Part shown: positions 1 through 49,949 of the stretch, piece by piece
Layout of the letters: the number at the start of each line of letters is the position of its first letter
Position numbering within the stretch: the first letter of the stretch is position 1
Virus record (IMG/VR): IMGVR_UViG_3300044556_000087
Location: 1 to 49,949 of that record
Source of the DNA: a virus
Reading direction: 5' to 3' (one strand)
Length of the DNA stretch: 49,949 nt
Program-made: the position numbers and the translations under genes
Notes under the pieces: generated by a model
What the model saw: only the letters and a program-made list of their open reading frames with translations
The model's database searches: none
What the model was told of the DNA's origin: nothing

Positions 1-127
1 GGCGGATAGAGAAACGGTATGCCGAGTTACATCCGGACTTAGCCGAGGCGGATGCCCTGCTTCGAGGGTTGACCTATCTGAGACGGGCTGGCATCCGGAA
101 CGACGTATTAGAAAAACGATTTGATGA
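1..127. repeat. Left copy of an exact 127-bp terminal direct repeat (identical to 49823-49949); circular-assembly overlap
   Basis: ggcggatagagaaacggtatgccgag...aaaaacgatttgatga is present at both window ends; an ORF continues in frame across the junction. Confidence 0.95.
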
Positions 128-239
128 GGTAACGAATAATTGCGATGCGATGATCATTGCAAACCTTCCGTTTATGGAGGAAATATACGAACGAACAGGA
201 GTTGAGGCAAATGGAGGTCAAAGTAATAGTAGGGATTGA
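3..239 (+). CDS. Hypothetical protein, 3' part of a CDS spanning the circular junction (5' part is 49471..49949)
   Basis: Frame 3 is open from the window start to TGA at 237-239. It is in register with the open frame that leaves the window at 49949 through the 127-bp repeat. Confidence 0.6.
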   Translation, partial: RIEKRYAELHPDLAEADALLRGLTYLRRAGIRNDVLEKRFDEVTNNCDAMIIANLPFMEEIYERTGVEANGGQSNSRD

Positions 240-399
240 AAACATTTTACTGGCAATGGAGCGGCATGCGAGGCGGCACTCCCGATATTTAAAACGCCGG
301 TCCTGGCAGCGGTCCATCCGGCATGCTATTGCTAAGAGTCGGTGCCGGCATGCCCGGCGACTGAAGCAGACCGGGCAGCGGTTCAAAGGAGGCCGGTGA
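211..399 (+). CDS. Small arginine-rich hypothetical protein (62 aa)
   Basis: Internal ATG of track ORF 157..399. The stop is 2 nt before the next start at 402 (operon-like packing). Very basic composition; no recognisable domain. Confidence 0.3.
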   Translation: MEVKVIVGIENILLAMERHARRHSRYLKRRSWQRSIRHAIAKSRCRHARRLKQTGQRFKGGR

Positions 400-401
400 T
401 T

Positions 402-599
402 ATGGATGATAGCGAAGTTCATGTCCATCAGATGACCGATGAGGAAAAGGCGGAATACCAGAGGCGGAAAGAAGAGGAACGCCGGAAGTATCCGTGGCGC
501 TTCTGCGGCGGAAAATCCATCATGGAATGCGCGTCCTATGAGCATGAGAAGAAAGTCAATTTCGATGTGAAGTTAAAGAAGAGACGGAGATATCGATGA
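402..599 (+). CDS. Hypothetical protein (65 aa)
   Basis: ATG at 402 is preceded by aaaggagg (386-393). The stop overlaps the start of the next gene (ATGA at 596-599). The upstream part of track ORF 342..599 lacks an RBS. Confidence 0.5.
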   Translation: MDDSEVHVHQMTDEEKAEYQRRKEEERRKYPWRFCGGKSIMECASYEHEKKVNFDVKLKKRRRYR

Positions 600-1081
600 C
601 AGCAGAAGAGTATCTGAGCCAGTACCGGCAGGTACAGGCGGAGATTATCCAGAGGGATATCCTGATCAGGCGGATGAGACAGGAGATATTTGGCGGACCG
701 ACCGGCCGTGTGACGGCTGCCATCGATGGAGTCATGGGCGGGGCGACGGCTGGTGCGACGTGGGATGTACATGACCTGGAAGCGATGCAGGGCGAGCTTC
801 GTAAGCAGGAGCAGGCCGTGACGGAATTCCGGCGGTTCATGACTGTCGTTATCCGGCAGGTCAACCAGATAGAACGGCCGGACTTCAGGACCCTCCTGTA
901 TGGCCGGTACATCAATCTGCAGGATTGGCAGGAAATAGCGGATTGTCTGAGGTATTCGGCGGATTATGTGAGGAAAGAACTGAAAAACGCGGCGCTTGAT
1001 GAGTTTTCGTCCCGATTTTTCGATAAATTCTACAAAGTCCCCACAAATACCCCAGCATCCCCACCCCTTGACGTGGTATAA
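596..1081 (+). CDS. Late-gene transcriptional regulator, DUF1492 / sigma-70 region-4-like
   Basis: N-terminus MTAEEYLSQYRQVQAEI... and C-terminal HTH-like LLYGRYINLQDWQEIADCLRYSADYVRKELKNAAL match the architecture I recall for DUF1492 phage regulators. It sits immediately upstream of the terminase genes. Confidence 0.6.
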   Translation: MTAEEYLSQYRQVQAEIIQRDILIRRMRQEIFGGPTGRVTAAIDGVMGGATAGATWDVHDLEAMQGELRKQEQAVTEFRRFMTVVIRQVNQIERPDFRTLLYGRYINLQDWQEIADCLRYSADYVRKELKNAALDEFSSRFFDKFYKVPTNTPASPPLDVV

Positions 1082-1103
1082 TTAAAATATCAGATTAGGC
1101 AAT

Positions 1104-1166
1104 AAGGGAACTTTGCTGGTCTGTCTTTCCGGATGGAAGGACCGGCCCGCGGGTTCCCTTTTCTCA
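1104..1166 (+). terminator. Compound stem-loop terminator after the late regulator
   Basis: Outer stem aagggaac(1104-1111)/gttccctt(1153-1160), with an inner hairpin gtctttcc-ggat-ggaaggac, followed by ttttctc. Confidence 0.5.
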
Positions 1167-1263
1167 TGCATTACTTTATTGCATAGCTTAATTTTGAGAA
1201 TTTGAAAAATTTTAAGTTAAAATTGATTTATCTTATAATTTTTAGGTTCTTCCACAAAATAAG

Positions 1264-1290
1264 CGAGCCGCAGGGGTCGGCGCCACCCCG
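1264..1290. other. Candidate cos (cosN-like) GC island upstream of the small terminase
   Basis: gagccgcaggggtcggcgccaccccg is an isolated GC-rich, partly two-fold symmetric block (ggcgcc centre) inside an AT-rich intergenic region, 5' of a Nu1/GpA-type terminase pair. Assigned by position only. Confidence 0.25.
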
Positions 1291-1379
1291 ATAATTTTCT
1301 AGCTGTGAACTTTTTTCATTATTTGTTTGTCCTGAGTGCATACTTGTGCTAAAAACGCATGATTGGGAGGTGAAATGGA

Positions 1380-1889
1380 GTGAATGTATCGAAATGCTGG
1401 CGGGAATTAATCATCTCGCAGCGCGAATTTGCGAAAATCGTCGGTCTCACTCAGCAGCGCGTCTCCCAGATGTGCCGGGACGAGGAATTGGTCTGCGATG
1501 ATGAGGGCAAAATCCTCCTGACGCAGAGTCTGGTCTTCCTGCATCGGCAGGCAGCCGAGAAAAAGGGGGATGCAGAGGTTTCATATGACGAAGAAAAGGC
1601 CCTCCATGAAAAGGCCAAGCGCGAAATTGCAGAATTGAAGCTGGGAGAGCTGAAGAACGAGCTGCATAAGACATCGGATATTACGTATCTGGTGGGCAAT
1701 ATGGTCGTCGTTTTCCGTCGGACGCTCCTGGCACTGCCATCCAAGATGGCGACATCCCTTGCCGGGAAGACGCCGGAAGACATTAACGAGCTGCTGACGA
1801 AAGAAATCAACCGGGCGCTGAAGGAATTGTCAGAATTCGACGCGTCCAAGCTCGAAAACCTTGATGCGGGGGATGATAACGACGGCTAA
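1380..1889 (+). CDS. terS: Terminase small subunit (Nu1-like, N-terminal winged HTH)
   Basis: GTG start after gggaggtgaaatgga. N-terminal HTH ISQREFAKIVGLTQQRVSQMCRDE, a coiled-coil middle and an acidic tail. Overlaps the GpA-type large subunit gene. Confidence 0.7.
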   Translation: MNVSKCWRELIISQREFAKIVGLTQQRVSQMCRDEELVCDDEGKILLTQSLVFLHRQAAEKKGDAEVSYDEEKALHEKAKREIAELKLGELKNELHKTSDITYLVGNMVVVFRRTLLALPSKMATSLAGKTPEDINELLTKEINRALKELSEFDASKLENLDAGDDNDG

Positions 1890-3744
1890 GCACAATATCC
1901 CTCAGAAAACGATAGACCTGATGCAGGATATTCTGGCTGATGTGGCACCGCCTCCGCTCATGACGGTCTCTCAATGGGCAGATGAGTATCGGCAGATTCC
2001 GGCCGAGTATGGCGCAGATCCGGGCAAATGGGTGTCGAAAAATTACCAGATACCTATCATGGACGCGTTTACGTCGAAGGGCGTCACGAAAGTGGTCGCG
2101 ATGCTGGGCGCTCAGCTTGGGAAGTCTGAAATCCTGTTCAATCTGTTGGGCCGTTTCATCCATCTGGACCCGTGCCCGATGCTGATGGTTCAGCCGACCG
2201 TAGAGGACAGTAAAGACTTTTCAAAAGAACGTCTGACTCCGACGGTCGCCATGACGCCGGTCCTGGCTGACCGCATCCATGAGCAGAAATCCCGGAATGG
2301 CGATAACACCATCTTGAAAAAGCTCTTTCCAGGCGGGTATTTATCACTGGTCGGGTCCAATGCGCCGTCTGGCCTTGCAAAGCGGTCCATTCGTGTGCTG
2401 GTCTGCGACGAAGTAGACCGGTTTGCACCGTCAGCCGGTACTGAAGGCGACCCGGTCAACCTCGCTGAAAAGCGTACTTCGAATTTCTGGAACCGCATTA
2501 TTGGCCTGTTTTCGACACCCACAGACATTACGAGCCGCATCATGCGCGAATATATGCTGGGGAGTCAGGAAGAATGGCGGTATCAATGCCCGAACTGCGG
2601 TGAATGGCACTGGGTCACTATCGATGACATGAAATTCGAGTACGATGAATACGAAAAAGACGGTCAGAAGAGCTATGAAGTACATAATGTTTGGTGGGTA
2701 TGCCCCGATTGTGGCTTTAAATATACCGAAGCAGAGGTAAAAGCCAGTAATCAGGGCTATATTTGTCTCAACCCGGGCGTCACGTCGGTCCGGTCCTTCC
2801 ACGTAAACGCCTTTACATCGCCCTGGGTGCATTGGAATGACATCATCCGGGAGTATCTGGAAGCAAAAAACGACGAGGAATCGATGAAAACCTTCGTAAA
2901 TACCCGTTTGGCCGAGATTTACAATCCGGATAGCAGTATTAAGGACATTGAACCGCTCCTGGCAAGGCGTGAAACCTATAAAGCCGAGCTCCCGGACGGT
3001 GTTTTGCTCCTCACGGCTGCCGTTGATACGCAGGATGACCGTCTGGAATACGAAATTGCCGGATGGGGACGAGGAGAAGAGCGCTGGGGCATTGAAAAAG
3101 GTATCCTGCTAGGCGTTCCGGATGCCAACTCGAATGTCTGGTCCGACTTGGACCGGCTGCTGGCACGGGAATTCACGTTTTCCGATGGCCGGACGCTCAA
3201 AGTGGCTCGGACGTTCATCGACTCCGGCGGCCACTACACCGAAGAGGTCTATCAGTACTGTCAGGATAGGCAGTATCTGCAGCGTTTCGCCATCCGTGGT
3301 GCTCATGAGTTCGGTGTTCCGCTCCTGTATAAGCCAGCGAAGGCGACGAACTTCCCAGGACTGCTGCTGACGCTCTTAGGCGTCAACGATGGTAAGGAAT
3401 ATATCCTGCAAAGGCTGAAAAACGTGACGGCTGCCGGTCCGCAGTACATGCATTTCCCGGATGACGATGAACGAGGCTACGACAGACGGTATTTCCGGGG
3501 GCTATTAGCCGAAAAGCTGGTCCTCGAGAAGAGCCGGGGCCGGGTCGTTAAGAAATGGAAGAACGTGGCCCCGGACGGCCGTAACGAACCGATTGACCTT
3601 CAGGTCTATAACTTAGCCTGTATGCGTTCAATTCGGCCGGACTGGAAAGCGTATGAAGAGGCTATTAACGGAGTGCCGGCAGCGGTACAACAGAAAACAG
3701 CGAAAAAACAGTATGGATGCGTACGGAAAGGGGTGGTCGTATGA
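1861..3744 (+). CDS. terL: Terminase large subunit, lambda GpA family
   Basis: VSQWADEYRQIPAEYGADPGKW, Walker A-like GAQLGKSE, VCDEVDRF and a CPNCGEW...CPDCG zinc ribbon are typical of Terminase_GpA. The start is TTG 1861 or ATG 1864. Confidence 0.9.
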   Translation: MMRGMITTAKHNIPQKTIDLMQDILADVAPPPLMTVSQWADEYRQIPAEYGADPGKWVSKNYQIPIMDAFTSKGVTKVVAMLGAQLGKSEILFNLLGRFIHLDPCPMLMVQPTVEDSKDFSKERLTPTVAMTPVLADRIHEQKSRNGDNTILKKLFPGGYLSLVGSNAPSGLAKRSIRVLVCDEVDRFAPSAGTEGDPVNLAEKRTSNFWNRIIGLFSTPTDITSRIMREYMLGSQEEWRYQCPNCGEWHWVTIDDMKFEYDEYEKDGQKSYEVHNVWWVCPDCGFKYTEAEVKASNQGYICLNPGVTSVRSFHVNAFTSPWVHWNDIIREYLEAKNDEESMKTFVNTRLAEIYNPDSSIKDIEPLLARRETYKAELPDGVLLLTAAVDTQDDRLEYEIAGWGRGEERWGIEKGILLGVPDANSNVWSDLDRLLAREFTFSDGRTLKVARTFIDSGGHYTEEVYQYCQDRQYLQRFAIRGAHEFGVPLLYKPAKATNFPGLLLTLLGVNDGKEYILQRLKNVTAAGPQYMHFPDDDERGYDRRYFRGLLAEKLVLEKSRGRVVKKWKNVAPDGRNEPIDLQVYNLACMRSIRPDWKAYEEAINGVPAAVQQKTAKKQYGCVRKGVVV

Positions 3745-3977
3745 GTGACACGGTACAGCAGGCCCGGCTGAGGTCCCTGATCGAGGCCGAAAAGAAGGTC
3801 CTGACTGCGCAGGAATGGCAGAACGGCACAATTAAGAACCGCCGGGCCGATTATCAGCAAATCCGTAAGGCTATCGATGAATTACGGTCCGCAGGAGTCA
3901 TGCTTCCGGAGGAAACGGCCGGAACCGCGCAGTCTGCGACGGGAGCCCGGACGAAACGTATCATTTTATTAGATTGA
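3741..3977 (+). CDS. gpW-like head-tail joining / head completion protein
   Basis: ATG 3741 overlaps the terL stop (ATGA). 78 aa, located between GpA terminase and lambda-type portal exactly as lambda W. Weak motif resemblance only. Confidence 0.5.
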   Translation: MSDTVQQARLRSLIEAEKKVLTAQEWQNGTIKNRRADYQQIRKAIDELRSAGVMLPEETAGTAQSATGARTKRIILLD

Positions 3978-3987
3978 GAGGTGTGAA

Positions 3988-5649
3988 ATGGGAAAGAAAA
4001 AACGTAAGCACAGTAAAATGGCGAGGATGCCTACGGAAAAGACGCTGAACATCACACGAAAGGCCGTACGGAACTCCGGGTACTCTGAATCGGGTGCATC
4101 CTTCCGGAGAGGCAGTCTGGCTGCCTGGAGCCCGGTCAAGTCGTCTCCACAGAGCGACATTGATGCCAATCTGGGCGTCCTGCGGGGCCGGTCCTCAGAC
4201 CTCGTACTGGGTACGCCGGTGGCATCGGCTGCCATCAACACGTCCCGGACCAACATTGTCGGTGCCGGCCTTAAAGTAGCGCCTCGTCCTGTGTATCGGC
4301 AGCTGGGATTGACCGCAGAGCAGGCCGAACAATGGAGCCGGCAGGTAAAAGCCGAGTTTAACTTGTGGGCGTCATCTACGGAATGCGATATCTTCGGTCG
4401 GAACAACTTTTATGACATGCAGGACATCGCCTACATGGGCTATGCCATAGATGGTGATTCCTTTGCATTGTTTAAGTACCGGCCGACAGGGCCCCTGATG
4501 CCCTATTCCCTGCGTATCCAGCTCGTCGAAGCGGCGCGGATAAGCAATCCATGGGCTATCAATACTGATGGCATCACATTGCCAGGCAACGTCGTTATGC
4601 ATAACACCAACAACGGCAATCGCATTGTCAATGGGGTGGAAATTGACGATGACGGCAAAGTTGTTGCCTACTACGTAGCCAATCGGTACAGTTACGACCC
4701 GGCTAATATGTATAAGGCGCAGACCTGGGCACGGGTCGAAGCCCGGAGTGCTCAGACGGGGATGCCGAACATTCTGCAGATCTGTCACGATGAACGTGCT
4801 GAACAATATCGCGGTGTACCTAAGCTAGCACCCGTCATTGAAACCATCAAGCAGACTGGGCGCTACACCAATGCCGAATTGACGGCAGCTATCATCAAGG
4901 CTTACTTCACGATGTTCATTAAGGAGACAGCGGACCATGAAACGGGCGATATCCCGATTTCCGACTTGATGAACGGAACGAATAAGCAGTTGCCAGCGCT
5001 GGACCCGAACAGTATTGCTATCGGCCCTGGGACGGTCAATATGCTGCCGCAGGGGTATGACATTACGTCTGTGGACCCGCAACGGTCTCTGTCTACGTTT
5101 GAGCCGTTTGTCAAAGAGCTGACGAAGCAGATCGGCGCATCGCTTGGCATTCCTTACGAAGTGTTGATGAAGTCGTTCAATTCCAGTTATACCGCCAGCA
5201 GGGCTGCCCTCCTGCAGGCCTGGTCCGAATTCAAAATGCGTCGGGTCTGGTTCTCCCGTGATTTTTGCCAGCCGGTCTATGAGGCCTGGCTATCGGAGGC
5301 TATTGTCCGCGGGCGTGTATGGGCCCCGGGTTTCTTCACGGACCCGATTAAGAGGGCTGCCTGGTGCAATTCCGAATGGTTCGGGCCGGTCATGGGCGTT
5401 CTGGATCCCGTGAAGGAAGCGCAGAGTGCACAGCTTCGCATCCTGTTCGGGCTCAGTACTCGTGAAAAGGAAGCAGCCGAAATGACGGGGACCAGCTGGG
5501 ATGAAAACATTGAACGGCTGGCTATCGAAAATGGTCGTCTGGATGCGCATCAGCTGCCGGTCTATCCGGCAATCAATGGCAACGGTGAGGCACCAGCTGA
5601 ACCGGGAACAGGGCCGGTCACACCGGCAGAAGGAGGTACACAACAGTGA
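3988..5649 (+). CDS. Portal protein, lambda (gpB) family
   Basis: 553 aa. NGVEIDDDGKVVAYYV and IGASLGIPYEVLMKSFNSSYTASRAALLQAWSEFKMRRVWF are characteristic of Phage_portal_2. Synteny supports the call. Confidence 0.9.
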   Translation: MGKKKRKHSKMARMPTEKTLNITRKAVRNSGYSESGASFRRGSLAAWSPVKSSPQSDIDANLGVLRGRSSDLVLGTPVASAAINTSRTNIVGAGLKVAPRPVYRQLGLTAEQAEQWSRQVKAEFNLWASSTECDIFGRNNFYDMQDIAYMGYAIDGDSFALFKYRPTGPLMPYSLRIQLVEAARISNPWAINTDGITLPGNVVMHNTNNGNRIVNGVEIDDDGKVVAYYVANRYSYDPANMYKAQTWARVEARSAQTGMPNILQICHDERAEQYRGVPKLAPVIETIKQTGRYTNAELTAAIIKAYFTMFIKETADHETGDIPISDLMNGTNKQLPALDPNSIAIGPGTVNMLPQGYDITSVDPQRSLSTFEPFVKELTKQIGASLGIPYEVLMKSFNSSYTASRAALLQAWSEFKMRRVWFSRDFCQPVYEAWLSEAIVRGRVWAPGFFTDPIKRAAWCNSEWFGPVMGVLDPVKEAQSAQLRILFGLSTREKEAAEMTGTSWDENIERLAIENGRLDAHQLPVYPAINGNGEAPAEPGTGPVTPAEGGTQQ

Positions 5650-6746
5650 AATTCTGGAATTTTACCCCGAGTGATACAGAGCCGGATGATGTGGCCCTGC
5701 GGATTGATGGGGATTTGGTAGACGATGAGGATGCCTGGATCTACGAATGGCTCGACCTTCCGTGTTCTTCGCCGAATACTTTTCGGCAGGAGCTGGAAAG
5801 TTACGCCGGGAAGAACCTGACCGTCACCATCGACAGTTACGGTGGCAGCGTTTACGCCGGTACGGGCATCTACAATGCTTTGATGGAGCACCGGGCTAAT
5901 GGCGGCCATGTCACGACAATCGGTGACACAAAGGTCATGAGCGCAGCGACGGTCGTCTTCATGGCCGGCGAAGAACGTAAGCTGGCTCCGGGCTGTGTCT
6001 TTATGGTCCACAATCCCTTGACGGGTGCTAATGGGTATGCCTCGGACCTGCGGCACACCGCGGACGTCCTTGACGAAATCAAGGAATCCATCCTCAATGC
6101 CTATGAGCTGGGGACCGGCCGTAATCGTCAGGAATTGTCAGATTTGATGGATGCTGAAACGTACATGAGTGCTCAGACAGCCATCGATAATGGCTTTGCG
6201 ACGGGCATGCTGTACACGGATGTACAGAACAGCGCCCCGCATCGGGTCGATTTTAATCGTCAGAGATTCGTCAGTTTCGCGGCCAAGGATTTGAATGAAG
6301 CGAAACGAATTTTAGGAAAAACGAACAAAGGAGAGAAGAAGATGGATGAAAAAAAGGTAACAGTCGCCGAATTAGAAGCTAATTACGGTGACCAGGTAGC
6401 GGAAATCCGCAATGCAGCCATTGCCGGTGAACGGGCTCGTATGAGTGCTCTTGATGCGCTGGATGATGGCTCCGAACAGGTACATAAGATTATCATGCAT
6501 GCTAAGGAAAGCGGTCAGACGGCTGAAGATGTGCAGTTTTTCGTCGATACGGCCAAGGAAGCAGCTCCTGCAAAGGAACCTGTAAACGAAGGTCAGGTCT
6601 TCATGAAGAACCTTATCGAAGACAACGCTAAAAGCGGTGTGAACGACGTAAAAGGTGGCGCAGTTGTTGATGCGGGCGCTCAGGACGACGCTGAACGCAA
6701 ATCCTTTCTCGATATGCTCAACGCTCAGGTAGGAGGTAGAAAATAA
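5646..6746 (+). CDS. Prohead protease (ClpP/S14-type) fused to a C-terminal scaffold region
   Basis: TIDSYGGSVYAGTGIYNALMEH...VMSAATVVFMAGEERKLAPGCVFMVHNP is a ClpP-like serine protease core. The C-terminal half is charged and helical (scaffold-like), matching the lambda C/Nu3 arrangement. Confidence 0.85.
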   Translation: MKFWNFTPSDTEPDDVALRIDGDLVDDEDAWIYEWLDLPCSSPNTFRQELESYAGKNLTVTIDSYGGSVYAGTGIYNALMEHRANGGHVTTIGDTKVMSAATVVFMAGEERKLAPGCVFMVHNPLTGANGYASDLRHTADVLDEIKESILNAYELGTGRNRQELSDLMDAETYMSAQTAIDNGFATGMLYTDVQNSAPHRVDFNRQRFVSFAAKDLNEAKRILGKTNKGEKKMDEKKVTVAELEANYGDQVAEIRNAAIAGERARMSALDALDDGSEQVHKIIMHAKESGQTAEDVQFFVDTAKEAAPAKEPVNEGQVFMKNLIEDNAKSGVNDVKGGAVVDAGAQDDAERKSFLDMLNAQVGGRK

Positions 6747-7120
6747 TGGCGGAATTAGTACAGAACGTAAGCACACAGGAATATGAGGGCCTGATTGGCG
6801 GGACCTATCCGCACATCATCACGGCAGGCGCAACAATCGTAGCTAAGGCCGGCGCCCTCAAACGTGGTACTGTCCTTGGTAAAATTACAGCTAGTGGTAA
6901 ATACACTATCGCAAATAGCGCTAATACCGATGGCTCTCAGACAGGCAGTGCTATCCTGATTAACGATGTAGACGCTTCCGGCAGCTCCGATGTGACTGCG
7001 GAAGTCTATGTTTCGGGTATGTTCAACGCCGATAAGCTCATTTTCGGCGGCTCTGATACGCGGGCCAAGCAGGAAGACAATCTCCGTCTTCACGACATTT
7101 ATTTAACCGTAGAAAAATAG
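6746..7120 (+). CDS. Head decoration protein (lambda gpD-like)
   Basis: 124 aa, between protease/scaffold and an E-type capsid gene. Gly/Ala/Thr-rich sequence ending ...VYVSGMFNADKLIFGG resembles the HDPD family. Confidence 0.7.
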   Translation: MAELVQNVSTQEYEGLIGGTYPHIITAGATIVAKAGALKRGTVLGKITASGKYTIANSANTDGSQTGSAILINDVDASGSSDVTAEVYVSGMFNADKLIFGGSDTRAKQEDNLRLHDIYLTVEK

Positions 7121-7133
7121 GAGGCTATAAATC

Positions 7134-8189
7134 ATGGCAATTGATTACACAAACACCTTTGAGCTTCTCCAGGCGATTGACCGTATGTACCGCCCGACTA
7201 CTCTTTTCAGAGATACGTTTTTCGGTACAGAACAGACATTTGCCAGTGAATCCGTTCTGATGGATTACCGTAAAGGAAGCCGTAAAATGGCGCCTTTTGT
7301 GTCCCGTAACGGCGGCGCGGTCAACGTAATCCGTGATGGGTTTACCACTAAGCAGTACACCCCGCCTATGATGGCACCGGCACGGGTAACGACTATCGGC
7401 GATATCGAAAAACGCGGATTCGGCGAATCGGTCATTTCTACCCGTACAGCATCCGCCCGTGAACAGGAAATCGCCGCCCGCGACATCGTAGAACTCATGG
7501 ATATGGACGTACGCCGTATTGAATGGATGTGTGTCCAGACTATGCTGTATGCCGGATTTACCGTAAGCGGTACGACCAATGACGGCTCTATCGATATCAT
7601 CGACAATGTATCTTTTGGCGAATTTACGCATAAGAAGACACTGAGCGGTACAGATATGTGGAGCAACACTGGGGCTGATATTTATGGCTGCCTGAAAGAC
7701 ATGTATCAGACTGTGGCTACCGATAGCGGCCGTGCGCCGTCCGTGCTCATCACGACATCGAAAACCATTTCCTACATGTTGAAAAATGAAGATCTGATGA
7801 AATATCTGCTCCGCCCATCGGACCAGTTGAAGGTAGCTACCTTTGCGCCCCGTATCGAAAGCGACGCTGTGACGAATGTCGGCACGTTCCTCGATATGAA
7901 CGGCCTGCAGGTATACGCATATGACGGTGTGTACGAAGACGAAGAAGGGAAGCTTCAGAAGTATATCCCCGATGGCTACGTCATCATGGCACGCAGAAGC
8001 CTGGGCTCTCAGCTCTTTGGCGCCATTACCCAGTTAGAAAAGGACGGCTCCTTCCAGACGTATGAAGGCGCATTCGTTCCTAAAGTATGGGATGACATGA
8101 ACAGCGATACGAAACGAATCCGCCTGGCTACACGGTGCGTACCGAAACCGGACTGCGTAGACGACTGGTTCACCCTGAAGGCTTATTGA
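7134..8189 (+). CDS. Major capsid protein, lambda gpE family
   Basis: 351 aa. N-terminal LFRDTFFG...VLMDYRKGSRKMAPFVSRNGGAVNV is typical of Phage_cap_E. RBS ggaggctataaatc precedes the ATG. Confidence 0.9.
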   Translation: MAIDYTNTFELLQAIDRMYRPTTLFRDTFFGTEQTFASESVLMDYRKGSRKMAPFVSRNGGAVNVIRDGFTTKQYTPPMMAPARVTTIGDIEKRGFGESVISTRTASAREQEIAARDIVELMDMDVRRIEWMCVQTMLYAGFTVSGTTNDGSIDIIDNVSFGEFTHKKTLSGTDMWSNTGADIYGCLKDMYQTVATDSGRAPSVLITTSKTISYMLKNEDLMKYLLRPSDQLKVATFAPRIESDAVTNVGTFLDMNGLQVYAYDGVYEDEEGKLQKYIPDGYVIMARRSLGSQLFGAITQLEKDGSFQTYEGAFVPKVWDDMNSDTKRIRLATRCVPKPDCVDDWFTLKAY

Positions 8190-8198
8190 TCTGTTGCA

Positions 8199-8221
8199 GG
8201 GCGTCGCGATACACGACGCCC
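8199..8221 (+). other. Stem-loop just downstream of the capsid gene
   Basis: gggcgtcg-cgataca-cgacgccc, an 8-bp perfect stem with no U tract after it. Confidence 0.3.
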
Positions 8222-8247
8222 TTAACCACATGATGGAGGAAATCGAT

Positions 8248-8481
8248 ATGGATTTAATCGTGAAACGATATACATTGCGCCATAATGGCGTTGATTATGC
8301 GCCGGGTACTCTTTTAAAGAACATCCCGGACGATGAAGCAGCGGAAATCATCCGTGTCGCTGACGGGGATGTAGAAGCGCTTAAAACGGAAGCTGTAGCA
8401 GAAGAAAGCACGCCATCAGCCAGTACTGATAAGGGACTGCCGCCGGTAGATCCGAAAGCTACAGTGGGCCGTAAGAAATAG
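8248..8481 (+). CDS. Hypothetical head protein (lambda Fi position)
   Basis: ATG 8248 lies 8 nt after ggagg (8235-8239). 77 aa. The upstream part of track ORF 8194..8481 covers the hairpin. Confidence 0.5.
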   Translation: MDLIVKRYTLRHNGVDYAPGTLLKNIPDDEAAEIIRVADGDVEALKTEAVAEESTPSASTDKGLPPVDPKATVGRKK

Positions 8482-8482
8482 C

Positions 8483-8839
8483 ATGGCCCTGACAGACTGG
8501 ATACAGGATGACATCGGGGACCTGTTCGAGGATGTCAGCGAGGCGGCGGTATACATATCACAGGGCAATAAAAAGGATGTCCAGGTCATCGCTGAAATAG
8601 GCGTTAACGACACATCCAGGAATGCCCATGATAAGAACCGGAGCTATGGTGATGCGTCCTTTACAGTCCTTGACGACGCTGATAATGGAATAACCGAACC
8701 TCATGCCGGCGATGAGATTCAATTCCATGGTACGACCTATACATTTGTCAGCGTAGAACAGCATAATCCCGGTGCTGTATGGCGCCTGAGATTCGTTATG
8801 CATGAGTCTGCGATGGATTATGGGTCCATGTGGGGGTAG
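8483..8839 (+). CDS. Head-tail joining protein (lambda FII position)
   Basis: 118 aa (lambda FII is about the same size). Tight packing and synteny only. Confidence 0.5.
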   Translation: MALTDWIQDDIGDLFEDVSEAAVYISQGNKKDVQVIAEIGVNDTSRNAHDKNRSYGDASFTVLDDADNGITEPHAGDEIQFHGTTYTFVSVEQHNPGAVWRLRFVMHESAMDYGSMWG

Positions 8840-9445
8840 GTGACAGAAATGGACATACGGCTTGAGTATGAAGACATGGCCACGCCTTTCATGAAACAGC
8901 TCGTAGAAAATAATCCGAAATGGATTGCATCGGCATTGAAATCAGCGGCGTATTATTCGCAGAAAGCTATCAAGGAAGGTATCCGGTCAGAGGCTCCAGG
9001 CGGGCAGGCGTACGCTCCTCATGTCCTGGATGACTGGCACCGGGCAAAACTGGAACGGGCTCTCAACGGATGGAATGAAAAGAAATATCCGATTATGGGC
9101 AAATTGCGGCAGGCTGTCGGCTATGATAAGAGCCACGCCGATGAAGGCGTGGTAACTGTTGGCTGGCTCAGCCATTCCGCAGCGTATCTGGGCCGTAAAC
9201 AGCAGGCCGGGTATGCGACACCTATGACGGACCGTATGCGCAAGGCGTTCTTTGCGGCGGGCCTGCATCCGTCATCGTCTAAACTCATGATTACTACCCA
9301 GCCCCGGCAGACGTTCGCGCCGATGGCGCCACGTGTACAGGAAGTGGCATCCGCTGTCATGCAGCGGAAAATTATTTCATACATCAACGGCAGTCAGGAA
9401 CGGAGCGCGGCATCTGGCAAACGGGTATACCGTGTCTATAAATGA
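8840..9445 (+). CDS. Tail completion / minor tail protein (lambda Z position)
   Basis: 201 aa. GTG 8840 abuts the previous stop, with an alternative ATG at 8849. Assigned by synteny. Confidence 0.45.
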   Translation: MTEMDIRLEYEDMATPFMKQLVENNPKWIASALKSAAYYSQKAIKEGIRSEAPGGQAYAPHVLDDWHRAKLERALNGWNEKKYPIMGKLRQAVGYDKSHADEGVVTVGWLSHSAAYLGRKQQAGYATPMTDRMRKAFFAAGLHPSSSKLMITTQPRQTFAPMAPRVQEVASAVMQRKIISYINGSQERSAASGKRVYRVYK

Positions 9446-9462
9446 CAGGGAGGTAAATCAAT

Positions 9463-9978
9463 ATGGAACACACGATTCCACTGCAAACGATTTCTGCAGC
9501 ATGGATGAACGCGCTAAAGGCCAGTACCCGGATACAGGAGTATTGCAAGAGTCATTACGGCCGTGGTCCTGTGCTGATAAACGGCGGAAACCCCCGGGAA
9601 GCACCGGACGGGGATTACTGCCCATATATCGTCGTGATGAACGGGTCGAAGATAGAAGGCGACGACCAGAGCGTATTGTCTTATACGATTGGCGTTGGCT
9701 GGGTCGTAAAGAACAATACTATCCAGGTGGACGGGGAGACGAAAACAAACGCATACTACCCGGGCGCCCATGAAATCATCTTGAATGGCGCCGTTGAATG
9801 TGATGAACTGGGGCAAATTATATATGAAGAGCTTCAGGAATTTGCGGCCGGTCGTGACTGGCCTATTTCCCGTATTGATTACGACGTGACACCATCCGCT
9901 ACGTATCCACAGTTTACAGGTACAATGATCTGTATAACGGAAATCACCCCGTCTATGGGGGAAGAATTGACTTATTAG
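9463..9978 (+). CDS. Tail terminator-like protein (lambda U position)
   Basis: RBS gggaggtaaatcaat precedes the ATG. 171 aa, directly upstream of the major tail gene. Synteny only. Confidence 0.4.
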   Translation: MEHTIPLQTISAAWMNALKASTRIQEYCKSHYGRGPVLINGGNPREAPDGDYCPYIVVMNGSKIEGDDQSVLSYTIGVGWVVKNNTIQVDGETKTNAYYPGAHEIILNGAVECDELGQIIYEELQEFAAGRDWPISRIDYDVTPSATYPQFTGTMICITEITPSMGEELTY

Positions 9979-9991
9979 GAGGAGATAACAC

Positions 9992-10948
9992 ATGGCTAAG
10001 CAAGCAAAAGGCATGAAGTCGATTACGAATCTGACCTTTGAAAAAACATATGGCCAGATGCCGTCTGACGGCACCTGGTATCAGCAGCCAATCAATAAAA
10101 ATGCATTGACAGGCAAGCAAAGCCTGATTCAGTCCAATACGATTACCGGCCGCCGCGATATGACAGAACCGGGAATCGGACAGATGGACGCATCCGGGCA
10201 GTTAGAGCTTCCGCTGGATGTCCGGAATATCGGCAATATTTTAAAGGGCCTGTTCGGGGCACCGACTACGACGGCAGGCACGAAGGAAGGCACGTATAAG
10301 CACGTCTTTAAGGTGACTGATGAAATCCCATCGCTGACGATTGAAAAGGGATTCCCTGATATCGGCTTATTCTTCACGTACACCGGTACGAAATTCAATA
10401 AATTTTCACTGACTGCCCAGGTCGGCAACAATGAAACAACGTATACAGTGGATACCATGGCCAGTAATGAAACAGAAGCGAAAAAGACGGCCGCTACGGC
10501 TCCTACGGCGCTGAAACTGACCCGTTTCAACAATGTGAACGCCTCTGTAAAAGAAGGTGGTACCGCACTGGCTACCTGCCGGAAGATGCAATTAGACATC
10601 AATAACAATCTGGATGGCGACACGTACTGCCTGAACGGCTCCAGTATCCGCCCGTCCATCAATGAAGGGATGTCTGAAATTACGGGCAACATTGAAACGT
10701 TGTTTGAGGATGACGCCCAGTTGCAGAAAGCGATGAACAGTACAGAAACGTCCCTGGAACTGGCATTTACCCGGGATAATTTCAGCCTTACGTTTTCTAT
10801 CCCGGAAGTCATCTTAGAACGGGCTACACCGGGCATCAGCGGGCCAAAAGGGATAACCCAGACGCTGAATTTCCGCGGGTATTACGCAGATGATACAGGA
10901 AACAGCATTATTACAGTGACACTGATCAATGACGTTGCAACGTACTAA
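9992..10948 (+). CDS. Major tail (tube) protein
   Basis: 318 aa. RBS aggaggagataacac. Located immediately before the G/G-T chaperone pair and the tape measure. Confidence 0.65.
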   Translation: MAKQAKGMKSITNLTFEKTYGQMPSDGTWYQQPINKNALTGKQSLIQSNTITGRRDMTEPGIGQMDASGQLELPLDVRNIGNILKGLFGAPTTTAGTKEGTYKHVFKVTDEIPSLTIEKGFPDIGLFFTYTGTKFNKFSLTAQVGNNETTYTVDTMASNETEAKKTAATAPTALKLTRFNNVNASVKEGGTALATCRKMQLDINNNLDGDTYCLNGSSIRPSINEGMSEITGNIETLFEDDAQLQKAMNSTETSLELAFTRDNFSLTFSIPEVILERATPGISGPKGITQTLNFRGYYADDTGNSIITVTLINDVATY

Positions 10949-10961
10949 GGAGGAATAGACA

Positions 10962-11291
10962 ATGGCGAATGTGACAGATAAAGAGGCAAAAGAACGCAGT
11001 AAAGAAGTCCAGGACGCTATTAATGACCTGATTGCTGAAGGGAAGCTCCCGGAAATCAAATCCATGACCCGCGCGCAACGGCGCGAACTGGACGCTAAGA
11101 AGCTAAACTATTTTAAAGGGGTATCCTCCGGAGAAAGCGCTGTCCTGCAGCAGGAACGGTGCTCTGACTGGATTCTGGACAATGTATATCCGGACTTTGA
11201 CTTTGACAATCTGCCGAATAACATCTGCTATTACTTTGGTCAGATGGTTTTTGCGGCCACGTATTCGGATAAGTTAAGCGAAAAAAACTGA
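10962..11291 (+). CDS. Tail assembly chaperone (gpG-like)
   Basis: 109 aa acidic protein upstream of the tape measure. It ends 1 nt after a slippery A_AAA_AAC heptamer. Confidence 0.75.
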   Translation: MANVTDKEAKERSKEVQDAINDLIAEGKLPEIKSMTRAQRRELDAKKLNYFKGVSSGESAVLQQERCSDWILDNVYPDFDFDNLPNNICYYFGQMVFAATYSDKLSEKN

Positions 11292-11641
11292 TTGACGTCT
11301 GGGATTGGGCCGTTACTAAAGCGGAATATTGCCGGACGTGTAAAGACCTGGGGAAAGATGATGACTGCGATAGCTGTGATTACCGTATGCCAGAGCTTTC
11401 CCCTTTGAATATGGTAGCGTATACCTTATGGGCGCACTGCTATACGCAATGGCGGTATAGCAGTGTCGGCAGTATGGGCGGCGCCGCTCCTGTCCCGATG
11501 GGGCTGGATTATAACGCTGTCGCTGTGGCTGCTAAGATGTTAGATATTGAGCCATCACCGGGGGATTTCATCAAGATCCAATGCCTGGAACGGTATGAAC
11601 TGCAACGAATGAGGGAGATGATTAAAGATGGCGGGCACTGA
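10962..11641 (+). CDS. Tail assembly chaperone frameshift product (gpG-T-like), -1 shift at 11282-11288
   Basis: The -1 frame is open from 11282 through 11641 (track ORF 11387..11641 is its distal part) and ends overlapping the tape-measure start. There is no independent RBS or start for the distal frame. Confidence 0.65.
11282..11288 (+). promoter_or_regulatory. Programmed -1 ribosomal frameshift slippery heptamer A_AAA_AAC
   Basis: Zero-frame codons are gaa aaa aac tga. The heptamer is in X_XXY_YYZ register, with the stop directly after it. Confidence 0.7.
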
Positions 11642-14600
11642 TGTGCAGATACGGATTATTGGCAAGGACGACGCAACAGGCGCATTCCGTAACGTAGCAC
11701 GGGAAGCGGCTAACGCACAGCAGCAGTTCGAATCATTCGGAAACTCCATGCTTTCCGTTCATTCCGTACTGCAAAACACTATGGCGTATGCCACGGCTAT
11801 ATCCGGGCTGAACGGTATTACAGACGCCCTGCATAGCGCTGTTGGCTCTGCACTGGAGTTCTATACGACGATGCAGACCGGGTCTATATCTCTGGCCGGG
11901 TCGCTCATGTCCATGGGCCAGATCAACGGGCAGGCCATCCAGTGGAACGAAGCCCTGGGAATGTCGAAGACGCTGATGCGGGAGCTGTCTGATCAGGCGC
12001 TCGTTACGGGTGCCAGCACGAAAGAAATTTCCGAAGTCTTTCGTGCTATGCTGCCGAACGCGCTTAATGCCAAGATGACTATTGAGCAGACCATGAAACT
12101 GGCCAGTGCCTTTACGACGACTGGTAAAGCGATGGGCATCAGTGGTGATATCCTGGCACGAGACGTCCGTGATGTCATTAATGGCCGGAACGTCGAACGT
12201 ACGACTCTGGGTATGCAGTTAGGCCTTACTAACGAAGAAATCCAGCAGGCGAAACAGTCTGCAGATGGGCTGTTCAATTTCTTATCGGAACGTCTTCGTG
12301 GTGAAATGGAAGCCAACGGGCATTATCTGGAAACGTTCGAAGGCCGTTGGAACCATCTGAAGGAATCGATTTCCCGTGTCGGTGGTGAAGCGCTGAGCCC
12401 GGTTATCCAGCAGGCGACGGACGAAATCAGTACCCTGGCCAATAAGCTGGTCGCTGTCGACACGAACACCGGGAAGGTACTCGGCATCAACGGTGACGTC
12501 ATTGAGGGCATCCGGGATGGTGCGATTGTCGTCGAGCACTTTGCCAGCGGCATCGCCGAAGTCGGTCAGGACCTGTCTACGGTCTTCACCCCGGCGCTAA
12601 AGGCTGCTGCTGCTCTCATCGAAGTCGGCGCTCAGCATACGACGGCCCTGACGGAGGCCATGATAGCACTCTGGGTAGGCCGTAAGCTGAGCTACTATGT
12701 CACGGACTACCGGAATGCCATCACGGGCGCGGCGACTGCACAGACGGCACTGGGGCGGGCTGCAGAACAGGCCCGTATCCAGATTACAGCTGAAGCGGAA
12801 GCACAGCGTCAGGTCAATCTGGCTAAAGCGCAGAACAGTATGGCTGCCCTGTCTGGTGCCTCCATGATGGGCAAGCTGGATACGGCAGGGATAGCAAAAC
12901 AGATAGCCCTCGAGGCATCCCTTGGTAACCAGATGCAGCGGAACATAGAGCTCACCATACAGCGCGTAACGGCCGCCCAGACGGCCCGGACTGCTTTTGA
13001 AGGCGCTGCCGCAGCTATGAAGGCTGGCGAAATGGAACTGGCCACCAAGATACTGGAAACGACGGCTACTCTCGAAGCTCAGGGAACCGCAGCCGAGCTG
13101 ATGTCTGCCCGGGCCAGCGAAGCCATTGCCCTCGTTAAGGCAGGTCAGGCAGACCTGGCGGCACAGATAGTCGAAACGACGCTGGCTAACGAGCTGCAGG
13201 GTACGCAGAGTCTGGCATCCGCTGAACAGGGCGTAGCCGGTGCAGCAATGGCCGGTGAGGCACAGACTGCTCTGAAGGCGAAGACTGTTGAAACGAACGT
13301 TGCCACCATTGCCACCGGGACGGCTGCTGCAGCTAGCGGAGCTAAGATAGTCAGCATGGGTGCCGTGGCAGGTCAGGCTATTAAAAATCTGACATCCCTG
13401 ACATGGAATCTCATTGGCGGCTGGCTCGGTGTTGCGGTAGCTATCGGGACCGCGCTCTATAAACTCTATGAATACGCCAGCGCGGAACGTGACTGGGAAA
13501 GCAATCATAGCTATTGGTACAAAGGTGCGACCTGGGTCGTAGACCGTAACGGTGGTGTCAAACGACAGGACTCTGGTGCTCCGACCGTCCCAGACTGGAC
13601 CGGGGTCGGCGCTGACTGGGACCAGGAAAGCCCGGAAGACATCGAGGCAATCAAACAGCTCAATGCTCAGCATGAGGAAGAGCTCAAGCGTCAGCAGGAA
13701 GAGCAGGAAAAGAATGAAATGATTGCCAGCATGGAAAAGTCCAAGCGCATCATGGGCGAGATAGCCAATGAACGTCCGGACCTTATCAACCAGGTCACTG
13801 GCAAGTACGCCGGTGGTGAAGGTGAGGGCGAAGGCGGTTCCGGCTCAGGTGCTGGCAGCGCTGCAGCAGCTAATAAAGAAGCGGCTGCCGCCCAGCGAGA
13901 AGCAGCTAAAGCGGCTCGTGAACAGGCACAGGCAAATAAAGAGTATGCCAATGTCATCACGGAAAATGCGCGTCGAATTACTCAGGCTAATGAGAAGGTA
14001 ACCAGTATCATCGAAAATCTGAATGATAAGCTGTTAGATCTTAACGGCACTCAGCTGCAGATTGACCTGAATAAGATTACCCGTGAGGTAAACGGGGTCA
14101 ATAAGGAAATCGCCAAGTCCGTCGTCGAGCTGAAGAAGTTCGTTCCGGGCACGGCTACCACGGGTGGTAGTTCTGTCGGCGATGCCATTTATCAGTATGG
14201 CGCCAGCCGTGATGGTACGCCGTATCTGCTGGGTGGTGACGGGCTGTCTGCTACAGATTGTGGCAAGCTGTTTTCCGATGCCGTCTTTGACGCAACGGGC
14301 GAACGGCTGCCTCGTTATGCCCCGGATATCATCGCGGCTGTCGGTGATGCCTGGCATCCGGCTGGTGATGGATACGTACCGGCTAAAGGTGATGGCGTCG
14401 TAGTCCTTGGTGATGGCCATATCGTCATTTCTAATGGCGAGGGCGGGTACGTCGGGGCTAACTCCAGTACAGGTGTTATCGAAAAGCCATCTGTGACGGA
14501 AGATTTCGGCGAAGTGACAGGTTACATCTCCATGGCACAGCTTTTCCCACAGCAGGCAGGAAGCAGCAGTGTCGTGATGCCTACGGTATCGCAGAACTCC

Positions 14601-16322
14601 GTATCCATTCCGCAAACACCATCTATCCAGACTATCGAAGAAGTGTCTCAGGAAATGAATGCCAGCGATTTGCTCAAGATTTTGCTGGCTATTGCTACAT
14701 ATGAATCCGGTGACCAGAAAAACATCTCGACGATTGGTTCTAATACCTATAACCCGGCATCGGGTGCGTCGGGCATCTTCCAGATTCTGCCTGGGCAGGA
14801 TTATCTCGGTGATGATGGCCAGCGCCATGCCATTCCGGATGATTACGCTGATACGGACCGGCAGAACACGATAGCAGCTATCGACCTGCTGCGGGGCAAA
14901 ATCCGCGAAGCAAACGGGGACATCTGGGAAGGCGTCAAGCACTACGGCGAAAATACCGAAGAGTATGTCGCCGGAGTCCGCTCCATCTATGATTCTCTGG
15001 GCGGTGATGGCATCAACCTAGCGCCGATGGGGACGGAGCTGTATAAGTCTCCGTTTATGTCAGAAGCGTATCAGAAACTGTCCGAATACCAGAAGGAAGC
15101 CATCAAAAATGCCATGGATGAATGGCAGCAGCGCCGGTCCAAGTACGCCGATGAAGCTGAAATTACGGCTGATGAAATCGGCATGAACGGCGGTGATGGC
15201 CGTCTGTGGTCCATGCAGCGGGAGCTGCAGAAGACACTGCGGGAAATCGATGAAAAACGCAAAGATGTCTATAAGCAGGTCGTTGGCAAGGGCGCAGACG
15301 ACAAAGAGGGCGAAGCCATTGTAGACCGGTATCAGGAAGTCCAGAAGGAAAAGGCACGTCAGGAAGAGCTCGAAAAGGAACGCGAGCTCATGAAGACGGA
15401 ACACGAGGAACGGCAGACACACCTGACCAGCATGGCCTACCTGCAGAACGATTTTGCCTATAAGGTCAGCCAGTATCAGCAGCAGGAACTGCAGAACTTT
15501 ACCAAGTATCAACAGGAACAGCTGGAAACAGCCAAGCTCACGCAGGAGCAGCGTATCAAGCTGGAACAGGAACTGTATGAAAACATGCAGAAACTGCACT
15601 CCCTTGAAGCGAAGACTGACTGGGGCGCCGGCCTGCAGGAACTGGGACGCAGCATGCGATCCTATACACAGGACATCGGCTCTGCGCTCAATCAGGGCTG
15701 GAGCAGTCTGACGGATACGATGGAAGGCGCTTTCGATAACATGCTGACGGAAAATGAGTCCTTTAGTGAACGGATGCGCAACCTGTACATATCGGTGGCC
15801 AACACTATCCTGAACACGATGATGAAGATCATCATGCAGGGGCTCATCATGCATGCCATTATGCAGGCCTGCGGGATGGGCGCCAATATTGGCCTTTCAA
15901 GCGACATCACGAGCAGCGCTATCAGCACGATGACGGGTGGGCTATCGTTCGGCGGTGGTACCTCACTGCCATCCGGCTTTACCTATCACCATTCCGTTAC
16001 GGGTTTTGCTAGTGGTGGTATCGTTTCGCCTGGCTATTTTATCGCAGGCGAGGAAGGTCGGGAACTCGTTGAAATGAGTGGCAGCAACGGCTATGTGCAC
16101 AATGCACGGGAAACGGCTGAAATCCTGAACGGCTCCAATGATGTCAAATCCGGCATCGAGAATGTCGAAGTCCGCATTGTCAATCAGTCCGGGCAACAGG
16201 TCAAATCAACGCAGGCAACGGCTCAGATTGATGGAAGGAAGCTCATCGTCACGACGATGCTGGAAGCCGTGGCCACGGACTACATGGGGAGCCGTACAAT
16301 GCTGAAAGGAGCGCTGGGATAA
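11628..16322 (+). CDS. Tape measure protein with embedded NlpC/P60 and lytic transglycosylase domains
   Basis: 1564 aa. Long Ala/Gln-rich coiled coils, hydrophobic segments, and a position between G-T and M-like genes. Confidence 0.9.
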   Translation: MAGTDVQIRIIGKDDATGAFRNVAREAANAQQQFESFGNSMLSVHSVLQNTMAYATAISGLNGITDALHSAVGSALEFYTTMQTGSISLAGSLMSMGQINGQAIQWNEALGMSKTLMRELSDQALVTGASTKEISEVFRAMLPNALNAKMTIEQTMKLASAFTTTGKAMGISGDILARDVRDVINGRNVERTTLGMQLGLTNEEIQQAKQSADGLFNFLSERLRGEMEANGHYLETFEGRWNHLKESISRVGGEALSPVIQQATDEISTLANKLVAVDTNTGKVLGINGDVIEGIRDGAIVVEHFASGIAEVGQDLSTVFTPALKAAAALIEVGAQHTTALTEAMIALWVGRKLSYYVTDYRNAITGAATAQTALGRAAEQARIQITAEAEAQRQVNLAKAQNSMAALSGASMMGKLDTAGIAKQIALEASLGNQMQRNIELTIQRVTAAQTARTAFEGAAAAMKAGEMELATKILETTATLEAQGTAAELMSARASEAIALVKAGQADLAAQIVETTLANELQGTQSLASAEQGVAGAAMAGEAQTALKAKTVETNVATIATGTAAAASGAKIVSMGAVAGQAIKNLTSLTWNLIGGWLGVAVAIGTALYKLYEYASAERDWESNHSYWYKGATWVVDRNGGVKRQDSGAPTVPDWTGVGADWDQESPEDIEAIKQLNAQHEEELKRQQEEQEKNEMIASMEKSKRIMGEIANERPDLINQVTGKYAGGEGEGEGGSGSGAGSAAAANKEAAAAQREAAKAAREQAQANKEYANVITENARRITQANEKVTSIIENLNDKLLDLNGTQLQIDLNKITREVNGVNKEIAKSVVELKKFVPGTATTGGSSVGDAIYQYGASRDGTPYLLGGDGLSATDCGKLFSDAVFDATGERLPRYAPDIIAAVGDAWHPAGDGYVPAKGDGVVVLGDGHIVISNGEGGYVGANSSTGVIEKPSVTEDFGEVTGYISMAQLFPQQAGSSSVVMPTVSQNSVSIPQTPSIQTIEEVSQEMNASDLLKILLAIATYESGDQKNISTIGSNTYNPASGASGIFQILPGQDYLGDDGQRHAIPDDYADTDRQNTIAAIDLLRGKIREANGDIWEGVKHYGENTEEYVAGVRSIYDSLGGDGINLAPMGTELYKSPFMSEAYQKLSEYQKEAIKNAMDEWQQRRSKYADEAEITADEIGMNGGDGRLWSMQRELQKTLREIDEKRKDVYKQVVGKGADDKEGEAIVDRYQEVQKEKARQEELEKERELMKTEHEERQTHLTSMAYLQNDFAYKVSQYQQQELQNFTKYQQEQLETAKLTQEQRIKLEQELYENMQKLHSLEAKTDWGAGLQELGRSMRSYTQDIGSALNQGWSSLTDTMEGAFDNMLTENESFSERMRNLYISVANTILNTMMKIIMQGLIMHAIMQACGMGANIGLSSDITSSAISTMTGGLSFGGGTSLPSGFTYHHSVTGFASGGIVSPGYFIAGEEGRELVEMSGSNGYVHNARETAEILNGSNDVKSGIENVEVRIVNQSGQQVKSTQATAQIDGRKLIVTTMLEAVATDYMGSRTMLKGALG
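14178..14500 (+). other. NlpC/P60-like cysteine peptidase domain inside the tape measure
   Basis: GDAIYQYGASRDGTPYLLGGDGLSATDCGKLFSDAV...GDGVVVLGDGHIVISNGEG. Cys codon at 14259-14261 and His at 14418-14420, in the expected spacing. Confidence 0.6.
14660..15000 (+). other. Lytic transglycosylase (SLT-like) domain inside the tape measure
   Basis: LLKILLAIATYESGDQ (catalytic Glu-Ser context, gaa at 14702-14704), followed by ASGASGIFQILPGQDY. Confidence 0.6.
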
Positions 16323-16676
16323 ATGGTAGATACAACACCGACCTGGCCGAGTATTACAGCGCCGGCTTATGGGACGACGGAGGACGTGGAAGACACGTCC
16401 ATCCGCTCGACCTTTGAGGATGGCACGGTACAGGCCAGACGGAAATACACAAAGAGCCGGAAAACGTGGGTGCTCCGATGGGACAGCCTGCCCTATACGG
16501 AGTACGTCACGCTGATGGACTTTCTGCAGAATACGATTTATTTTTCGGCAAAGGCTTTTAATTGGACGTCACCGATTGACGGAAAGACGTACGTCTGCCG
16601 GTTTGTCGAAAAGGAGGCCTTTACATCGAAGGCCGTCAATAAGATGAGCGGCAGTATCACGATACGGGAAGATTAG
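16323..16676 (+). CDS. Minor tail protein (lambda gpM position)
   Basis: 117 aa, starts 1 nt after the tape-measure stop. Size and synteny match lambda M. Confidence 0.6.
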   Translation: MVDTTPTWPSITAPAYGTTEDVEDTSIRSTFEDGTVQARRKYTKSRKTWVLRWDSLPYTEYVTLMDFLQNTIYFSAKAFNWTSPIDGKTYVCRFVEKEAFTSKAVNKMSGSITIRED

Positions 16677-16686
16677 GAGGGATAGA

Positions 16687-17307
16687 ATGCTGTCATTATC
16701 GGCAATAGCCAAAGCAGAAAAGAATAAGCTTGATACGGATGGCGTGTTTGTCCTCCTGCTGGAGCTCAATATCCCGATGGACGATATAGATCCTATTAGA
16801 GTCTGTCACAACACAGAGGACATCCAATGGAACGGGCATACATGGCAAGCCTTTCCATTTGAGCTTGGAAAAATCTCGGAGGATAAAAGCGGGAGCATCC
16901 CGTCCTTTGAGATTCGTATCGATAACACTAGCCAGGCATTGACGTACTACGTCGAGGCTTCGAATGGTGCGAATAACGGCGAGGTCATTTTCTACATTGT
17001 AAACACGAAAGCGCTGGACAGCACCAGTGCTGAAGTTGAGGAGCATTACCGCATCACGAAGCTGACGGTTAATGAGCAGTGGGTGACGGCAACGGTCGGT
17101 ACGTCTTACAATCCGCACTCCCGAAGACCGGAAGGCAAATACGTTAAAAACAGCTGCCGGTATAAAGAATTTGCCGGCCCAGAATGCGGATATATCGGCA
17201 CAACGTACACGTCCTGCAATCGGACTTTATCGGACTGTCGGGCGCGGGGCTGCAGCTCACGGTTTGGCGGTTTTCCGGGTGTTGACCAGGGAGGTATCTA
17301 CGTATGA
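16687..17307 (+). CDS. Minor tail protein L-like (distal tail, Cys cluster)
   Basis: C-terminal CRYKEFAGPECGYIGTTYTSCNRTLSDCRARGCSSRFGGFPGV matches the conserved gpL Cys-rich/RFGGFPG motif. Synteny supports the call. Confidence 0.8.
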   Translation: MLSLSAIAKAEKNKLDTDGVFVLLLELNIPMDDIDPIRVCHNTEDIQWNGHTWQAFPFELGKISEDKSGSIPSFEIRIDNTSQALTYYVEASNGANNGEVIFYIVNTKALDSTSAEVEEHYRITKLTVNEQWVTATVGTSYNPHSRRPEGKYVKNSCRYKEFAGPECGYIGTTYTSCNRTLSDCRARGCSSRFGGFPGVDQGGIYV

Positions 17308-17714
17308 TTGATTATGAGGACCTCATCGGTATCCCGTTTGTTAATCATGGCAGAGACCGCCGGACTGGATTTGACTGCTACGGTCTGGTCATGGAGGTAT
17401 ATCGCCGATTCGGTATCGAGCTTCCGGAATTTACGGCAGACTGGGACGACGAGGATAAGATAAACAGTATCGTACAGCGGGAAGCGGGCTCATCCTCATG
17501 GCAAAGGGTAGAACAGCCGCTCCCGGTGCCATGCCTGGTCGCGCTCCGGATGGGGACACCGCCCGGCATTGTGAATCATACCGGGGTGTACCTTGGTAAT
17601 GGTAAATTTATCCATACACGGGCGAAAATCGGTGCCTGCATCAGCCGGATAGACTCTCCGGCATGGCGGGGAGTTATTGAAGGATTTTATGTATACAGGG
17701 GGCAGCAGACATGA
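17304..17714 (+). CDS. Tail tip NlpC/P60 peptidase (lambda gpK-like, lacking the MPN half)
   Basis: GFDCYGLVMEVYRRFGIELP ... NHTGVYLGNGKFIHT gives the Cys/His/His pattern of NlpC/P60. Overlaps neighbours by 4 nt on both sides. Confidence 0.8.
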   Translation: MIDYEDLIGIPFVNHGRDRRTGFDCYGLVMEVYRRFGIELPEFTADWDDEDKINSIVQREAGSSSWQRVEQPLPVPCLVALRMGTPPGIVNHTGVYLGNGKFIHTRAKIGACISRIDSPAWRGVIEGFYVYRGQQT

Positions 17715-20700
17715 TTACGGTTGTTTTCGTCAAAAACCCGTTCGAACCGCAGAAGAACCGGGAGGTCCATACGCTGCCCTATACCAAAGGCAAGAACGTT
17801 GATTACTATGTACAGCAGTGCACGAAAGAGCTCACGCTGCCGGACATGGTCATTTCCCGGAACAGCTATACCATAAACGGTGCCCAGCTGGTAAAGGATA
17901 ATGACTTTATCGTATTTGCTCCGGTCGTCGGTAAAGGTCATGGGAAGAACCCGCTGCTCATCATAGCAACGGTGGCCCTGTCCGTCGTGGCCATGGGTGT
18001 TGGTGGATGGGTGGCATCCGGTTTTACGTCATACGGGGCTGCGGGTTTAGCTGGCGCTTCAGGCTTTGCTGCTATTGGCGGGTATCTGGCCGCAGCGGCA
18101 GTCATGTTTGTCGGCGGTACGCTCATCCAGCGGGCTTTCGGAACTGCTAATGTGAGCGGGTATAAGAGTAGTTCGGAAAATCCGACCTACTCGTGGTCCG
18201 GTATCCAGACGACAACAGGGCAGGATAATCCGATTCCGATTACATACGGGACGGTCCGCAGCGGTGGCCAGACCATCGGCAAATACATCACGTCTGACTC
18301 GGATAAACAATATCTTAACTGGCTCGTTTCTGCCGGATACGGCCCGCTAAAGATTTACGATGTACAGCTTAATGATAATCCGATTGAAAACTATAAGGAC
18401 GTTAAGCTGGATACCCGGAGCGGGACGAATGATCAGGACATTATCCCGACATTTAACGATACTATCAGCACGAAGACATTAGGGTATGAGCTGCTGGACG
18501 ATGCCTGGCGTACGGACCTGGTAACCGGCACAGCGACTCAGGGGCTCATCATCTATGTAGAATGCTCGAACGGCTTGTATTATGCCAATGATAAAGGCGG
18601 GCTCGATGAGACATTTGTTGAAATCAAGGCCCAATATGCGCCGGAAGGCTCGTCTGACTGGAAAGATTTCCTGAGTCCGCATCATTATCTCGAGTCCAAG
18701 ACGAAATACCTCACACTCAATGACGATGCAGCCCCTATCGGCGAATACGATATCAAATTTAAGAAAAGCGGGGATAGCTGCACTATCACTGTTGGCCAAT
18801 ACAGCACGACCTATGTGACGAAACCGGAACGGACGATTGCTGTCGGTCCGTTTAACTGGGTCACGACGCATGAATTTAGCGCATGGGAAGCCATATTTCA
18901 GGGAAAAGCTTACGTTCGGGCGACGAAGGAATCAGCAGACAACGGCATGATTAAGGGCAATAAGTCATCTGCTATCCGTCGTCAGTATCGGGTGGATAAC
19001 CTGCCTGCAGGTCAGTATCAGGTCCGGATTAAAGTCACATCCCGGGGCTATCCTGTGACTTCGACACGTGCGGCAACACGTATCTGGTGGACCGGGGTTA
19101 GCGGCATCGTGTACGACGATTTTACCTACCCGAACATTGCCCTTATCGGCATCCGGGCCATGGCTACGGACCAGCTGTCCGGCTCTCCGACCCTGAAATT
19201 CATGAAACAGCGGTCTACGGTCTACGTCTGGAACCCGGCAACGAGCGCCTACGAAGAACACGATGCTACGAACCCAGCCTGGGCTGCTTATGATATGGTG
19301 CACCGGGCTAATAAAATAACGGATGCCCGAAACGGGAATACGGTCTATGTACACAGCGGAGCCGATGCCTCGCTGATGCTCTATAATCAATTTGCTGAAT
19401 GGGCGGCATATTGTGACCAGTTTAAACTTAAAATCAATATCGAAATCAACACGTCTGGAGAAATGCTGGACGTCGTGAACCGCTATATAGCTCCTGTCGG
19501 TCGTGGCATCGTCGAACTTTTTGGCACTAAATATGGCTGCTGTTGGGATGGCCCGAAAGAGGCGGTCCAGATGTTCGGCATGGGTAATATCATCACCGGG
19601 ACATTTTCTGAGACATTCCTGCAGACCTCGGACCGGGCGAATGCCGTCGAACTGACGTTTACCAACGCCCAGAAAGACTATGAACGGGATACGGTCAAGG
19701 TCTTCGGGCCTACGTTTGACACGGATGAATACGATACAACAAGCCAGCTCACCTATGACGGTATCACAGGCTATGAGCAGGCATACAGAGAGGCTAAATT
19801 CCAGCTGTACTGCAATGCCTACATGGTCCGTACGGTGTCGTTCCAGGCGGCGATTGACGCCATCGCCTGCACGGTCGGCGACGTCATCTACGTTGCTCAC
19901 GATGTGCCGATGTGGCAGACCAGCGGCAGGATAGCCGCCGTCGATGCGAATACCGTGACGGTCAATGCCGTGATGCGGTCCTATGACAGCTCGAAAACGT
20001 ATACCTTCGCGTATCGGTCCTCAGCGAATGATACCCGGTACGAAATCGGATGCTCCTCGATTACTGTCGGCGACTCGACGACAACAGTCGTCTTATCAAG
20101 TGTACCGGAATCGGCACCGGCTGTCGGGGATATCTTCGATATTGCAGAGGTGAGCAAAGGGACGAAAAAATTCGTAGTCCGCTCCATCAGCCGTACCGAG
20201 GACATGGTCCGGGAAATCGAGGCTATCGAATATAACGAGAACGTGTTTAACGAAAATTACACTATCCCGCCGATGAACTACAGCGACGCCGAGGACGATA
20301 ACGACGTCCGGAACGTCACGAATCTGACCGGACGTCAGATTAACTGGAAGGACAGCTCAGGCCAGCGGCATGCGCGACTGTATCTCTCCTGGTCTTACCC
20401 GGAACGGATGAGCTATCAGCGATTCACGATTTTCCTATCCAGCGACAATTCGTCCTACGTTACCGCTGGGTCATCCATCAACATGTATTTCGAGACTGAG
20501 GTCAACGTTGAGACGACATATCTCGTAAAGGTCGTCACGGTCAACCATCTGCGCAATTCGACCGGCACGACGATTAAAGTCGAGCCGGGCACCGATGAAC
20601 CGCCGGCAGACGTCAAGGCACTCAACGTCGAAAAGATGAGCTCCGGCCTGCGCCGGTACTGGTGGGAATTTACCTATCCAGACCCGGACGACATCGCAGG

Positions 20701-21643
20701 GTTCCGTATGAAGTATACCCAGGGGACAACGCTCAACTGGGGAAACGGCATCCCTGTACAGGATGGGCTCATCACCAGTCAGCCATACGAAACGCAGACG
20801 GTCCGGCAGGGTGTCCATGCAGTCATGATTAAGGCTGTCGACAATGCGGGAAACGAGAGCATCAATTTCGCGTACTGCCTGCTGGATATGGGCGACCTGC
20901 TCGAACAAAACGTTCTGTATTACAAAGACTATGCCGCCAATAACTGGGCAGAAACAAAGCATAACGGCTACCTTGAAACAGACGGCTATCTGTATCCGGT
21001 CAACAATACGGATATGTGGGAATCGGCTGCCAGCTACCGCTGGGATAATGCCGATGCCGCTGCCTGGTCGAACAACTGGCAGCCGTACACCGTGACTGCC
21101 GAGTTTACCGCTCCCGTTAGCGGTCAGATGTGGTTAAAATACGATATCGACGGTCCGGCCATCGTCTACTATCGCGAGGTGCTGGATACGGCAGCATGGG
21201 ACAGCGACGATGCGCCAGCGTGGATCAGCGTCAATACGGCTGCCTGGGAACTTGACGAAATGAAACTCTGGAAACAGTATTCTGACCGCATCAACATTGC
21301 AGCCGGCGATGAAATCCAGATCCAGATAGTCGCCTTGAACAACAACAACGAAAAAACGGTCGTCAAAGGGCTGTCGGTATACATCGACGTCCCAGACCGG
21401 AACGAACATTTCGAGGATCTGACGATTCCGGCGACAGGGATTGAACTGCCGATAGTGACACCGCACTATCACACGACAGCGGTGCACATCGACTCGGTAC
21501 AGGGCGGCAGCTCGACGACCATCCTGCAGCCGGTCATCGTGAGCCGGAATCCATGCGTGGTGAAACTCATCAACCAGAACGGAGAGGCCGTAGCCGGCAC
21601 GGTCGATATCAGCTGGCAGGGATACGTAGAGGAGGTTTTATAA
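17711..21643 (+). CDS. Fused tail assembly protein I-like / host specificity protein J-like central tip protein
   Basis: Residues 1-75 resemble the gpI beta-grasp part, followed by a Gly/Ala-rich hydrophobic stretch and PIPITYGTVRSGGQ. The later YPNIALIGIRAMATDQLSG...NPAWAAYDMVHR...AEWAAYCDQ parallels lambda J (YPNTALVGVQVDSEQFG...NMAWCLWDMLTHPRYG...IGQYCDQ). Confidence 0.85.
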   Translation: MITVVFVKNPFEPQKNREVHTLPYTKGKNVDYYVQQCTKELTLPDMVISRNSYTINGAQLVKDNDFIVFAPVVGKGHGKNPLLIIATVALSVVAMGVGGWVASGFTSYGAAGLAGASGFAAIGGYLAAAAVMFVGGTLIQRAFGTANVSGYKSSSENPTYSWSGIQTTTGQDNPIPITYGTVRSGGQTIGKYITSDSDKQYLNWLVSAGYGPLKIYDVQLNDNPIENYKDVKLDTRSGTNDQDIIPTFNDTISTKTLGYELLDDAWRTDLVTGTATQGLIIYVECSNGLYYANDKGGLDETFVEIKAQYAPEGSSDWKDFLSPHHYLESKTKYLTLNDDAAPIGEYDIKFKKSGDSCTITVGQYSTTYVTKPERTIAVGPFNWVTTHEFSAWEAIFQGKAYVRATKESADNGMIKGNKSSAIRRQYRVDNLPAGQYQVRIKVTSRGYPVTSTRAATRIWWTGVSGIVYDDFTYPNIALIGIRAMATDQLSGSPTLKFMKQRSTVYVWNPATSAYEEHDATNPAWAAYDMVHRANKITDARNGNTVYVHSGADASLMLYNQFAEWAAYCDQFKLKINIEINTSGEMLDVVNRYIAPVGRGIVELFGTKYGCCWDGPKEAVQMFGMGNIITGTFSETFLQTSDRANAVELTFTNAQKDYERDTVKVFGPTFDTDEYDTTSQLTYDGITGYEQAYREAKFQLYCNAYMVRTVSFQAAIDAIACTVGDVIYVAHDVPMWQTSGRIAAVDANTVTVNAVMRSYDSSKTYTFAYRSSANDTRYEIGCSSITVGDSTTTVVLSSVPESAPAVGDIFDIAEVSKGTKKFVVRSISRTEDMVREIEAIEYNENVFNENYTIPPMNYSDAEDDNDVRNVTNLTGRQINWKDSSGQRHARLYLSWSYPERMSYQRFTIFLSSDNSSYVTAGSSINMYFETEVNVETTYLVKVVTVNHLRNSTGTTIKVEPGTDEPPADVKALNVEKMSSGLRRYWWEFTYPDPDDIAGFRMKYTQGTTLNWGNGIPVQDGLITSQPYETQTVRQGVHAVMIKAVDNAGNESINFAYCLLDMGDLLEQNVLYYKDYAANNWAETKHNGYLETDGYLYPVNNTDMWESAASYRWDNADAAAWSNNWQPYTVTAEFTAPVSGQMWLKYDIDGPAIVYYREVLDTAAWDSDDAPAWISVNTAAWELDEMKLWKQYSDRINIAAGDEIQIQIVALNNNNEKTVVKGLSVYIDVPDRNEHFEDLTIPATGIELPIVTPHYHTTAVHIDSVQGGSSTTILQPVIVSRNPCVVKLINQNGEAVAGTVDISWQGYVEEVL

Positions 21644-22573
21644 ATGGCAGATGTAGAGAAATTGCTGGATGTCGCGCCATACCTGAAATACCCGTCGGAT
21701 GAAAGCCCAACGACTGAACAGCAGTATCAGGATTTTGTTAAAAACGTACATACGACATTAGCGAATACGCTGAACACGGTGAAACTGTGGCAACCGTCTA
21801 CGGCATATGCTGCGGACGAAATCATCTCCAGCCCGAATATGCAGCCGAACACGGTGGCCAAGGTCACGACAGCAGGTACCAGCAACAATATCGAGCCGAC
21901 CTGGACCGCTGCCGGAACGACTGTCGAAGACAACGGCTGCACGTATCTGATGGTCAGGAAATGCCAGGAATCGGCAACAGCCGACGAGGCCAAGGCCGGA
22001 ACGGATACGATGAAAATCGTCACACCGGCAGCACTGGCCGCGGTGCTGGCAGACTTTAAAAAACAAGTCATCAACGCGGCTCATCCGGTCGGAGAAATCT
22101 GGGAAACGACGACCGGCGACGACCCGAATAAACTCTGGTCATGGCAGAAATGGGTCAAGATGGACGCCGGCCGTGTGCTGGTAAGTGCCGGTACATACAC
22201 CGAAAACGGGACGTCGTACACGTACACACTCGGGGCAACCGGTGGCGAGGCGAAGCACACAATCACCATCAGTGAAATAGCATCACACAATCACGGTGCC
22301 AGCATCAGTACAGCTAATCTGACAGGTACCTGGTCAGCTAGTGGCTCACAGGGCCTTTCCAACAGCCCGAGCAATAGTTTTAGTGGCATCATCAGCGGTT
22401 CCGACTGGTCCGGTGATACTCACAGTGGCAGTAATGGTAATAACACACCAAAGACAATCACGATTAACGCCAGCCATAGCCACTCCGTTACGATAAACAC
22501 GACCGGCAACGGCTCAGCACACGAAAACCGCATGCCTTACACTGTAGTCAACCGTTGGAAGAGGACAGCCTAG
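21644..22573 (+). CDS. Tail fibre A (tail-collar-type receptor-binding protein), expressed copy
   Basis: 309 aa. LWQPSTAYAADEIISSP...EPTWTAAGTTV, DEAKAGTDTMKIVTPAAL, HPVGEIWETT...GGEAKHTITISEIASHNHG, and C-terminal GSAHENRMPYTVVNRWKRTA (collar-domain-like HxH / HxN-PY motifs). Confidence 0.8.
   Translation: MADVEKLLDVAPYLKYPSDESPTTEQQYQDFVKNVHTTLANTLNTVKLWQPSTAYAADEIISSPNMQPNTVAKVTTAGTSNNIEPTWTAAGTTVEDNGCTYLMVRKCQESATADEAKAGTDTMKIVTPAALAAVLADFKKQVINAAHPVGEIWETTTGDDPNKLWSWQKWVKMDAGRVLVSAGTYTENGTSYTYTLGATGGEAKHTITISEIASHNHGASISTANLTGTWSASGSQGLSNSPSNSFSGIISGSDWSGDTHSGSNGNNTPKTITINASHSHSVTINTTGNGSAHENRMPYTVVNRWKRTA
22268..22278 (+). repeat. Candidate crossover site A-left (ATCAGTGAAAT) inside fibre A
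   Basis: 11-bp core encoding (T)ISE(I). Its exact reverse complement is at 22871-22881, in the same codon register of the inverted cassette. Confidence 0.6.
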
Positions 22574-22881
22574 GCCGTCCGTTTCCAGCGATTAATAACT
22601 TGATAGGGCTGCCGGTTTTCATGCGCAGAACCAGAGCCCGTAGCGGAAATGCTGATATTGTGGTTATGCGAAGCTTTAATATACAACGCTCTGGTAGCAT
22701 CATTGTAATTTGATTGCCCTGTATGCACGCCATAGCGGCCGGCTGATACCGAGATTACGCCACTAGTCGATACAGAGGATGCGGCAAGTATCCCCATATT
22801 ACTATCAGTCGAGGTGATTGACCCGCTAAGGGATGTCGTTGAGCACGAAACATTGTGATCGTGAGTAGCCATTTCACTGAT
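22570..22881 (-). other. Silent inverted alternative C-terminal cassette for fibre A (about 100 aa)
   Basis: Minus-strand frame reads TISEMATHDHNVSCS...ASHNHNISISATGSGSAHENRQPYQVINRWKRTA*. It has the same start and end motifs as the expressed tip with a different middle. No RBS or promoter of its own; the ATG of track ORF 22570..22917 lies in the antisense of the next gene's RBS. Confidence 0.75.
22871..22881 (-). repeat. Candidate crossover site A-right (inverted copy of ATCAGTGAAAT)
   Basis: atttcactgat on the + strand is the reverse complement of 22268-22278. Flanking bases keep partial similarity (..GC....CAC.ATCAC..TG). Confidence 0.6.
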
Positions 22882-22902
22882 AGTTCGAAAGGAGAGATGT
22901 AT

Positions 22903-23352
22903 ATGAAGGTTTTTCAAATTTTAAAAGGACAGGTCCTCGTCATTGACGGGGACAAGCAATACTCGGATACCGTCGATAATTTCAAGACCGATGCTGGCCT
23001 TTCCAGCACTCCTGATATGGTCATCTACGACGACAATCAGGAGTGCTGTGTCGTCGATGGCAATTTTCTCGCCTACCCGAACGCACTCTATCAGTCGTAT
23101 ATCGACCGTATCGCTGAGCTCATCGCGGCCAAGGCTAAGCGCGAGTATGTCGCACCAGCCGAGCCAACCGCCGAAGAAAAGCTGGCCGCTGCGAAAGCAC
23201 AGCTCAAAGCCGATTATGAGGCCGCTGTGGAGTCGCTGACGTCTGATATGGCCACGGCACTGCTCCGGGGCGATACCGATGCCCAGAAGTCTATCCAGTC
23301 CGATTTTGCAGATTTACAGGATGCATACAAAGAAGAAAGCGAGGCACTCTAA
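22903..23352 (+). CDS. Hypothetical protein, possible fibre assembly/accessory protein
   Basis: ATG 22903 follows aaaggagag. 149 aa with a helical Ala/Glu/Lys-rich C-terminus. Lies between the two fibre loci. The functional guess is positional only. Confidence 0.55.
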   Translation: MKVFQILKGQVLVIDGDKQYSDTVDNFKTDAGLSSTPDMVIYDDNQECCVVDGNFLAYPNALYQSYIDRIAELIAAKAKREYVAPAEPTAEEKLAAAKAQLKADYEAAVESLTSDMATALLRGDTDAQKSIQSDFADLQDAYKEESEAL

Positions 23353-23486
23353 TGAAATTCAAACTCCCGAAACGCTGCGAATACTGCGCTCATAAATTAG
23401 TCGATGGTAAATGCGTCAATCCTGACTGCATCGCCTACACGAAACCGGAAACGACGACCACAGAAACGGCAGGTGACAGCAAATGA
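23352..23486 (+). CDS. Small zinc-ribbon-like hypothetical protein (44 aa)
   Basis: MKFKLPKRCEYCAHKLVDGKCVNPDCIAYTK... Start overlaps the previous stop (TAATG) and the stop overlaps the fibre B start (ATGA). Below the ORF-track size cutoff. Confidence 0.4.
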   Translation: MKFKLPKRCEYCAHKLVDGKCVNPDCIAYTKPETTTTETAGDSK

Positions 23487-24352
23487 GCATCCCGGCAGTA
23501 AAGAGTTTTACGAATTACAACAAATATAAAACCGAAACAGGGTACACCAAGCAGGGCGAACTGCAGCAGTACCTGCAGAACCAGAACGACGTACTAAGCG
23601 CCACAGCACAGGTCCTGCTCTGGCAGCCGGAAACATTGTACACCGCAGGCCAGCTGGTCTCCAGTCCATCCATGACGGCAGGGACGCTGGCACGGGTCAC
23701 AACGGCCGGGAAGACCAGTGACACGGAGCCAACCTGGACCGCATCAGGGACAACGGTAACGGACGGTACCGTCACATGGACGGTCACGAAAGCCGTCACG
23801 GACGCCGACAAAGCCACGAGCGACGAGGCTAAAGCGGGGACCAGTGACAAAGTCATCACGGCATCAACACTCAAAGCCGCCATGGATGCCGCTATCTCGT
23901 CAGCCATCAAGACGGCCACAGCAGCCATCGAGAAGCAGGTCAAGTTGGACGCACATCCTGTCGGCTCGTACTATTTTTCCGATGACAGCACGAGCCCTGC
24001 CGACCTTTTCGGAGGCACGTGGGAAGCACTGCCAGCAGGTTACACGCTCATCGCGCAGGGCTCTGGCACCGATGATTTCGGCTCGTTTAGCTACACGGCT
24101 GGACAGAAATACGGGGAACGACTCCACAAACTCACCGTCGATGAATTGGCATCACATTCGCACAGCTATACAACTATTCCTAAGACATGGGACCAAGTAA
24201 ATTACAGTAAAGATGATTTAGCTAACTGGAACGAATCGGCACGTCAGGCATCGGCAGGCGTTACATACTGGACTGATTCAACAGGCGGCGACAAAGCTCA
24301 TAATAATGTTCCGCCGGTTAAAGCCGTATATGCATGGCTTCGTATAGCCTGA
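23483..24352 (+). CDS. Tail fibre B (paralogue of fibre A), expressed copy with tip V1
   Basis: 289 aa. LLWQPETLYTAGQLVSSP...EPTWTASGTTV, SDEAKAGTSDKVITASTL, HPVGSYYFSDD...ERLHKLTVDELASHSHS, and C-terminus AHNNVPPVKAVYAWLRIA. Confidence 0.8.
   Translation: MSIPAVKSFTNYNKYKTETGYTKQGELQQYLQNQNDVLSATAQVLLWQPETLYTAGQLVSSPSMTAGTLARVTTAGKTSDTEPTWTASGTTVTDGTVTWTVTKAVTDADKATSDEAKAGTSDKVITASTLKAAMDAAISSAIKTATAAIEKQVKLDAHPVGSYYFSDDSTSPADLFGGTWEALPAGYTLIAQGSGTDDFGSFSYTAGQKYGERLHKLTVDELASHSHSYTTIPKTWDQVNYSKDDLANWNESARQASAGVTYWTDSTGGDKAHNNVPPVKAVYAWLRIA
24135..24147 (+). repeat. Candidate crossover site B-S1 (CCGTCGATGAATT) in expressed fibre B
   Basis: Encodes (T)VDEL. The same core in the same codon register heads every downstream cassette. 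Confidence 0.6.
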
Positions 24353-24355
24353 GCG

Positions 24356-24368
24356 CCGTCGAGGAATT
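24356..24368 (+). repeat. Candidate crossover site B-S2 (CCGTCGAGGAATT)
   Basis: One mismatch to S1. Starts 4 nt after the fibre B stop codon. Confidence 0.5.
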
Positions 24369-24573
24369 ACCGAACCATCATCATGCTATATATGCCGGAT
24401 ACGGCTACGATACAAGTGGCACTGCAGATGCTTACTGTTATCAGCATTGGGCTAATAACGACCAAAGGTGGCATGAAGAAGATACTATCAGCACGTCTTA
24501 TATCGGAGGTGGGACTGCCCATGCGAATCTGTCACCCAGTGTTGCAGTGTATGGCTGGAAACGTACCGCCTAG
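24356..24573 (+). other. Silent direct-orientation cassette V2 for fibre B
   Basis: Reads AVEELPNHHHAIYAGYGYDTSG...GGGTAHANLSPSVAVYGWKRTA*. The ATG of track ORF 24334..24573 lies inside the fibre B 3' end and has no RBS. Confidence 0.7.
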
Positions 24574-24577
24574 CGGC

Positions 24578-24589
24578 CCGTCGATGAAT
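24578..24589 (+). repeat. Candidate crossover site B-S3 (CCGTCGATGAAT)
   Basis: 12/12 match to S1. Starts 5 nt after the stop of cassette V2. Confidence 0.6.
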
Positions 24590-24795
24590 CAGCGCCACAC
24601 AACCACGGCCTTAGATTAAAAGGCGGTACATCTACAGATGCTAAGGACTGCTTTTTATGGGATTGGACTACTGATTGCAAGGAATCGACTCAGCCTAACG
24701 ACTCGTGGGATTTTATAGAACCATCAGGAGGCGGTCAGGCACATAATAACATCCAACCATCGTTAGCGGTCTACGCTTGGCGGCGCCAAGCATAA
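24578..24795 (+). other. Silent direct-orientation cassette V3 for fibre B (no start codon at all)
   Basis: Same frame as V2, open directly after its stop: RPVDESAPHNHGLRLKGGTSTDAKDCFLWDWTTDCKESTQPNDSWDFIEPSGGGQAHNNIQPSLAVYAWRRQA* (stop 24793-24795). Absent from the ORF track because it has no Met. Confidence 0.7.
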
Positions 24796-25009
24796 ACTGC
24801 CAAAACGGGCTGAACGTTGTTATGAGCCACGTCATTGCCAATGTACTCGGTAAACACGTTGCCGCCTTTGCCATCATCAGAATTGTCTGTATCCCATGCA
24901 CAGTTTAATACGTTAAGAATTTTTTCACCAGATTGTTTGCAAGTGATGCACACCGGCGAGCCGTCTTTCCAGATGATTTTTGCCCTAACTTTAGCTAACT
25001 CATCGACGG
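24771..25009 (-). other. Silent inverted cassette V4' for fibre B
   Basis: Minus strand reads SVDELAKVRAKIIWKDGSPVCITCKQSGEK...GNDVAHNNVQPVLAVYAWRRQA*. It overlaps V3 tail-to-tail by 25 nt. Confidence 0.7.
24997..25009 (-). repeat. Candidate crossover site B-S4 (inverted; CCGTCGATGAGTT on the minus strand)
   Basis: aactcatcgacgg on the + strand. The 10-bp core CCGTCGATGA is identical to S1 and S3 but inverted. Confidence 0.6.
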
Positions 25010-25051
25010 AGAACAACTCGGACAGCATCGGGCACGTTCGGACGGCAGACA

Positions 25052-25080
25052 CCGCTTTTGTCCGCTTTTGTCCGTTTTTA
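25052..25080. repeat. Tandem 10-mers ccgcttttgt x2 plus a degenerate third copy
   Basis: accgcttttgtccgcttttgtccgttttta, lying between site S4 and the 3' end of the recombinase gene. Confidence 0.8.
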
Positions 25081-25177
25081 TCAGCATCAAGACCTAGACA
25101 AATACCGCGTTAAGCACACAGCCACAGTAGGCGGTGTGCGTGATTACACGGCCGTTGCGTCGGCTCTTAGTATCATA

Positions 25178-26146
25178 CTACACACGGTCAATAGCCTTTT
25201 TCAGGTCAGCAAGCGTCTTGTGCGTGTATACTCCCTTTGTGATGCCTGGCCGAGCATGACCGAGAATCATGCGGATGGTCGTCTCATTGACTTCGGCACG
25301 GTCGAGCAGAGTTGCCAGCGTATGGCGTGCTTCATGGGGCGTGTGCTTCATGCTGACGGCTTTCATGGCTCTATCCCAGAGACGGCGGAAGCTGTCATAA
25401 GTCGCACAAGGACAAATCTGGCCGCTTGCTTTCCGCTCGATGAGGTACGGTAAGATTTTGTGATGGATGGGGATTTTGCGGATGCCTGCCGCTGTCTTCG
25501 ATTTCTTGATGTCGATGTATCGCTGTCGCGGCTTAATGTCAGCAGGAGTCAGCGCAAGATACTCACCTACGCGCATACCCGTATAGATGAGTATGAGTAC
25601 ATCAATGACGCCGTCGACGTCGGTCGAGCGCCAGAGCTTGCCTATCTGCCTAGCCGTAAAAGGCTTTTTCTTAAACATGATAACGTGCTTAGGCAATTCC
25701 ACAAATGGGCTTAGGTCATGGTCGACGATGCCGTTTTTGATTGCCCACTTGTACATCTGCGAGAGCAGAACACGGCACTTTTTACGGGTGCAGTATCCGG
25801 CGGGGACAGCATCGACAGCGGCCTGCAAATCTGGATATGTGATTGACGCAAAAGGCATGGCATGGAGCTGCTCTAGATGCCGATAGCTGATGCTATAGGC
25901 CGTCTGTGACGATTTGCCTATCATTTCAAAGTTCCTTGACCTCCATGCGTAGTAGACGGCAGTAAAGGTCAATTCTCGGGAGGGCGTGCAGTGATTCAAC
26001 TCAACCAAAAACTCGAACGCTTCTTGGTAGCTCTGGAAATATCCCAGGGCTTTTTGTTTGCCATCGATTGTCTTTTTAACGACAAACGGGCGCCGCCGAT
26101 TGCCTTGTAGTCGGTACACGGTACCATATCCATTTGGTAATTTCAT
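25178..26146 (-). CDS. Tyrosine recombinase (second integrase-family gene); candidate fibre-cassette invertase
   Basis: C-terminal ARHTLATLLDRAEVNETTIRMILGHARPGITKGVYTH (R..H..GH..Y catalytic pattern) and N-terminal KLPNGYGTVYRLQGNRRRPFVVKK arm-type domain. Likely start is ATG 26146 after ggaaagga; track ORF extends to 26191. Confidence 0.85.
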   Translation of the reverse strand: MKLPNGYGTVYRLQGNRRRPFVVKKTIDGKQKALGYFQSYQEAFEFLVELNHCTPSRELTFTAVYYAWRSRNFEMIGKSSQTAYSISYRHLEQLHAMPFASITYPDLQAAVDAVPAGYCTRKKCRVLLSQMYKWAIKNGIVDHDLSPFVELPKHVIMFKKKPFTARQIGKLWRSTDVDGVIDVLILIYTGMRVGEYLALTPADIKPRQRYIDIKKSKTAAGIRKIPIHHKILPYLIERKASGQICPCATYDSFRRLWDRAMKAVSMKHTPHEARHTLATLLDRAEVNETTIRMILGHARPGITKGVYTHKTLADLKKAIDRV

Positions 26147-26179
26147 GTCAATCAAATCCTTTCCGTTTGGAGGTGTAAG

Positions 26180-26467
26180 ATGATTGAGCACATTATATCA
26201 ACATTAATCATTTCGCTCCTGTCAGCTGCAGGGGCTTATTTTTTTGGAGTCTACAAAGCAACGGCAACGGTCAAAAACGGGGTCCAGGCAATCCTCCGGT
26301 ACGATATGCTGACCGCATACAGTAAATTCCGGACGTCTGGTTGCACCATCGAAGAAAAACAATCCTTTGAAAACATGTACAACTGCTACCACAAGCTAGG
26401 CAAGAACGGCGTCATGACTGCCTTCTATGAAAAAGTGATGGCTATGGAGGTAAATGATGAAAAATAA
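26180..26467 (+). CDS. Membrane-anchored lysis-module protein (holin-like or holin accessory)
   Basis: RBS ggaggtgtaag. One N-terminal TM segment (IISTLIISLLSAAGAYFFGVY). First gene of the lysis block. Function is inferred. Confidence 0.45.
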   Translation: MIEHIISTLIISLLSAAGAYFFGVYKATATVKNGVQAILRYDMLTAYSKFRTSGCTIEEKQSFENMYNCYHKLGKNGVMTAFYEKVMAMEVNDEK

Positions 26468-26819
26468 AATCATCAAGCTCGGGGAGTGGGGAAAACGCCA
26501 CTGGCTCCAGCTCATCGTTATCATGGGCGTCATCATGATGACGTTCCTGGTCCTCGTCCTCATCAGCTGGCTCATCGGCTACTGGGCAAACGCTCTCCTG
26601 GGCACGAAATTTGAGCTCATGAGTTGCTGGAGCGGGGTCGCGGCTGTGGCTAGTGGCATCGCCACCATCGTCGGCCTAGGCAAGGCCTGCTGGACCAAAT
26701 ACGGATATGACAGCCGCTATAACTCCGCTGTAGGTACTATGCCTAAAGTGGCAGAAACAGCCGCCAAAGCGGCAAATATCATCGAAAAAGCGGCAACCAA
26801 AATAGAACAGAAAGGGTGA
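26454..26819 (+). CDS. Putative holin (two or three TM segments)
   Basis: WLQLIVIMGVIMMTFLVLVLISWLIGYWA and SCWSGVAAVASGIATIVGL hydrophobic helices with a charged C-terminus. Directly upstream of the lysozyme-like gene. Confidence 0.5.
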   Translation: MMKNKIIKLGEWGKRHWLQLIVIMGVIMMTFLVLVLISWLIGYWANALLGTKFELMSCWSGVAAVASGIATIVGLGKACWTKYGYDSRYNSAVGTMPKVAETAAKAANIIEKAATKIEQKG

Positions 26820-27454
26820 TGTATATGTTAGGAGATTTAAGCGCACGTTATGAGAGCAACGGCGACCCGGGCTGCATCTCAGACGGCTACGGCGACCCGG
26901 GCGGCAAATCGTACGGCACGTACCAGTTTAGCTCCAACGCAGGCAGTCTGGATGCCTTTTGCAACTGGCTGCAGTACAACTATCCGCAGTACGCGGAGCA
27001 GCTCAATACCTATCCGATGTGCAGCACCAGCTTTGATGAGGCATGGCGCAACATTGCGGCATCCGACAGCGACGGTTTTGCTCAGGCTCAGCACGAATAT
27101 GTTAAGGCGACCTACTATGACCCCGCTGTCGAGATACTGGCTAACAACTATTGGCGCATCGAAAACCACAATGCCGTCATGCAGGACGTTGTTTGGAGCC
27201 GGGCTGTGCAGTACGGTGTGGGCAACATCCTCGACATGTGGACCGAGGCCGTACACTCCATGTACAACGTGACCAGTGGCGGCTATGACGGCTATCCCAA
27301 TCTGAGCTACATCGACGCCAATGAGTACGACTATGATTTTATAGTCGCAATCTATACCGTCTGCAAAAGCGAGGAATGGAACAGCTCGGCACTTCGAGAT
27401 AGTTTAAATAACCGTTTCGACAGCGAAATGCATGATGCCCTTGCTCGTCTATAG
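26816..27454 (+). CDS. Putative endolysin (lysozyme/transglycosylase-like fold)
   Basis: LSARYESNGDPGCIS...GKSYGTYQFSS has a Glu-Ser-x-Gly context like lysozyme-like hydrolases. Lies between holin and spanin-like genes. Family not firmly recognised. Alternative starts at 26819 and 26825. Confidence 0.5.
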   Translation: MMYMLGDLSARYESNGDPGCISDGYGDPGGKSYGTYQFSSNAGSLDAFCNWLQYNYPQYAEQLNTYPMCSTSFDEAWRNIAASDSDGFAQAQHEYVKATYYDPAVEILANNYWRIENHNAVMQDVVWSRAVQYGVGNILDMWTEAVHSMYNVTSGGYDGYPNLSYIDANEYDYDFIVAIYTVCKSEEWNSSALRDSLNNRFDSEMHDALARL

Positions 27455-27457
27455 GAG

Positions 27458-27856
27458 GTGGTCCTTTTGTCCTATCTGCCGCATATAAAAGAGGAGGTCG
27501 ATACGATTGCCAAAAATCCTAAAATTATCGCTATCTGCATTGCTCTTTGCATCCTTGTTGCTGCTACCGGCGGCTGGCTACTGTGCCGGCACTACGGCAA
27601 CATCGAACGAACCAACGGTCACGATGTTACTCGGACAGTACGAGACACTCAAGAGCTCAATCGAGACGCTCAAGAGCAACTCAATCAAGCGCGAGAAGCT
27701 AATCAAAGAGCAGCAACAGCAAATCAAAACGCTCAAAGAGCAGCTGACAGCATCTCAGACTCAAATCGCGAGCTCTCAGACCTCAATCAATCAGACACAG
27801 CAGCAATTGACGCAGCAGAGCAGGTCTTTAGAGACGTTGACGCAGCAAATCAATGA
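27458..27856 (+). CDS. i-spanin-like protein (N-terminal TM plus coiled coil); overlaps 27507..27947 in another frame
   Basis: GGAGG at 27454-27458 with GTG 27458 or TTG 27467. TM segment IIAICIALCILVAATGGWLLC, then Gln/Asn/Ala-rich helical sequence. Confidence 0.4.
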   Translation: MVLLSYLPHIKEEVDTIAKNPKIIAICIALCILVAATGGWLLCRHYGNIERTNGHDVTRTVRDTQELNRDAQEQLNQAREANQRAATANQNAQRAADSISDSNRELSDLNQSDTAAIDAAEQVFRDVDAANQ

Positions 27857-27947
27857 GCAGAGCCATAAATACATGGTCTCCAAACGCCAGCGCGATACCT
27901 GGGCAGTCGCCGCAGGGATGCTGCTGGTCGGTTTAGCCGTAAAATAA
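27507..27947 (+). CDS. Spanin-like envelope protein with N-terminal signal/anchor, coiled coil and C-terminal TM
   Basis: TTG 27507 lies 9 nt after aaagaggagg. MPKILKLSLSALLFASLLLLPAAGYCAG signal-like N-terminus, heptad-rich LKSSIETLKSNSIKREKLIKEQQQQIKTLKEQL..., and C-terminal WAVAAGMLLVGLAVK. Ends at the terminator. Confidence 0.55.
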   Translation: MPKILKLSLSALLFASLLLLPAAGYCAGTTATSNEPTVTMLLGQYETLKSSIETLKSNSIKREKLIKEQQQQIKTLKEQLTASQTQIASSQTSINQTQQQLTQQSRSLETLTQQINEQSHKYMVSKRQRDTWAVAAGMLLVGLAVK

Positions 27948-27953
27948 AAAAAA

Positions 27954-28000
27954 TCCCGTCGGACCAGCGCAATGCTGACTCGACGGGACTATTTTTTTTT
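27954..28000. terminator. Strong intrinsic terminator closing the late/lysis operon (A-tract upstream, T-tract downstream)
   Basis: tcccgtcg(27954-27961)...cgacggga(27981-27988) with an inner cagc/gctg stem, flanked by aaaataaaaaaaa and ctattttttttt. Confidence 0.8.
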
Positions 28001-28012
28001 GCCTATTTTATA

Positions 28013-28024
28013 TTATACGTATAA
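28013..28024. promoter_or_regulatory. Operator-like perfect 12-bp palindrome TTATACGTATAA (copy 1)
   Basis: Part of a 15-bp direct repeat atattatacgtataa (28010-28024 and 28033-28047). Confidence 0.5.
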
Positions 28025-28029
28025 AACTA

Positions 28030-28058
28030 TTGATATTATACGTATAATATACTATAAT
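28030..28058 (+). promoter_or_regulatory. Near-consensus sigma-70-type promoter TTGATA-N17-TATAAT for the moron block
   Basis: ttgata (28030-28035), a 17-nt spacer, tataat (28053-28058). It lies 87 nt upstream of the 28145 ATG and just after the late terminator. Confidence 0.6.
28036..28047. promoter_or_regulatory. Operator-like perfect 12-bp palindrome TTATACGTATAA (copy 2, inside the promoter spacer)
   Basis: Identical to copy 1. Lies between the -35 and -10 elements of the 28030-28058 promoter. Confidence 0.5.
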
Positions 28059-28144
28059 ATAATCAAGGAAAGGGAAAACAAGACCTTCCGAAATAATTCT
28101 TAATAGCGCATCCGAAAGGAAAGCCGCCAAAGGAGGAAAACATT

Positions 28145-28501
28145 ATGGCAACGTACTGGGATATCAAAGGTTTACCGATGGTTAACGACGTGGACGACGC
28201 GAAAGTCGAAGAAATCAAGCAGTCGATTATGACAAACGGCTGGAAAGGCTGCCCAATCCTTTATACGGATTTAGGTCTTGTAACTGGTAGCCATCGCCTC
28301 GCAGCGCTCCAGAACATCGAAGAAAACGAAGATGACATCGACGTACTCGACGAAGAAGTAGCAGAAGACGTATCCGACATCATCAACGACTACTGCGAAA
28401 AGAATGATATGTACTGGGACGAAATCGATTTTTCTAGCCTGCGTGACATCTTCGCTGGCACCTGGGTTGAAGAATATAAAGACGAAATAGAAGAATGGTA
28501 A
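28145..28501 (+). CDS. Small, very acidic ParB/sulfiredoxin-fold (ParB N-terminal-like) protein
   Basis: RBS aaaggaggaaaacatt. VDDAKVEEIKQSIMTNGWKGCPILYTDLGLVTGSHRLAALQNI matches the ParBc pattern (...P.l....y.l.dGhHRl.A). The C-terminal half is Asp/Glu-rich. Confidence 0.6.
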   Translation: MATYWDIKGLPMVNDVDDAKVEEIKQSIMTNGWKGCPILYTDLGLVTGSHRLAALQNIEENEDDIDVLDEEVAEDVSDIINDYCEKNDMYWDEIDFSSLRDIFAGTWVEEYKDEIEEW

Positions 28502-28508
28502 AAGCAAG

Positions 28509-28535
28509 GCGGTCAGAAATGACCGCTCTTTTATT
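28509..28535 (+). terminator. Intrinsic terminator/attenuator between moron genes 1 and 2
   Basis: gcggtca-gaaa-tgaccgc followed by tcttttatt. Confidence 0.65.
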
Positions 28536-28550
28536 AAAGGAGGAATTGAC

Positions 28551-28904
28551 ATGAAGAGAACTATTTACATGAGCGAACCGCTTGAACGACTCGCAGAAGA
28601 AACACGCGGAGATAGCCGCCGGACCAGCGGCTTTTCTCGACGCCTGGGCGAAATCGTCGAACGGTATCAGATTATGCTTGACCTCGACACCGCGACACTG
28701 CCGGTGCTGACCAACACGGAAACGGCTATCATGGGGGAAGTCATCTGCGGGTCCGTGATAGATCGCCGGAAAATCCGCGGCCTACATCTCGACGTGCTGG
28801 ACGCGGAACTCGGCAGCCCGAAAGAAAAACAAGCATTGTCTGGTAAAGTAGCCGCTCTCACGGCAGGACAGCGGCTGACACTTGTAGAAAAGCTGGGGCA
28901 ATAG
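28551..28904 (+). CDS. Hypothetical protein (possible ribbon-helix-helix N-terminus)
   Basis: RBS aaaggagg. 117 aa. N-terminal KRTIYMSEPLERLAEE is beta-strand then helix, as in RHH proteins. Otherwise unrecognised. Confidence 0.6.
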   Translation: MKRTIYMSEPLERLAEETRGDSRRTSGFSRRLGEIVERYQIMLDLDTATLPVLTNTETAIMGEVICGSVIDRRKIRGLHLDVLDAELGSPKEKQALSGKVAALTAGQRLTLVEKLGQ

Positions 28905-28905
28905 T

Positions 28906-29580
28906 ATGGATGATATCAAGATCGGCGACCAGTTTGGCTACTGGACCGTTATCGGGCTGGATGATGGTCATCACCCCTATAGGGCTAAGTGTAAATGTGT
29001 TTGTGGGACAATCCGCTGGGTACTCCGGTCCAGACTACGGACCGGGAAAACGGCATCCTGCGGATGCATGGCGCATCCTGATGCTTATCGAGGGCTAAAG
29101 CCAGGGGATAGAATAGGTTATTGGACCATTATCAAACGAGACGGACGGCGTTTTTATTGCCGTTGTATATGCGGTACTGAAAAATGGGTAGCCTCAACCA
29201 GCTTATTATACGGTAAATCCCTATCATGCGGATGCAAAAGGCTGGAAGCAAGGCCAGGAGAAGCAGAGAGCGCCCTACAGCAAGGACGTGACATTTCTGC
29301 CGCTCTGCAGACGGAAAAACTGCAGGCAAAATATGCCGGATTCGGTCGAAAACGAAATAAAAACAGCTCTACCGGAGTGGTGGGAGTATCAAAATTAAAG
29401 GGCCGATATCGCGCTTACATCATGGTTAATCGTAAACAGATTAGTCTAGGTATGTATGATACTCTTAAGGATGCCACGGCTGCAAGGAAAGCCGCTGAGC
29501 AAAAGTATTTTGCAGGCAAACAGAAAAAAGCTGATGAGATAAAGAACCAATTCAGGAGGGATGACCATGATGACAGATGA
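28906..29580 (+). CDS. DNA-binding protein with two Cys-rich N-terminal repeats and a C-terminal AP2 domain
   Basis: Duplicated G(D)xxGYWTVIG...C.C.CGT..WV....L..GK..SCGC units, then GVVGVSKLKGRYRAYIMVNRKQISLGMYDTLKDATAARKAAEQKYF (AP2/ERF-type fold pattern). Confidence 0.7.
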   Translation: MDDIKIGDQFGYWTVIGLDDGHHPYRAKCKCVCGTIRWVLRSRLRTGKTASCGCMAHPDAYRGLKPGDRIGYWTIIKRDGRRFYCRCICGTEKWVASTSLLYGKSLSCGCKRLEARPGEAESALQQGRDISAALQTEKLQAKYAGFGRKRNKNSSTGVVGVSKLKGRYRAYIMVNRKQISLGMYDTLKDATAARKAAEQKYFAGKQKKADEIKNQFRRDDHDDR

Positions 29581-29716
29581 AGAGCTAGAGGCTAAAAGGA
29601 TTGATTTGATGCTGCAGCTATTAGCGAGCCGGCGGAAAACGGCCGCGCTGCGGGAGAAGATACGTGCCGCACATGAAAGGCATGTACGAGAAGGCCTATG
29701 CAGACCTGACACATAA
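29567..29716 (+). CDS. Small hypothetical protein (49 aa)
   Basis: ATG 29567 lies 8 nt after aggagg (29553-29558). MMTDEELEAKRIDLMLQLLASRRKTAALREKIRAAHERHVREGLCRPDT. Its stop lies in the first copy of the 22-bp tandem repeat. Confidence 0.4.
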   Translation: MMTDEELEAKRIDLMLQLLASRRKTAALREKIRAAHERHVREGLCRPDT

Positions 29717-29738
29717 CCTATGCAGACCTGACACATAA
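29695..29738. repeat. Perfect 22-bp tandem duplication cctatgcagacctgacacataa x2
   Basis: 29695-29716 is identical to 29717-29738. Confidence 0.95.
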
Positions 29739-29763
29739 GAAGAAGACGAGCAGTAAAGCGAGA

Positions 29764-29803
29764 GAGCCGATGAGATAATCACCGGCTCCCTTATTTTTTT
29801 TTT
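29764..29803 (+). terminator. Probable intrinsic terminator (short stem, long T tract)
   Basis: gagccg ... cggctc (6-bp stem, 13-nt loop) followed by ccttattttttttttt. Confidence 0.45.
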
Positions 29804-29890
29804 AAATTTTTGGTACTCAAAGCACTCTCTTTTGTCCATATATAAGTAGAGGGGTAATTCGCCCTCACTGATCAGAAAGGAGAGGATAGT

Positions 29891-30124
29891 ATGAGTAGTA
29901 AACTGCTTCAGGATTTAATGGGACAAGCCAGATTCTACAAAAACCGAGGTGCTAGTCTGCTTTGCCGAGCGGAAATGTGTGATCCTGAGTCCCCTGCACG
30001 TAAGTATTATTTAAAGCGGGCTTTCGTGGCACTGGATACCTCCCGGTCTTACTATGAGACAGCGTACCATTGCGCAGCCGACATCTATGGTGAGAATAAT
30101 GAGGACCAGGAGGACGCCGATTAG
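29891..30124 (+). CDS. Hypothetical protein (77 aa)
   Basis: RBS aaaggagaggatagt precedes the ATG, and a strong terminator follows. No recognisable domain. Confidence 0.6.
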   Translation: MSSKLLQDLMGQARFYKNRGASLLCRAEMCDPESPARKYYLKRAFVALDTSRSYYETAYHCAADIYGENNEDQEDAD

Positions 30125-30163
30125 AACAATCGTTCTATAACAATTTCATTTTGCGAGGTTCAC

Positions 30164-30212
30164 AAAGCCCCGTCAGACCGCATACTGTCCAGTCTGAGGG
30201 GGCTTTATTTTT
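30164..30212 (+). terminator. Strong intrinsic terminator at the end of the + strand moron block
   Basis: aaagccccgtcagac ... gtctgagggggcttt (15-bp stem, one mismatch) followed by atttttcc. Confidence 0.8.
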
Positions 30213-30463
30213 CCGCTATTTCTTCCGCTATCCGCCATATTTTCTTGCATAAAACTATAATAATGAATGATAAAATATAATAGGCTACTTCCTCGATAAA
30301 TAGCGTAAAATACATGGTTCCCAGTAATCCATAGTAAGCTATAGTAACGTATAAAACATTACTTCCGATAATTTAACGGAGTCAAAAGACCCGCATAAAC
30401 ACTGGCTTCATCGGCATTCTTCCGCTATTTCTTCCGCCGAAAACTTTTTATAGCGGAAGAGCC
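30211..30463. other. Putative attP region with arm-type repeats
   Basis: 18-bp repeat ttccgctatttcttccgc at 30211-30228 and 30420-30437. The 8-mer TCCGCTAT occurs at 30212, 30224 and 30421 and inverted at 30450-30457. An AT-rich stretch lies between the clusters, directly 3' of int. Confidence 0.4.
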
Positions 30464-31570
30464 TTACAGGATGCTGTCCATCACGGAGAGAGCTTCTTTT
30501 TCGCGCTTTTCCGTGATGCTGTCATAGATATTAGCCGTCGTGTACACCGAGGCATGACCGAGGCGCTTCGAAACGTAGTCCAAGGCAATGCCGTTCTCGA
30601 TTAACATGGTAGCGTGAGTATGCCGGAACGAGTGGAAGGACAGCCCGCCGAAGTGCTCCCGGCACCAGAGGTTGAAGTACCGGGTCTTGTTGCTGGTGAG
30701 TGGTTTCCCGTTCTCCTCGGTGCACACCGCGTCCGATCGGCGGTAGTACCGTCCATACTCAAACTGGTTCCGCTCCTGCCAGAGCTTCTGGGCTTTCAGC
30801 TCGGCTGCCAATTTCTGGCCAAAGGTGATGACCCGCAGTGATGATGCAGTCTTCGGCGACTCGATACGGGCATCCCCAGTCTTATCGTATTTATTGCCTA
30901 CGACCTCCAGCGTATGCGCTTTTAGATCTACATTCGCCCAGCGCAGGGCCAGGCATTCCCCGAGCCGCATCCCGGTGCAGTAGGAGAGCATGCACGGCAT
31001 GTGGAGCTGATTCCCTCGCGGAAATCGTTCGAAAATCTGCTGAATCTGGTCAGCCGTGAAGACCTTAATCATCTGGAACTGCGGGGCATACCGGGGCACC
31101 CGTACGTTATCCATGGGGTTGATGGTAAGGTACCTGCGATTGGCCACACACCAACGGAACGAGGACCGCAGGACCGCTGCAATAGATTTCAGGGTACCTC
31201 GTGCATACGTATTCCGCAAACCCGTGATGTAGTCCTGCAGCATCGGAGTCGTGATGTCCTTCAGCCGGACCTTGGCAAAAGCAGGAGTCAGGTGATTATC
31301 GACGATGTTTTCATAGGCATCTACCGTGTTCGGTTTCAGGTTGATGCGGACTTCCTTTTCCATCCATTCCTTCAAGAAATCCGGATAGAGCATACTGGAC
31401 GGTTCGAAAAATTTCCCGGTCCGGTCTATCTCCTGCATGGCAGCACGATAAGCCCGGGCAGCCTCAGCACGGCTAAAACCGCCAAAGTGCTCGTGCTTAT
31501 GGTACCTGCCCATAGCATCCGTTTCGTTTATGGTATAGTACCATCTATCCTTGATTTGTCGTAAAAACAT
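30464..31570 (-). CDS. int: Phage integrase (tyrosine recombinase), lysogeny module
   Basis: HSFRHTHATMLIENGIALDYVSKRLGHASVYTTANIYDS catalytic region and N-terminal KDRWYYTINETD...GGFSRAEAARAY arm-binding-type domain. Likely start is ATG 31570 after aggaggctgatttac; track ORF extends to 31618. Confidence 0.9.
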   Translation of the reverse strand: MFLRQIKDRWYYTINETDAMGRYHKHEHFGGFSRAEAARAYRAAMQEIDRTGKFFEPSSMLYPDFLKEWMEKEVRINLKPNTVDAYENIVDNHLTPAFAKVRLKDITTPMLQDYITGLRNTYARGTLKSIAAVLRSSFRWCVANRRYLTINPMDNVRVPRYAPQFQMIKVFTADQIQQIFERFPRGNQLHMPCMLSYCTGMRLGECLALRWANVDLKAHTLEVVGNKYDKTGDARIESPKTASSLRVITFGQKLAAELKAQKLWQERNQFEYGRYYRRSDAVCTEENGKPLTSNKTRYFNLWCREHFGGLSFHSFRHTHATMLIENGIALDYVSKRLGHASVYTTANIYDSITEKREKEALSVMDSIL

Positions 31571-31685
31571 GTAAATCAGCCTCCTAATCATGGCGGATAG
31601 CGGGCTGATGTGGTACAATAAAACTGTAGATCAGCCCTAAATATCTACACATCGCCGGTCCGGTACTGGTAATACCATCCGGCAC

Positions 31686-31726
31686 GCCCCGTCTTATGCT
31701 GGTAACATGAGACGGGGCTTTTTTGT
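31686..31726 (+). terminator. Plus-strand-oriented intrinsic terminator between two minus-strand genes
   Basis: gccccgtct(31686-31694) ... agacggggc(31710-31718) followed by ttttttgtgtg. On the minus strand the hairpin is not followed by a U tract. Confidence 0.55.
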
Positions 31727-31738
31727 GTGTTTTAAATA

Positions 31739-32287
31739 TTACTTGCTCTCATCCCTGGGCTTCCAGTATTCCGGGTACTGCTCATACTCAAGGGCGAAGG
31801 CCTTGTTGATGTTTTCCAGGTGACTCGGTTTCAGCGGGGCAATCTGGTTCAGGATTTTGTATGTACTGTATCTGATTTTCACAGATTTAGCCGTTTTCAG
31901 GCCCTGCACGATTTCCGGGGATAACCGGAAGAACCGGACATTCGTGCGCATGTCATGTATGCCGACATAGGTCACAGACGCCACAGTATCTGCATCGAAG
32001 TCAGGCTTGGTGCTGGTGAGGTCGTACGTCTTCCCGTCGATATCGATAGTAATCTGATTCAGGACCTTATCACGCATGGAAATCTCAGACATACGGAGCC
32101 AGTATTCGTCCTGATGGTTACTGGGCGCTAATTTGATAAACATCGTCTCCAGCTTGATTGCCCCATAGAAAAACACGTTATACGAGACAGCGTTATTGTC
32201 TTCAGGCTCACAGACGAATTCAATGGCATTCACCGGAAAAATACAAAATGCTAAGAACAGACTTAATAATACGAGGATACGTTTCAT
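31739..32287 (-). CDS. Secreted protein expressed from the lysogeny strand (candidate lysogenic-conversion or exclusion factor)
   Basis: ATG 32287 follows aggaggtgatttt. Signal peptide MKRILVLLSLFLAFCIFPVNA. No recognisable domain. Confidence 0.65.
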   Translation of the reverse strand: MKRILVLLSLFLAFCIFPVNAIEFVCEPEDNNAVSYNVFFYGAIKLETMFIKLAPSNHQDEYWLRMSEISMRDKVLNQITIDIDGKTYDLTSTKPDFDADTVASVTYVGIHDMRTNVRFFRLSPEIVQGLKTAKSVKIRYSTYKILNQIAPLKPSHLENINKAFALEYEQYPEYWKPRDESK

Positions 32288-32337
32288 AAAATCACCTCCT
32301 GATTTAGTAAATAACTGCAAAATGCATTTCACTTTTT

Positions 32338-32369
32338 TTAACGCACTTATGCGTTAAAATGTGCGTTAA
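32338..32369. promoter_or_regulatory. Operator-like palindrome TTAACGCA-N4-TGCGTTAA plus a third half-site
   Basis: ttaacgca(32338-32345) ctta tgcgttaa(32350-32357), and tgcgttaa again at 32362-32369. Lies between the ImmA-like gene and the secreted-protein gene. Confidence 0.4.
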
Positions 32370-32377
32370 ACCCCATT

Positions 32378-32659
32378 TCATAAATAGTTGCAAAAGAAAT
32401 TAAATGTTTCCTTAACCTGATGGCCCCGTTGGCCATGCCGACACTTTTGACTTACCATTTTCTCCAGGAGGGTCGCCTGCGTCTCAGAGGAGAAATCCGC
32501 CCCATCGATATGCTGCAGTTCGTGTACGACTGCCTGGACTGCCGCTCTTCGGGACAACAGTGCATTGACGATAATCGTATATGTTCCGTCTTCATTCGGT
32601 GTTGTCATGGCTCTGACCTTCACTGGTAAATGTGTAGTAACTATGATATTGATATTCAA
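32378..32659 (-). CDS. Minimal ImmA/IrrE-like HExxH metalloprotease-motif protein
   Basis: YTIIVNALLSRRAAVQAVVHELQHIDG matches the ImmA/IrrE core (..in..l....q.f.laHElgH). TTG 32659 lies 1 nt after the repressor stop, with an alternative ATG at Met18. Only 93 aa. Confidence 0.55.
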   Translation of the reverse strand: MNINIIVTTHLPVKVRAMTTPNEDGTYTIIVNALLSRRAAVQAVVHELQHIDGADFSSETQATLLEKMVSQKCRHGQRGHQVKETFNFFCNYL

Positions 32660-32660
32660 G

Positions 32661-33038
32661 CTATTTGTTCCTTTCCGTTTTCAAAAACCGGATGTAGTTG
32701 GCCGCCTGCTGCATCTCCTCCGGGGACAGGTCCGCCGCTGCCGAGAAGAGTACCTTGAGCTCTGGATCCGTGCGCAGCTTTTCCGCCAGTTCCGCTGTGT
32801 CGGGATCATCGTAATAGCCGTTCTGGTCTTCAGTCTGTTCCCATCCCATGAGGGCACCCGGTGTCGTGTGCAGTGCCTGCGCAATCTTTTCTATCCGGTC
32901 AGATGGTATATTTCCAATGACCCCGGATTCATATCGTTGGATTGTCTGCCGACTGACCCCTACGATTTTAGCGACATCATCCAGTGTCATTTTCTGCTGT
33001 AATCTTGCTCTTTTAATATTTTCATTTAAAGTTGCCAT
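32661..33038 (-). CDS. CI-like XRE-family repressor
   Basis: LNENIKRARLQQKMTLDDVAKIVGVSRQTIQRYESG HTH. Divergent from the Cro-like gene. Likely start is ATG 33038 after gaagggg; track ORF extends to 33074. Confidence 0.85.
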   Translation of the reverse strand: MATLNENIKRARLQQKMTLDDVAKIVGVSRQTIQRYESGVIGNIPSDRIEKIAQALHTTPGALMGWEQTEDQNGYYDDPDTAELAEKLRTDPELKVLFSAAADLSPEEMQQAANYIRFLKTERNK

Positions 33039-33145
33039 AGCTAAGCCCCTTCTTGCTATATTGTATTTAATCATCTATAAGAGCATTATAGCACGAAAAT
33101 TACATATTATGCAACAAAAATATTATAAATTAGGTAAAAAATTAC

Positions 33146-33174
33146 TTGACACGGAACAAAATTAACAGTATACT
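33146..33174 (+). promoter_or_regulatory. Early rightward promoter TTGACA-N17-TATACT
   Basis: ttgaca (33146-33151), a 17-nt spacer, tatact (33169-33174). Lies 48 nt upstream of the Cro-like ATG. Confidence 0.6.
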
Positions 33175-33186
33175 CTAACCATGAAA

Positions 33187-33203
33187 GTTACCTAACACGT
33201 AAC
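33187..33203. promoter_or_regulatory. Operator-like inverted repeat GTTAC-N7-GTAAC (copy 1)
   Basis: aaGTTACctaacacGTAACaa, between the promoter and the first HTH gene. Confidence 0.45.
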
Positions 33204-33221
33204 AAGAAAAGAGGTGATATC

Positions 33222-33431
33222 ATGGTCGATACAAATGCCCTGCGCGGTATCATCGCGCGGGAAGGGAAATCCCAAGTGCAGGTAGCGGATGCGCTCGGCA
33301 TCACGCCTAAGACCTTTTATGAAAAGATGAAAAGGGGTGTCTTCGACTCGGACGAAATGTACGCAATGGTGAAATTCCTGAATATTTCTAATCCTGTAGA
33401 AATTTTTTTTGCCGATAAAGTTACGTATTAA
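33222..33431 (+). CDS. Cro-like HTH regulator
   Basis: 69 aa. KSQVQVADALGITPKTFYEKMKRG HTH. First gene of the rightward operon, with RBS aaaagaggtgatatc. Confidence 0.75.
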   Translation: MVDTNALRGIIAREGKSQVQVADALGITPKTFYEKMKRGVFDSDEMYAMVKFLNISNPVEIFFADKVTY

Positions 33432-33436
33432 GTAAC
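33420..33436. promoter_or_regulatory. Operator-like inverted repeat GTTAC-N7-GTAAC (copy 2)
   Basis: aaGTTACgtattaaGTAACaa, with the same flanks as copy 1. Spans the stop of the first HTH gene, upstream of the second. Confidence 0.45.
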
Positions 33437-33455
33437 AAAGGAGGGGCTGATTTAC

Positions 33456-33662
33456 ATGACAAAGCGGGTTGGCTATGCCAAACTCAAAGGCTTTTTAGTT
33501 GAGCACGGTATCCAACAGCAGGAGATAGCGGATGCGCTAGGTATAGACCGTTCTACATTCAATTCTAAATTGAACCGGAACAACGCGGATTTCACGTTAT
33601 CCGAAGTGCGTTATCTCTGCAGAACATACCATCTAGATTTCAATACATTTTTTATGGTTTAA
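33456..33662 (+). CDS. Second small HTH regulator (similar layout to 33222..33431)
   Basis: 68 aa. IQQQEIADALGIDRSTFNSKLNRN HTH. RBS aaaggagggg. Confidence 0.7.
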   Translation: MTKRVGYAKLKGFLVEHGIQQQEIADALGIDRSTFNSKLNRNNADFTLSEVRYLCRTYHLDFNTFFMV

Positions 33663-33702
33663 AGAAACAAAAATAAAAAAAAAAAGAAAGGCGCTGGAAA
33701 AT

Positions 33703-34494
33703 TTGAACGACGTTTTAACCATTAACAATGTGCGTGGTTATCTCAACAAAGAAACTGGTGTAGCCTACCTGAACGCAGAAGACGTTGCTCGTGGATTTGG
33801 GTTTACCACAAGGCAAAATATTAACGGTGTTGAGTATGATAACGTTCGTTGGAACACGGTAAATAAGTATTTATCTGAATTTGGATTTTTTGCAACGAGT
33901 TGCAAAAAGGTCGGAAAAGACGATTTCCTCCCTGAAAACATGGTCTATCGGTTAGGCTTTAAAGCCAGCAATGAAACCGCTCAGCGGTTCCAGGCAAAGC
34001 TAGCTGATGAAGTACTCCCTGCAATCAGGAAGACCGGCGGATACATTTCCGGATCCGAAACAATGACCGACTCGGAAATCATGGCCAAAGCTTTACTGGT
34101 CGCTCAGAAAACCATCGAAAACCGCGAACAGCGGATTCAGCATCTCGAAGCTGAAACAGCCCGGATGCAGCCGAAGGAAATCTTCGCAGACGCGGTTTGT
34201 GCCAGTAAGACAAGCATCCTCATCGGGGACCTGGCGAAAATCCTTAAACAGAACGGTTTCCAGACTGGTCAGAAACGTCTGTTCCAGCAGTTACGGGATG
34301 AAGGATACCTTATCAAAGCAGGAAGCTCGCGAAACATGCCGACACAGAAAGCCATGGAACTAGGTTTGTTCGAAGTTAAAGAAACAAATATCAACAATCC
34401 TGATGGCTCAATCCGAACGACAAAGACGACCAAGGTAACTGGTAAAGGGCAGGTTTACTTCATCAAGAAATACCTTGGTGGCAAGGAAAAATAA
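33703..34494 (+). CDS. Antirepressor, Bro-N plus KilA-C (ANT) domains
   Basis: ENMVYRLGFKASNETAQRFQAKLADEVLPAIRKTGGYI (Bro-N pattern) and IGDLAKILKQNGFQTGQKRLFQQLRDEGYLIK...PTQKAMELGLFEVKE (KilAC pattern). Non-ATG start (TTG 33703), so the start is uncertain. Confidence 0.8.
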   Translation: MNDVLTINNVRGYLNKETGVAYLNAEDVARGFGFTTRQNINGVEYDNVRWNTVNKYLSEFGFFATSCKKVGKDDFLPENMVYRLGFKASNETAQRFQAKLADEVLPAIRKTGGYISGSETMTDSEIMAKALLVAQKTIENREQRIQHLEAETARMQPKEIFADAVCASKTSILIGDLAKILKQNGFQTGQKRLFQQLRDEGYLIKAGSSRNMPTQKAMELGLFEVKETNINNPDGSIRTTKTTKVTGKGQVYFIKKYLGGKEK

Positions 34495-34514
34495 AGAAAA
34501 GGGGGCTGATTTAC

Positions 34515-34886
34515 ATGACAAAAAACGAAATCAAGGAATTCAGGTTGATGGCTCGCCATATTGCCATCAAAATCAGGGGGCATCGTGACATTAAAGAAGA
34601 CCAGGCATACATCGAAGACTACCTCATGCACCATGGCGCAAAAGGCATCATGGATGCCTTTTGCGCATGGCGAATCGAAGCAGCCCGGCAACAGAAGGCT
34701 CTGGAGTTCGAATATGAAGCAGCGCATCATTTGGCAATAGCTGCATTCTTCGCTAATGGCTGCGACCACACGGCAAGCGCCGTACAAGCTGCTATCCGTA
34801 AAGCAGAAGCTGCCGGTAAGCTCATTGGTAAAGACCGGGACGATGTGGAACGTGATATCGCAGAAGAATGTGAAGCTCGTGAATAA
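34515..34886 (+). CDS. Hypothetical early protein
   Basis: RBS aaaagggggctgatttac. 123 aa with no recognised domain. Confidence 0.6.
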   Translation: MTKNEIKEFRLMARHIAIKIRGHRDIKEDQAYIEDYLMHHGAKGIMDAFCAWRIEAARQQKALEFEYEAAHHLAIAAFFANGCDHTASAVQAAIRKAEAAGKLIGKDRDDVERDIAEECEARE

Positions 34887-34902
34887 AGGGAGGACCGATC
34901 AC

Positions 34903-35160
34903 ATGACACCAGAAGAACTGAGAAAAGCGAAGATAATCCTGCAGCGACGATGGAAACACGCGATTGAACTACAGGAACTTGCGAAAGGAAGCCCTAAAGC
35001 AAAAACACAAGCCAAATACGCATTGGGAGTCGCTCTAGGCTATATGTACGCAATTGATGACATGATTTCGTTAAGTGATGGCATAGAAAAAGCCTATAAA
35101 ACGGTTACTGCCTGGAGAGCCGAAGTCGAAAAGCAGGAAGGGATTGAATTAAAGGATTGA
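34903..35160 (+). CDS. Hypothetical early protein, paralogue 1 of a tandem pair
   Basis: ATG 34903 follows agggaggaccgatcac. Begins MTPEELRKAK. The upstream part of track ORF 34756..35160 overlaps the previous gene. Confidence 0.6.
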   Translation: MTPEELRKAKIILQRRWKHAIELQELAKGSPKAKTQAKYALGVALGYMYAIDDMISLSDGIEKAYKTVTAWRAEVEKQEGIELKD

Positions 35161-35176
35161 AGGGAGGGCCGACCAC

Positions 35177-35428
35177 ATGACACCAGAAGAACTCAAAAAA
35201 GCTAAGTCGGGGCTCAAGATACGGCTCTGGAACGCGCAATGCCTCCGGGAAGCGGCTGAGGATATCACGGACCTCCGGGACGACAAAGAGCTCTGGAATG
35301 ACGCACGAGATGCCGCGAAAATTGCACAGGGCTACAAAGGCGCGCTCCTGGATATCCTTACCGTCACCGTAGGCCCGGAAAAGGCATTTAAACTAGTCAA
35401 ATCTTGGGAACAGGAGGTGGAACGATGA
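35177..35428 (+). CDS. Hypothetical early protein, paralogue 2 of a tandem pair
   Basis: ATG follows agggagggccgaccac. Begins MTPEELKKAK. Same length class and the same ...KAYKTVTAWRAEVEK / ...KAFKLVKSWEQEVER ending as paralogue 1. Confidence 0.65.
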   Translation: MTPEELKKAKSGLKIRLWNAQCLREAAEDITDLRDDKELWNDARDAAKIAQGYKGALLDILTVTVGPEKAFKLVKSWEQEVER

Positions 35429-35661
35429 CGAAGGATACTATCCCGATGGATGACGCGGACCGGCTCATGAGCCTCGACGAGGTCCGCATCAGACTCCGGA
35501 CCTCACCCGCCATTGTGGCGCAGATCGTCAAACAGGGGCTGCTGAAGACCCTGCGATTTGGCAATAACAAACGAGTCAGGAAGACGACGTTTAACGCATT
35601 CCTGGCCAAGTATGACGGTCAAGATTTATTTGAGATTCTCAAGGAGGTGAAAAACGAATGA
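35425..35661 (+). CDS. Excisionase-family (HTH_17/MerR-like) DNA-binding protein
   Basis: MSLDEVRIRLRTSPAIVAQIVKQGLLKTLRFGNNKRVRKTTFNAFLAKY fits the excisionase-type HTH pattern. ATG 35425 follows aggaggtggaac. Confidence 0.55.
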   Translation: MTKDTIPMDDADRLMSLDEVRIRLRTSPAIVAQIVKQGLLKTLRFGNNKRVRKTTFNAFLAKYDGQDLFEILKEVKNE

Positions 35662-35891
35662 AGCAGCACGAACTGCAGACACCGGCTGACTGGATTAACA
35701 GCCACCACCATCCGGAACAGCAGAGAGCTGAACCGGACCCTGAGATTGACCAGGACATCTGGGAGGATATCATATCCCTCCAAAACCAGGCCGACACGGC
35801 CATCAGCATCGCCATGTTTCTGGGAGGTATCCTGATCATGGTCCTGTTAGTCGCCTACATCATGTGGGTCAACGGTCTGATTATCCACTAA
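35658..35891 (+). CDS. Small membrane protein
   Basis: 77 aa with C-terminal TM AISIAMFLGGILIMVLLVAYIMWV. Start overlaps the previous stop (ATGA). Confidence 0.5.
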   Translation: MKQHELQTPADWINSHHHPEQQRAEPDPEIDQDIWEDIISLQNQADTAISIAMFLGGILIMVLLVAYIMWVNGLIIH

Positions 35892-35986
35892 AAGAAAAGG
35901 CGGCACCCGGGGAAACGGGTACCGCCTGAAGCCGAGGAGCTTCTGAACACACCCAAATTATAGCACAAGAAAAGGAGCTGTAGCAA

Positions 35987-36469
35987 ATGAAAATCATCAT
36001 CGAGCTGAACACGAAGGATATCGCAAGCGCAAGACAGACGGAAATCACGACGATTACGGACGTCATGCAGGCGATGGCGCTGGACCGCCTGCAGATGCAG
36101 GACACGATTCCGGCGGATAAAGTCGTCACGTTGCCGGAAACCCCACAGCCGGAACCAGAACAAACGATGGCGCCAGCACCGGAAAAGCCGGTCACGCATA
36201 AACGGACTAAGAAGGCGGCTACGAAGGAAGAACCGGAAGGCGAGCCTGATGCGGAACAGCCTCAGCTAGAACCCGCTGCACCAGAAAAGCCGGCAGAACC
36301 GTCCACCGAAATCAATCGCAAAGTCGTCCAGGATAAACTGAAGGAAATCGCCAAGGCGGGCAAAGCCAAAGGCATCAAGGCCATCCTGAAGGCTCACGGA
36401 GTAGAAAAATTCAGCGCGTTGCCGGACTCGGACCTCGCGGACGTCTTAAAGGAGGCGGAAGCGCTATGA
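35987..36469 (+). CDS. Hypothetical protein with a Pro/Glu-rich linker
   Basis: RBS aaaaggagctgtagca. 160 aa. Stop overlaps the next start. Confidence 0.6.
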   Translation: MKIIIELNTKDIASARQTEITTITDVMQAMALDRLQMQDTIPADKVVTLPETPQPEPEQTMAPAPEKPVTHKRTKKAATKEEPEGEPDAEQPQLEPAAPEKPAEPSTEINRKVVQDKLKEIAKAGKAKGIKAILKAHGVEKFSALPDSDLADVLKEAEAL

Positions 36470-37644
36470 AGAAACGGGAACACGCCCTGCTGAGCTCGAG
36501 CAGTGCACACCGCTGGCTCGTCTGCACACCGTCGGCCCGGATGGAGGAAGGTTTCCCGGACACGACCAGTGAGAGCGCCAAGGAAGGCACGTTTGCCCAC
36601 AAATTGGCAGAACTGGAGCTCAGCCGGTACATCAAGGATATAGGCGAAATGAAGTACAAGGACGAGCTTGAGAAACTCAAGTCCGGCGAATCGCCCCTCG
36701 GGGATTACTACTCCCGGGACATGGAAGAATACGTCAGCCAGTATGTAGACGTGGTCATCGAGAAATTCGAGGAGGCTAAACAGCGGGACGCCGAAGCAGC
36801 ACTCCTGCTGGAACAGCATCTCGACTTCTCCGACTGGGTGCCGGACGGTTTCGGCCGGGGCGATGCCATCATCATCGCAGACGGCATCCTCGAGGTCATA
36901 GACCTCAAGTACGGACGGAATACACCGATATCAGCGGTCAATAATCCGCAGATCCGGTTATATGGCCTCGGAGCCTACAACGAGTTTGGCGCTATCTACG
37001 ATATCGATACGGTCTGCATGACCATCGTGCAGCCCCGGAACGGCGGGGAAAGCTCAGAATCTCTCCGAGTCGGCGACCTGATCATCTGGGCCGACTCCAT
37101 CAAGCCGATAGCGCAGCAGGCATTTAAAGGCGAGGGCGAACCGAAGCCAGGGCCGCACTGCCAGTTCTGCCGGGCCGCGGTCCGCTGCAAGGCGCTGGCT
37201 GAATATCAACTGGAAATGGCCAAGTACGATTTTAAAGACGTTAACGAGCTAACGGATGACGAAATCGCCGATGTGCTGCACCGGGTCGAAGACCTGGTCA
37301 GCTGGTCCAATAAAGTCAAAGCATACGCACTCTCGGAAGCACTGGATAACAACAAGCACTGGCCCGGCTGGAAGCTGGTCGAGGGCCGGTCCGTACGGAA
37401 AATATCCGTACCGGAACAGGCTATCCTGGTCCTTACCACCCAGTATGGCCATACAGAAGACGAGATCCTGAAGCCACGGGAACTCAAGACCATCACGCAG
37501 CTGGAAAAGGCCATCGGCAAGCAGGAACTGGCCAAAGAGCTGGCAGGCCTGCTCATTAAGCCGCCGGGAAAACCGACACTGGTCCCGGAAAGCGACAAGC
37601 GGCCGGAATTCAATGCCGCGAAAAACGATTTTACTGAAATTTAA
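36466..37644 (+). CDS. DUF2800-family PD-(D/E)XK (Cas4-like) nuclease
   Basis: N-terminal HALLSSSSAHRWLVCTPSARMEE, an internal D...DLKYG motif and a C-terminal Cys cluster CQFCRAAVRC. First gene of the DUF2800/DUF2815/PolA module. Confidence 0.8.
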   Translation: MKKREHALLSSSSAHRWLVCTPSARMEEGFPDTTSESAKEGTFAHKLAELELSRYIKDIGEMKYKDELEKLKSGESPLGDYYSRDMEEYVSQYVDVVIEKFEEAKQRDAEAALLLEQHLDFSDWVPDGFGRGDAIIIADGILEVIDLKYGRNTPISAVNNPQIRLYGLGAYNEFGAIYDIDTVCMTIVQPRNGGESSESLRVGDLIIWADSIKPIAQQAFKGEGEPKPGPHCQFCRAAVRCKALAEYQLEMAKYDFKDVNELTDDEIADVLHRVEDLVSWSNKVKAYALSEALDNNKHWPGWKLVEGRSVRKISVPEQAILVLTTQYGHTEDEILKPRELKTITQLEKAIGKQELAKELAGLLIKPPGKPTLVPESDKRPEFNAAKNDFTEI

Positions 37645-37658
37645 GGAGGAAATGCCCT

Positions 37659-38219
37659 ATGAACACGAACAAAAAGACGAAAGTTGTAGTACCCTGCCGT
37701 ATCTCTTATGCGCATATCTGGGAAGGTCAGGTCGATGACTACGGTAAAACGAAATACTCCGTAGCCCTGCTCATCCCGAAAGACGACGAAAAGACCATCA
37801 CGAAAATCAACAACGCCGTCCAGGCGGCCATCGAAGAAGGCAAGAGCAAATTAGCCAATGCGAAGGGCGTCGTGCCGAAGAATATTAAACTTCCACTCCG
37901 TGATGCGGATGCAGAAGGAAACGACGACCCGAACTATGAAGGCATGATGTTCTTCAATGCCTCGAGCACGCGGAAACCGCAGATCGTAGACCGCCATGTG
38001 CAGCCTATCCTGGATACAGAGGAAGTGTACAGCGGCTGCTACTGCAACGTGTCCATTAACTTCTATGCCTTCAGCGTCGACGGGAACAAGGGCATCGCTG
38101 CCGGTCTGAACAACATCCAGAAGGTAAAAGATGGCGACCGTCTGGCAGGCGGTTCCAGCGCTGAGGATGATTTCGACTCTCTCGACAGCGACGATGATGA
38201 CGAAAGCATGTTCGATTAG
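37659..38219 (+). CDS. DUF2815-family single-stranded DNA-binding protein
   Basis: RISYAHIWE...KYSVALLIPKDD and an acidic C-terminal tail DDFDSLDSDDDDESMFD. Position between DUF2800 and PolA. Confidence 0.75.
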   Translation: MNTNKKTKVVVPCRISYAHIWEGQVDDYGKTKYSVALLIPKDDEKTITKINNAVQAAIEEGKSKLANAKGVVPKNIKLPLRDADAEGNDDPNYEGMMFFNASSTRKPQIVDRHVQPILDTEEVYSGCYCNVSINFYAFSVDGNKGIAAGLNNIQKVKDGDRLAGGSSAEDDFDSLDSDDDDESMFD

Positions 38220-38229
38220 GTGATACATC

Positions 38230-41088
38230 ATGGTTATAGGTATTGACCTAGAAACATACAGCGACATCGACCTAGCTAAGGCAGGTCTTTACAAATACGC
38301 CGAAAACAGTGAGATCCTATTATTTGCATTTGCCTATGGCGACGAGCCGGTGCAGGTCGTAGACATGGCCTGCGGCGAAGAGCTGCCAGAACAGGTGCTC
38401 CGAGACCTGACCGACCCGGACGTGCAGAAGACCGCCTTCAACGCGGCCTTCGAAATGCACGTCCTGGGCCACTGGCTCGGGCAGCGCCTGGACCCGGCAC
38501 AATGGTACTGCACCATGGTCCAATCCTACACACTGGGCTTGCCAGGGCATCTGAAAGACGTTGGTAAAGTACTGGGGCTGCCAGAGGATAAGCAGAAATT
38601 AGCCTACGGCAAACGGCTTATCCAGTATTTCTGCAAGCCCTGCCGACCAACAAAGGCAAACGGGGGCCGGACACGGAACCGGCCCGCCGATGCCCCTGAC
38701 AAATGGGAGCTGTTCAAAACGTACAACGCAAGAGACGTCGAGACAGAACGGGCCATCCGCAAAAAGGTATTCCGTTTCAACCCGACACCAACGGAGCGAA
38801 AGCTCTGGTGCCTGGACCAGAAGATAAACGATGCAGGAGTCCTGCTCGATGAAACGCTGGTTGACCAGGCTATCACACTCGATGCGCGGATCAAGAAGGA
38901 AACACTGGAAAAAGCAATAGCCCTCACGGGCATGGAGAACCCGAACAGCAACACTCAGCTTCTGGACTGGTTCGAACGGCAGGAAGGCTGGCGCCCCGAA
39001 ACACTGGACAAGAAAGCACGAGCGGAGTTGCTGATGCGGGACGACCTCATGCCGGAAACGAAGCAGATGCTCCGATATAAGCAACTTCTTAGCAAAACGT
39101 CGGTCAAGAAGTACGTAGCCATGAAAACAGCGGAATGCCGGGACGGGCGGGATCACGGAATGCTGCAGTTCTGCGGAGCCGCACGAACCGGGCGATGGTG
39201 CCTGACTGGTGACCACGAAGTTCTAACCCCCAAGGGCTGGGTTCGGATAGACCAATGGCAAGGCGGAGAAATCGCCTGCTGGAATACGTCTGGAGTAATT
39301 TCTTTCAGCCGAGCCAAAAAATTGGAATTCCCCTATGACGGCCCTATGATTACCATCAACACCAAACGCTGTGAACAAATCAGTACTCCGGATCATCGAA
39401 TGCCTTACCTTGCAAAGGATGGGCACTGGGACGTCACAGAAATAAAGAATCTCCTGCATAAACGGCCCAGTATTCCGTTCCATGGACAACGGTTTGTATC
39501 CTTCGGCAATGACGAGATATCGCTTCGGATTCTCATTATGACTCAGGCGGATGGCCATTACACGAAGGAAGCGCTACGATTCCATTTCTCGAAAATCCGT
39601 AAAATAGAGCGCTGCAAACATCTGCTCAGGCGGGGCGGGATACCATTCATCGTGGCACAAAACAGCGACAAAACGGTAACCATCACAATTCGGCAAAGAG
39701 AGATGCCGATGTACCTGCAGGTATTTCGGGATAAGGTATTTGGTACATGGATACTCGATGCACCAGCGGATATCGTCTTTGATGAGCTGCTACATTGGGA
39801 CGGGTACAAATCGTCAGAAAATACTATCCAGTATGTAACTACTATCAAGCAAAATGCGGACCTGATTCAGGCGCTGGCGGTAATGTCTGACCGCTCGGCA
39901 ACCCCACTCAAAAAACATGAGAACATAGAGAACTGGAGCACCGCTTATCTTGTAAACATCTGGAATACACCTGGTAAATCCAGCACAATACGAACCGAGA
40001 ACTTCGGCAAAATGGATTTCAAAGGAACCGTCTACTGCGCTGAAACCAAGACCGGGTTCTTCCTGGTCAGGCGAAATGGGAAAGTCTGGGTCACTGGGAA
40101 TTCTGGCAGAATCGTTCAGCTGCAAAATCTCCCCCAGAACCATTTAGAGGACTTAGACGACGCCAGAGAGTTCGTCAAAGCGGGCGACCTGGACAGCTTA
40201 GAGGTCTTCTATGACAACCCTTCGGACGTTCTGAGCCAGCTGATCCGCACGGCCTTCGTGGCAGGTAAGGGGAAACGCTTCATCGTTTCCGACTTCGCTG
40301 CCATCGAAGCCCGGGTCATCGCTTGGCTGGCGGATGAGGAATGGGAGATGAAGGCTTTCGCCGAAGGTAAAGACATCTACTGCGCCACAGCGAGTGCTAT
40401 GTTCGGTGTACCAGTCGTCAAGCATGGCATTAACGGCGATTTGAGGCAAAAAGGTAAAATTGCGACTTTGGCGTGTGGTTATGGGGGCGGAGTGAATGCC
40501 CTGAAGGCGTTCGGCGCCGATAAGATGGGACTCTCTGAGCAGCACATGCAGGATATCGTCACCAAATGGCGTCAATCCTCGCCTCACATCGTCCGGATGT
40601 GGGCCGACGTCGAACGAGCCGTCAAATCGGCTATCCGGCATAAAGGCGACCGGATAAAGTACACGCACGGTCTCGAGTTCTACACGAGGGCGGGGCTGCT
40701 CTTCATCAAGCTACCAAGCGGACGGGCCATCGCCTACGCCAAACCCGGAATCGAGCTGGAAACGAAGTTCAACAACCGTGAAGCCATCATCTACGAAGGA
40801 ACGCTGATGAACGGTGGCTGGGGCCGGTGCTTCACCTGGGGCGGCAAGCTGGTCGAAAACATCGTCCAGGCGACTGCCCGGGACTGCCTGGCCGTGGCTA
40901 TGCTGAGACTGGACGCCGCAGGCTACAAAATCGTGATGCACGTCCATGATGAGGTCATCCTCGAGATGCCGTACGGCCAGGGCTCGCTCGAAGAAGCTGC
41001 CGGCATCATGGGTGAGCCTATCCCGTGGGCCCCGGGGCTGCTGCTTAGGGCTGATGGCTATGAAACGCCGTACTACAAAAAGGACTGA
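38230..41088 (+). CDS. Family A DNA polymerase (3'-5' exonuclease plus polymerase) interrupted by an intein
   Basis: Exo I IGIDLETYS. The TGR...QNLP motif is split by the insert. Motif A VSDFAAIEARVIAWLA, KGKIATLACGYGGG, and motif C VMHVHDEVILE. Confidence 0.9.
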   Translation: MVIGIDLETYSDIDLAKAGLYKYAENSEILLFAFAYGDEPVQVVDMACGEELPEQVLRDLTDPDVQKTAFNAAFEMHVLGHWLGQRLDPAQWYCTMVQSYTLGLPGHLKDVGKVLGLPEDKQKLAYGKRLIQYFCKPCRPTKANGGRTRNRPADAPDKWELFKTYNARDVETERAIRKKVFRFNPTPTERKLWCLDQKINDAGVLLDETLVDQAITLDARIKKETLEKAIALTGMENPNSNTQLLDWFERQEGWRPETLDKKARAELLMRDDLMPETKQMLRYKQLLSKTSVKKYVAMKTAECRDGRDHGMLQFCGAARTGRWCLTGDHEVLTPKGWVRIDQWQGGEIACWNTSGVISFSRAKKLEFPYDGPMITINTKRCEQISTPDHRMPYLAKDGHWDVTEIKNLLHKRPSIPFHGQRFVSFGNDEISLRILIMTQADGHYTKEALRFHFSKIRKIERCKHLLRRGGIPFIVAQNSDKTVTITIRQREMPMYLQVFRDKVFGTWILDAPADIVFDELLHWDGYKSSENTIQYVTTIKQNADLIQALAVMSDRSATPLKKHENIENWSTAYLVNIWNTPGKSSTIRTENFGKMDFKGTVYCAETKTGFFLVRRNGKVWVTGNSGRIVQLQNLPQNHLEDLDDAREFVKAGDLDSLEVFYDNPSDVLSQLIRTAFVAGKGKRFIVSDFAAIEARVIAWLADEEWEMKAFAEGKDIYCATASAMFGVPVVKHGINGDLRQKGKIATLACGYGGGVNALKAFGADKMGLSEQHMQDIVTKWRQSSPHIVRMWADVERAVKSAIRHKGDRIKYTHGLEFYTRAGLLFIKLPSGRAIAYAKPGIELETKFNNREAIIYEGTLMNGGWGRCFTWGGKLVENIVQATARDCLAVAMLRLDAAGYKIVMHVHDEVILEMPYGQGSLEEAAGIMGEPIPWAPGLLLRADGYETPYYKKD
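39199..40101 (+). mobile_element. Intein (301 aa) with a LAGLIDADG-like homing endonuclease region, inserted in the PolA TGR/QNLP motif
   Basis: Starts CLTGDHEVLT (block A), then ISTPDHRM (block B, TxxH), ILIMTQADGH and LLHWDGY (LAGLIDADG-like), VYCAETKTGFFLVRR (block F), and ends KVWVTGN followed by Ser (+1). The exteins join to AARTGRW-SGRIVQLQNLP. Confidence 0.8.
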
Positions 41089-41092
41089 GAAT

Positions 41093-41848
41093 ATGAATGC
41101 TAAAGATACTGAAGCAATTTTAAAGATTATGGAGAGCGTGACTCTCCCTGCAAAGGAAGCCGGAAATGGCAACTTTGCCAAGAACACCCTGCAGTTTTTA
41201 AACTTTACCGGTGAATCCGTCGTAGCTACGGATACGCATATACTGGTCATCCTAAAAAAGTACCCGAGCACGCCTCATCTGGGGCATGCTGATGGGAGTC
41301 CGGCAGATACGCTCTGGAGTCAGGATGATTACCCAAAGTATAGCCAGCTGATACCTAAAAAAGACCAGGTAGACTGGCGTCATACCTGGCTGGAAGACGA
41401 TGGTCTGGAAATCCTGTACCAGCTGAAGGCCTTCCTCACGGGCATGGATAAAGCCATCAAGAAGGACAAGGTGGCCCGGAAGACGGGCCTCATCCGGCTG
41501 CACCATGAACGGGATGTACTCGACCTGTACACCGGGTGCCACGGGCTCGTGACGAAAACACGGCTCCTGGAAGGGCTGAAAGACAAGAAGGAATTCGACG
41601 GTTATTACGCCATGCGCTACGTCCTGGCAACGCTAGAAATCCTGAATCACACGAGCGCGTATCCGCCCCTTGAAATGTACGTAGCCAAAAAGCCGGAATG
41701 CATACAGCGCGAATGGTCACCGGTACTGGTGCTCGAAAACTTCGACGTCCTCATCCTGCTGAGTCCGCTGATGCGGATACCGGACTATGATGCGGTACGC
41801 CGATACTCGGACCAACAGATCCAGAAGGAACTGGATGCACTGCGCTGA
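41093..41848 (+). CDS. Two-domain DnaN (beta sliding clamp)-like protein
   Basis: LQFLNFTGESVVATDTHILVI (compare E. coli beta YLNGMLFETEGEELRTVATDGHRLAV), DDYPKYSQLIPKK (compare GRFPDYRRVLPKN), YYAMRYVLATLEIL (compare FNVSYVLDVLNAL), and ending LILLSPLMRI (compare YVVMPMRL). 251 aa. Start ATG 41093; the upstream part of track ORF 40946.. overlaps PolA. Confidence 0.65.
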   Translation: MNAKDTEAILKIMESVTLPAKEAGNGNFAKNTLQFLNFTGESVVATDTHILVILKKYPSTPHLGHADGSPADTLWSQDDYPKYSQLIPKKDQVDWRHTWLEDDGLEILYQLKAFLTGMDKAIKKDKVARKTGLIRLHHERDVLDLYTGCHGLVTKTRLLEGLKDKKEFDGYYAMRYVLATLEILNHTSAYPPLEMYVAKKPECIQREWSPVLVLENFDVLILLSPLMRIPDYDAVRRYSDQQIQKELDALR

Positions 41849-41868
41849 CAGAAAGGAGGGCGATATCC

Positions 41869-44346
41869 ATGGACACACCAGCCAGAGACATCCCCCTGCA
41901 CCATGACGGGGTGCTGGTCATCTCGACCGGGCACAGCCGGCGCACCCGGACCTGGAAACAGAAGCAGGTACGCTGGTCCACGCTCATCCAGCAGCTCGGC
42001 ACCACGAAGCGGACACAGGAGACGCAGGCCCGCTATCTGAAGCTCAGCAAGGCAGAGCAGGACGACATCAAGGACGTCGGGGGCTTCGTCGGGGGAGCTC
42101 TGGAGGGCGGACGACGGACCGCGGCCTGCGCCGGACGGCGCCAGCTCGTCACTCTCGACGCCGACTACGCGGACCAGACGTTCTGGGCACGGGCTGTCAA
42201 GGCCTACGGCAGTTTCTCACTCTGCTGCTACTCGACGCATAAGCACACCCCGAAGAGCCCGCGCCTGCGCCTCGTGCTCCCGCTCGACCGGCCGGTGACG
42301 CCAGACGAGTATCAGGCCATCGCCAGACGAGTCGCCTATCATGTCGGCATCGACATGTTCGATGACACGACCTACCAGCCGCAGCGTCTCATGTACTGGC
42401 CCAGCACGTCCGCTGACGGCGAATTCTTCTTCCGCTGGCAGGACGGCAGCTGGCTGAGCGCCGATGCGCTCCTCCGTGAGTACCCGGATTGGAAGGACCA
42501 GGCCTCGTGGCCCGTCTCCAGCCGTCAGACCGATGTCGTACGCCGGGCCATGCGCAAGCAGGAGGACCCGCTTACCAAGGAGGGCATCGTCGGTGCCTTC
42601 TGCCGGGCATACACCATTCCAGAGGTCATCGACGCGTACCTGTCCGACATCTACGAGCGCTGCGAAGGGCACGAGGACCGGTACACCTATAAGCCCGGGT
42701 CCAGCTCGGGCGGGGCCGTCGTCTACGAGGATAAATGGCTCTACAGCCACCACGCTACGGACCCGACCTCGATGAAACTCTGCAACGCGTTCGACCTGGT
42801 CCGCCTGCACCTTTTCGGCGGGCTCGACGACTGCCGGACGACAGCGGACGTAACGAAGCTGCCTAGCTGGAAGAGCATGGTCGAGCTCTGCAGCAAGGAT
42901 ACCAAGGTCAGCCGGCAGCAAATGACGGAACGCCTGCAGGCCGTGCAGGACGACTTCGGCGACCTCGGAGACGAAGATCCGGACGAAGACCTCACCTGGA
43001 TGAAACGGTTGCAGCGGGACCGCAAGGGCCACGTCCTCCCGAGCCGGGAGAACATCCGCATCATCCTCAACAACGACAGCCGGATCCGCGGAACCTTCGG
43101 CTGGGACGAGTTCGCACAGCGCATCGCTATCCTCAAGGCTCCGCCATGGAGACAGGACGACAACCGCAGCGTCTACTGGGGCGATGCCGATGACAGCGAG
43201 CTCCGCTATCTGCTGGAGACGCTGTACGGCATCGACAGCAAGCAGAAAATCGAGGACGAGACCCTGAACGCTGCCATGCGCCACAGCTTCCACGACGTAC
43301 GGAACTACCTGCACGGACTCACATGGGACGGCACACCCCGGATGGAGACAATCTTCATTGATTACCTCGGAGCTGAGGATACACCGTACACCCGGACCGT
43401 GACACGCAAAATGCTCATCGCAGCCGTCGGCCGGGTCGAGCATCCGGGACTCAAATTCGACAACATGGTGGTCCTCGAGGGCCCGCAGGGCATCGGTAAA
43501 AGCTACATCTTCAAGAAGCTCGGCCGAAAGTGGTTCAGCGATTCGCTGACCACCGTCCAGGGCAAAGAAGCCTATGAACAGCTGCGGGGCTCGTGGATCA
43601 TCGAGATGGGCGAGCTCGCGGCACTCAAAAAAAGCGAAGTCGAGCCTATCAAGCAGTTCATATCAAAGCAGGTGGACGCCTACCGGGTCGCCTACGGGCG
43701 CCGGATATCAGAATTTCCCCGGCAGTGCATCTTCGTCGGGACGACCAACGAAGCGACCTTCCTGCGGGACCACACCGGCAACCGCCGGTTCTGGCCTATC
43801 CGGGTCGGTATCAAGGAACCAAAGAAGTCACTCTGGGAACCCGGAGTCGATGCCGAGATTGACCAGATATGGGCCGAGGCGGAGACCGCCTGGAACGCCG
43901 GTGAGGATGTCTGGATCGGACGCGACATGGAACGAACCGCTAAAGACGTACAGCTAGCGCACACGGAGGAAAATCCGTACGTCGGCATGATTCAGGAATA
44001 CCTCGAAACGGAACTGCCGGAAAACTGGTACACACTGGATATCACGGCACGACGGAACTTTATCCGCGGCGAGGGGTTCACCATCGAGATGGGCCAAAGC
44101 TTCAAACGGACCCGGATATGTCCGTTAGAGGTATGGTGCGAAATGCTGGGCGGTGACCCCAAGCGCTTCAGCGGCTACGACCGCAAGGAAATCCGCGATG
44201 CCCTGGGCATGCTGCCCGGTTGGGAACTGTACCGCAGCGGGCAGTACAAGCTTTCCTTCGGGCGGTATTACGGGAGACAACGTGGTTACGTGAAGAAAGG
44301 GGTCAAAATAATTAACGGTGATCGGTGGGACCTGACCGGGGTTTAA
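41869..44346 (+). CDS. DNA primase / replicative helicase-type protein (VirE-family P-loop NTPase with an N-terminal primase-like region)
   Basis: LEGPQGIGKSYIFKKLG (Walker A), WIIEMGEL (Walker B), FVGTTNEATFLRDHTGNRRFWPIRV (typical VirE family). N-terminal VTLDADY...STHKHTPKSPRLRLVLPL is primase-like. Confidence 0.85.
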   Translation: MDTPARDIPLHHDGVLVISTGHSRRTRTWKQKQVRWSTLIQQLGTTKRTQETQARYLKLSKAEQDDIKDVGGFVGGALEGGRRTAACAGRRQLVTLDADYADQTFWARAVKAYGSFSLCCYSTHKHTPKSPRLRLVLPLDRPVTPDEYQAIARRVAYHVGIDMFDDTTYQPQRLMYWPSTSADGEFFFRWQDGSWLSADALLREYPDWKDQASWPVSSRQTDVVRRAMRKQEDPLTKEGIVGAFCRAYTIPEVIDAYLSDIYERCEGHEDRYTYKPGSSSGGAVVYEDKWLYSHHATDPTSMKLCNAFDLVRLHLFGGLDDCRTTADVTKLPSWKSMVELCSKDTKVSRQQMTERLQAVQDDFGDLGDEDPDEDLTWMKRLQRDRKGHVLPSRENIRIILNNDSRIRGTFGWDEFAQRIAILKAPPWRQDDNRSVYWGDADDSELRYLLETLYGIDSKQKIEDETLNAAMRHSFHDVRNYLHGLTWDGTPRMETIFIDYLGAEDTPYTRTVTRKMLIAAVGRVEHPGLKFDNMVVLEGPQGIGKSYIFKKLGRKWFSDSLTTVQGKEAYEQLRGSWIIEMGELAALKKSEVEPIKQFISKQVDAYRVAYGRRISEFPRQCIFVGTTNEATFLRDHTGNRRFWPIRVGIKEPKKSLWEPGVDAEIDQIWAEAETAWNAGEDVWIGRDMERTAKDVQLAHTEENPYVGMIQEYLETELPENWYTLDITARRNFIRGEGFTIEMGQSFKRTRICPLEVWCEMLGGDPKRFSGYDRKEIRDALGMLPGWELYRSGQYKLSFGRYYGRQRGYVKKGVKIINGDRWDLTGV

Positions 44347-44354
44347 TTCTTTCC

Positions 44355-44629
44355 GGTCAGGTTACTGGGTCAGGTTTATCCCGCATGGTTAAGCCATTTC
44401 TGGGTAACCTGACCAACATGACCACCAAAAATTGACCTAAAAAGTGTTTCCTGTTTCTATACCCCTATACCTAGTACCTATATACTATATATCTTTATTT
44501 TATTTTTCTTACTATATTTACTGGTCAGGTTGGTCAGGTTAGTAAAAAGGTCAGGTAAATCAATACTTTTAGGCGACCCAGGAACCTGACCGCAAGCGGG
44601 TAACCTGACCGCAAATTCTGGGTCAGGTT
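44355..44629. repeat. Putative replication origin: nine GGTCAGGTT iterons in both orientations flanking an AT-rich segment
   Basis: Plus-orientation copies at 44355, 44368, 44523, 44532, 44549 (ggtcaggta) and 44621. Inverted aacctgacc at 44406, 44583 and 44602. AT-rich core around 44440-44520. Confidence 0.6.
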
Positions 44630-44655
44630 AACAAATACAAGAGGAGCTGAACACA

Positions 44656-44883
44656 ATGAGAGATGATATTTACCTTTTAGAAACAGAGATGAACTGTATC
44701 CGGAATCTTCTCTGCCAGCTTGAGGGCAGAGAAGATGTGCACATCACAGTAAACGGTATGAACCTGCGGGATTATCACATCTGCCAGGCTACTTTCAATC
44801 ATATCAGAAAGGCTATACAGGAATCGCTGGAACGCGATTATCAATACCTGCAGGATGAAAAGGAACGGTGGTATGGATGTTAG
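44656..44883 (+). CDS. Hypothetical protein
   Basis: RBS agaggagctgaacaca. 75 aa. Confidence 0.55.
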   Translation: MRDDIYLLETEMNCIRNLLCQLEGREDVHITVNGMNLRDYHICQATFNHIRKAIQESLERDYQYLQDEKERWYGC

Positions 44884-45173
44884 AAAAAGAGCTGGAACAG
44901 AAACTGGTGAAAGCCGTGAGCGCCTGCGGCGCGGTGGCCTGGAAGCTGAGCTCTCCCGGTCATGCAGGAGTGCCGGACCGCATCCTGCTGCTTCCCGGCG
45001 GTCAGGTGCTATTCGTTGAAATGAAACGCCCCGGAGAAAAGCAGCGGCCCCTGCAGGTCCATGTAGCCCGGACGCTTCGGGTGCTTGGATTCCCCGTCGA
45101 AGTCGTTGATTCTGAAGCGGGCATTGACGAAATCGTTCAGCTGGTCCGGCAGCTGTCGAAGGGCCAGTCATGA
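44868..45173 (+). CDS. VRR-NUC domain nuclease
   Basis: GVPDRILLLPGGQVLFVEMKRPGEKQRPLQ is the PD-(D/E)xK-type VRR-NUC core. Start is GTG 44868 or ATG 44877. Confidence 0.8.
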   Translation: MVWMLEKELEQKLVKAVSACGAVAWKLSSPGHAGVPDRILLLPGGQVLFVEMKRPGEKQRPLQVHVARTLRVLGFPVEVVDSEAGIDEIVQLVRQLSKGQS

Positions 45174-46564
45174 GCCGGCATCTGACACTGCGTCCGTATC
45201 AGCAATACGCAGCTGACCTCATCATCCAGAAACCTGCCGTCGGTCTCCTGCTGGATATGGGCATGGGCAAGACGGCGACGACGCTGATGGCGGTCAGGTC
45301 ACTGCTGTATGACTACTTCGACGTTCAGAACGTCCTGGTCATCGCACCGCTGCGGGTCGCTGAAACGACCTGGGCGGATGAATGCCAGGAATGGGACGAG
45401 CTGAAGGACCTGACCGTCGTTCCCGTCATCGGCAGTCTGCAGCATCGGCTGCAGGCACTGAAGACGAAGGCCGATATCCATACTATCAACCGGGAGAACG
45501 TCGTCTGGCTGGCTGAGCTGTATGGGAAAGACTGGCCCTTTGACATGGTGGTCATCGATGAATCGTCATCGTTTAAGAGCCATCAGTCGAAGCGGTTCCG
45601 GGCGCTGAAGCGGGTCCGGCCACGGATCAGACGCCTCGTCGAGCTGACCGGGACTCCGGCCCCGAACGGACTGATGGACCTGTGGAGCCAGATATATCTG
45701 CTGGATGGCGGGCAGCGCCTAGGAAAGACCATCACGTCCTACAGACGGCGCTGGTTCATCCCGGCTGGCGGGTTTGGCCATGTCGTGTATAACTACAAAC
45801 TGCAGAAAGGCGCCGAAGAGGAAATCTATCAGGCCATCTCCGATATCTGCGTCAGCATGAAAGCCAGTGACTACATCACGTTGCCGCCGGTCCTGTACAA
45901 CACGGTAAAGGTCAAACTGCCGGAAGCGGTCAAAATGAAGTACAAACGGCTGGAAAAAGATCTTGTACTGGAACTGGACAATGACACGGACATCGTGGCC
46001 AGCACAGCCGCTGTCCTGAGCAACAAACTGCTGCAGATGGCCAACGGGGCCGCCTATGACGAAAATGGTGCTGTTATCGAGATGCATCAGGCCAAACTGG
46101 ACGCACTGGCGGATATCGTCGAGGCGAACGCCAGACGTCCGCTGCTGGTGTTCTACTGGTTCAAGCATGACCTGGAACGGCTGAAGCGGGCGTTCCCGAA
46201 AGCCCGGCAGCTGGTAAGCGCTGCCGATATCCGGGGCTGGAACGAAGGTAAGATAGAGATGATGCTGGTGCATCCGGCATCGGCCGGACATGGGCTGAAC
46301 CTGCAGAAAGGCGGAAGCCTCATCGTCTGGTTCAGCATGACATGGAGCCTGGAATTGTATCAGCAGGCAAACAAGCGGCTGCACCGGAGCGGTCAGCAGC
46401 ACACCGTCGTCATCCATCACCTCATCGCCGAAGGGACTATCGACGAGGACGTGATGCGGGCCCTGCAGGAGAAACGTAAAGGACAGGACGGTATGCTGGA
46501 AGCCGTGAAGGCCCGCATCAGCCGGATACGAGAGGAGGAAGAACATGATGCAGGACAGAGGTAA
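45170..46564 (+). CDS. SNF2/DEAD-like helicase
   Basis: LRPYQQYAADLI, DMGMGKTATTL (motif I), VIDESSSFKS (motif II), and C-terminal helicase motifs ...ASAGHGLNLQ...QANKRLHRSGQ. Confidence 0.9.
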   Translation: MSRHLTLRPYQQYAADLIIQKPAVGLLLDMGMGKTATTLMAVRSLLYDYFDVQNVLVIAPLRVAETTWADECQEWDELKDLTVVPVIGSLQHRLQALKTKADIHTINRENVVWLAELYGKDWPFDMVVIDESSSFKSHQSKRFRALKRVRPRIRRLVELTGTPAPNGLMDLWSQIYLLDGGQRLGKTITSYRRRWFIPAGGFGHVVYNYKLQKGAEEEIYQAISDICVSMKASDYITLPPVLYNTVKVKLPEAVKMKYKRLEKDLVLELDNDTDIVASTAAVLSNKLLQMANGAAYDENGAVIEMHQAKLDALADIVEANARRPLLVFYWFKHDLERLKRAFPKARQLVSAADIRGWNEGKIEMMLVHPASAGHGLNLQKGGSLIVWFSMTWSLELYQQANKRLHRSGQQHTVVIHHLIAEGTIDEDVMRALQEKRKGQDGMLEAVKARISRIREEEEHDAGQR

Positions 46565-47072
46565 AATCGCGGCCAACGGTGCCACGATATCGACATCGGT
46601 GCTGATTTACATGGCGCTGCATGACGATGACGCGCTGAAGTTCAGTCAGAAACGGTTATGCCGTATCACGGATAAGGTCGGTGCATATAGCCACGAGATT
46701 GAGGGCAACGGTGATAAGTTCACGGCCTATCGTAACCGTCTGGACCAGTATGGACTGGACTTGCAGTTAAAGCTGGACTTTACGCGGGCCCTGCTGAAAG
46801 GCCTGAAGTACACCGGGCATACCGAGAATTATGGGGCTGAGGCGGGAGTCGATGCCACGTATACCCTGATTTTCCTGGCATTGCATGACCTGTACGGCTT
46901 CGGACCGAAACGGATACAGCGGATACAGCGCCGTATCAAGAGCTACGCCTGGTTCATCCGTGACGGTGTGACGCACATCTTAGAATATATGAAATGCCTG
47001 CAGCTGGAATGCGGGCTGCAGTATCAGGCCCTAAAACGGTATGAGGCTGAGAACGGGGAGCTGAGGATCTGA
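46545..47072 (+). CDS. Hypothetical protein
   Basis: 175 aa. Overlaps the helicase 3' end and abuts the next start. No recognised domain. Confidence 0.55.
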   Translation: MMQDRGKIAANGATISTSVLIYMALHDDDALKFSQKRLCRITDKVGAYSHEIEGNGDKFTAYRNRLDQYGLDLQLKLDFTRALLKGLKYTGHTENYGAEAGVDATYTLIFLALHDLYGFGPKRIQRIQRRIKSYAWFIRDGVTHILEYMKCLQLECGLQYQALKRYEAENGELRI

Positions 47073-47467
47073 TGGGCACGAAGATATGTCGCTTATGCGG
47101 TAAATCATACACCCCGCCCAGAACGAATTCCGTTTTTTGCGATGATTGTATTAACCAGGTGCTGGAGCGCAGGGAAAAGGCCACGGCGCATGGTGAGCCG
47201 GTCACGCACTGTATCATCTGTGGCAAGCCGATTGCACATCCCGTGCGGGGCACGTTTACCTGTAGCCCTGAATGCCGTACCCTGCATCACATACTGAGCT
47301 GTAATCGGCGGTACATACGGGGCGTTAAAGCGATACGCAGGGGACAGGCTATGGATAGGCAGAAAAAAGCAGTTATGAGTCATTTAGGTCAGACTCTTGC
47401 GGCAGCACGAGCAGCAGGTCTGTCCTATGGGAAGTATGTAGCATTTAAAAGACAGCGAAAGGGGTAA
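47072..47467 (+). CDS. Zinc-ribbon-containing hypothetical protein
   Basis: CRLCGKSYTPPRTNSVFCDDC and CIICGKPI...CSPEC motifs. 131 aa. Confidence 0.55.
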   Translation: MGTKICRLCGKSYTPPRTNSVFCDDCINQVLERREKATAHGEPVTHCIICGKPIAHPVRGTFTCSPECRTLHHILSCNRRYIRGVKAIRRGQAMDRQKKAVMSHLGQTLAAARAAGLSYGKYVAFKRQRKG

Positions 47468-47799
47468 TGAGAATGGAGCTGCATATTGATATAACAGGAA
47501 GCGACGAGTTGGTAATGGCTATCGTAAAGGCGGTTACACCGAACATTAAGCCGTTGGAAACGCCGATTGAACATCCGGAAAAGCCGGTAGAACCGGTGAA
47601 GCCTGAAGTACCACAGGAAAAGCCGAAGATGGTACCAGAAAAGGATCCGAAACAAAAGGCTGCCACGAAACCTGCAGAAACGACAGCACCGGTTAAGCAC
47701 CGTGGACGGCCTAAGAAAGGTACGACCATGCCGACTCCGGAAGAAGTAGAACGGGCGGAACACGATATGCTGAAGGACCGTATTTTCGGTGACGATTAA
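47467..47799 (+). CDS. Hypothetical Pro/Lys-rich protein with an AT-hook-like RGRPKKG
   Basis: 110 aa. EKPVEPVKPEVPQEKPK repeats followed by KHRGRPKKGT. Confidence 0.5.
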   Translation: MRMELHIDITGSDELVMAIVKAVTPNIKPLETPIEHPEKPVEPVKPEVPQEKPKMVPEKDPKQKAATKPAETTAPVKHRGRPKKGTTMPTPEEVERAEHDMLKDRIFGDD

Positions 47800-47814
47800 A
47801 AGGAGGTAGTGCCA

Positions 47815-48189
47815 ATGCTGATTTATGTTTCACACCCGTTTACCGGGAATGAGGAAGAGAACCGTATGGAAGCCATGTACATTACGGCAGAGTTGATGGA
47901 AAGCTTGCCGGGCCATACATTCCTGAACCCCTTGGACGCAATGCGCGCAGTCCATGTCGCTAAATTGTCGTATCTGCAGGTCATGGAACACTGCCTGGAC
48001 CTGCTTGGTGTATGCGATGCCATCGTACTTACAGGTGACTGGGAACACAGTACAGGATGTCTGGTGGAAAAGGCGTTTGCTGAAGGCCGTAAGATTCCTG
48101 TCTTCCACAATCTGGGGGAATTGGAGAATTCCAGTCTCCTGCATAAACCGCAGGAGCATCTATACTGGCATAATGTACCGATTACCTGA
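47815..48189 (+). CDS. DUF4406 / nucleoside 2-deoxyribosyltransferase-like protein
   Basis: MLIYVSHPFTGNEEEN...FLNPLD...CDAIVLTGDWEHSTGCLVEKAFAEGRKIPVF fits that fold's pattern. ATG 47815 follows aaaggaggtagtgcca. Confidence 0.5.
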   Translation: MLIYVSHPFTGNEEENRMEAMYITAELMESLPGHTFLNPLDAMRAVHVAKLSYLQVMEHCLDLLGVCDAIVLTGDWEHSTGCLVEKAFAEGRKIPVFHNLGELENSSLLHKPQEHLYWHNVPIT

Positions 48190-48206
48190 AAATAGGAGGA
48201 AATACC

Positions 48207-48407
48207 ATGAAATGGGTACGAACTACCGAGCAATTACCAGAACCGAGGATTCGCGTCCTGGTAGGCATGCATGTGAAGGCGCCGATTCCGATTGTGACCG
48301 GCGGAGCCTTTTACGGTGACCACTGGGTCGTCGATATGATCACACGGCCCGTATCTGTTAATGAGGTGGCGTTCTGGGCGCCAATCGCCCCATTTCCGAA
48401 AGATTAA
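48207..48407 (+). CDS. DUF551-like small protein
   Basis: MKWVRTTEQLPEPRIRVLV... resembles the W..v.d.LPE.....vLv pattern of DUF551. Confidence 0.45.
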   Translation: MKWVRTTEQLPEPRIRVLVGMHVKAPIPIVTGGAFYGDHWVVDMITRPVSVNEVAFWAPIAPFPKD

Positions 48408-48419
48408 GGAGGAACCAAC

Positions 48420-48710
48420 ATGAACAAGCAAACACTGATTACATTCGCAGCGACCAGAGCAGGCCTGACGAAAGCTGATACGACACGGGCACTGGATGCC
48501 GTGCTGGAAATTATCACGGAGGAATTGGTGGCAGGCGGGGACGTCCGCCTCACGGGCTTCGGCATCTTCAATGTCCGCAAACGTTCGGCCCGGGAAGGGC
48601 GTAATCCCTGGACCGGGGAGAAAATTCCGATTCCGGAAATGCGGATACCCGGATTCAAGGCAAGCAAGCAGTTATCCGAACAGGTGAAAGGAACCGTAGA
48701 AAAGGGGTAG
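48420..48710 (+). CDS. HU/IHF-family histone-like DNA-binding protein
   Basis: MNKQTLITFAATRAGLTKADTTRALDAVLEIITEELVAGGDVRLTGFGIFNVRKRSAREGRNPWTGEKIPIPEMRIPGFKASKQL is a full-length HU signature. Confidence 0.9.
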   Translation: MNKQTLITFAATRAGLTKADTTRALDAVLEIITEELVAGGDVRLTGFGIFNVRKRSAREGRNPWTGEKIPIPEMRIPGFKASKQLSEQVKGTVEKG

Positions 48711-48714
48711 GGCT

Positions 48715-48909
48715 ATGCAGATAAAGACGAGGAAAGTCTATTATTTAATCACCGATGACACGGGGCGGATTCGGGATATCTCTACCAAGCTGAAACGGTC
48801 CCAGATGTATCTGGATGGCTGCCCGTATGACGAAGACCTTACATTGACACGATATACATGTGAGGCAGCTACAGGCTCCGTACTGCGGATGGAAGTGCTG
48901 TATACATAG
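48715..48909 (+). CDS. Hypothetical protein
   Basis: 64-aa ORF closely following the HU gene. Confidence 0.4.
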   Translation: MQIKTRKVYYLITDDTGRIRDISTKLKRSQMYLDGCPYDEDLTLTRYTCEAATGSVLRMEVLYT

Positions 48910-48927
48910 ACAGGAGATGATAAGTGT

Positions 48928-49110
48928 ATGACAAGCCAGGAACTGTTGAATGGTCTTGCTGAGCTGAGGGAACGGGTATGCGAGAAGCAAGATGTATGTA
49001 CTGGGTGCCCCTTTAATCATTGGGCAAAATATCCGGATAATGAATGCTGCATCATCGATGAGATGATAACACGGATTAACTGGGTTAAAGGAGCTGGCGT
49101 TGATGGTTGA
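48928..49110 (+). CDS. Hypothetical protein
   Basis: 60-aa ORF with RBS-like caggagatgataagtgt upstream. Confidence 0.4.
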   Translation: MTSQELLNGLAELRERVCEKQDVCTGCPFNHWAKYPDNECCIIDEMITRINWVKGAGVDG

Positions 49111-49474
49111 CGGAGAATCTTTAAAACGGGTATGTCCTGTATGCCATAAAGAGTTTACGCCACGTCGGAAAGACCAGAAACGATGCTCACAGCGATGCAG
49201 TAAAATCTGGCTTAAGCACCATCAAACGATACATAGAGAGCCAGAACCGGGAGTGCCGATTATCCGGGAGTTTTACTGCCGCTGGTGCCATCGTCTGGTG
49301 CAGATAGCGGACCCAGAGGACAGGCGGACCGTGTTCTGCTGCCAGAAGCACGAAAAGGACTACTGGCGGCATGGGTACACCTTAAGCGACCACGGACGCG
49401 GCGGGAATCTGGGACTATCCGGAGGCATGAGTCTTGGAGGATTGATGCGCAGAGAACGGAGAGACCTGGATTGA
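49100..49474 (+). CDS. Zinc-ribbon-containing hypothetical protein
   Basis: CPVCHKEFTPRRKDQKRCSQRC and CRWCHRLV...CCQKHEKDYW. Similar N-terminal motif to 47072..47467. Confidence 0.5.
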   Translation: MMVDGESLKRVCPVCHKEFTPRRKDQKRCSQRCSKIWLKHHQTIHREPEPGVPIIREFYCRWCHRLVQIADPEDRRTVFCCQKHEKDYWRHGYTLSDHGRGGNLGLSGGMSLGGLMRRERRDLD

Positions 49475-49949
49475 AGAAAAAGAAATCCGAGCAGCTAGAA
49501 GATATTGTGCGAAAAATCGCACAAAGTCAAACGAGTCTTACAGAAAAGTATGAACTGTACAGACAGTTGGTGGCGACACAGAAGATAATGAAACGACCAC
49601 CGAAGAAGTTTAAAAGCGGAAGCTGGCTATTATACGCGCTATGCGACGAGGTAGTCAACGAGTATCTGGCGGCACCGGCTATCAGTAAGCCGAAATTTCT
49701 GGGCGATTATATCCGTGAACTGGATGCAGAGTTACAGCGGTTCCGGGATAAATTCAATGGGGTATCGGATAAGCATATAAACGAGTACGAGCTATATTCG
49801 TTTACCAGCGTCCGGCATAAGCGGCGGATAGAGAAACGGTATGCCGAGTTACATCCGGACTTAGCCGAGGCGGATGCCCTGCTTCGAGGGTTGACCTATC
49901 TGAGACGGGCTGGCATCCGGAACGACGTATTAGAAAAACGATTTGATGA
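49471..49949 (+). CDS. Hypothetical protein, 5' part of the junction-spanning CDS (continues at 128..239 after the repeat)
   Basis: TTG 49471 overlaps the previous stop (TTGA) and is preceded by ggagag. The frame stays open to the window end and is in register with 3..239. The start codon is uncertain. Confidence 0.55.
   Translation, partial: MKKKKSEQLEDIVRKIAQSQTSLTEKYELYRQLVATQKIMKRPPKKFKSGSWLLYALCDEVVNEYLAAPAISKPKFLGDYIRELDAELQRFRDKFNGVSDKHINEYELYSFTSVRHKRRIEKRYAELHPDLAEADALLRGLTYLRRAGIRNDVLEKRFD
49823..49949. repeat. Right copy of the exact 127-bp terminal direct repeat (identical to 1-127)
   Basis: Base-for-base identity with 1-127 read directly from the sequence. Confidence 0.95.

Follow-up and report, generated by a model that had tools for sequence, protein, structure and literature searches.

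Two tail-fibre genes followed by silent cassettes and a tyrosine recombinase gene raise the question of whether the fibre tips are exchanged by DNA inversion, and by which enzyme. The region lies in a stretch of 49,949 nucleotides (IMG/VR record IMGVR_UViG_3300044556_000087, hereafter the window) from a gut phage of Acidaminococcus-type bacteria. Our reading is that two site-specific inversion switches (a shufflon) very probably swap the C-terminal tips (70-100 residues) of two tail-fibre/receptor-binding paralogues in a temperate lambda-like siphovirus whose hosts are Negativicutes. The original prediction had proposed such an arrangement, and its two paralogous fibre genes were both recognised by Pfam as Gp10_C proteins (E = 7e-14 for fibre A, 1e-15 for fibre B). 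The cassette layout, with one inverted cassette at locus A and two direct plus one inverted at locus B, was confirmed together with its coordinates.

Fibre A is encoded on the plus strand (21644-22573, 309 aa), and its constant N-terminal part (21644..22267, plus strand, 208 aa), an open reading frame with the Gp10_C match, has homologous constant parts in relatives. The constant parts of the fibres end in a conserved peptide, L-T-[VTI]-[DGS]-E, within whose codons lies a core, ATCAGTGAAAT at locus A and CCGTCGA at locus B, and each downstream silent cassette is headed by the same core as its expressed gene. Crossover site A0 (22265..22294, plus strand, core at 22268-22278) reads T-I-S-E-I-A-S-H-N-H in codons and lies within the expressed gene, whose current tip A0 spans 22268..22573 (plus strand, 101 aa). 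The silent tip A1 is an inverted cassette with an open frame (22570..22881, minus strand, 103 aa); read from 22881 to 22570, its translation runs from TISEMATHDH to AHENRQPYQVINRWKRTA and a stop codon, and it is 49% identical to tip A0. Its crossover site A1 (22855..22884, minus strand, core 22871-22881) is an inverted copy of A0 and forms the outer boundary of an invertible segment of ~590 bp. Sites A0 and A1 make up a 30-nt inverted repeat of 80% identity, in which the core is identical and the base immediately preceding the common 11 nt differs. A search of the whole window found ATCAGTGAAAT at these two sites and nowhere else. The stops of A0 and A1 overlap within CCTAGG, and in both convergent cassette pairs the 3' ends physically overlap.

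Fibre B (23483-24352, plus strand, 289 aa) consists of a constant N-terminal part (23483..24136, plus strand, 218 aa) and the currently expressed tip B0 (24137..24352, plus strand, 71 aa), with crossover site B0 (CCGTCGATGA, 24135..24144, plus strand, 7-nt core CCGTCGA at 24135-24141) inside the gene. Two direct silent cassettes follow on the plus strand: site B1 (CCGTCGAGGA) with tip B1 at 24356..24573 (71 aa, open frame 24358-24573), and site B2 (CCGTCGATGA) with tip B2 at 24578..24795 (71 aa, open frame 24580-24795). The third cassette is inverted and comprises site B3 (25000-25009) and tip B3 (24771..25009, minus strand, 78 aa, open frame 25007-24771); its 3' end overlaps B2 by ~24 nt within the near-palindrome GCTTGGCGGCGCCAAGC. 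The silent B tips start with V[DE]E and, in agreement with the shared C-terminal peptide noticed at the outset, end in AH.N..P..AVY.W.R.A followed by a stop. CCGTCGATGA has exactly three copies in the window, at 24135 (+), 24578 (+) and 25000 (-), and CCGTCGAGGA at 24356 (+) is a one-mismatch copy with the mismatch after CCGTCGA. Allowing at most one mismatch, CCGTCGATGA has 12 matches in the window against 4.3 expected, a number reached in 0 of 100 shuffles. Fibre B had no match in a PDB sequence search, and its AlphaFold2 monomer has a poor C-terminal domain (pLDDT 50-65).

In the proposed mechanism, the recombinase would bring the core of the expressed gene together with one in inverted orientation and flip the intervening DNA, by which a new tip would be joined in frame. 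Locus A would thereby toggle between two tips. At locus B the first inversion (B0 x B3) would also flip the direct cassettes, so that any of the four tips could be reached within at most two steps. The total would come to 2 x 4 tip combinations, the repertoire originally predicted and the correct one for the window. Tyrosine recombinases require matching overlap sequences, and since loci A and B have different cores, the two switches should stay independent. The copy in the window itself is probably active, and the tips may determine host range.

Inversions at exactly these sites occur in relatives. Tip switching by inversion at an in-frame motif is supported by alternative isomers in relatives whose DNA is otherwise identical, and the comparison of related phages for alternative orders revealed several inversion states in Acidaminococcus intestini prophages and also in the pair L018/L019. 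The A. intestini prophages share a mutually identical recombinase (P0042), which is 77% identical to that of the window, and their DNA is 100% identical apart from inversions at 13-19-nt sites; one fibre is seen in three states, the other in two. For example, L011 matches L004 except that the 794 bp lying between two copies of TCACCACCGATGAACTGCC are flipped; L005, L006 and L007 represent a two-step isomer via a third site, CCACCGATGAGCT; and in L010 it is the other fibre locus that is turned round, over 580 bp delimited by copies of TCTCTGTTGATGAGATGCC. These states result in fibre genes of 219, 233 or 186 aa and of 382 or 400 aa. The array stays constant at 941 nt as the site orientation goes from 3/1 to 2/2 to 1/3. 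A closer relative of the same siphovirus type carries a recombinase (P0009) 88% identical to the window's. There, the tip that L018 expresses is present in L019 in inverted orientation at the boundary site, with 100% identity and a 7-nt overlap, so that the crossover maps to CCGTCGA. L014 is likewise rearranged relative to L012.

The family may shuffle in this way and the cassettes of the window still be relics in a fixed order, which we consider unlikely. A search for a second isomer of the window's own phage found one other contig (L058, 99.9% identical), which has the same order, so that a single configuration is seen for this phage; site B1 carries its mismatch, and A0 and A1 share just 80% of their 30 nt. 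A 99.9% identical fragment occurs in JGI sample 3300043933. However, all four silent tips (71-103 codons) are intact, open and in frame with the shared motif, as had been predicted, CCGTCGA is intact at all four locus-B sites, and the recombinase is intact as well. Furthermore, the mismatched GAG variant of site B1 serves at the expression site of L018.

The recombinase gene (25178..26146, minus strand) was correctly placed by the original prediction 126 bp past the last cassette, and it encodes a putative fibre invertase of 322 aa with a PF00589 domain. Its six catalytic residues, R192, K217, H271, R274, H297 and Y307, are invariant among 37 homologues. The AlphaFold2 model has a three-domain, integrase-like architecture, with Tn1549 Int and lambda Int (full length) as its best PDB fold matches. 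The N-terminus, for which no Pfam domain was recognised, is modelled as three strands (9-12, 21-27, 30-37) and a helix (40-51) with pLDDT of ~80. The chain runs 15 residues past Y307, to residue 322, and therefore lacks an extra C-terminal domain of the Rci type. The nearest annotated homologues are ordinary integrases of 30-35% identity. A protein search of isolated phage genomes returned nothing but integrases of at most 35% identity, and megablast of the region against the same collection gave no match. Two such integrases that were inspected occupy the usual lysis-integrase-repressor position without cassettes. A genome-collection scan with the recombinase yielded two true relatives only, in Megasphaera hexanoica and A. 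intestini.

From its linkage to the cassettes, the adjacent recombinase is likely the catalyst. It is linked to cassettes in ~50 loci on two phage backbones (siphovirus and myovirus). Highly improbable is the alternative that the inversions are real and are catalysed in trans by the integrase at 30464-31618, a host Xer-type enzyme or another invertase, with the adjacent recombinase having some other role. The tie between enzyme and sites is one of genomic linkage, and the nearest annotated kin being integrases would suit such a role; against this, wherever a locus is long enough to tell, the recombinase comes after the cassettes, in siphoviruses and myoviruses alike and down to ~50% identity, and the window has its own integrase. 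That second integrase (minus strand), which had been predicted as separate and adjoining attP-like repeats, is 25% identical to the recombinase, is indeed accompanied by repeated TTCTTCCGCTAT motifs, and serves lysogeny. A tblastn search of the window with approximate Hin/Gin probes for a serine invertase gave no match better than E = 1. In the region, no long near-identical template/variable repeat pair, the sign of a diversity-generating retroelement, was found.

The region outside the boundary site (25013..25125, minus strand) contains two copies of GTCCGAR, a 10-bp tandem repeat of 2.8 copies (25052-25079) and a terminator-like hairpin (25104-25122) after the recombinase gene; apart from this hairpin, a scan for promoters and terminators gave nothing informative. 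The same layout is present in L003, L012 and L023 and is absent elsewhere in those loci. The repeats may be arm-type or accessory sites. Elsewhere in the window the putative arm repeat CGCTTTTGTCC showed no enrichment.

In a site table of ~50 loci the core differs among phages (GTCGATGA, ACCGATGA, GTCGGGGA, ATCAGTGA), and within one locus expression site and cassettes always change together; between the two loci of one genome the cores differ. The sites vary in their left flanks and are conserved in the core and on the right, although the right side is also codon-constrained (E-[LM]-[PA]-x-H). Among homologues of fibre B, the constant part is at least 95% identical in 71 pairs, of which 67 have tips less than 40% identical, the break falling exactly at the motif. 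Six of 32 metagenome contigs end within ~30 nt of a B site, and several more stop just beyond the recombinase. It is hardly credible that the isomers are misassemblies at short repeats or products of homologous exchange between co-infecting phages, since, although the isomers are known solely from short-read assemblies, their repeats, of 7-19 nt, are below assembler k-mer size, every A. intestini state was found again in independent assemblies, each isomer recurs across independent samples and assemblers, and the junctions lie exactly on the sites in reciprocal rearrangements with no sequence lost.

The novelty implied by the original prediction was not supported. The system had been contrasted solely with serine invertases and R64, and phage tyrosine-recombinase shufflons of receptor-binding proteins have been published since 2018 (PMC6109161). 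These are the Rin systems of Bifidobacterium and Eggerthella prophages (PMC6109161; later PMC8778435). Like them, the present system is phage-encoded, joins a constant N-terminal part of a receptor-binding protein to alternative C-terminal cassettes headed by a short repeat, and has isomers among prophages; the window has cassettes in both orientations, a shared repeat and, next to them, a tyrosine recombinase that is not the phage's integrase, and inversions between otherwise identical genomes are seen in relatives. Unlike Rin, the host belongs to Negativicutes and not Actinobacteria, the fibre is of Gp10_C and not of the unrelated TP901-1 or 1358 type, there are two fibre loci instead of one, and the site, which in Rin systems precedes separate Rv genes, lies within conserved codons. 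Descriptions of Rin call it armless and XerD-like, and by these the window enzyme, modelled with an N-terminal three-strand-plus-helix domain like that of lambda Int, would be set apart. The tail-fibre shufflon of BV01-like Phocaeicola vulgatus phages is similar in having a multi-cassette array over the distal end of the fibre gene with a flanking recombinase, and has 10-bp directional motifs with all configurations present in reads (PMC13596623). It differs in host and fibre, has just one locus, and its motif, TGGGAGAACT, is unrelated (PMC13596623).

The R64 shufflon (Rci/sfx on pilV) is also comparable, in that a tyrosine recombinase acts at many sites in both orientations to swap C-termini, the core is ~7 bp, and inversions alone are observed. 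In R64 the left flank varies and the right one is better conserved, an asymmetry that the sites here may share, although their right side is also codon-constrained. R64 is, however, a plasmid pilus adhesin system and not a phage fibre. An extra C-terminal domain has been ascribed to Rci (10.1101/2024.10.25.620183), and compared with that description the window enzyme has no such domain but does have one at its N-terminus.

Mu Gin, P1 Cin, e14 Pin and p15B Min likewise exchange C-terminal parts of phage tail fibres by inversion, and p15B Min has multiple cassettes too. They belong to a different enzyme superfamily with different chemistry, whereas the adjacent gene here is PF00589; unlike in these switches, no serine recombinase gene was found here by the tblastn search, and the segments contain no U-like fibre-assembly genes. 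What is new here is the Negativicutes host group, the presence of two loci with different cores beside a single recombinase, and the integrase-like nature of that enzyme, with its arm-type fold at the N-terminus.

A wider reading is put forward tentatively. The enzyme could represent a family, not described before, of tyrosine recombinases of the integrase type that have an arm-type domain at the N-terminus, acting purely as invertases and portable with Gp10_C-type cassettes in sipho- and myoviruses of Negativicutes. Different cores would allow two independent shufflons per phage, and the phased boundary repeats would be arm or accessory sites favouring inversion. The recombinase family offers compact, naturally orthogonal recombinase/site sets with 7-11-nt in-frame cores, of possible use in synthetic shufflons, and a study case of how an integrase-like enzyme becomes limited to inversion. 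If the switching is true, Negativicutes gut phages would have up to eight receptor-binding combinations per genome, which bears on host-range estimates and phage-host linking in gut viromes, and the recurrent breaks of metagenome contigs at such loci would be due to switching.

Two conserved genes lie between the fibre loci. The first, orf149 (22903..23352, plus strand), belongs to phrog_32639, of unknown function, and is present in relatives; its start is most likely the ATG at 22903 (149 aa, ribosome-binding site AGGAGAG) and not the GTG at 22855. The second, orf44 (23352..23486, plus strand), encodes a four-cysteine mini-protein with the highest conservation among the proteins of the module, at 98-100% amino acid identity against ~92% nucleotide identity in L001, L003 and L012.

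The window represents a temperate siphovirus of the lambda-like type, and its genes include those for a terminase of the gpA type, a portal of the lambda type, a capsid protein of the E type and the tail proteins L, K and J. Each of the elements listed in the original prediction was found in it. The J-like gene (17711-21643) is followed by two paralogous fibre genes, A (21644-22573) and B (23483-24352), with 37% identity between their constant parts; each of them hits Gp10_C in Pfam and tail families in PHROG. At locus A, the two copies of an inverted repeat of 30 nt, at 22265-22294 and 22855-22884, share an identical core, ATCAGTGAAAT, which is absent from the rest of the window; the repeat encloses the expressed tip (A0) and a silent tip facing it (A1), and the stop codons of these convergent tips overlap in CCTAGG (22569-22574). 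At locus B, CCGTCGATGA has exactly three copies in the window: at 24135 within the fibre B gene (tip B0), at 24578 before a direct silent cassette (B2), and at 25000 in inverted orientation (cassette B3). A copy with one mismatch stands at 24356, at the head of another direct cassette (B1). The reading frame dictated by the motif is open through each of the four silent tips, and all of these terminate with the C-terminal peptide class of the expressed tips, as had been predicted. The crossover sites fall within conserved codons midway through the Gp10_C domain, and the cassettes match profile positions ~70-139. The 3' ends of B2 and B3 are shared, the terminal AWRRQA and stop being encoded on opposite strands in a 24-nt near-palindrome (24771-24795).

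The main support for interpreting this region as a shufflon comes from isomers that occur naturally in relatives. A single recombinase sequence (P0042), 77% identical to that of the window, was found on many contigs of one A. intestini prophage, which pairwise show 100% DNA identity except beside the recombinase. Contig L011 equals L004 with 794 bp flipped between a pair of inverted TCACCACCGATGAACTGCC sites; L005, L006 and L007 carry this inversion and a second one using a third site, CCACCGATGAGCT; and in L010 a 580-bp stretch at the other fibre locus, bounded by copies of TCTCTGTTGATGAGATGCC, is flipped. The lengths of the called fibre genes track the isomers (219, 233 or 186 aa; 382 or 400 aa), and every isomer state was seen again in independent samples and assemblers. 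Array length is constant at 941 nt while the direct and inverted sites shift from 3/1 to 2/2 to 1/3, which points to inversion without deletion. Rearrangement was also found closer to the window, in L018 and L019, which are of the same J-type siphovirus kind as the window and whose recombinase is 88% identical. At its boundary site L019 has the expressed tip of L018, inverted and at 100% identity, with a 7-nt overlap, CCGTCGA, although the two sites diverge at the following base (T vs G). This heptamer is present in all four locus B sites of the window, including the mismatched one of B1. L014 is likewise rearranged with respect to L012, and L018 and L012 have locus A in opposite orientations.

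The cores vary among phages (GTCGATGA, ACCGATGA, GTCGGGGA or ATCAGTGA, encoding VDE, TDE, VGE or ISE), and at any one locus of a genome the expression site and every cassette carry the same core. Such co-variation would not be yielded by a mere protein motif, and fits nucleotide-level matching by a tyrosine recombinase. The two loci within one genome have different cores, which suggests that they are insulated from each other, and loci A and B of the window would then switch independently. Of 71 pairs of fibre B homologues whose constant parts are at least 95% identical, 67 have tips with identity below 40%, with the break at the motif. Of 32 metagenome contigs recovered with the constant part as query, six stop within ~30 nt of the site, and several contigs stop just past the recombinase, which is the expected effect of population heterogeneity on assembly graphs; the fibre B/recombinase locus is a systematic assembly breakpoint. 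Breaks at the crossover site of fibre B or immediately past the recombinase gene occur in L026, L030, L035, L045, L049 and L054, and L014-L017 and L019.

In the proposed mechanism, the core in the expressed gene would be synapsed with an inverted core by the recombinase, and the intervening DNA inverted. A B0-B3 inversion at locus B would lead to expression of tip B3 and turn over B0, B1 and B2, any of which could be brought in by a second inversion, while locus A would toggle between its two tips. The copy in the window is presumably active, with the neighbouring recombinase as the likely catalyst; the tips may affect host range, and deletions are presumably avoided.

The gene at 25178-26146 (minus strand), predicted to encode this recombinase, specifies a PF00589 protein of 322 aa, whose six catalytic residues are invariant in 37 homologues and whose C-terminus extends 15 residues past the catalytic Y307. 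Its AlphaFold2 model (mean pLDDT 83) places three strands and a helix at the N-terminus (residues 9-51), followed by core-binding and catalytic domains, and among PDB folds it best matches Tn1549 Int and full-length lambda Int. At 25013-25125, just beyond the boundary site nearest the recombinase, are two copies of GTCCGAR, a 10-bp tandem repeat (CCGCTTTTGT, 2.8 copies) with phased A/T tracts, and a terminator-like hairpin. This layout is kept with different repeat sequences in L003, L012 and L023, and nowhere else in those loci; these elements may serve the recombinase as arm, accessory or bending sites. Hin and Gin probe sequences detected no serine invertase in the window. A separate integrase (30464-31618; 384 aa, SAM-like N-domain) is adjoined by repeats containing TTCTTCCGCTAT, two direct copies and one inverted, lying 3' of it at 30207-30460, which probably mark the attP arm region. 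A 22-bp perfect tandem duplication of CCTATGCAGACCTGACACATAA is located at 29695-29738. The putative endolysin (26816-27454) matches the C-terminal domain of the T6SS spike VgrG3 (PF21277, E 3e-39), and the same enzyme or Amidase_2 occupies this position in relatives.

More than 1000 homologues of the recombinase exist in public data, the named sources being the gut Negativicutes Acidaminococcus, Mitsuokella, Allisonella and Megasphaera; its closest annotated relatives are ordinary integrases (30-35% identity), and no close match to the region was found in isolated-phage databases. In ~50 loci mapped by tblastn (recombinase identity 50% to 94%), the linkage is conserved in the order fibre A constant part, 2-4 tips, orf149, orf44, fibre B constant part, 2-6 tips, recombinase. 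The A. intestini prophage is a myovirus, its backbone carrying a Mu-type baseplate (Mu gp48, baseplate J, sheath initiator). Since the fibre-cassette-recombinase module is found on this backbone (L004-L011) and on the lambda-like siphovirus of the window, it moves between phage types. The 44-aa product of orf44 (23352-23486) is zinc-ribbon-like with four cysteines; in relatives it has 98-100% protein identity at ~92% nucleotide identity, the fibres there reaching only 61-88%, and it is the module's most constrained gene.

Multi-cassette switching is long known from p15B Min, which uses a serine invertase, and from the R64 Rci shufflon. Mavrich et al. 2018 (PMC6109161) presented the Rin shufflon of Bifidobacterium prophages as the first tyrosine-family invertase that is encoded by a phage and acts on the C-termini of RBPs, and a later report extended Rin shufflons to Eggerthella prophages (PMC8778435). 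The novelty implied by the original prediction was overrated. For BV01-like Phocaeicola phages, a recombinase-flanked tail-fibre shufflon has been described (PMC13596623). No paper linking a shufflon to Negativicutes phages was found in open-access text, and the system is of a kind already known, with moderate novelty. Compared with Rin, the window has fibres of a different family, two loci whose cores are distinct, sites inside conserved codons of the mid Gp10_C domain, and an enzyme modelled as integrase-like with an N-terminal domain, whereas Rin was described as armless.

Follow-up and report, generated by a model that had tools for sequence, protein, structure and literature searches.

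Results

The window (the whole 49,949-nucleotide stretch that we analysed) holds the complete, circular genome, about 49.8 kb, of a temperate gut phage with a probable host among the Negativicutes. A gene for a GpJ-type central fibre (17711-21643) directly precedes that for fibre A, a 309-residue protein with matches to PHROG tail protein families. Pfam recognises a Gp10_C domain (PF21939) in residues 143-308 of fibre A (E=6.9e-14), and the same domain in a second fibre, fibre B; at 53.4 and 59.3 bits, respectively, both lie above the gathering cutoff of 27. The AlphaFold model of the fibre is poor (pLDDT 72), and its best Foldseek match is the C-terminal domain of T4 gp10 (E=0.04), which is in line with Pfam without proving the fibre fold independently. 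A PDB sequence search with the fibre gave no significant match. The features of the region are collected in Table 1.

Table 1. Features of the two fibre loci and the adjoining recombinase gene (window coordinates)
Feature	Coordinates	Strand	Basis
Fibre A constant N-terminal part, residues 1-208	21644-22267	+	ORF 21644-22573, Pfam Gp10_C, PHROG
Expressed tip cassette A1, TISEIASHNH...NRWKRTA, 102 aa	22265-22573	+	ORF, alignment with A2
Putative left recombination core ATCAGTGAAAT	22268-22278	+	Position homologous to breakpoints in relatives
Silent convergent tip cassette A2, TISEMATHDH...NRWKRTA, 104 aa	22570-22884	-	ORF, alignment with A1
Putative right recombination core (reverse complement of ATCAGTGAAAT)	22871-22881	-	Exact repeat match
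Conserved 149-aa gene outside the invertible segment	22903-23352	+	No Pfam family; PHROG 32639, function unknown
Fibre B constant part	23483-24133	+	ORF 23483-24352, Pfam Gp10_C E=1e-15
Locus B, four-cassette shufflon	24134-25012	.	Repeats, permuted relatives
Cassette B1, expressed	24134-24352	+	Locus B repeats
Cassette B2	about 24356-24573	+	Locus B repeats
Cassette B3	24577-24795	+	Locus B repeats
Cassette B4	25010-24771	-	Locus B repeats
Tyrosine recombinase, 322 aa from ATG, candidate invertase	25178-26146	-	Pfam PF00589 E=2.2e-15, catalytic residues, synteny

The fibre A gene ends in an expressed tip, A1, which faces a silent, convergent tip, A2. The two are 49% identical and, as the original prediction had it, share both HxH motifs and an end block, GSAHENRxPYxVxNRWKRTA. 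Their stop codons overlap in the palindrome GCCTAGGC. In the tip register A2 lacks its own start codon; its frame is open over the full length and keeps the conserved motifs. It gives a weak Gp10_C match (profile positions 71-139), and the silent cassettes match the C-terminal half of Gp10_C alone, below the cutoff. Orthologues of both tips are expressed in relatives: that of A1 is the tip of P0003 in the related contig L036 (91% identical), and that of A2 is the fibre tip of P0001 in a second contig, L035 (83% identical). A 115-residue, TTG-started ORF on the minus strand (22570-22917) was considered as a separate gene but discarded: at its 5' end it runs across the start region of the next gene, which is encoded on the other strand, and its homologues are expressed as fusions only.

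The tips had been predicted to be bounded by an 11-bp inverted repeat, a reading that would be weakened if the 11-mer were frequent elsewhere. Both copies of ATCAGTGAAAT are exact and are the only exact copies in the window; a third copy, at 5642, carries one mismatch. The codon context ACC/ACT ATC AGT GAA AT is in frame at both arms, again as proposed, and an imperfect inverted repeat of 30 nt (22265-22294 / 22855-22884, 80%) extends beyond the 11-mer. By itself, the inverted 11-mer is not statistically unusual and falls within chance expectation; the window holds 37 inverted 11-mer pairs within 1 kb (about 20 distinct repeats), and Markov-1 simulations gave an expectation of 11 ± 4.6. Its significance comes instead from its place in homologous codons of homologous cassettes, where it is the longest exact in-register match between A1 and A2, and from codon identity: the core codons are identical in 3 of 3 cases, whereas just 18 of the 51 identical residues elsewhere (35%) are encoded by the same codon. 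The family-wide pattern described below adds further weight. A direct repeat, CACACAATCAC, flanks the left core; we rejected it as a pair of binding arms because it is missing from the right site and from relatives. Promoter and terminator scans around locus A gave background levels.

Short inverted cores, ACYATCAGTGAAAT, stand at the ends of a 592-bp segment with two convergent tips. Recombination within the core would flip the segment, so that the second tip becomes fused in frame to the constant part and the first falls silent. The original expectation that about 100 residues would be exchanged in frame is supported by the predicted product, an in-frame protein of 311 residues, and by L035, which encodes just such a fusion, P0001, of the same length. 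The parental junctions are ...ATCACCATCAGTGAAATAGCATCACAC (left) and ...GTGAGTAGCCATTTCACTGATAGTTCG (right), and the predicted recombinant junctions are ...ATCACCATCAGTGAAATGGCTACTCAC (left) and ...GTGTGATGCTATTTCACTGATAGTTCG (right); CACCATCAGTGAAATGGCTACTCAC and GTGATGCTATTTCACTGATAGTTCG mark the inverted form. The swapped piece would be the C-terminal half of the Gp10_C-type domain and would contain the two HxH motifs together with the variable region that separates them. Inversion would therefore presumably change receptor specificity, and A1 and A2 would be expected to bind different receptors.

The 149-residue gene that follows would be left intact by inversion. Its ATG (22903) lies 21 nt from the right arm, and its ribosome-binding site, AAAGGAGAG, is outside the repeat, in keeping with the prediction that this site would be spared. 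The gene always lies between both fibre loci in the close relatives L001-L003, L038 and L048, where it is 89-94% identical and the fibre constant parts are just 62-80% identical. L038 is the Megasphaera hexanoica MH prophage. It may encode a fibre accessory protein.

The system has two loci, of which locus A is the simple one. At locus B, the core CCGTCGAKGA occurs at 24135, 24356 and 24578 on the plus strand and at 25009 on the minus strand, and the homologous locus is found in permuted versions among relatives. Three results go beyond the original prediction: the recombinase, the two-locus system and the finding that the 11-mer alone does not exceed chance.

Both orientations of the tips are seen in nature among relatives, with breakpoints at the repeats. 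L035 matches the window at 20827-22298 on the plus strand (86.7%) and then at 22884-22300 on the minus strand (83.8%); its constant part is 87% identical, and the homologous 585-bp segment is in the opposite orientation. L036 has the same orientation as the window, and between L035 and L036 the flank is 88.6% and the inverted segment 91.3% identical. The position homologous to the left core is the breakpoint when L035 is compared with L036 and the window, and also when L015 is compared with L016 (flanks 98.9% identical, a 562-bp inversion, breakpoints inside the common TCACTGAGAGTGAACTG); the L036 contig ends 16 bp beyond the right-core position.

As L035 and L036 are 12-13% diverged, they indicate inversion during evolution and not necessarily ongoing switching. 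These are the nearest isomers, and one could therefore regard locus A as a frozen relic, with tips and repeat left by a past inversion or duplication, no meaningful flipping now, and a silent tip that serves as a reservoir for rare recombination. The database matches include no isomer of precisely this genome, which fits such a relic: a search with the predicted fusion protein gave no 100% match, the best being P0001 at 87% identity. Moreover, cassettes persist beside a deleted or disrupted recombinase gene in L012, L016, L056, L061 and L064. Closer pairs of relatives tell against it. L046 and L047 are 100% identical over a flank of 6633 bp and then 100% identical over 871 bp that are inverted; L085 and L086 are 99.9% identical save for a permuted locus B; and cassette blocks are rearranged or inverted between L064 and L066 and between L013 and L019. 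Overall, isomer pairs have flanks that are 97-100% identical and inverted blocks that end at a homologous core. Sister-lineage isomers with 100% and 99.9% identical flanks indicate that the system is currently active; in the window itself both cores are exact, the recombinase gene is intact with all its catalytic residues, and the silent frame is open with its motifs conserved. We consider a frozen relic unlikely.

A second contig from a JGI sample, L037, is 100% identical to 21625-23180, has the same orientation as the window and is uninformative here. The exact recombinant-junction pattern had no match in viral contigs, a result silent on isomers of this phage, and a degenerate four-junction pattern had none in a metagenome contig collection that does not include the window and is uninformative on its isomers. 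Cultured phage records yielded no Megablast match to the locus.

Seven contigs of relatives end at or within a site (L035, L036, L045, L060, L062, L065 and L069), the outcome expected from mixed orientations during assembly. Repeats can also cause misjoins in metagenome assemblies, and the cassettes have conserved 3' blocks in common, so the isomers might in principle reflect misassembly at short repeats or RecA-type events between cassettes. The cores in common nevertheless measure 7-17 bp, which is less than the k-mers that assemblers usually employ and falls far short of the homology that RecA needs, the breakpoints fall at one codon position across many independent assemblies, and the products are in frame without exception. 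The same architecture is found, too, in the finished chromosome of Megasphaera hexanoica. An artefact of this kind is scarcely credible. On the sequence and its relatives, the interpretation of locus A as a putative invertible segment is supported, and we infer that the segment would flip in this particular phage.

The candidate invertase gene lies 2.3 kb downstream of locus A, just beyond locus B. It is intact, its translation contains the R, HxxR, H and Y catalytic residues, and its homologues are 322-324 residues long. Pfam recognised no family in the N-terminal 60 residues; the structure model (pLDDT 84) has an N-terminal domain of three strands plus a helix there. Structurally it most resembles Tn1549 Int and full-length lambda Int, and Foldseek aligns about 345 columns with the latter. 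A separate, canonical lysogeny integrase of 384 residues is encoded at 30464-31618. No long frame of the window matched a serine recombinase catalytic motif, and in Pfam scans of selected ORFs the recombinase-family matches were PF00589 in two genes and no other.

Recombinase and cassettes occur together. Among loci with at least 4.5 kb of downstream sequence, 21 have both, 5 have cassettes without the recombinase, none has the recombinase without cassettes and 8 have neither (Fisher p = 7e-5, uncorrected for phylogeny, the counted loci being related). Approached from the other side, recombinase homologues that are 77%, 71% and 56% identical all adjoin Gp10_C fibre genes, in prophages that span siphovirus-type and contractile-tail forms. 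The link between this recombinase and inversion is correlative.

The inversion might be real and yet be the work of the 384-residue integrase or of a host recombinase, the 322-residue protein being a second integrase with another purpose. By fold and by nearest cultured homologues the protein is indeed a lambda-Int/Tn1549-Int-type integrase; distant homologues (28-35%) in Butyrivibrio and Ruminococcus gnavus phages occupy lysogeny-integrase positions; and recombinases act in trans in some inversion systems, as proposed for a second bifidophage locus (Mavrich et al., PMC6109161). The gene's position, however, is strictly conserved: it comes immediately after the last locus B cassette in prophages of several genera, both siphovirus-type and contractile-tail, was never found without cassettes among the sampled loci, and in prophages lies 2-5 kb from the host junction rather than adjoining it. 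In addition, the shufflon of two lineages recombined with a look-alike site within this very gene, which speaks for proximity, not for catalysis. Action by another enzyme thus appears improbable. The 322-residue tyrosine recombinase is most likely the enzyme that would flip the locus A segment, and presumably it would also shuffle the four fibre B cassettes.

Within one locus the cassettes carry a matching core sequence, which changes from lineage to lineage and is not the same at locus A as at locus B; examples are ATCAGTGAA, GTTGATGAA, ACCGGGGAA, GAGAGTGAA, GTCGATGA and GTCGGGGAA. Just upstream of the core, 6 nt show no relationship from one site of a locus to the next. At the proven junction between L046 and L047, 7 bp are in common (CCACCGG), which fits the 6-8-bp overlap region of tyrosine recombinases. 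Loci A and B (ATCAGTG... versus GTCGATG...) mismatch in the strand-exchange region, and we would therefore expect no recombination between them.

Discussion

Locus A is probably a programmed DNA-inversion switch of a side tail fibre gene in a temperate phage. Switching fibre tips by inversion is a known principle, used by Mu Gin, the R64 shufflon, Rin and BV01; the phage group described here is new. As in tyrosine-recombinase shufflons generally, inverted alternative 3' segments stand in register next to a recombinase with catalytic residues, and natural isomers broken at the repeats are found, here in relatives.

The Gin/G segment of Mu, Cin of P1, Min of p15B and Pin of e14 are systems of serine invertases with 26-bp sites, an enhancer and Fis (summarised in PMC6109161). 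They too switch tail-fibre C-termini by inverting convergent ends, with an expected change of host range. By contrast, no serine recombinase was found here, and the conserved downstream gene lies outside the segment, whereas their fibre assembly gene lies inside it. In the R64/IncI1 shufflon, the Rci tyrosine recombinase acts at sfx sites to exchange pilV tips. It resembles our system in that a tyrosine recombinase inverts segments between short sites of which the core and one flank are conserved, and convergent pairs of alternative adhesin tips in multiple segments allow many permutations. Its target is, however, a conjugative pilus adhesin and not a phage fibre, its recombinase has the Rci layout and not the integrase-type three-domain layout, and an sfx-like site (GTGCCAATCCGGT...) had no match here at up to 2 mismatches. 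Type I restriction hsdS genes are also inverted by tyrosine recombinases (for example, pneumococcal ivr/CreX; the class is covered in PMC9881135), and there too an in-frame crossover inside a conserved coding motif exchanges specificity domains; the target is a DNA-specificity subunit rather than a virion protein, and the repeats are usually longer.

A tail-fibre shufflon has been described in BV01-like phages of Phocaeicola vulgatus (2026 preprint, PMC13596623), and prophage tail-fibre inversions were surveyed by Milman et al. 2023 (PMC9881135). These systems share with ours multi-cassette fibre inversion beside a recombinase and directional motifs of roughly 10 bp. The BV01 motif, TGGGAGAACT, is different, as are host phylum and fibre family, and BV01 variants differ by stop position whereas homologous tips are exchanged here.

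The Rin shufflon of Bifidobacterium prophages, with reports from Eggerthella lenta prophages as well (Mavrich et al. 2018, PMC6109161; PMC8778435), resembles our system in several respects. It has a phage-encoded tyrosine-family recombinase apart from the lysogeny integrase; it adjoins the gene for a receptor-binding protein whose N-terminal part is constant and whose C-terminal part comes as several alternative cassettes; and its short asymmetric crossover repeats are about 11 bp, with isomers between related prophages (PMC6109161). The following differences rest on the published description of Rin. Rin is XerD-like and has no arm-type N-terminal domain (PMC6109161), whereas such a domain is modelled here in a protein that aligns with full-length lambda Int. 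Its fibre is of the TP901-1 or 1358 receptor-binding type rather than Gp10_C, its hosts are Actinobacteria rather than Negativicutes, and our system has two separate loci with different cores. The Rin rix site, TTCCCTAACCC, had no match here at up to 1 mismatch.

The fibre-switch system is widespread in prophages of human-gut Negativicutes: human-gut metagenomes commonly contain the family, as do Megasphaera, Acidaminococcus, Mitsuokella and Allisonella prophages. To our knowledge, there is almost no known phage biology for these genera. Switchable tips would let one phage genotype hedge between host receptor variants, which would affect host-range prediction and the design of phage tools for gut anaerobes; metagenome assembly is affected as well, since contigs break at recombination sites. 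With 2 to at least 7 cassettes per locus, two loci per phage and many core variants, the family lends itself well to the study of what limits a tyrosine recombinase that has an arm-binding domain to inversion, and of how cores co-evolve.

A broader reading, which we hold tentatively and regard as possible rather than probable, is as follows. A lambda-Int-type recombinase with an arm-type N-terminal domain would have been recruited as a dedicated invertase that runs two independent fibre shufflons, insulated only by their different strand-exchange cores. The core could drift freely between lineages, provided that all sites of a locus change together. Repeated use, in one lineage, of the look-alike site in the recombinase gene would split the gene and freeze the fibre configuration, and may be a built-in off switch. 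The module would move between siphovirus-type and contractile-tail phages of gut Negativicutes.

Locus A and inverted isomers in relatives

Locus A, a segment of about 600 bp within the fibre A gene, is real; all that the note states about it holds, and the original prediction that it inverts is supported. The 11-mer inverted repeat, ATCAGTGAAAT, has exactly two exact copies in the 49,949-base window, at 22268-22278 (+) and 22871-22881 (-). The concern that it might be frequent elsewhere came down to one further copy with one mismatch at 5642, far from locus A. The repeat extends imperfectly to 30 nt (80%; 22265-22294 and 22855-22884). Its left arm is within the fibre A ORF; its right arm lies where a convergent open frame (22884-22570), which has no start codon in register, has its 5' end; both arms have the anticipated codon context, AC(C/T) ATC AGT GAA AT in frame. 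The two tips (lengths 102 and 104 aa; the expressed one is called A1, the silent one A2) are 49% identical. As noted, they have in common two HxH motifs and the C-terminal block GSAHENRxPYxVxNRWKRTA and differ in the region between. The stop codons of the two frames share bases within a palindrome, GCCTAGGC (22568-22575), and the ribosome-binding site of the gene at 22903 (AAAGGAGAG) is outside the repeat and would indeed be untouched by inversion. A direct repeat, CACACAATCAC, also brackets the left core (22256-22266 and 22284-22294, in different reading frames) but is probably a chance occurrence because it is missing from the right site and from relatives.

By itself the 11-mer is not more than chance would give, but its context stands out. 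Inverted 11-mer pairs within 1 kb number 37 in the window (about 20 distinct repeats), against 11 ± 4.6 expected from Markov-1 simulations. Of the exact matches that are in register between the two homologous cassettes, this 11-mer is the longest. All three full core codons (Ile, Ser, Glu) are identical between the tips; the same codon is used at only 18 of 51 conserved residues, and in the strongly conserved C-terminal block nearly every third position differs.

The relatives used for comparison came from viral and metagenome contigs, from a set with one genome per species, and from look-ups of exact proteins. One lineage has the same core as the window. In it, contig L035 matches the window on the plus strand through the constant part (86.7%); beyond that, the match continues on the minus strand, with 22884-22300 (83.8%). 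Contig L036 has the same orientation as the window and the opposite one to L035, the two contigs being 88.6% identical in the flank and 91.3% in the inverted segment. The L035 fibre (P0001, 311 aa) is the predicted in-frame fusion, with about 100 aa swapped: the tip it carries has 83% identity to the silent tip of the window, against 55% to the expressed tip. The L036 fibre, P0003, carries an A1-type tip (91% identical). Isomer pairs are also found in sister lineages, where the backgrounds are almost the same. L046 and L047, from different human-gut assemblies, match at 100% over 6633 bp and then at 100%, but inverted, over 871 bp. L015 and L016 have a 562-bp inversion between flanks that are 98.9% identical, and the four junctions switch within a common TCACTGAGAGTGAACTG; in codon position, this point is homologous to the core of the window. 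The Acidaminococcus intestini prophages L085 and L086 are 99.9% identical except for a permuted locus B, and their recombinase protein is identical. Moreover, several contigs (L035, L036, L045, L060, L062, L065, L069) end at, inside or within a few bases of a core, which suggests that mixed orientations in a sample break short-read assemblies there. Protein and contig searches found no isomer of exactly the window phage: the predicted window fusion protein had no 100% match among 5.8 billion proteins, and the recombinant-junction patterns had none in viral contigs or in metagenome contigs, a collection that does not contain the window itself.

Fibre A residues 143-308 match the Pfam family Gp10_C (E=7e-14), and PHROG tail families as well. 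The crossover at residue 209 falls near position 70 of the 139-position profile, of which the silent cassettes match positions 69/71-139 only, so that the switch exchanges the C-terminal half of the domain. The Pfam family, the location after central fibre or baseplate genes and the analogy with other fibre switches point indirectly to a probable role for the tips in receptor binding; the fibre monomer structure model is weak and carries no weight for this role.

The window ends (1-127 and 49823-49949) are identical over 127 bp, which makes the window the complete genome, circular and about 49.8 kb long, of a temperate lambda-like siphovirus.

Features of the window, with look-alike recombination sites in related contigs
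Feature	Position	Strand	Basis or remark
gpA-type terminase			Pfam
Lambda-type portal			Pfam
E-type capsid protein			Pfam
Tail tube protein			Pfam
GpJ-type central fibre	17711-21643		Pfam
Fibre A ORF, 309 aa	21644-22573		directly after GpJ gene
Conserved gene, 149 aa	22903-23352		first gene after locus A
Cys-rich ORF, 44 aa	23352-23486		between 149-aa gene and fibre B
Fibre B gene	23483-24352		Gp10_C, E=1e-15
Locus B	24132-25012		core CCGTCGAKGA; four fibre-B sites: 24135 (+), 24356 (+), 24578 (+), 25009 (-)
Tyrosine recombinase, 322 aa from ATG	25178-26146	-	PF00589
Lysin			Pfam
Canonical integrase, 384 aa	30464-31618		Pfam; with SAM-like domain
Replication genes			Pfam
Look-alike recombination sites	L061 2700-2790; L064 8470-8550 / 10150-10230		compare L067 10520-10600

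A candidate recombinase for two loci

No serine recombinase was found in the window. Co-occurrence provides strong circumstantial evidence that the 322-aa tyrosine recombinase is the candidate catalyst of inversion. Counting only loci with enough downstream sequence, silent cassettes are accompanied by the recombinase at 21 and stand without it at five, two of which hold recombinase remnants; eight loci have neither, and at no locus does the recombinase occur without cassettes (Fisher p = 7e-5, uncorrected for relatedness). Close homologues (56-89%) occur in Megasphaera hexanoica (L038), Allisonella (L089), a metagenome contig (L090) and the contractile-tail A. intestini prophages (L085-L088), and in every case the last fibre cassette lies on one side of the gene and the holin/lysin genes on the other. 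Distant homologues (28-35%), from cultured Butyrivibrio and Ruminococcus gnavus phages, resemble ordinary lysogeny integrases.

The catalytic Arg, His-x-x-Arg, His and Tyr are present and are invariant in 36 homologues, and identity to the other integrase of the window is only about 24%. Its structure model (pLDDT 84) has an N-terminal domain of three strands plus a helix and best matches Tn1549 Int and full-length lambda Int, features that make it an integrase-type three-domain recombinase. This one enzyme apparently serves both loci, with their distinct cores. At locus B, three further tip cassettes follow fibre B, and B3 and B4 are convergent with overlapping 3' ends. Locus A of the window is the minimal two-cassette form. 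Some relatives (L043 4517-6290; L003, L008, L055) have larger arrays, with as many as seven cassettes for fibre A or six sites for fibre B; these arrays are built of convergent pairs, whose sites face each other head to head at a distance of about 15 bp.

Core drift, strand exchange and self-disruption

At some 40 loci we compared the 12 nt up to and including the conserved Glu codon. Among the cassettes of one locus this core differs by 0-2 nt; cores vary freely from lineage to lineage, and from locus A to locus B within one phage (examples are ATCAGTGAA, GTTGATGAA, ACCGGGGAA, ACCGAGGAA, GAGAGTGAA, ACTGATGAA, GTCGATGA and GTCGGGGAA). The 6 nt upstream of the core are unrelated among sites of one locus. 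Because the encoded residues vary with the core (TISE, TTGE, TESE, TVDE), the peptide does not account for the nucleotide identity. Sites within a locus evolve in concert, and the core drifts freely between lineages.

In L046 and L047, CCACCGG is the sole stretch common to all junctions, and a polymorphism immediately 3' of it moves with the cassette; strand exchange is thereby confined to about 7 bp. The overlap region of tyrosine recombinases is 6-8 bp long, must match between partners and is not itself recognised; the exchange stretch would fit such a region. If so, the difference between the A and B cores would prevent recombination between the two loci, an event that would delete or invert the intervening genes.

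In one lineage, self-disruption of the recombinase gene is recurrent. In L061 and L064, which are about 90% identical, recombination has joined the fibre-B site to a look-alike, ACTGCCGGGGAAT, which resembles the locus-B core of that lineage and lies in inverted orientation at codons 12-16 of the recombinase gene. The event splits the recombinase gene and fuses fibre B to the gene out of context, and the two events are independent because the junction sequences differ between the contigs. The partners have nothing in common beyond 13 nt, so about 13 bp seem enough for use of a site, and this supports the view that the core of 11-14 bp in the window is sufficient. ACTGCCGGGGAAT is conserved in L010, L054, L067, L068 and L071, and with one mismatch in L052; a look-alike of this type is not present in the window's own recombinase gene.

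Distribution and relation to known systems

The genes that precede the module (fibres, cassettes and recombinase) are Baseplate_J / Mu gp48 genes in the contractile-tail L085-L088, whereas in siphovirus-type phages (the window and L089) the module follows a GpJ-type central fibre; it seems to move between tail types. It seems to have spread between different types of phage in the human gut. Genomes in which recombinase homologues (71-86% identical) are named belong to Acidaminococcus, Mitsuokella, Allisonella and Megasphaera.

Inversion of fibre tips by serine invertases is classical (Mu Gin, P1 Cin, p15B Min), and the R64 plasmid shufflon is a known tyrosine-recombinase version. Another is the Rin shufflon, which occurs in prophages of Bifidobacterium and Eggerthella (PMC6109161, PMC8778435), and a third is a shufflon flanked by a recombinase in BV01-like Phocaeicola phages (PMC13596623). 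A systematic survey found programmed inversions to be enriched for tail-fibre genes and tyrosine recombinases (PMC9881135). The window system works like the R64, Rin and BV01 shufflons. However, neither the rix sequence of Rin nor the sfx sequence of R64 is present in it, its fibre family is a different one, and Rin reportedly has no arm-type domain, whereas the window recombinase is modelled with one. Judged by site sequences, arm-type domain and fibre family, the window system is outside the Rin and R64 families. Within an incomplete coverage of the literature, we found no paper on such a fibre-switch system in Negativicutes phages. The principle is known; the points of moderate interest are the two-locus system, the core drift, the self-disruption of the recombinase and the apparent spread of the module between phage types.

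Two minor features lie in the genes between locus A and fibre B. The 149-aa gene holds a perfect 13-bp inverted repeat, CAGCACTCCTGAT / ATCAGGAGTGCTG (23004-23016 and 23036-23048, spacer 19 nt). The 44-aa ORF has four cysteines in the pattern CxxC...CxxxxC and is possibly a zinc ribbon; the A. intestini prophages have a 43-aa gene at the equivalent position.

Follow-up and report, generated by a model that had tools for sequence, protein, structure and literature searches.

A probable tail-fibre shufflon with four interchangeable tips in a gut temperate phage

The window analysed here, a DNA stretch of 49,949 nucleotides (IMG/VR record IMGVR_UViG_3300044556_000087), is that of a gut (Megasphaera-type) temperate phage with four interchangeable tail-fibre tips. 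The tips lie at locus B, which comprises the constant part of a fibre gene, the expressed tip V1, three silent cassettes and, beyond them, a tyrosine recombinase gene; a paralogous fibre forms locus A (Table 1). The constant part of fibre B shows 45–78% identity across 36 homologues up to the motif H(K/Q)LT and diverges beyond it. On its own, it scores 26.8 bits against Pfam Gp10_C, below the cutoff, and covers profile positions 5–66 of 139, whereas the full fibre B gives a full-length match (PF21939, 59.3 bits) above the gathering score. Each copy of a short core sequence heads an open, in-frame segment of 72–80 codons that supplies the second half of this fibre-tip domain. Hypothetical fusions of the constant part to V2 (289 amino acids; 62.4 bits, profile positions 5–139), V3 (289 amino acids; 55.7 bits) and V4 (296 amino acids; 55.7 bits) are all in frame, end in a single terminal stop and regain the full-length Gp10_C match. 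The tips of locus B are thus Gp10_C-type, mostly with an HxH motif, and a tip 56% identical to V2 is the expressed tip of a full-length fibre, P0010. The structure model of fibre B (mean pLDDT 66.7, tip below 50) is too low in confidence at the tip. A preliminary description of this DNA read the four segments as TVDELASHSHS, AVEELPNHHHA, PVDESAPHNHG and SVDELAKVRAK, all ending in AH(N/A)N..P..AVY(A/G)W.R.A, and these readings are correct. It was also right that V3, having no start codon, is missing from the list of open reading frames, and that the frame called at V2 (24334–24573) owes its ATG to the 3′ end of fibre B, where it is read in a different frame. V3 and V4′ run towards each other and share 25 nt (24771–24795).

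Table 1. Features of the two fibre loci and of the recombinase region (positions in the window)
Feature	Position	Strand	Remarks
Fibre A, paralogous fibre	21644..22573	+	Pfam Gp10_C 53.4 bits, above gathering score
Fibre A expression-site core CCATCAGTGAAAT	22266-22278		inverted repeat I3
Silent inverted cassette of locus A	22570..22883	-	core CTATCAGTGAAAT at 22871-22883
Fibre B constant part	23483..24134	+	217 codons; first half of Gp10_C domain only
V1, expressed tip	24135..24352	+	TVDELASHSHS...AVYAWLRIA, then stop
S1, expression-site core CCGTCGATGAATT	24135-24147	+	7-mer CCGTCGA at 24135-24141; homologous to breakpoints mapped in relatives
V2, silent direct cassette with S2	24356..24573	+	open, in frame with core
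S2 core CCGTCGAGGAATT	24356-24368	+	starts 4 nt past last base of fibre B stop (TGA, 24350-24352)
V3, silent direct cassette with S3	24578..24795	+	no start codon; open from 24574/24577
S3 core CCGTCGATGAATC	24578-24590	+	starts 5 nt past last base of V2 stop (TAG, 24571-24573)
V4′, silent inverted cassette with S4	24771..25009	-	3′ end overlaps V3
S4 core CCGTCGATGAGTT	24997-25009	-	inverted-repeat partner of S1 (pair I7)
Conserved non-coding stretch	25010..25177	.	between terminal site and recombinase stop codon; 17 relatives aligned
3 x TCGGRC 10-bp repeats	25018-25047		within 25010..25177
3 x CGYTTTTRTC 10-bp repeats	25053-25082		within 25010..25177
Invariant TAAGCACA	25111-25118		within 25010..25177
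Tyrosine recombinase, putative fibre invertase	25178..26146	-	322 aa; Pfam Phage_integrase (PF00589), E 2e-15
Separate canonical integrase	30464-31618		SAM-like N-domain; distinct from fibre recombinase

The core is a 13-mer, CCGTCGATGAATT, present in the window in four copies at ≤1 mismatch, all within 875 bp, where 0.12 would be expected; none of 100 shuffles reached four such matches. The four places given for it in the preliminary description, including the inverted copy, were verified in both coordinates and sequence, as were the single mismatch of S2 and the positions of S2 and S3 just past the preceding stop codons. Strictly common to the four copies are the 7-mer CCGTCGA and GA at positions 9–10. 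The window contains 14 copies of the bare 7-mer where 7.9 are expected, so that it cannot alone define a site. Comparison with the sites of related phages, as had been proposed, gives a consistent anatomy, in which an invariant 7-mer, CCGTCGA in the window, is followed by a semi-conserved right arm, NGARNT. The left flank is variable; S1 alone has a conserved one, and only there does the left flank (CTCA) mirror the right arm (TGAA).

The recombinase encoded beside the array carries six candidate catalytic residues (R192, K217, H271, R274, H297 and Y307), with roles assigned from the usual motif spacing of tyrosine recombinases; all are invariant in 15 homologues. Its AlphaFold model consists of a β3-α N-domain, a core-binding domain and a catalytic domain. 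The extra N-terminal β3-α domain (residues 9–51, pLDDT 75–86) is predicted to be like that of λ Int or the Tn916-family integrases: the best structural matches of the model are Tn1549 Int and full-length λ Int, and Foldseek aligns it over its full length with the λ Int chain 1z1b_A, while a Pfam arm-domain search of the N-terminus found no match by sequence. A Pfam scan of 28 open reading frames found no serine recombinase (Resolvase). More than 1,300 homologues of the recombinase are found at E ≤ 1e-30. Relatives with 27–35% identity occur in Butyrivibrio phage Arawn and Fusobacterium phage phiHugo, the two cultured phages inspected, in the usual integrase position between the lysis and lysogeny modules. 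Because these relatives occupy an integrase-like position, the catalysis of inversion is ascribed to the enzyme of the window by its position and co-conservation only, its gene adjoining the cassette array or terminal site in all related loci long enough to include it.

Between the terminal site and the recombinase gene, the conserved non-coding stretch holds three exact tandem repeat copies, the only such cluster in the window. The tandem repeats are kept in 17 relatives, and locus A has none. Together with TAAGCACA they are candidate accessory or arm-type elements. Two other roles were considered for TAAGCACA and rejected. As a promoter, with the likewise conserved TTGACA, its spacing differs by ~10 bp between clades and a promoter scan found none there; as a terminator, it gives a weak match only and its invariant sequence argues against a simple stem. 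No RNA family was found by Rfam in 21000–27000, and a search for a tRNA or attP beside the recombinase found no tRNA gene in the window.

Fifty-six related loci share one layout: a constant fibre, two to six cassettes in both orientations and then a tyrosine recombinase. The survey covered 21 IMG/VR, 32 metagenome and two Megasphaera genome loci, and three contigs obtained by exact protein look-up, two of which are identical to each other, one of these being the contig of L001. The related loci include L055, in a prophage of Megasphaera hexanoica MH (NZ_CP171361.1, about 2.385–2.394 Mb). Relatives that are almost identical but come from different samples prove to be exact reciprocal inversion isomers whose junctions lie inside the core. 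Outside the cassette block such contigs are 99–100% identical, except that in the L006 group one stretch of ~1 kb, over the recombinase, departs from this. This group of five contigs (L006 and L028–L031) has the layout type of the window, with expressed, direct and inverted tips. L006, L029, L031 and L030 are exactly the four isomers that an inversion-only model predicts for the group; the nested-inversion model of the preliminary description fits the comparative evidence. In other groups, L010 and L011 are two inversions apart, and inverting the whole cassette block converts L018 into the arrangement of L050 and L049. L059 and L060 belong to the clade of the window (core CCGTCGA); L060 is the contig of L001, and its recombinase fragment (78 amino acids, at the contig end) is 94% identical to that of the window. 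The two contain the same six cassettes in different order and orientation, 4 inversions apart, and the tip expressed in L059 lies silent in L060 as direct cassette 2. Their cassette blocks are 95–100% identical and their flanks only 84–89%, which suggests that the cassette array also moves horizontally.

The junction sequences of the isomers place the exchange inside the 7-mer. When 95 non-redundant silent sites were each compared with their own expression-site core, the mismatches at positions 1–13 numbered 3, 3, 1, 4, 1, 0, 2, 29, 3, 3, 35, 56 and 6. Wobble bases within the 7-mer are frozen, whereas the wobble bases 8 and 11 vary freely. Before Val the codon is NCC without exception, whether the residue is T, A, P or S, and NCC makes up 7% of codons in the window phage.

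No isomer of the window's own V2, V3 or V4′ was found among the homologue and contig searches. L022, the only other contig of this phage (99.9% identical), is colinear, and the exact recombinase protein occurs in one contig only. A search of 5.8 billion protein clusters with a V2+V3+V4 concatenate gave no match at E ≤ 1e-5, the closest homologues in a fibre B search carry other tips, and the 21.6–26.2 kb region has no near-identical match among 50,697 phage records. Activity in the window phage is therefore inferred, and the shufflon reading, as judged from sequence comparison, is supported by the relatives rather than by the window phage itself. Fusion to the constant region is seen for direct silent cassettes in the relatives L030 and L059, but not for V2, V3 or V4′ of the window. 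In both relatives the displaced tip is kept, inverted, and not deleted.

Taken together, locus B is very probably a shufflon, a multiple-inversion system by which the distal half of the trimeric, Gp10_C-type tip of the tail fibre is swapped. The constant gene ends mid-domain, and four promoterless, start-less cassettes each open with the same site. In the mechanism proposed, the adjacent tyrosine recombinase would pair two oppositely oriented sites and exchange strands within the 7-mer, inverting all DNA between them; the left flank would stay in place and base 8 onward would travel with the cassette. One inversion, S1 × S4, would bring V4 to expression, and a second would do the same for V2 or V3. 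Twelve isomers would be reachable at locus B of the window, with V3 and V4′ behaving as one inseparable tail-to-tail segment.

Three other explanations have to be weighed against this reading. If V2, V3 and V4′ were decaying tip duplicates, and the core owed its conservation solely to purifying selection acting on the peptide V(D/E)E(L), without site-specific recombination, the core would be expected to encode a conserved motif, as it does where the second half of the Gp10_C domain begins, and the failure to find isomers of the window's own cassettes would also fit. However, the silent cassettes are uninterrupted over 72–80 codons and complete the domain, and relatives exist as reciprocal isomers. 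Peptide selection alone fails because wobble positions are frozen inside the 7-mer and variable next to it; even the untranslated codon before Val is always NCC. We consider decay under peptide selection very improbable. The same holds for the proposal that the 25178–26146 enzyme is a second integrase or a relic and that tip mosaicism arises by homologous recombination of co-infecting phages at the conserved motif. The integrase position of its relatives in cultured phages and the greater identity of the L059/L060 block than of its flanks would suit such a history, yet the isomers are exact reciprocal inversions in otherwise 99–100% identical genomes, the recombinase adjoins the terminal site in every locus reaching that far, another integrase already occupies the canonical position, and RecA-type exchange needs more than 7–13 bp of identity.

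The third alternative retains site-specific recombination but activates the direct cassettes by deletion, S1 × S2 or S1 × S3 excising the tip or tips as a circle in a one-way switch. The sites are asymmetric and directly repeated, so that a simple tyrosine recombinase should excise, and cassette number does differ among phages, between 3 and 6. Against this stand the formerly expressed cassettes retained, inverted, downstream in L030 and L059, the persistence of arrays with three direct sites in several lineages, and the identical cassette content within each near-identical group (5, 2 and 3 contigs) and between L059 and L060. Contigs were checked for deletion products, as the preliminary description had advised; the only deletion-like pair, L023 and L027, is equally well explained by two inversions on a short contig and for this reason is left out of the deletion count. 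Deletion is improbable as the route of activation. A probable inversion bias, a possibility raised in the preliminary description, is deduced from stable cassette content.

Relatives show inversion at locus A as well. The 7-mer of this locus is CCATCAG in place of CCGTCGA, and the 7-mers of the two loci are at least 2 nt apart in every phage having both. Locus A is inverted between L012 and L041, at 99.8–100% identity, and locus A cassettes common to L002/L003 and to L005/L006 lie in opposite orientation. The recombinase of locus B probably also inverts locus A. Distinct 7-mers would insulate the loci from each other, the different 7-mer at locus A preventing A × B recombination.

Among known systems, the nearest is the Rin shufflon described for prophages of Bifidobacterium breve and B. 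longum (Mavrich et al., 2018; PMC6109161); it is also reported from Eggerthella lenta prophages (PMC8778435). Both Rin and locus B are phage-encoded, and in both a tyrosine recombinase other than the phage integrase flanks the array. A gene for the constant N-terminal part of the receptor-binding protein precedes several C-terminal cassettes that lack start codons, and each cassette is headed by a short asymmetric repeat, with one copy within the gene and one right after its stop. For Rin, too, nested inversions were deduced from prophage and virion comparisons, and the same question arises of how deletion between direct sites is avoided. The differences, taken from the description of Rin and not its sequence, concern the site, the tip fold, the number of loci, the enzyme and the host. 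The Rin site is the 11-bp TTCCCTAACCC, whereas locus B uses CCGTCGA plus an NGARNT arm within codons, mid-domain. Rin tips resemble the TP901-1 receptor-binding protein, those of locus B being Gp10_C-type, and the Rin recombinase is described as armless and XerD-like, whereas that of locus B is predicted to be a λ-Int-like three-domain enzyme with an N-terminal β3-α domain. The window phage also differs from Rin in carrying two fibre loci, each with a 7-mer of its own. Its kind infects Negativicutes, whereas the hosts for Rin are Actinobacteria.

The R64/IncI plasmid shufflon (Rci, sfx, pilV tips) likewise combines a tyrosine recombinase with a constant N-terminus and alternative C-termini, has some segments with two convergent tails and inverts without deletion. 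Its sfx site is built of a 7-bp crossover or spacer with a conserved arm on one side and a non-conserved arm on the other, and so resembles the locus B site, with its invariant 7-mer and semi-conserved right arm, in design but not in sequence. The R64 target is a pilus adhesin and not a phage fibre, and the window recombinase shows no evident equivalent of the C-terminal domain by which Rci enforces inversion. A tblastn search of 72,556 plasmid records with this recombinase matched 72; the 15 matches listed have ≤34% identity and are annotated as integrases, none being named a shufflon recombinase. Gin/G (Mu), Cin/C (P1) and Min/M (p15B) also switch phage tail-fibre C-termini by site-specific inversion, and the multi-segment Min shares the combinatorial logic of locus B. 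Gin, Cin and Min belong to the serine invertases, which act on 26-bp sites with a 2-bp crossover and use a Fis-dependent enhancer, while a tyrosine recombinase adjoins locus B. The analogy drawn earlier with R64 and p15B Min therefore stands for the combinatorial logic and fails, for Min, on enzyme class. With λ Int and Tn916–Tn1549 Int, the enzyme of locus B shares the predicted three-domain architecture and an identical crossover region of 7 bp, and the tandem 10-bp repeats, as candidate arm sites beside one core site, recall the P′ arm sites of λ. The reactions of λ Int and its kin are the integration and excision of elements, whereas at locus B the substrate is a set of inverted and direct core sites on one replicon.

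A more elaborate scheme, which we put forward as possible but doubtful, is that one λ-Int-like arm-domain recombinase runs two independent fibre shufflons, kept apart by their 7-bp overlaps, and that arm-type repeats present only beside the fixed terminal site impose inversion-only directionality. If true, it would answer the question left by Rin of why deletion does not occur, and would show the conversion of an integrase into a programmable multi-locus invertase.

Locus B would represent an established type of host-range switch, built of unfamiliar parts in a phage group new to it. Fibre shufflons with tyrosine recombinases, so far those of Bifidobacterium and Eggerthella prophages, now extend to a large family of gut Negativicutes phages, whose hosts include Megasphaera, Acidaminococcus, Mitsuokella and Allisonella. 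Its natural isomers map the crossover to 7 bp and provide testable rules: within a locus, 7-mer identity is required; two loci of one phage have different 7-mers; and cassette content is stable despite direct repeats. Exchange of the tips may alter host range, and its likely role is to let a population of lysogens or virions hedge its bets on receptor specificity. One genome may hide up to four (locus B) × two (locus A) receptor specificities, most of them invisible to gene callers, which bears on host-range prediction, annotation and phage engineering.

The array of fibre tips at locus B is a real feature of this genome. Every element that the preliminary description had assigned to it, namely a constant fibre part carrying one expressed tip (V1), two direct silent tips (V2 and V3) and one inverted silent tip (V4'), each headed by a 13-mer core site (S1-S4), was found in its place. 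With at most one mismatch the core occurs four times (0.12 expected), a count reached in none of 100 shuffles. All four cores lie in one common reading frame, xCC GTC GAK GAR, and each is followed by 72-80 open codons up to a conserved AH.N..P..AVY.W.R.A tail. The cassettes correspond to approximately positions 70-139 of the 139-position Pfam domain Gp10_C, and the constant part alone matches only positions 5-66 (26.8 bits, under the cutoff). Hypothetical fusions of the constant part to the cassettes at the 7-mer CCGTCGA are all in frame and score 55.7-62.4 bits, comparable with expressed fibre B (59.3 bits); this marks the silent segments as intact domain halves that look functional, and not as debris. 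Where V3 and V4' converge, the near-palindrome GCTTGGCG/CGCCAAGC encodes ...AWRRQA-stop on both strands, so that these two tips can be inverted only together, as one segment. The HxH motif of V1-V3 is missing from V4', which reads AKVRAK at 24997-24960 and has a C..C pair further on; HxH is also absent from many relatives' tips (e.g. PHLTGR, PKFTPT, PPVSGS and PHIRGD), and two structural tip classes appear to be carried on one constant base. V2-type ORFs are called by gene callers in public data, as in the 79-aa gene of L022, another contig of the same phage. A pseudo-site elsewhere in the window contains the full 7-mer without the GA at positions 9-10. Two close relatives were scanned, L059 and L060, and in neither was it found at the same position, so it probably arose by chance.

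Coordinates of the fibre loci and neighbouring features in the window
Feature	Position	Orientation	Remarks
Terminase	1861-3744		
Tape measure	11628-16322		
gpJ-like protein	17711-21643		
Locus A	21644-22883		Locus B design with a different 7-mer; fibre A and one inverted silent cassette
Locus A site	22266-22278	+	C(C/T)ATCAGTGAAAT
Locus A site	22871-22883	-	C(C/T)ATCAGTGAAAT
Two small ORFs	22903-23486		149 aa and 44 aa; between the fibre genes
Pseudo-site CCGTCGATAATTT	22970-22982	Direct relative to S1	Inside the conserved 149-aa ORF between the fibre loci
V2 ORF, 79 aa	24334-24355 (start region)		Silent-cassette artefact; out-of-frame ATG inside fibre B
V3/V4' overlap	24771-24795		25 nt; convergent cassettes
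V4' ORF, 93 aa	24997-25052 (start region)	-	Silent-cassette artefact; starts at GTG inside the repeat block
Conserved non-coding block	25010-25177		Between S4 and the recombinase stop codon; conserved across 17 relatives
Three TCGGRC 10-bp tandem repeats	25018-25047		
Three CGYTTTTRTC 10-bp tandem repeats	25053-25082		
Tyrosine recombinase	25178-26146	-	322 aa
Putative endolysin	26816-27454		
Canonical integrase	30464-31618		Beyond the endolysin, as are the replication genes

Scans with the constant region yielded 21 viral, 32 metagenome and two genome loci, and look-ups with two close fibre proteins added three contigs, two of them identical (one of those being the L001 contig). Where the contig is long enough, the shared order is fibre A with one to three silent cassettes, the two small conserved ORFs, fibre B and the recombinase; fibre B has two to five silent cassettes in both orientations, with the recombinase after them. 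The relatives' recombinases are 52-94% identical to that of the window, except in the most distant phage (L023/L025; 37%). When 37 fibre B homologues are aligned, conservation extends as far as H(K/Q)LT-x-(D/E/G)-E-(L/M), beyond which the proteins are unrelated until a common C-terminal strand, and several database protein groups combine one constant part with differing tips.

Exact reciprocal inversions distinguish contigs that come from different samples and share 99-100% identity in all sequence beyond the cassette block, save for roughly 1 kb covering the recombinase in the L006 group. L006, L029, L031 and L030 (with L028 partial) present one three-cassette array in four arrangements, L010 and L011 are two nested inversions apart, and L018 has the entire cassette block inverted relative to L050 and L049. 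A model in which any interval running from a '+' site to a '-' site is reversed and flipped predicts exactly four isomers for the L006 group, the four observed. The L006 layout is of the window's type (expressed tip, direct cassette straight after the stop codon, inverted cassette), and in L030 the constant region continues into that direct cassette, while the former tip lies downstream in inverted orientation. Within the window's own clade (CCGTCGA core), L059 and L060, the latter being the L001 contig, whose recombinase fragment (78 aa, at the end of the contig) shares 94% identity with the window's enzyme, contain the same six cassettes at 95-100% identity, four inversions apart (C +2 -3 -6 -1 -4 -5 versus C +1 +2 -3 -4 -5 -6); the expressed tip of L059 is direct silent cassette 2 of L060. 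A silent cassette joined elsewhere to the constant region, which the preliminary description had proposed to look for, is thus seen in relatives (L030 and L059), and these comparative data support its nested-inversion shufflon of tail-fibre tips. Between L059 and L060 the six-cassette block (4144-5478 in both contigs) is 95-100% identical and the flanking fibre and tail genes only 84-89%; the arrays may pass horizontally between phages as whole units, or they may be under unusual conservation.

At all junctions the left flank is fixed and the core from base 8 onward moves with the cassette, as marked by base 8, which is polymorphic (A, T or G). Across 95 non-redundant silent sites, found via their cassettes and not via the 7-mer, mismatches to the respective expression-site core at positions 1-13 number 3, 3, 1, 4, 1, 0, 2, 29, 3, 3, 35, 56 and 6. 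The constraint acts on DNA and is restricted to 7 bp, because codon wobble positions 2 and 5 are frozen, 8 and 11 vary freely, and the codon before Val is always NCC; in the window it is ACC, GCC, CCC or TCC, which specify four amino acids with the last two bases constant, and just 7% of this phage's codons are NCC. Lambda Int-family enzymes exchange strands over an overlap region that is likewise 7 bp long, and the sfx spacer has the same length. The 7-mer by itself is found at 14 places in the window, so that recognition of a site must also depend on the adjacent arm. A left flank mirroring the right arm (CTCA versus TGAR) is present at S1 only, and the silent sites are effectively half-sites.

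The adjacent tyrosine recombinase is the putative inversion catalyst on the basis of its position and co-conservation. Six of its residues are invariant and spaced as in the catalytic set of tyrosine recombinases; they may be read as R192, K217, H271, R274, H297 and Y307. The structural model comprises an N-terminal three-stranded sheet with a helix, a core-binding domain and a catalytic domain, and the structures it resembles most closely are those of Tn1549 Int and full-length lambda Int. Cultured-phage relatives are 27-35% identical; in the two inspected, Butyrivibrio Arawn and Fusobacterium phiHugo, the relative lies between the lysis and lysogeny modules, where an integrase is usually found. 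No Rci-like plasmid match was among the 15 records listed, and no serine recombinase was found among the window ORFs scanned. The enzyme has the look of an integrase paralogue that was taken over for inversion.

With three direct sites, excision should be possible. Yet the set of cassettes stays the same in all near-identical groups, as it does between L059 and L060, and no unambiguous deletion product was found among the related loci compared. The conserved non-coding block contains TAAGCACA, invariant in 17 relatives, and a TTGACA-like element between the T-tract repeats and TAAGCACA; the distance from this element to TAAGCACA is not the same in all clades, the difference being roughly one helical turn. 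The elements of the block are candidates for phased bends or for sites of arm or accessory type; the tandem repeats and TAAGCACA, combined with the N-domain predicted to be of arm type, suggest a possible lambda-like accessory control. The tandem repeats have no counterpart at locus A.

Locus A is a second, simpler fibre switch. In relatives it has up to four sites, and inversion isomers are seen (L012 versus L041). The 7-mers of the two loci are at least 2 nt apart in every phage in which both were read: for locus A and locus B, respectively, C(C/T)ATCAG and CCGTCGA in the window, CTATCAG and CCGTCGA in L001 and L004, CTGTTGA and CCGTCGA in L002, CTACCGA and CCGTCGA in L016, CTGCTGA and CCACCGA in L010, CTGTCGA and CCACCGA in L035, and CCACCGG and CTGTCGG in L023. 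The arm TGAAAT is common to both loci, and heterology of the overlap region would insulate one from the other.

The window is a temperate siphovirus-like phage genome in which the gpJ-like protein is followed by two paralogous fibres, the tyrosine recombinase, a holin and an endolysin. For the putative endolysin the match is to PF21277 (E 2.8e-39), the VgrG3-like C-terminal domain of type VI secretion, and not to one of the classical lysozyme families of phages. The two small ORFs between the fibre genes are 85-100% identical in close relatives, exceeding fibre conservation; the 44-aa ORF has a C..C...C....C pattern, the only matches are PHROGs without assigned function, and both may be fibre assembly or attachment factors. 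An exact look-up of the recombinase protein returned one JGI contig only, the window itself. Related prophages are present in the Megasphaera hexanoica chromosome and one Megasphaera MAG, and homologous proteins carry names from Megasphaera, Acidaminococcus, Mitsuokella and Allisonella.

Among known systems, the Rin shufflon (PMC6109161; also PMC8778435) follows the same logic, including a direct site straight after the stop codon, but its site sequence, tip fold, recombinase architecture, host phylum and locus number are different. R64 Rci/sfx is analogous in site design, whereas Gin, Cin and Min are analogous in outcome only. Our literature search found no description of this system in Megasphaera-group phages; as far as we found, locus B adds to these phages a variant of the known shufflon kind.

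Follow-up and report, generated by a model that had tools for sequence, protein, structure and literature searches.

The DNA analysed here is a viral stretch of 49,949 nucleotides (the window), and it raises the question of why a tyrosine recombinase gene, which we call rec, lies among tail-fibre cassettes and what its product does there. An earlier note on this DNA had claimed that there were two integrase-family genes, one of which (30464..31570) would be the lysogeny integrase and the other the invertase of the fibre cassettes. As evident from our search, the window contained exactly two recombinase genes, rec and int2, and no serine recombinase-like ORF was found within it. The genes concerned are as follows.

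25178..26146, minus strand: rec, a 322-aa tyrosine recombinase, proposed shufflon invertase
26180..27856, plus strand: lysis-module ORFs, divergent from rec
30464..31570, minus strand: int2, canonical lysogeny-module integrase, separate from the shufflon
32661..33074, minus strand: CI-like repressor gene, beside int2

The int2 protein contained Phage_int_SAM_3 and Phage_integrase domains and was 25% identical to rec. The rec gene was located on the strand opposite to that of the fibre and lysis genes, between a fibre cassette (24771..25009, minus strand) and the lysis ORF starting at 26180, exactly as the earlier note had placed it. That note had also called the antisense placement unusual; this part was weakened, as the position is kept across the rec family and the Rin shufflon is also flanked by its recombinase (PMC6109161). 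The products of the lysis module are a putative wall hydrolase of 212 aa, whose homologue in one relative (L059) carries a T6SS_VgrG3-like_C domain, and three membrane proteins, of which two are small and one has 132 aa. Consensus promoter and terminator scans over 21000-31800 gave matches at background level and left lysis-gene transcription past rec unexplained.

The comparison with homologous proteins confirmed that 25178..26146 is a real tyrosine recombinase ORF. All rec homologues begin with MKLPNGYG and are 322-324 aa long, and the rec protein in the window has the same start; a longer GTG-started ORF reaching up to 26191 received no support from the homologues. Rec matched the Pfam Phage_integrase family (PF00589) with 57.3 bits against a cut-off of 27.1, which places it in the tyrosine recombinase superfamily. 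The catalytic residues R192, K217, H271-x-x-R274, H297, and Y307 were invariant across 30 members of the rec family with identities of 56-100%, which bears out the full catalytic pattern ascribed to it earlier. Judged by these residues and the Pfam score, rec appears to be an intact enzyme, and its activity is predicted for this genome. An exact look-up of the rec protein returned no other contig, and no relatives more than 89% identical over the full length were found in IMG/VR, GTDB genomes, or metagenomes; a megablast search of INPHARED with window positions 21000-27000 likewise found nothing. Among the NCBIfam models (E <= 0.1), rec showed weak matches alone, to Xer, integron-integrase, and GmtY models, all far under the cut-offs, and no match to the family model of the Bacteroides Tsr0667-type tyrosine invertase. 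Rec contained no Resolvase domain of the serine invertase (Gin/Cin/Min) type.

The AF2 model of rec (pLDDT 82) comprised an N-terminal domain of three strands and a helix (aa 9-51, pLDDT about 80), core-binding helices (aa 61-137), and a catalytic domain (aa 165-322). Foldseek revealed Tn1549 Int and full-length lambda Int as the top matches to this model, the latter aligned over 350 columns. It is the structure model that suggests an arm-type N-domain and hence a three-domain, lambda-Int-like layout; the Pfam arm-domain HMMs detected nothing in the rec N-terminus at E <= 1. The nearest sequence relatives outside the rec family were 32-35% identical and were integrases with the same MKLPNGYG N-terminus, in Butyrivibrio phage Arawn and in Fusobacterium and R. 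gnavus phages. Because these relatives occupy ordinary integrase positions, the rec lineage is integrase-like.

Upstream of rec, the window contains two fibre genes (F1 and F2) and their cassettes, arranged as follows.

21644..22573, plus strand: fibre gene F1, 309 aa, with a C-terminal Gp10_C domain
to about 22267: constant part of F1; 22279..22573 is its expressed cassette 1A
22265..22294, plus strand: in-gene crossover site of F1, core ATCAGTGAAAT at 22268-22278, encoding TISEIASHNH
22570..22884, minus strand: silent cassette 1B, including a crossover site of its own (core 22871-22881, minus), encoding TISEMATHDH...NRWKRTA
22903..23352, plus strand: conserved ORF between F1 and F2, 149 aa, no assigned function
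23352..23486, plus strand: CxxC...CxxC mini-ORF before F2, 44 aa, conserved among relatives
23483..24352, plus strand: fibre gene F2, 289 aa, Gp10_C
24135-24145: core of the F2 in-gene site; 24146..24352 is the expressed cassette 2A
24356..24573, plus strand: silent cassette 2B, core at 24356-24366 immediately after the F2 stop; fusion of 289 aa
24578..24795, plus strand: silent cassette 2C, core at 24578-24588, without its own start codon; fusion of 289 aa
24771..25009, minus strand: silent cassette 2D in inverted orientation; its core at 24999-25009 (minus) is the terminal site, nearest to rec; fusion of 296 aa

The window thus has what defines a shufflon, namely a constant 5' gene part and at least two alternative 3' cassettes, present in both orientations and fusing in frame. 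F1 has two options for its C-terminus and F2 has four, and every one of them starts at a short core repeat. Cassette 1B lies tail-to-tail with F1, and the predicted F1-1B fusion is in frame, 311 aa long, and covers Gp10_C positions 2-139 of 139; the predicted fusions of F2 with 2B, 2C, and 2D each gave a full Gp10_C match. The six fibre variants predicted in this way all keep the reading frame (F2 of 289, 289, 289, and 296 aa; F1 of 309 and 311 aa), and the chimeric fibres matched Gp10_C from positions 2-5 to 138-139 of 139 with scores like those of the native proteins. Two minus-strand ORFs of 115 and 93 aa were considered as independent genes and rejected, as they are without the N-terminal half of Gp10_C and align as its distal part alone. 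The 149-aa ORF between the fibre genes was found in most relatives with 60-94% identity. The distance from the terminal site to the rec stop codon is 169 nt in the window. We also observed a conserved protein motif, T-x-D/S-E-[LMI]-[AP]-x-H, that is overlapped by the core repeats.

The inverted in-frame repeats that the earlier note had pointed out proved to be non-random. The motif CCGTCGAKGAR occurs four times in the 49.9-kb window, where 0.14 copies are expected by chance, and all four copies (24135+, 24356+, 24578+, and 24999-) are inside the F2 array; ATCAGTGAAAT has exactly two copies, which form one inverted pair at 22268(+) and 22871(-). Of the four F2 sites, three share the direct orientation, a point against an invertase role, as a simple tyrosine recombinase could also delete the DNA between them. 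Upon alignment of 50 sites from 14 lineages, the shufflon site was found to span roughly 16 nt, CC[G/A][T/C]CGA[T/G]GA[A/G]NT[G/A][C/G]C, and to be asymmetric, with a short conserved core, one conserved arm, and a variable arm on the other side. Within one phage, all F2 sites carry the same 7-mer (the GT, AC, or AT variant) even though the encoded residue changes, which indicates selection on the sites at the DNA level. The F1 pairs always carry a 7-mer other than that of F2; in the window, these are CTATCAG for F1 and CCGTCGA for F2.

Taking these comparisons together with those described below, we consider it highly probable that the two arrays form a double tail-fibre shufflon and that rec serves as its dedicated site-specific invertase, with integration and excision left to int2. 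F1 and F2 both have a Gp10_C-type domain at the C-terminal end, and the distal part of this domain would be exchangeable. Rec would recombine inverted pairs of sites and flip the DNA between them, and each flip would join the constant N-terminal fibre part in frame to a different cassette, so that the window could yield 2 (F1) x 4 (F2) = 8 fibre combinations. The first 7 nt of the site would behave as the strand-exchange (overlap) region, and with differing F1 and F2 7-mers the two arrays should not recombine with each other. The arrays of this particular genome would be expected to flip in the same manner, and the switch may alter receptor specificity. Integration and excision would be the task of the unrelated integrase encoded at 30464..31570.

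The distribution of rec among its relatives was in agreement with this assignment. The rec family is widespread among Negativicutes prophages from gut and rumen (Acidaminococcus, Megasphaera, Mitsuokella, and Allisonella) and occurs with siphovirus-type as well as myovirus-type tails. Wherever the sequence of a relative extends at least 585 nt downstream of rec, a fibre-cassette array adjoins rec (rec 56-94% identical), and in two cassette-poor relatives (L039 and L015), the arrays of which were lost or shrunken, rec was degraded. The integration enzyme beside the CI-like gene varies by lineage, with three tyrosine types and one large serine type: int2 in the window, a large serine integrase in L006, and Arm-DNA-bind_4 tyrosine integrases in L010, L032, and L132. 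L138 also has another tyrosine integrase and retains rec. A separate integrase beside the CI-like gene was present in five lineages, every lineage with a readable lysogeny module had its own integrase, and the earlier assignment of 30464..31570 to lysogeny fits this pattern.

The prophage ends were also separated from rec. In the chromosome of Megasphaera hexanoica MH, NZ_CP171361, the junction between prophage and bacterium is ~1.8 kb beyond rec, after four lysis genes, and bacterial genes upstream of rec begin from ~2.5 kb in Mitsuokella and ~5.5 kb in A. intestini. An att junction adjoining rec, which the earlier note had named as evidence that would count against an invertase, was not seen in any of the three. 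No att-like duplication adjoining rec was found, and tRNA scans of five loci revealed no tRNA. Rec is not located at the prophage junction, where the gene of a lambda-type integrase would be. A scan with the L010 integrase for far prophage ends returned the L010 integrase itself alone. The A. intestini UViG, in a scan with the CI-like profile, ends after the CI, ImmA, and exonuclease genes and is without an integrase; in a relative of this lysogeny module (87.6% DNA identity), the exonuclease gene, after which the IMG/VR record ends, is immediately followed by a tyrosine integrase gene. This integrase of a related lineage is supportive of, but not proof for, a separate integrase in the A. intestini prophage.

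These data bear on two alternatives in which rec acts at prophage ends. In the first, rec would have a dual role, as fibre invertase and as integrase in prophages without another integrase; the integrase-type architecture, the arm-like repeats described below, and the far prophage ends in M. hexanoica, Mitsuokella, and A. intestini DSM 21505, which lie outside the sequence read, are compatible with it, but every lineage with a readable lysogeny module has its own integrase and the relative of the A. intestini module runs into one, and we regard a dual role as very improbable. In the second, rec would be a second integrase or excisionase-type enzyme for integration, for example at an alternative att site, and something else would invert the cassettes. 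The canonical positions of the closest outside-family relatives, the lambda-Int-like three-domain model, and the distance of only about 2-5.5 kb between rec and the prophage end in three prophages agree with such an enzyme. However, the junctions are past the lysis genes and do not adjoin rec, no att-like duplication is beside it, the separate integrase by the CI-like gene changes type among five lineages while rec stays with the array, and rec decays where cassettes are lost; this alternative is hardly credible.

Comparative support for a fibre invertase was provided by natural flips, which were scored in relatives, the window itself being one assembled configuration. Five lineages with 99.8-100% identical flanks (and an identical rec protein in three of them) showed differing array configurations with breakpoints in the cores, and the differences concerned both F1 and F2 arrays. 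In particular, L004 and L005, the flanks of which are 99.97% identical, are two inversions apart, and a clean inversion of 964 bp separates L009 from L028 and gives them different expressed F2 ends. The A. intestini prophage, with identical rec, was found in three configurations that give an F2 of 219, 233, or 186 aa, and in the Mitsuokella prophage, also with identical rec, the F1 segment and the F2 array were both flipped (F1 of 400 vs 391 aa). L059 and L061 displayed a further flip with core breakpoints. The same discrete configurations were present in independent assemblies from different samples. Additionally, the sequence of six contigs breaks off in or at a core, and among the 52 rec loci, 13 end less than 200 nt past the stop codon of rec, pointing to mixed populations. 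The relatives therefore show alternative configurations in nature with breakpoints at the repeats, as is expected of a shufflon, and together with the array linkage these core flips support the earlier proposal of a fibre-cassette invertase. A bystander role of rec, with the rearrangements arising accidentally through general (RecA-type) recombination or through assembly errors at similar cassette starts, is scarcely tenable: although some DNA similarity is expected without site function where repeats overlap a conserved protein motif, the identical stretches of 7-16 nt are too short for efficient homologous recombination, the same core breakpoints recur in five lineages and both arrays and the same discrete configurations in independent assemblies, the 7-mer co-varies within each phage whatever residue is encoded, and rec is strictly linked to the arrays.

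Between the array and rec, we found two further elements.

25052..25082, minus strand: three tandem repeats in a 10-11 bp phase, ACAAAAGCGG twice and GATAAAAACGG, read in the direction of rec
25110..25120, minus strand: TGTGTGCTTAA box, in the non-coding DNA separating the array from the rec stop codon

The GCTT core of the box was invariant in all 16 aligned loci. The phased repeats adjoin the terminal site of the array, and this position is kept in most of the same 16 loci, the repeats being degenerate in three (L007, L051, and L011); in 146 kb, 25 of the 39 matches to the repeat motif were at the conserved position beside the terminal site. The decamer ACAAAAGCGG was not enriched elsewhere in the window and was absent near the F1 array, and F1 arrays in general are without phased repeats. 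This arrangement, with three phased direct repeats adjoining a core site, is reminiscent of P'1-P'3 of lambda, and the repeats are candidate arm-type or accessory sites of rec. A tentative extension of the invertase assignment, which we hold to be possible but rather doubtful, is that rec is a lambda-Int-type, arm-bearing integrase turned dedicated invertase, with the phased repeats as its arm sites; these would make one 'armed' terminal site that pairs with naked in-gene sites, so that inversions would be anchored at the array end ('prefix reversal') and direct-site deletions would be disfavoured. The changes between L004 and L005, between L009 and L028, and among A. intestini configurations A, B, and C can each be expressed as inversions involving the terminal site, but none requires it, and the F1 arrays flip with no phased repeats nearby. 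If true, the armed-site model would offer a route to inversion-only selectivity unlike those of Rci, Rin, and Gin.

A host-range switch of the fibre by a shufflon is already known, and phage-encoded tyrosine-recombinase shufflons have been the subject of few reports, namely Rin in Actinobacteria phages (PMC6109161) and probably a BV01-like Bacteroidota phage (PMC13596623). A shufflon family in gut Negativicutes phages that is built on a lambda-integrase-like enzyme appears to be undescribed. The rec system switches two fibres at once, several of its states are already visible in public assemblies, and it is defined in sequence terms by one 322-aa enzyme and 16-nt sites. It could be used to study how an integrase-type enzyme becomes inversion-only, how phages of diderm Firmicutes hedge their host range, and why assemblies of rec-family phages break at one reproducible spot. 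Annotation pipelines label rec 'integrase', and prophage borders or lifestyle may be misassigned as a result.

We compared the rec system with known recombination systems. The best structural matches of rec, lambda Int and the Tn916/Tn1549 Int proteins, share the three-domain layout; in contrast to lambda-type integrases, rec is away from the prophage junction and co-exists with another integrase, its sites are inside fibre genes, and the natural reaction seen is inversion. The Gin/Cin/Pin/Min systems (Mu, P1, e14, and p15B) also swap fibre C-termini by inversion and alter host range, with multiple segments in Min, but they use serine invertases with an enhancer and Fis, whereas the window is without a resolvase-type gene. 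BV01-like phages of Phocaeicola vulgatus also have a tail-fibre shufflon (2026 preprint, PMC13596623), which is similar in having a multi-cassette array over the distal end of a fibre gene, a flanking recombinase, and 10-bp directional motifs, with all configurations found in the studied populations; it differs in host phylum, fibre type, motif (TGGGAGAACT), and its single array.

The Rci shufflon of R64/IncI1 resembles the rec system in that a tyrosine recombinase adjoins a multi-segment invertible array, the adhesin PilV receives alternative C-termini, the sites are asymmetric with a conserved core and one arm, and inversions alone are seen. The differences are that R64 is a plasmid with a pilus adhesin as the target, whereas the rec system acts on a phage fibre, and that Rci (384 aa) is ~100 aa longer C-terminally, while rec ends 15 aa after Tyr307. 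Rec and Rci (R64, NC_005014) were 22% identical over 255 aa (E = 6e-5), which is superfamily-level similarity, and as Rci aligns from its residue 42 at rec residue 84, it has no counterpart of the rec N-domain. The earlier description of rec as Rci-like holds for its role but not for its ancestry, given this identity and the different domain layout.

The Rin shufflon of Bifidobacterium (and Eggerthella) prophages (Mavrich et al. 2018, PMC6109161; PMC8778435) is phage-encoded as well, and it likewise has a constant N-terminal receptor-binding-protein gene followed by alternative C-terminal cassettes with short repeats (11 bp in Rin), a tyrosine recombinase gene on the far side of the array, and a separate integrase (lambda-like in Rin prophages) elsewhere in the prophage; inversions were seen there between prophage and virion sequences (PMC6109161; PMC8778435). 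An arm-type N-domain is modelled for rec, but Rin was described as XerD-like and devoid of this domain (PMC6109161), which sets the two apart. The Rin site is TTCCCTAACCC, whereas the rec sites have another sequence; additionally, the fibre fold is a TP901-1-like RBP in Rin and Gp10_C in the rec system, the hosts are Actinobacteria and Negativicutes, respectively, and the rec system has two switchable fibre genes. By its role, the rec system is a shufflon in the sense of Rci and Rin.

The ends of the window overlapped by 127 bp (bases 1-127 and 49823-49949, 100% identical), and the window is therefore the complete genome, circularly assembled and about 49.8 kb long, of a temperate phage. The late genes on the plus strand ran from a J-like tail tip protein through two tail-fibre genes with exchangeable C-terminal cassettes, F1 and F2, to the lysis module, and a lysogeny block on the minus strand, with the integrase int2 and a CI-like repressor, followed downstream. 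The tyrosine recombinase gene rec lay on the strand opposite to the late genes and was flanked by the last fibre cassette and the first ORF of the lysis module.

Features of the window
17711..21643, plus strand: J-like tail tip protein
21644..22573, plus strand: F1, with C-terminal Gp10_C
22265-22294, plus strand: F1 in-gene site, ACCATCAGTGAAATAGC...
22570..22884, minus strand: silent F1 cassette, tail-to-tail with F1
22855-22884, minus strand: inverted copy of the F1 site, heading the silent F1 cassette
23483..24352, plus strand: F2, with C-terminal Gp10_C
24135, plus strand: F2 in-gene site, core CCGTCGATGAA
24356, plus strand: core of a silent F2 cassette, direct orientation
24578, plus strand: core of a silent F2 cassette, direct orientation, no start codon
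24999, minus strand: core of a silent F2 cassette, inverted
25052-25082: phased repeats, ACAAAAGCGG twice and GATAAAAACGG
25110-25120, reverse strand: TGTGTGCTTAA box, its GCTT core invariant in 16 aligned loci
25178..26146, minus strand: rec, 322-aa protein with a Phage_integrase catalytic domain
26180..27856, plus strand: lysis module
28145..28501: ParB/methylase-N-like ORF
28551..28904: ORF without assigned function
28906..29580: HNH endonuclease
30464..31570, minus strand: int2
32661..33074, minus strand: CI-like repressor

The catalytic domain of rec scored 57 bits against a cut-off of 27, and R192, K217, H271-x-x-R274, H297 and Y307 were invariant among 30 homologues (56-100% identical); the start at 26146 (MKLPNGYG) was common to all homologues. 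The sole other recombinase in the window, int2, was 25% identical to rec and contained a SAM-like N-domain. The earlier note had described rec as a second tyrosine recombinase lying antisense between the last fibre cassette and the holin genes, which was correct as to catalytic domain, residues and position. The starts of rec and the first lysis ORF (26180) were divergent and 33 nt apart, so that the promoter of either gene must be located within its neighbour or a long way upstream; consensus promoter and terminator scans of 21000-31800 gave nothing usable, either here or for transcription of the lysis genes past the antisense rec.

The F1 and F2 proteins both terminated in a Gp10_C domain. 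The 11-nt F1 core occurred twice in the window, only at the in-gene site and its inverted copy, and all four window copies of CCGTCGAKGAR lay inside the F2 array (0.14 expected). Upon joining the F2 constant part at the core to each cassette, we obtained open frames of 289, 289, 289 and 296 aa, and the same operation on F1 gave 309 and 311 aa. Against the Gp10_C profile, every chimera aligned from position 2-5 to 138-139 of 139 and scored much as the native proteins did, which places the crossover mid-domain, at the T-x-[DS]-E-[LMI]-[AP]-x-H motif, with the distal part supplied by the cassettes. Tail-to-tail cassettes overlapped at their stop codons (22555-22590 and 24771-24795), where a near-palindrome encoded shared C-terminal peptides on both strands (NRWKRTA; AWRRQA). 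Additionally, a 149-aa ORF and a 44-aa CxxC...CxxC mini-ORF lay between the fibre genes (22903..23486) and were kept in most relatives; a family search with both returned zero matches, and they may be fibre assembly factors.

Searches of IMG/VR, GTDB genomes and metagenomes, together with exact-protein look-ups, yielded 52 loci with relatives of rec at 50% identity or more. In five lineages, phages whose flanks were 99.8-100% identical, in pairs or larger sets, differed inside the arrays only, and the rec protein was identical within three of these lineages (the locus pairs L009/L028 and L059/L061, and Mitsuokella). Between loci L004 and L005, one block was moved and one inverted, a difference that two inversions between CCACCGA[G/A/T]GAAAT sites account for; their eighth base, which varies, travelled with the right-hand side, so the exchange probably fell within the 7-mer CCACCGA. 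L009 and L028 differed by a clean 964-bp inversion between the in-gene site and the terminal site, the rec-proximal site of the F2 array, which replaced the ...LTTDE-LAPHMH... of the expressed F2 end by ...LTTDE-MPSHHH.... L029, the third assembly of this phage, stopped exactly at ...CCACCGATGA. The A. intestini prophage had three configurations related by inversions (F2 of 219, 233 or 186 aa), with identical rec across the eight places shown, and L059 and L061, of the lineage closest to the window (88%), differed in array configuration. In the Mitsuokella prophage, the F2 array was rearranged under identical rec, and a 585-bp F1 segment was inverted between two 16-nt CTGCTGATGAAATGCC sites (F1 of 400 versus 391 aa). 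Both array kinds of the window are thus found flipped in nature among its relatives. Six contigs stopped inside or right at a core; of the 52 rec loci, 13 terminated within 200 nt of the rec stop codon. Such breaks are the expected assembler behaviour for samples with mixed orientations.

Alignment of 50 F2-type sites from 14 lineages gave the consensus CC[G/A][T/C]CGA[T/G]GA[A/G]NT[G/A][C/G]C, in which seven positions were preset by the collecting search pattern. The left flank was unconserved: it coded for fibre protein, contained the stop codon of the preceding cassette or was non-coding. The F2-type site is asymmetric. Each phage had one 7-mer variant at all its F2 sites: CCGTCGA in the window, L007 and L014, CCATCGA at all three sites of L032, and CCACCGA elsewhere. 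Because the 7-mer was constant within a phage although the variants alter the encoded residue (V, I or T), this uniformity points to an overlap region that has to be identical, not to a protein constraint. The 7-mer of F1 pairs (CTATCAG, CTGCTGA or CTGTTGA) was always unlike that of the F2 sites of the same phage; we infer that the two arrays should not recombine with each other.

Wherever 585 nt or more of sequence lay downstream of rec, the locus had fibre cassettes, always in the order array, non-coding DNA (about 140-170 nt), rec on the opposite strand and lysis genes. In the window this module followed a siphovirus J-like tip protein, and in prophages of A. intestini and Mitsuokella (L051-L058, L066-L067) it followed baseplate genes of myovirus type (Baseplate_J, Mu gp48, sheath initiator); it therefore moves between tail types. 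The integration enzyme beside the CI-like gene varied by lineage. It was int2 in the window and an Arm-DNA-bind_4 tyrosine integrase in L010, L032 and L132, with a further one in L138, a relative of the A. intestini lysogeny module; L006 (3340-4887) had a large serine integrase (Resolvase, Recombinase and Zn_ribbon_recom) for lysogeny, with the tyrosine rec retained at its fibre array. Prophage and bacterial DNA in the M. hexanoica chromosome met beside a TpsB-like outer-membrane gene after four lysis genes, about 1.8 kb past rec and not next to it, which does not refute the invertase reading. A 45%-identical rec homologue (L039 10001-10888, the same as in L012 and L038) had no C-terminal catalytic region and lay, as in the family, between lysis genes and tail fibres, here cassette-less and of another type; in L015, rec was frameshifted and the array shrunken. 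Two relatives with lost or shrunken arrays (L039/L012 and L015) thus carry a decayed rec. Linkage to the arrays, varying integration enzymes and decay where arrays shrink together support the proposal that rec is the enzyme that would flip the fibre arrays.

Prophages of the rec family, placed via relatives, occurred in the Negativicutes Megasphaera hexanoica, Acidaminococcus intestini, A. fermentans, A. provencensis, Mitsuokella jalaludinii and Allisonella. The cargo between the lysis module and int2 (28145..29580) was missing from the M. hexanoica prophage, whose end directly followed the lysis genes.

We compared the non-coding DNA from the rec stop codon to the terminal site in 16 aligned loci. 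A TTGTCAAGG box was usually present, and three direct repeats stood in exact 10-bp phase. Most loci had them as RATRAAATGG; in L007, L051 and L011 they were degenerate. In 146 kb from 11 loci, 25 of the 39 repeat-pattern matches fell within these 200 nt. Speculatively, the repeats are candidate arm-type sites for the rec N-domain; F1 arrays flip, yet without such repeats nearby. Degenerate core-like repeats (GTCCGAAC / GTCCGAG, about 11-nt spacing) lay between the decamer repeats and the terminal core (25018-25047) and were limited to the sub-lineage of the window, with equivalents in L014 and L059.

As for kinship, the Rci-like role proposed in the earlier note held as an invertase role on comparative evidence, but descent alongside Rci was rejected: identity was 22% over 255 aa, the C-terminal extension was missing and rec had an extra N-domain. 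An NCBIfam scan of rec gave weak Xer and integron-integrase matches only and no Tsr-type match. The AlphaFold2 model (pLDDT 82) had three parts: three β-strands with a helix (aa 9-51), a core-binding domain made of helices, and the catalytic domain. Its best Foldseek matches were Tn1549 Int and full-length lambda Int. The nearest proteins outside the family (32-35% identical, N-terminus likewise MKLPNGYG) lay where integrases ordinarily do, in phages of Fusobacterium and R. gnavus and in Butyrivibrio phage Arawn. With such a model and such relatives, rec seems to belong to an integrase lineage and to have been recruited as an invertase. Arawn, whose homologue is at L001 9905-11050, also had a putative reverse transcriptase beside its tail genes, which may be a DGR-type alternative route to fibre diversification.

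Inversion of tail-fibre genes by the serine invertases Gin, Cin and Min is classical, and the plasmid shufflon with Rci is a published case; the sfx sites of the R64 shufflon are asymmetric, as are the F2 sites of the rec family. The Rin shufflon of bifidophages, whose tyrosine invertase was reported as the first to be encoded by a phage (PMC6109161), was later found in Eggerthella prophages (PMC8778435); a further report describes a shufflon in BV01-like Phocaeicola phages (PMC13596623), and tail fibre genes are among the programmed-inversion targets of a broad survey (PMC9881135). A literature search found no description of the Negativicutes rec/shufflon family. Rin of bifidophages is described as armless and XerD-like (PMC6109161), whereas rec is modelled with an N-domain. 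We regard the rec finding as real, and its distinctive features are a predicted integrase-type three-domain recombinase, two arrays, probably insulated, for which the comparisons support service by one enzyme, a mid-domain crossover in Gp10_C fibres, and a conserved phased-repeat block.

Follow-up and report, generated by a model that had tools for sequence, protein, structure and literature searches.

A putative bifunctional LAGLIDADG intein in motif 2 of a phage family A DNA polymerase

The archaeal and yeast inteins of known structure have additional regions for DNA recognition, and their penultimate residue is His; InBase lists 'dpol' inteins for some phages, including APSE and SETP3. In the class 1 inteins of phages, the penultimate His is often absent. 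The described relatives of the element reported here include mycobacteriophage inteins that have been assigned to class 1 (PMC5050341), and a member in a mycobacteriophage TOPRIM primase is annotated as 'intein-containing'. The RDF intein of Bethlehem gp51, which has a penultimate Gly, was found by experiment to splice completely and efficiently, and its endonuclease is toxic and therefore active (PMC5050341); the Gly speeds splicing in this intein. Class 3 inteins are defined by the lack of a nucleophile at position 1 and by the WCT triplet, consisting of Trp at B:12, Cys at F:4, and Thr at G:5 (PMC2807308, PMC5050341). A literature search found no paper on an intein at the motif 2 site of PolA.

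The window analyzed here is the whole of a 49,949-nucleotide stretch, IMG/VR record IMGVR_UViG_3300044556_000087, and represents the genome of a temperate siphophage (about 49.8 kb), which is complete and was assembled as a circle. The closest relatives of its polymerase are from Megasphaera, and the host is probably an anaerobe because relatives occur in Megasphaera, Clostridium, and Sporomusa. A family A DNA polymerase of 952 aa is the product of the open reading frame at 38230..41088 (+); Pfam matches it to PF00476 (DNA_pol_A) at 1.2e-21 and to PF01612 only below threshold. Motifs 2, A, B, and C are all present in its DNA_pol_A domain. The protein aligns to Taq/Klenow and is 51% identical to the polymerase of Bacillus phage SPO2, covering roughly 70% of the query. 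The initial annotation of this DNA held that the reading frame is about 300 aa too long, and the intein-less homologues are indeed 651 aa in length. Its proposed boundaries are exact: a 301-aa insert lies in frame at residues 324-624 (nt 39199..40101), and its removal leaves 651 aa that read AARTGRW-SGRIVQLQNLP. The same annotation equated the restored stretch with a conserved family A element, and in a phmmer comparison of the spliced sequence with Taq the junction does align to TGRLSSSDPNLQNIP, a correspondence that depends on the motif lining up since the stretch alone scores only 0.4 bits. By this alignment, the insertion point is polymerase motif 2 (TGR...QNLP). The N-extein begins with a part resembling a 3'-5' exonuclease, runs on into the first portion of the polymerase domain, and ends in ...GAARTGRW; the C-extein starts with SGRIVQLQNLPQNH and contains motifs A, B, and C. 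We consider it very probable that the insert is a bifunctional intein in motif 2 of a replicative family A DNA polymerase, predicted to splice, to cleave, and to home. The features of the locus are given in Table 1.

Table 1. Coordinates of the polymerase gene segments, the putative intein, and its parts within the window
Feature	Position	Strand	Basis
N-extein, residues 1-323	38230..39198	+	PF00476, sub-threshold PF01612, alignment with 651-aa insert-less homologues
Putative intein, Cys1 to Asn301, 301 aa	39199..40101	+	presence/absence in homologues, AF2, Foldseek
Hint domain, N-terminal part, intein residues 1-95	39199..39483	+	conserved C1/T63/H66; kept in mini-intein
Block A Cys1	39199-39201	+	
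Block B T63-P-D-H66	39385-39396	+	
Predicted LAGLIDADG homing-endonuclease domain, intein residues 96-270	39484..40008	+	AF2 helices, Foldseek, D118/D201 conservation, mini-intein deletion
Endonuclease motif 1 ...LRILIMTQAD118G	D118 at 39550-39552	+	
Endonuclease motif 2 ...FDELLHWD201G	D201 at 39799-39801	+	
Hint domain, C-terminal part, intein residues 271-301	40009..40101	+	residue conservation in 139 representatives
Block F Cys280 at F:4	40036-40038	+	
Block G V-W-V-T299-G300-N301	40093-40101	+	
+1 residue Ser (TCT), C-extein	40102..40104	+	Ser/Ala covariation with insert
C-extein, residues 625-952 + stop	40102..41088	+	Pfam, homologue alignment, Taq alignment
Vacant second intein site 'site b'	40473..40474	+	homologue alignment; occupied in relatives, empty here

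Alignment with intein-less homologues, which had been suggested as a check, yields a clean 301-aa insertion: homologues of 651 aa whose exteins are 82-83% identical read RTGRW|AGRLVQLQNLP. At +1, every homologue with the insert has Ser (86/86) and every one without it has Ala (32/32). One intein-less allele, the L007 polymerase, has the site flanks GGCCGATGG|GCAGGCCGG, also given as ...CGGTCAGGCCGATGG|GCAGGCCGGCTGGTACAGCTG... The distribution of the intein is sporadic. It is missing from the closest relatives by extein sequence; the phage's own lineage (P0002, 99% identical) bears it, and the nearest carriers outside that lineage have exteins that are only 65% identical. In a polymerase that is 97% identical (P0003/L006), the intein is present with residues 96-270 precisely deleted. 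What is kept is exactly residues 1-95 and 271-301, which marks this copy, as read from its sequence, as a natural mini-intein that has lost the endonuclease domain. The intein-bearing allele was found in independent samples. In public databases, homologues from Clostridium tyrobutyricum, Sporomusa ovata, and Peptoniphilus harei carry no label beyond 'DNA polymerase'.

The motifs quoted in the initial annotation are all present, namely CLTGDHEVLT (intein residues 1-10), TPDH (residues 63-66), ILIMTQADGH (with D118-G119), LLHWDGY (with D201), and the C-terminus VYCAETKTGFFLVRRNGKVWVTGN followed by Ser. Cys1, the +1 nucleophile, and the terminal Asn place the insert among the class 1 inteins, and as a whole it is best read as a class 1 LAGLIDADG intein. 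The penultimate residue (G:6) is Gly300, as had been pointed out, in place of a His that is common but not obligatory, and no His occurs in blocks F and G, so both of the His residues that usually assist Asn cyclization are absent. The endonuclease residues that are invariant in the family (K132, R134, K135, R138, E196, W200, N208, and Q211) are intact in this copy.

The AlphaFold (AF2) model of the insert has a pLDDT of 95 and a pTM of 0.91. In this model, the N- and C-terminal segments of the intein build a predicted Hint fold, and the central domain adopts a two-motif monomeric LAGLIDADG fold (alpha-beta-beta-alpha-beta-beta-alpha). Helix 106-118 runs into D118-G119 and helix 190-197 into D201-G202; both LAGLIDADG motifs lie at the C-terminal helix ends or directly behind them. 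The best 16 Foldseek matches in the PDB are all endonuclease-containing inteins, including TliVMA, PI-SceI, PhoVMA, PI-PfuI, and PI-TkoII, and the next are the LAGLIDADG enzymes I-DmoI and I-Tsp061I and the class 3 split intein 6zgq. The center of the insert matches I-DmoI, I-Tsp061I, and WhiA-N with a Foldseek probability of 1.0 and a TM(target) of 0.5-0.6. The predicted I-DmoI-like fold and the conservation of D118 and D201 agree with the homing-endonuclease-like core proposed at the outset. A single-sequence search of the PDB with the insert gave nothing meaningful; in a profile search of PDB sequences, 11 of the 12 matches were inteins (Spl DnaX at 0.0074), and the twelfth was a weak match to the LAGLIDADG enzyme 2dch (E 0.19). 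Model and structure matches thus agree on Hint and LAGLIDADG domains, for which Pfam and NCBIfam gave no match on the insert, LAGLIDADG_1/_3 included. We rejected this absence as evidence against an intein: recognized relatives are missed by Pfam as well, two relatives giving only sub-threshold LAGLIDADG matches, and the missing match therefore reflects a gap in the curated models.

As a member of a huge and poorly annotated phage intein clade, the insert is a correct but fairly ordinary find. Its profile retrieves 14,804 cluster representatives with E<=0.001, of which 1,637 reach E<=1e-30, and the feature is thus far beyond chance. Pfam and NCBIfam miss the whole clade. Its hosts include primase, the RNR alpha and beta subunits, TerL, RtcB, a DnaQ-like exonuclease (P0144, with the junction GHN|CSFD), NAMPT, helicases, methylases, and other PolA lineages, and in these unrelated proteins the members always lie at conserved motifs. 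The clade signature consists of Cys1, TxxH, Cys at F:4, and a C-terminal Thr-Gly-Asn. Among 139 clade representatives at the 50%-identity level, Cys1 is Cys in 122/122 that align at position 1, B:7 is Thr in 138/139, and His at B:10 and Cys at F:4 (C280) are both found in 139/139. Block G is conserved as T/S at G:5 (133/139), Gly at G:6 (136/139), and Asn at G:7 (138/139), and the +1 residue is S, C, or T in 138/139. Position 291, an Arg here, is R in 132/139 and K in 7. The penultimate His is missing in 138/139, and the Gly in its place is, at this frequency, a trait of the clade and not an oddity of the copy. The catalytic positions of the endonuclease are kept in most members (D118 in 136/139, D201 in 134/139).

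Base composition contributes little to the argument. The insert was initially described as more AT-rich than its flanks, and this part of the claim stands: its GC content is 48.2% vs 55.8% in the N-extein and 57.4% in the C-extein, and its GC3 is 54.5% vs 67% and 71%. For the horizontal acquisition with which it was said to be consistent, however, composition alone is weak evidence, since 12.5% of the 903-nt windows of this genome have a GC content as low or lower; we rejected it as proof of transfer. The mean identity to other carriers is similar for the intein and the exteins (~55%), with no clear incongruence between the two beyond the sporadic distribution. Compared with the empty allele, the DNA at the site shows no signal of recent homing (68/90 identical vs 76.6% gene-wide). 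Together, the similar identities and the unexceptional site DNA give no sign of very recent transfer. A search of public runs (short Logan contigs) for presence/absence joints gave no informative ones: the joints reported come from one contig and have no relation to the intein boundaries.

The chemistry of splicing, the activity of the endonuclease, and homing are inferred for this insert as follows. The polymerase would be translated as a 952-aa precursor from which the Hint domain, made up of residues 1-95 and 271-301, would most likely remove itself through the class 1 pathway. An N-to-S acyl shift at Cys1, aided by T63 and H66 of block B, would be followed by transesterification, in which the N-extein moves to Ser+1. 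Cyclization of Asn301 would then free the intein with no penultimate His, as is typical of the clade, and an O-to-N shift would complete the active polymerase of 651 aa, which again reads ...TGRW-SGR... across the junction. The central 175 residues are predicted to form a compact, monomeric, two-motif LAGLIDADG endonuclease with D118 and D201 as catalytic residues. This enzyme may cut the intein-less polymerase allele at the site when the two alleles meet in a mixed infection or when phage meets prophage, and repair would copy the intein in (homing), co-converting the +1 Ala codon to Ser.

The alternative that survives best concerns the endonuclease. Splicing may work while the endonuclease of this copy is inactive, which would make the intein a fixed passenger, passed on by vertical inheritance alone and decaying towards a mini-intein. 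The comparable divergence of intein and exteins from other carriers, with no sign of recent transfer, fits this possibility, as does the near-identical phage P0003/L006 that is already without the endonuclease domain, and inactive endonuclease domains within inteins are documented (PMC8966425). It is nevertheless the less likely reading for this copy, in which neither of the LAGLIDADG acidic residues nor any other endonuclease residue invariant in the family has been lost, the domain is modelled by AF2 with high confidence, and the distribution in close relatives is sporadic.

A plain class 1 pathway is also preferred over an unusual splicing route. Cys280, with Thr299, could serve as a second thioester relay through a class 3-like branched intermediate between Cys1 and Ser+1, or Cys1 and Cys280 could form a disulfide that would render maturation of the polymerase redox-dependent. 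The conservation of Cys at F:4 and T/S at G:5 together with the nearly universal absence of the penultimate His would suit such a route. Inteins of class 3 have a protease-like triad of Cys F:4, His B:10, and Thr G:5 beside their N-terminal scissile bond (PMC7664689), and Foldseek matched a split intein of that class. Disulfide trapping of Cys1 is a known mode of regulation (PMC10663303). We regard the route as unlikely. Although Cys F:4 and Thr G:5 of the WCT triplet are present and had suggested class 3 membership, B:12 is Met68 here and M, I, V, L, or F, never Trp, among the 139 representatives; with Cys1 conserved wherever it aligns, two defining class 3 features fail, and the assignment was rejected. 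Moreover, Cys is the second commonest residue at F:4 across inteins generally (PMC4031507), and the related mycobacteriophage inteins are classed as class 1 (PMC5050341). It is similarly doubtful that the clade as a whole, with its Cys1, Cys F:4, and Thr-Gly-Asn and no His in blocks F and G, constitutes a mechanistically distinct intein type, for example one with a Cys1-Cys280 disulfide switch; if it did, the switch would make phage replication enzymes mature according to the redox state of their host.

It is very improbable that we are dealing with a BIL-like autoprocessing domain of the Hint type, which would cleave without ligating and leave a two-piece or inactive polymerase. The missing penultimate His would agree with such a domain, but a +1 nucleophile invariably accompanies the insert and is lacking where the insert is lacking, Asn is conserved at the C-terminus, the interrupted motif must be contiguous, and relatives in the same clade have been published as splicing. 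The idea of an ordinary lineage-specific polymerase subdomain, or of an annotation or assembly artefact, draws on the lack of a Pfam or NCBIfam domain for the insert and is refuted to the point of negligible probability by the insert-less homologues among the closest relatives, the Hint and LAGLIDADG fold, the same element in unrelated proteins, and the occurrence of the allele in independent samples.

In annotation, the replicative polymerase of this phage should be recorded as a 651-aa enzyme that arises by protein splicing and not as a 952-aa protein. The very large clade of phage inteins that Pfam and NCBIfam overlook would be picked up by a profile of the kind of alignment A2. Close phages offer a natural series of empty site, full intein, and mini-intein, which, with a second, unrelated intein at another catalytic motif, provides material for the study of intein gain, decay, and interference. 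The compact natural mini-intein of 126 aa, with Ser+1 and no penultimate His, may be of interest as a splicing tool. The present understanding of inteins is unchanged by this finding.

Compared with known systems, the insert shares the Hint fold with a nested LAGLIDADG domain with TliVMA (7qsu), PI-SceI (1vde), PI-PfuI (1dq3), and PI-TkoII (2cw7). Foldseek aligns it to these archaeal and yeast inteins with E values from 1.9e-14 (7qsu) to 1.5e-7 and TMq of 0.57-0.70 (PI-PfuI 0.70), but they are only 9-16% identical in sequence and larger (360-540 aa). Unlike them, the insert is compact, with an endonuclease domain of only about 175 aa like that of I-DmoI. The class 3 inteins (MP-Be DnaB, Mch/Msm DnaB1, AceL NrdHF) resemble it in Cys F:4, Thr G:5, phage association, and the Hint fold; they keep the G:6 His (T-H-N), whereas the insert has Cys1 and lacks both the G:6 His and Trp B:12, and is therefore not a member of that class. 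The intein at site b (L006, Streptococcus phage Javan113) occurs in the same SPO2-like polymerase family and also at a catalytic motif, the O-helix (motif B), between ...KIATLA and CGYGG. It is, however, an unrelated canonical C...HN|C intein with an in-frame center that has no recognizable fold and with an out-of-frame HNH/EndoVII-like endonuclease ORF, and its site is empty in the window. The mycobacteriophage RDF intein is, like the insert, a class 1 phage intein with a penultimate Gly, and the Turj99 gp50 allele, assumed to be the same as that of Bethlehem, ends in VWC...LTGN|S with the block F/G signature of the insert; it is distant, at about 19% identity (pairwise E 1e-6), and lies in another extein. 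The TOPRIM intein of cluster A1 mycobacteriophages (Turj99 gp53; Kelley et al. 2016, PMC5050341) is 28-29% identical over all 301 residues (E about 1e-22) and has the same architecture and size, with Cys1, TPxH, the ADG and WDG motifs, Cys F:4, and V-T-G-N followed by a nucleophile. It differs in its site, ...EGE|CD... with Cys at +1 as against ...TGRW|SG... with Ser at +1, and in its host, an actinobacteriophage, whereas the closest polymerase relatives of the phage described here come from Megasphaera.

The evidence supports reading the 301-aa insert in the phage polymerase as a class 1 LAGLIDADG-bearing intein belonging to a very large phage clade, and the intein with a homing-endonuclease-like core proposed in the initial annotation holds up in every computationally testable respect. 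The 952-aa ORF product contains a PF00476 domain (Pfam, E 1.2e-21) and a 3'-5' exonuclease match below threshold, and every sequence string quoted in that annotation is found in it. The proposed insert, nt 39199..40101, is exactly residues 324-624 of this product, and deletion of the insert in silico yields a 651-aa protein reading ...AARTGRW-SGRIVQLQNLP..., the junction of which is aligned by phmmer with ...ATATGRLSSSDPNLQNIP... of Taq polymerase, with a weak score for this stretch alone. The insert is indeed more AT-rich than its flanks, with a GC content of 48.2% vs 55.8% and 57.4% in the two exteins (the polymerase parts on either side) and a GC3 of 54.5% vs 67% and 71%; as evidence this is weak, because 12.5% of same-size windows in this genome are equally low or lower.

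A whole-protein search returned many 651-aa homologues, several from Megasphaera, with 82-83% extein identity and the segment cleanly missing (RTGRW/AGRLVQLQNLP), which bears out the insertion as separable. The same search returned many insert-bearing homologues of ~950 aa, with Clostridium tyrobutyricum, Sporomusa ovata, and Peptoniphilus harei among the named sources. In the 149 proteins fetched, the residue directly after the insert is Ser in 86/86 carriers, and the corresponding residue is Ala in all 32 homologues without it, the pattern expected of a residue that has to serve as splicing nucleophile only in insert-bearing proteins. The nearest extein relatives lack the insert. One carrier, P0002, is 99% identical and clearly of the same phage lineage; the highest extein identity among the other carriers is just 65%, and the distribution of the intein is thus sporadic. 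Many database entries (P0140, P0141, P0142, P0126, and others) are polymerase fragments that have one end within the endonuclease domain. Frameshifts are apparent in some of them, and these fragments may represent decaying alleles or assembly breaks.

The insert sequence itself has no match in Pfam, NCBIfam, or a single-sequence PDB search. With a profile built from 23 diverse intein copies, 11 of 12 matches among PDB sequences are inteins and the remaining one is a LAGLIDADG enzyme aligned to the central region, all of them weak. The AlphaFold2 model from the same alignment is very confident (pLDDT 95, pTM 0.91), and in a Foldseek search of the PDB with this model the top 16 places all go to endonuclease-containing inteins, including TliVMA (1.9e-14), PI-SceI, PhoVMA, PI-PfuI (TMq 0.70), and PI-TkoII. 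Next come the free-standing LAGLIDADG enzymes I-DmoI and I-Tsp061I and the WhiA N-domain, which match the centre, and the AceL NrdHF split intein, which matches the splicing domain; both anticipated domains, Hint and LAGLIDADG, are recovered. The two LAGLIDADG-like strings lie at the C-termini of helices 106-118 and 190-197 of the model, or just past them, and terminate in D118-G119 and D201-G202. The domain boundary is defined by a natural mini-intein in P0003, a polymerase 97% identical to that of the window and encoded on the 82.5-kb contig L006, since this copy precisely lacks residues 96-270.

Features of the phage genome and of related records (site a, TGRW/SG in motif 2; site b, KIATLA/CGYGG in the O-helix)
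Feature	Record	Coordinates	Strand	Remarks
Integrase	window	30464-31618	-	
Replication module	window	36.4-46.6 kb		
Family A DNA polymerase ORF	window	38230..41088	+	952 aa
Insert (site a)	window	39199..40101		residues 324-624
Site b	window	40473/40474		empty
Mini-intein (site a)	L006	3970-4347		126 aa; splicing blocks all intact
Site-b intein	L006	4720-5646		also in L008 (Streptococcus phage Javan113)
Out-of-frame ORF in site-b intein	L006	4931-5557	+	208 aa

The window starts and ends with the same 127 nt (1-127 and 49823-49949), which makes it a complete phage genome of ~49.8 kb assembled as a circle. It is a temperate siphophage encoding a terminase (TerL), portal, major head protein, tape measure, integrase, exonuclease, Gp2.5-like SSB, polymerase, primase-helicase, and SNF2-type helicase. 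Its lowest-GC stretch (32500-33500, down to 37.8% vs a 52% mean) follows shortly after the integrase, in what is presumably the lysogeny/early region. The source is a metagenome of bioreactor sludge, and the junction at the N-terminal end of the intein is bridged by short contigs from wastewater samples.

Relatives of the insert were found by tblastn in 358 GenBank phage records, 300 of them full-length with 23-31% identity, in genes that include those for mycobacteriophage TOPRIM primase, RNR alpha and beta, NAMPT (in Twort-like staphylococcal phages), terminase, RtcB, helicases, methylases, and phosphoesterases; the relative in the Turj99 mycobacteriophage primase is annotated 'intein-containing topoisomerase primase'. 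Searched with a profile, 1.84 billion cluster representatives yielded 14,804 matches at E<=0.001 and 1,637 at E<=1e-30. Among the 139 full-length matches out of the best 150, block B has Thr at B:7 in 138 and His at B:10 in all, with Trp at B:12 in none; F:4 is invariably Cys; and block G ends in Thr/Ser (133), Gly (136), and Asn (138) at G:5-G:7, followed by Ser (90), Cys (28), or Thr (20). All 122 representatives aligned at position 1 have Cys there, the two LAGLIDADG Asp residues are retained in 136 and 134, and this signature is directly visible in the wider clade alignment. At least 59 representatives share the ...TGRW/SG... context, and others split the same motif a few residues away (...AH/TGRW..., ...G/xNLQN...). 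At least 15 share the context of P0144, a 525-aa metagenomic DnaQ/RNase T-like exonuclease split at GHN/CSFD by a full-length intein of 34% identity. Pfam also misses recognised clade relatives, and in PHROGs the insert matches only families named 'RNR' and 'PhoH-like', an outcome most likely due to intein-carrying members.

The novelty lies in the host site (motif 2 of an SPO2-like phage polymerase) and in the extent to which the clade escapes curated models (Pfam, NCBIfam). The intein at this site is unannotated in public records, the 50,697 GenBank phage records hold no close counterpart (31% identity at most, and in other host genes), and a literature search found no paper on an intein at the PolA motif-2 site. 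The finding adds a clade member at a new host site and is of modest significance.

Since Cys1, TxxH, the terminal Asn, and Ser+1 are all present, the four-step class 1 pathway (PMC4031507, PMC10663303) would be the default splicing mechanism. The endonuclease is probably active, judging from the family-invariant residues, which are all intact, although it could still have decayed or lost activity. No His occurs anywhere in blocks F and G, and Asn cyclisation would have to proceed without the His residues that usually assist it. The absent penultimate His is a clade trait rather than a defect, and mycobacteriophage class 1 inteins frequently lack it (Kelley et al. 2016, PMC5050341). A non-standard role of Cys280 as a relay or redox switch is improbable. 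Cys F:4 and Thr G:5 are reminiscent of class 3 inteins, in which, by definition, position 1 has no nucleophile and B:12 is Trp (PMC2807308, PMC5050341), but membership is rejected given Cys1 and a B:12 residue other than Trp, Cys being merely the second most common residue at F:4 in inteins (PMC4031507). The Turj99 RDF intein, with the end VWC...LTGN/S, is a distant relative (19% identity).

The otherwise 99%-identical L006 lacks ~350 nt (window 41467-41818) within a small ORF (41087-41848) directly downstream of the polymerase that has a weak 'DNA polymerase' PHROG match. Its polymerase also carries an intein at site b that is unrelated to the site-a intein, a canonical C...HN/C element of ~309 aa of which mini versions exist; in some relatives both inteins occupy one polymerase (1086-1270 aa). 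The in-frame centre of the L006 copy is basic with no domain match, and its out-of-frame ORF has a match to PHROGs of HNH endonucleases (phrog_374, 2.8e-22) and a weak one to endonuclease VII, a layout resembling the 'out-of-frame HEN' inteins of actinobacteriophages (bioRxiv 10.1101/2025.01.02.630785).
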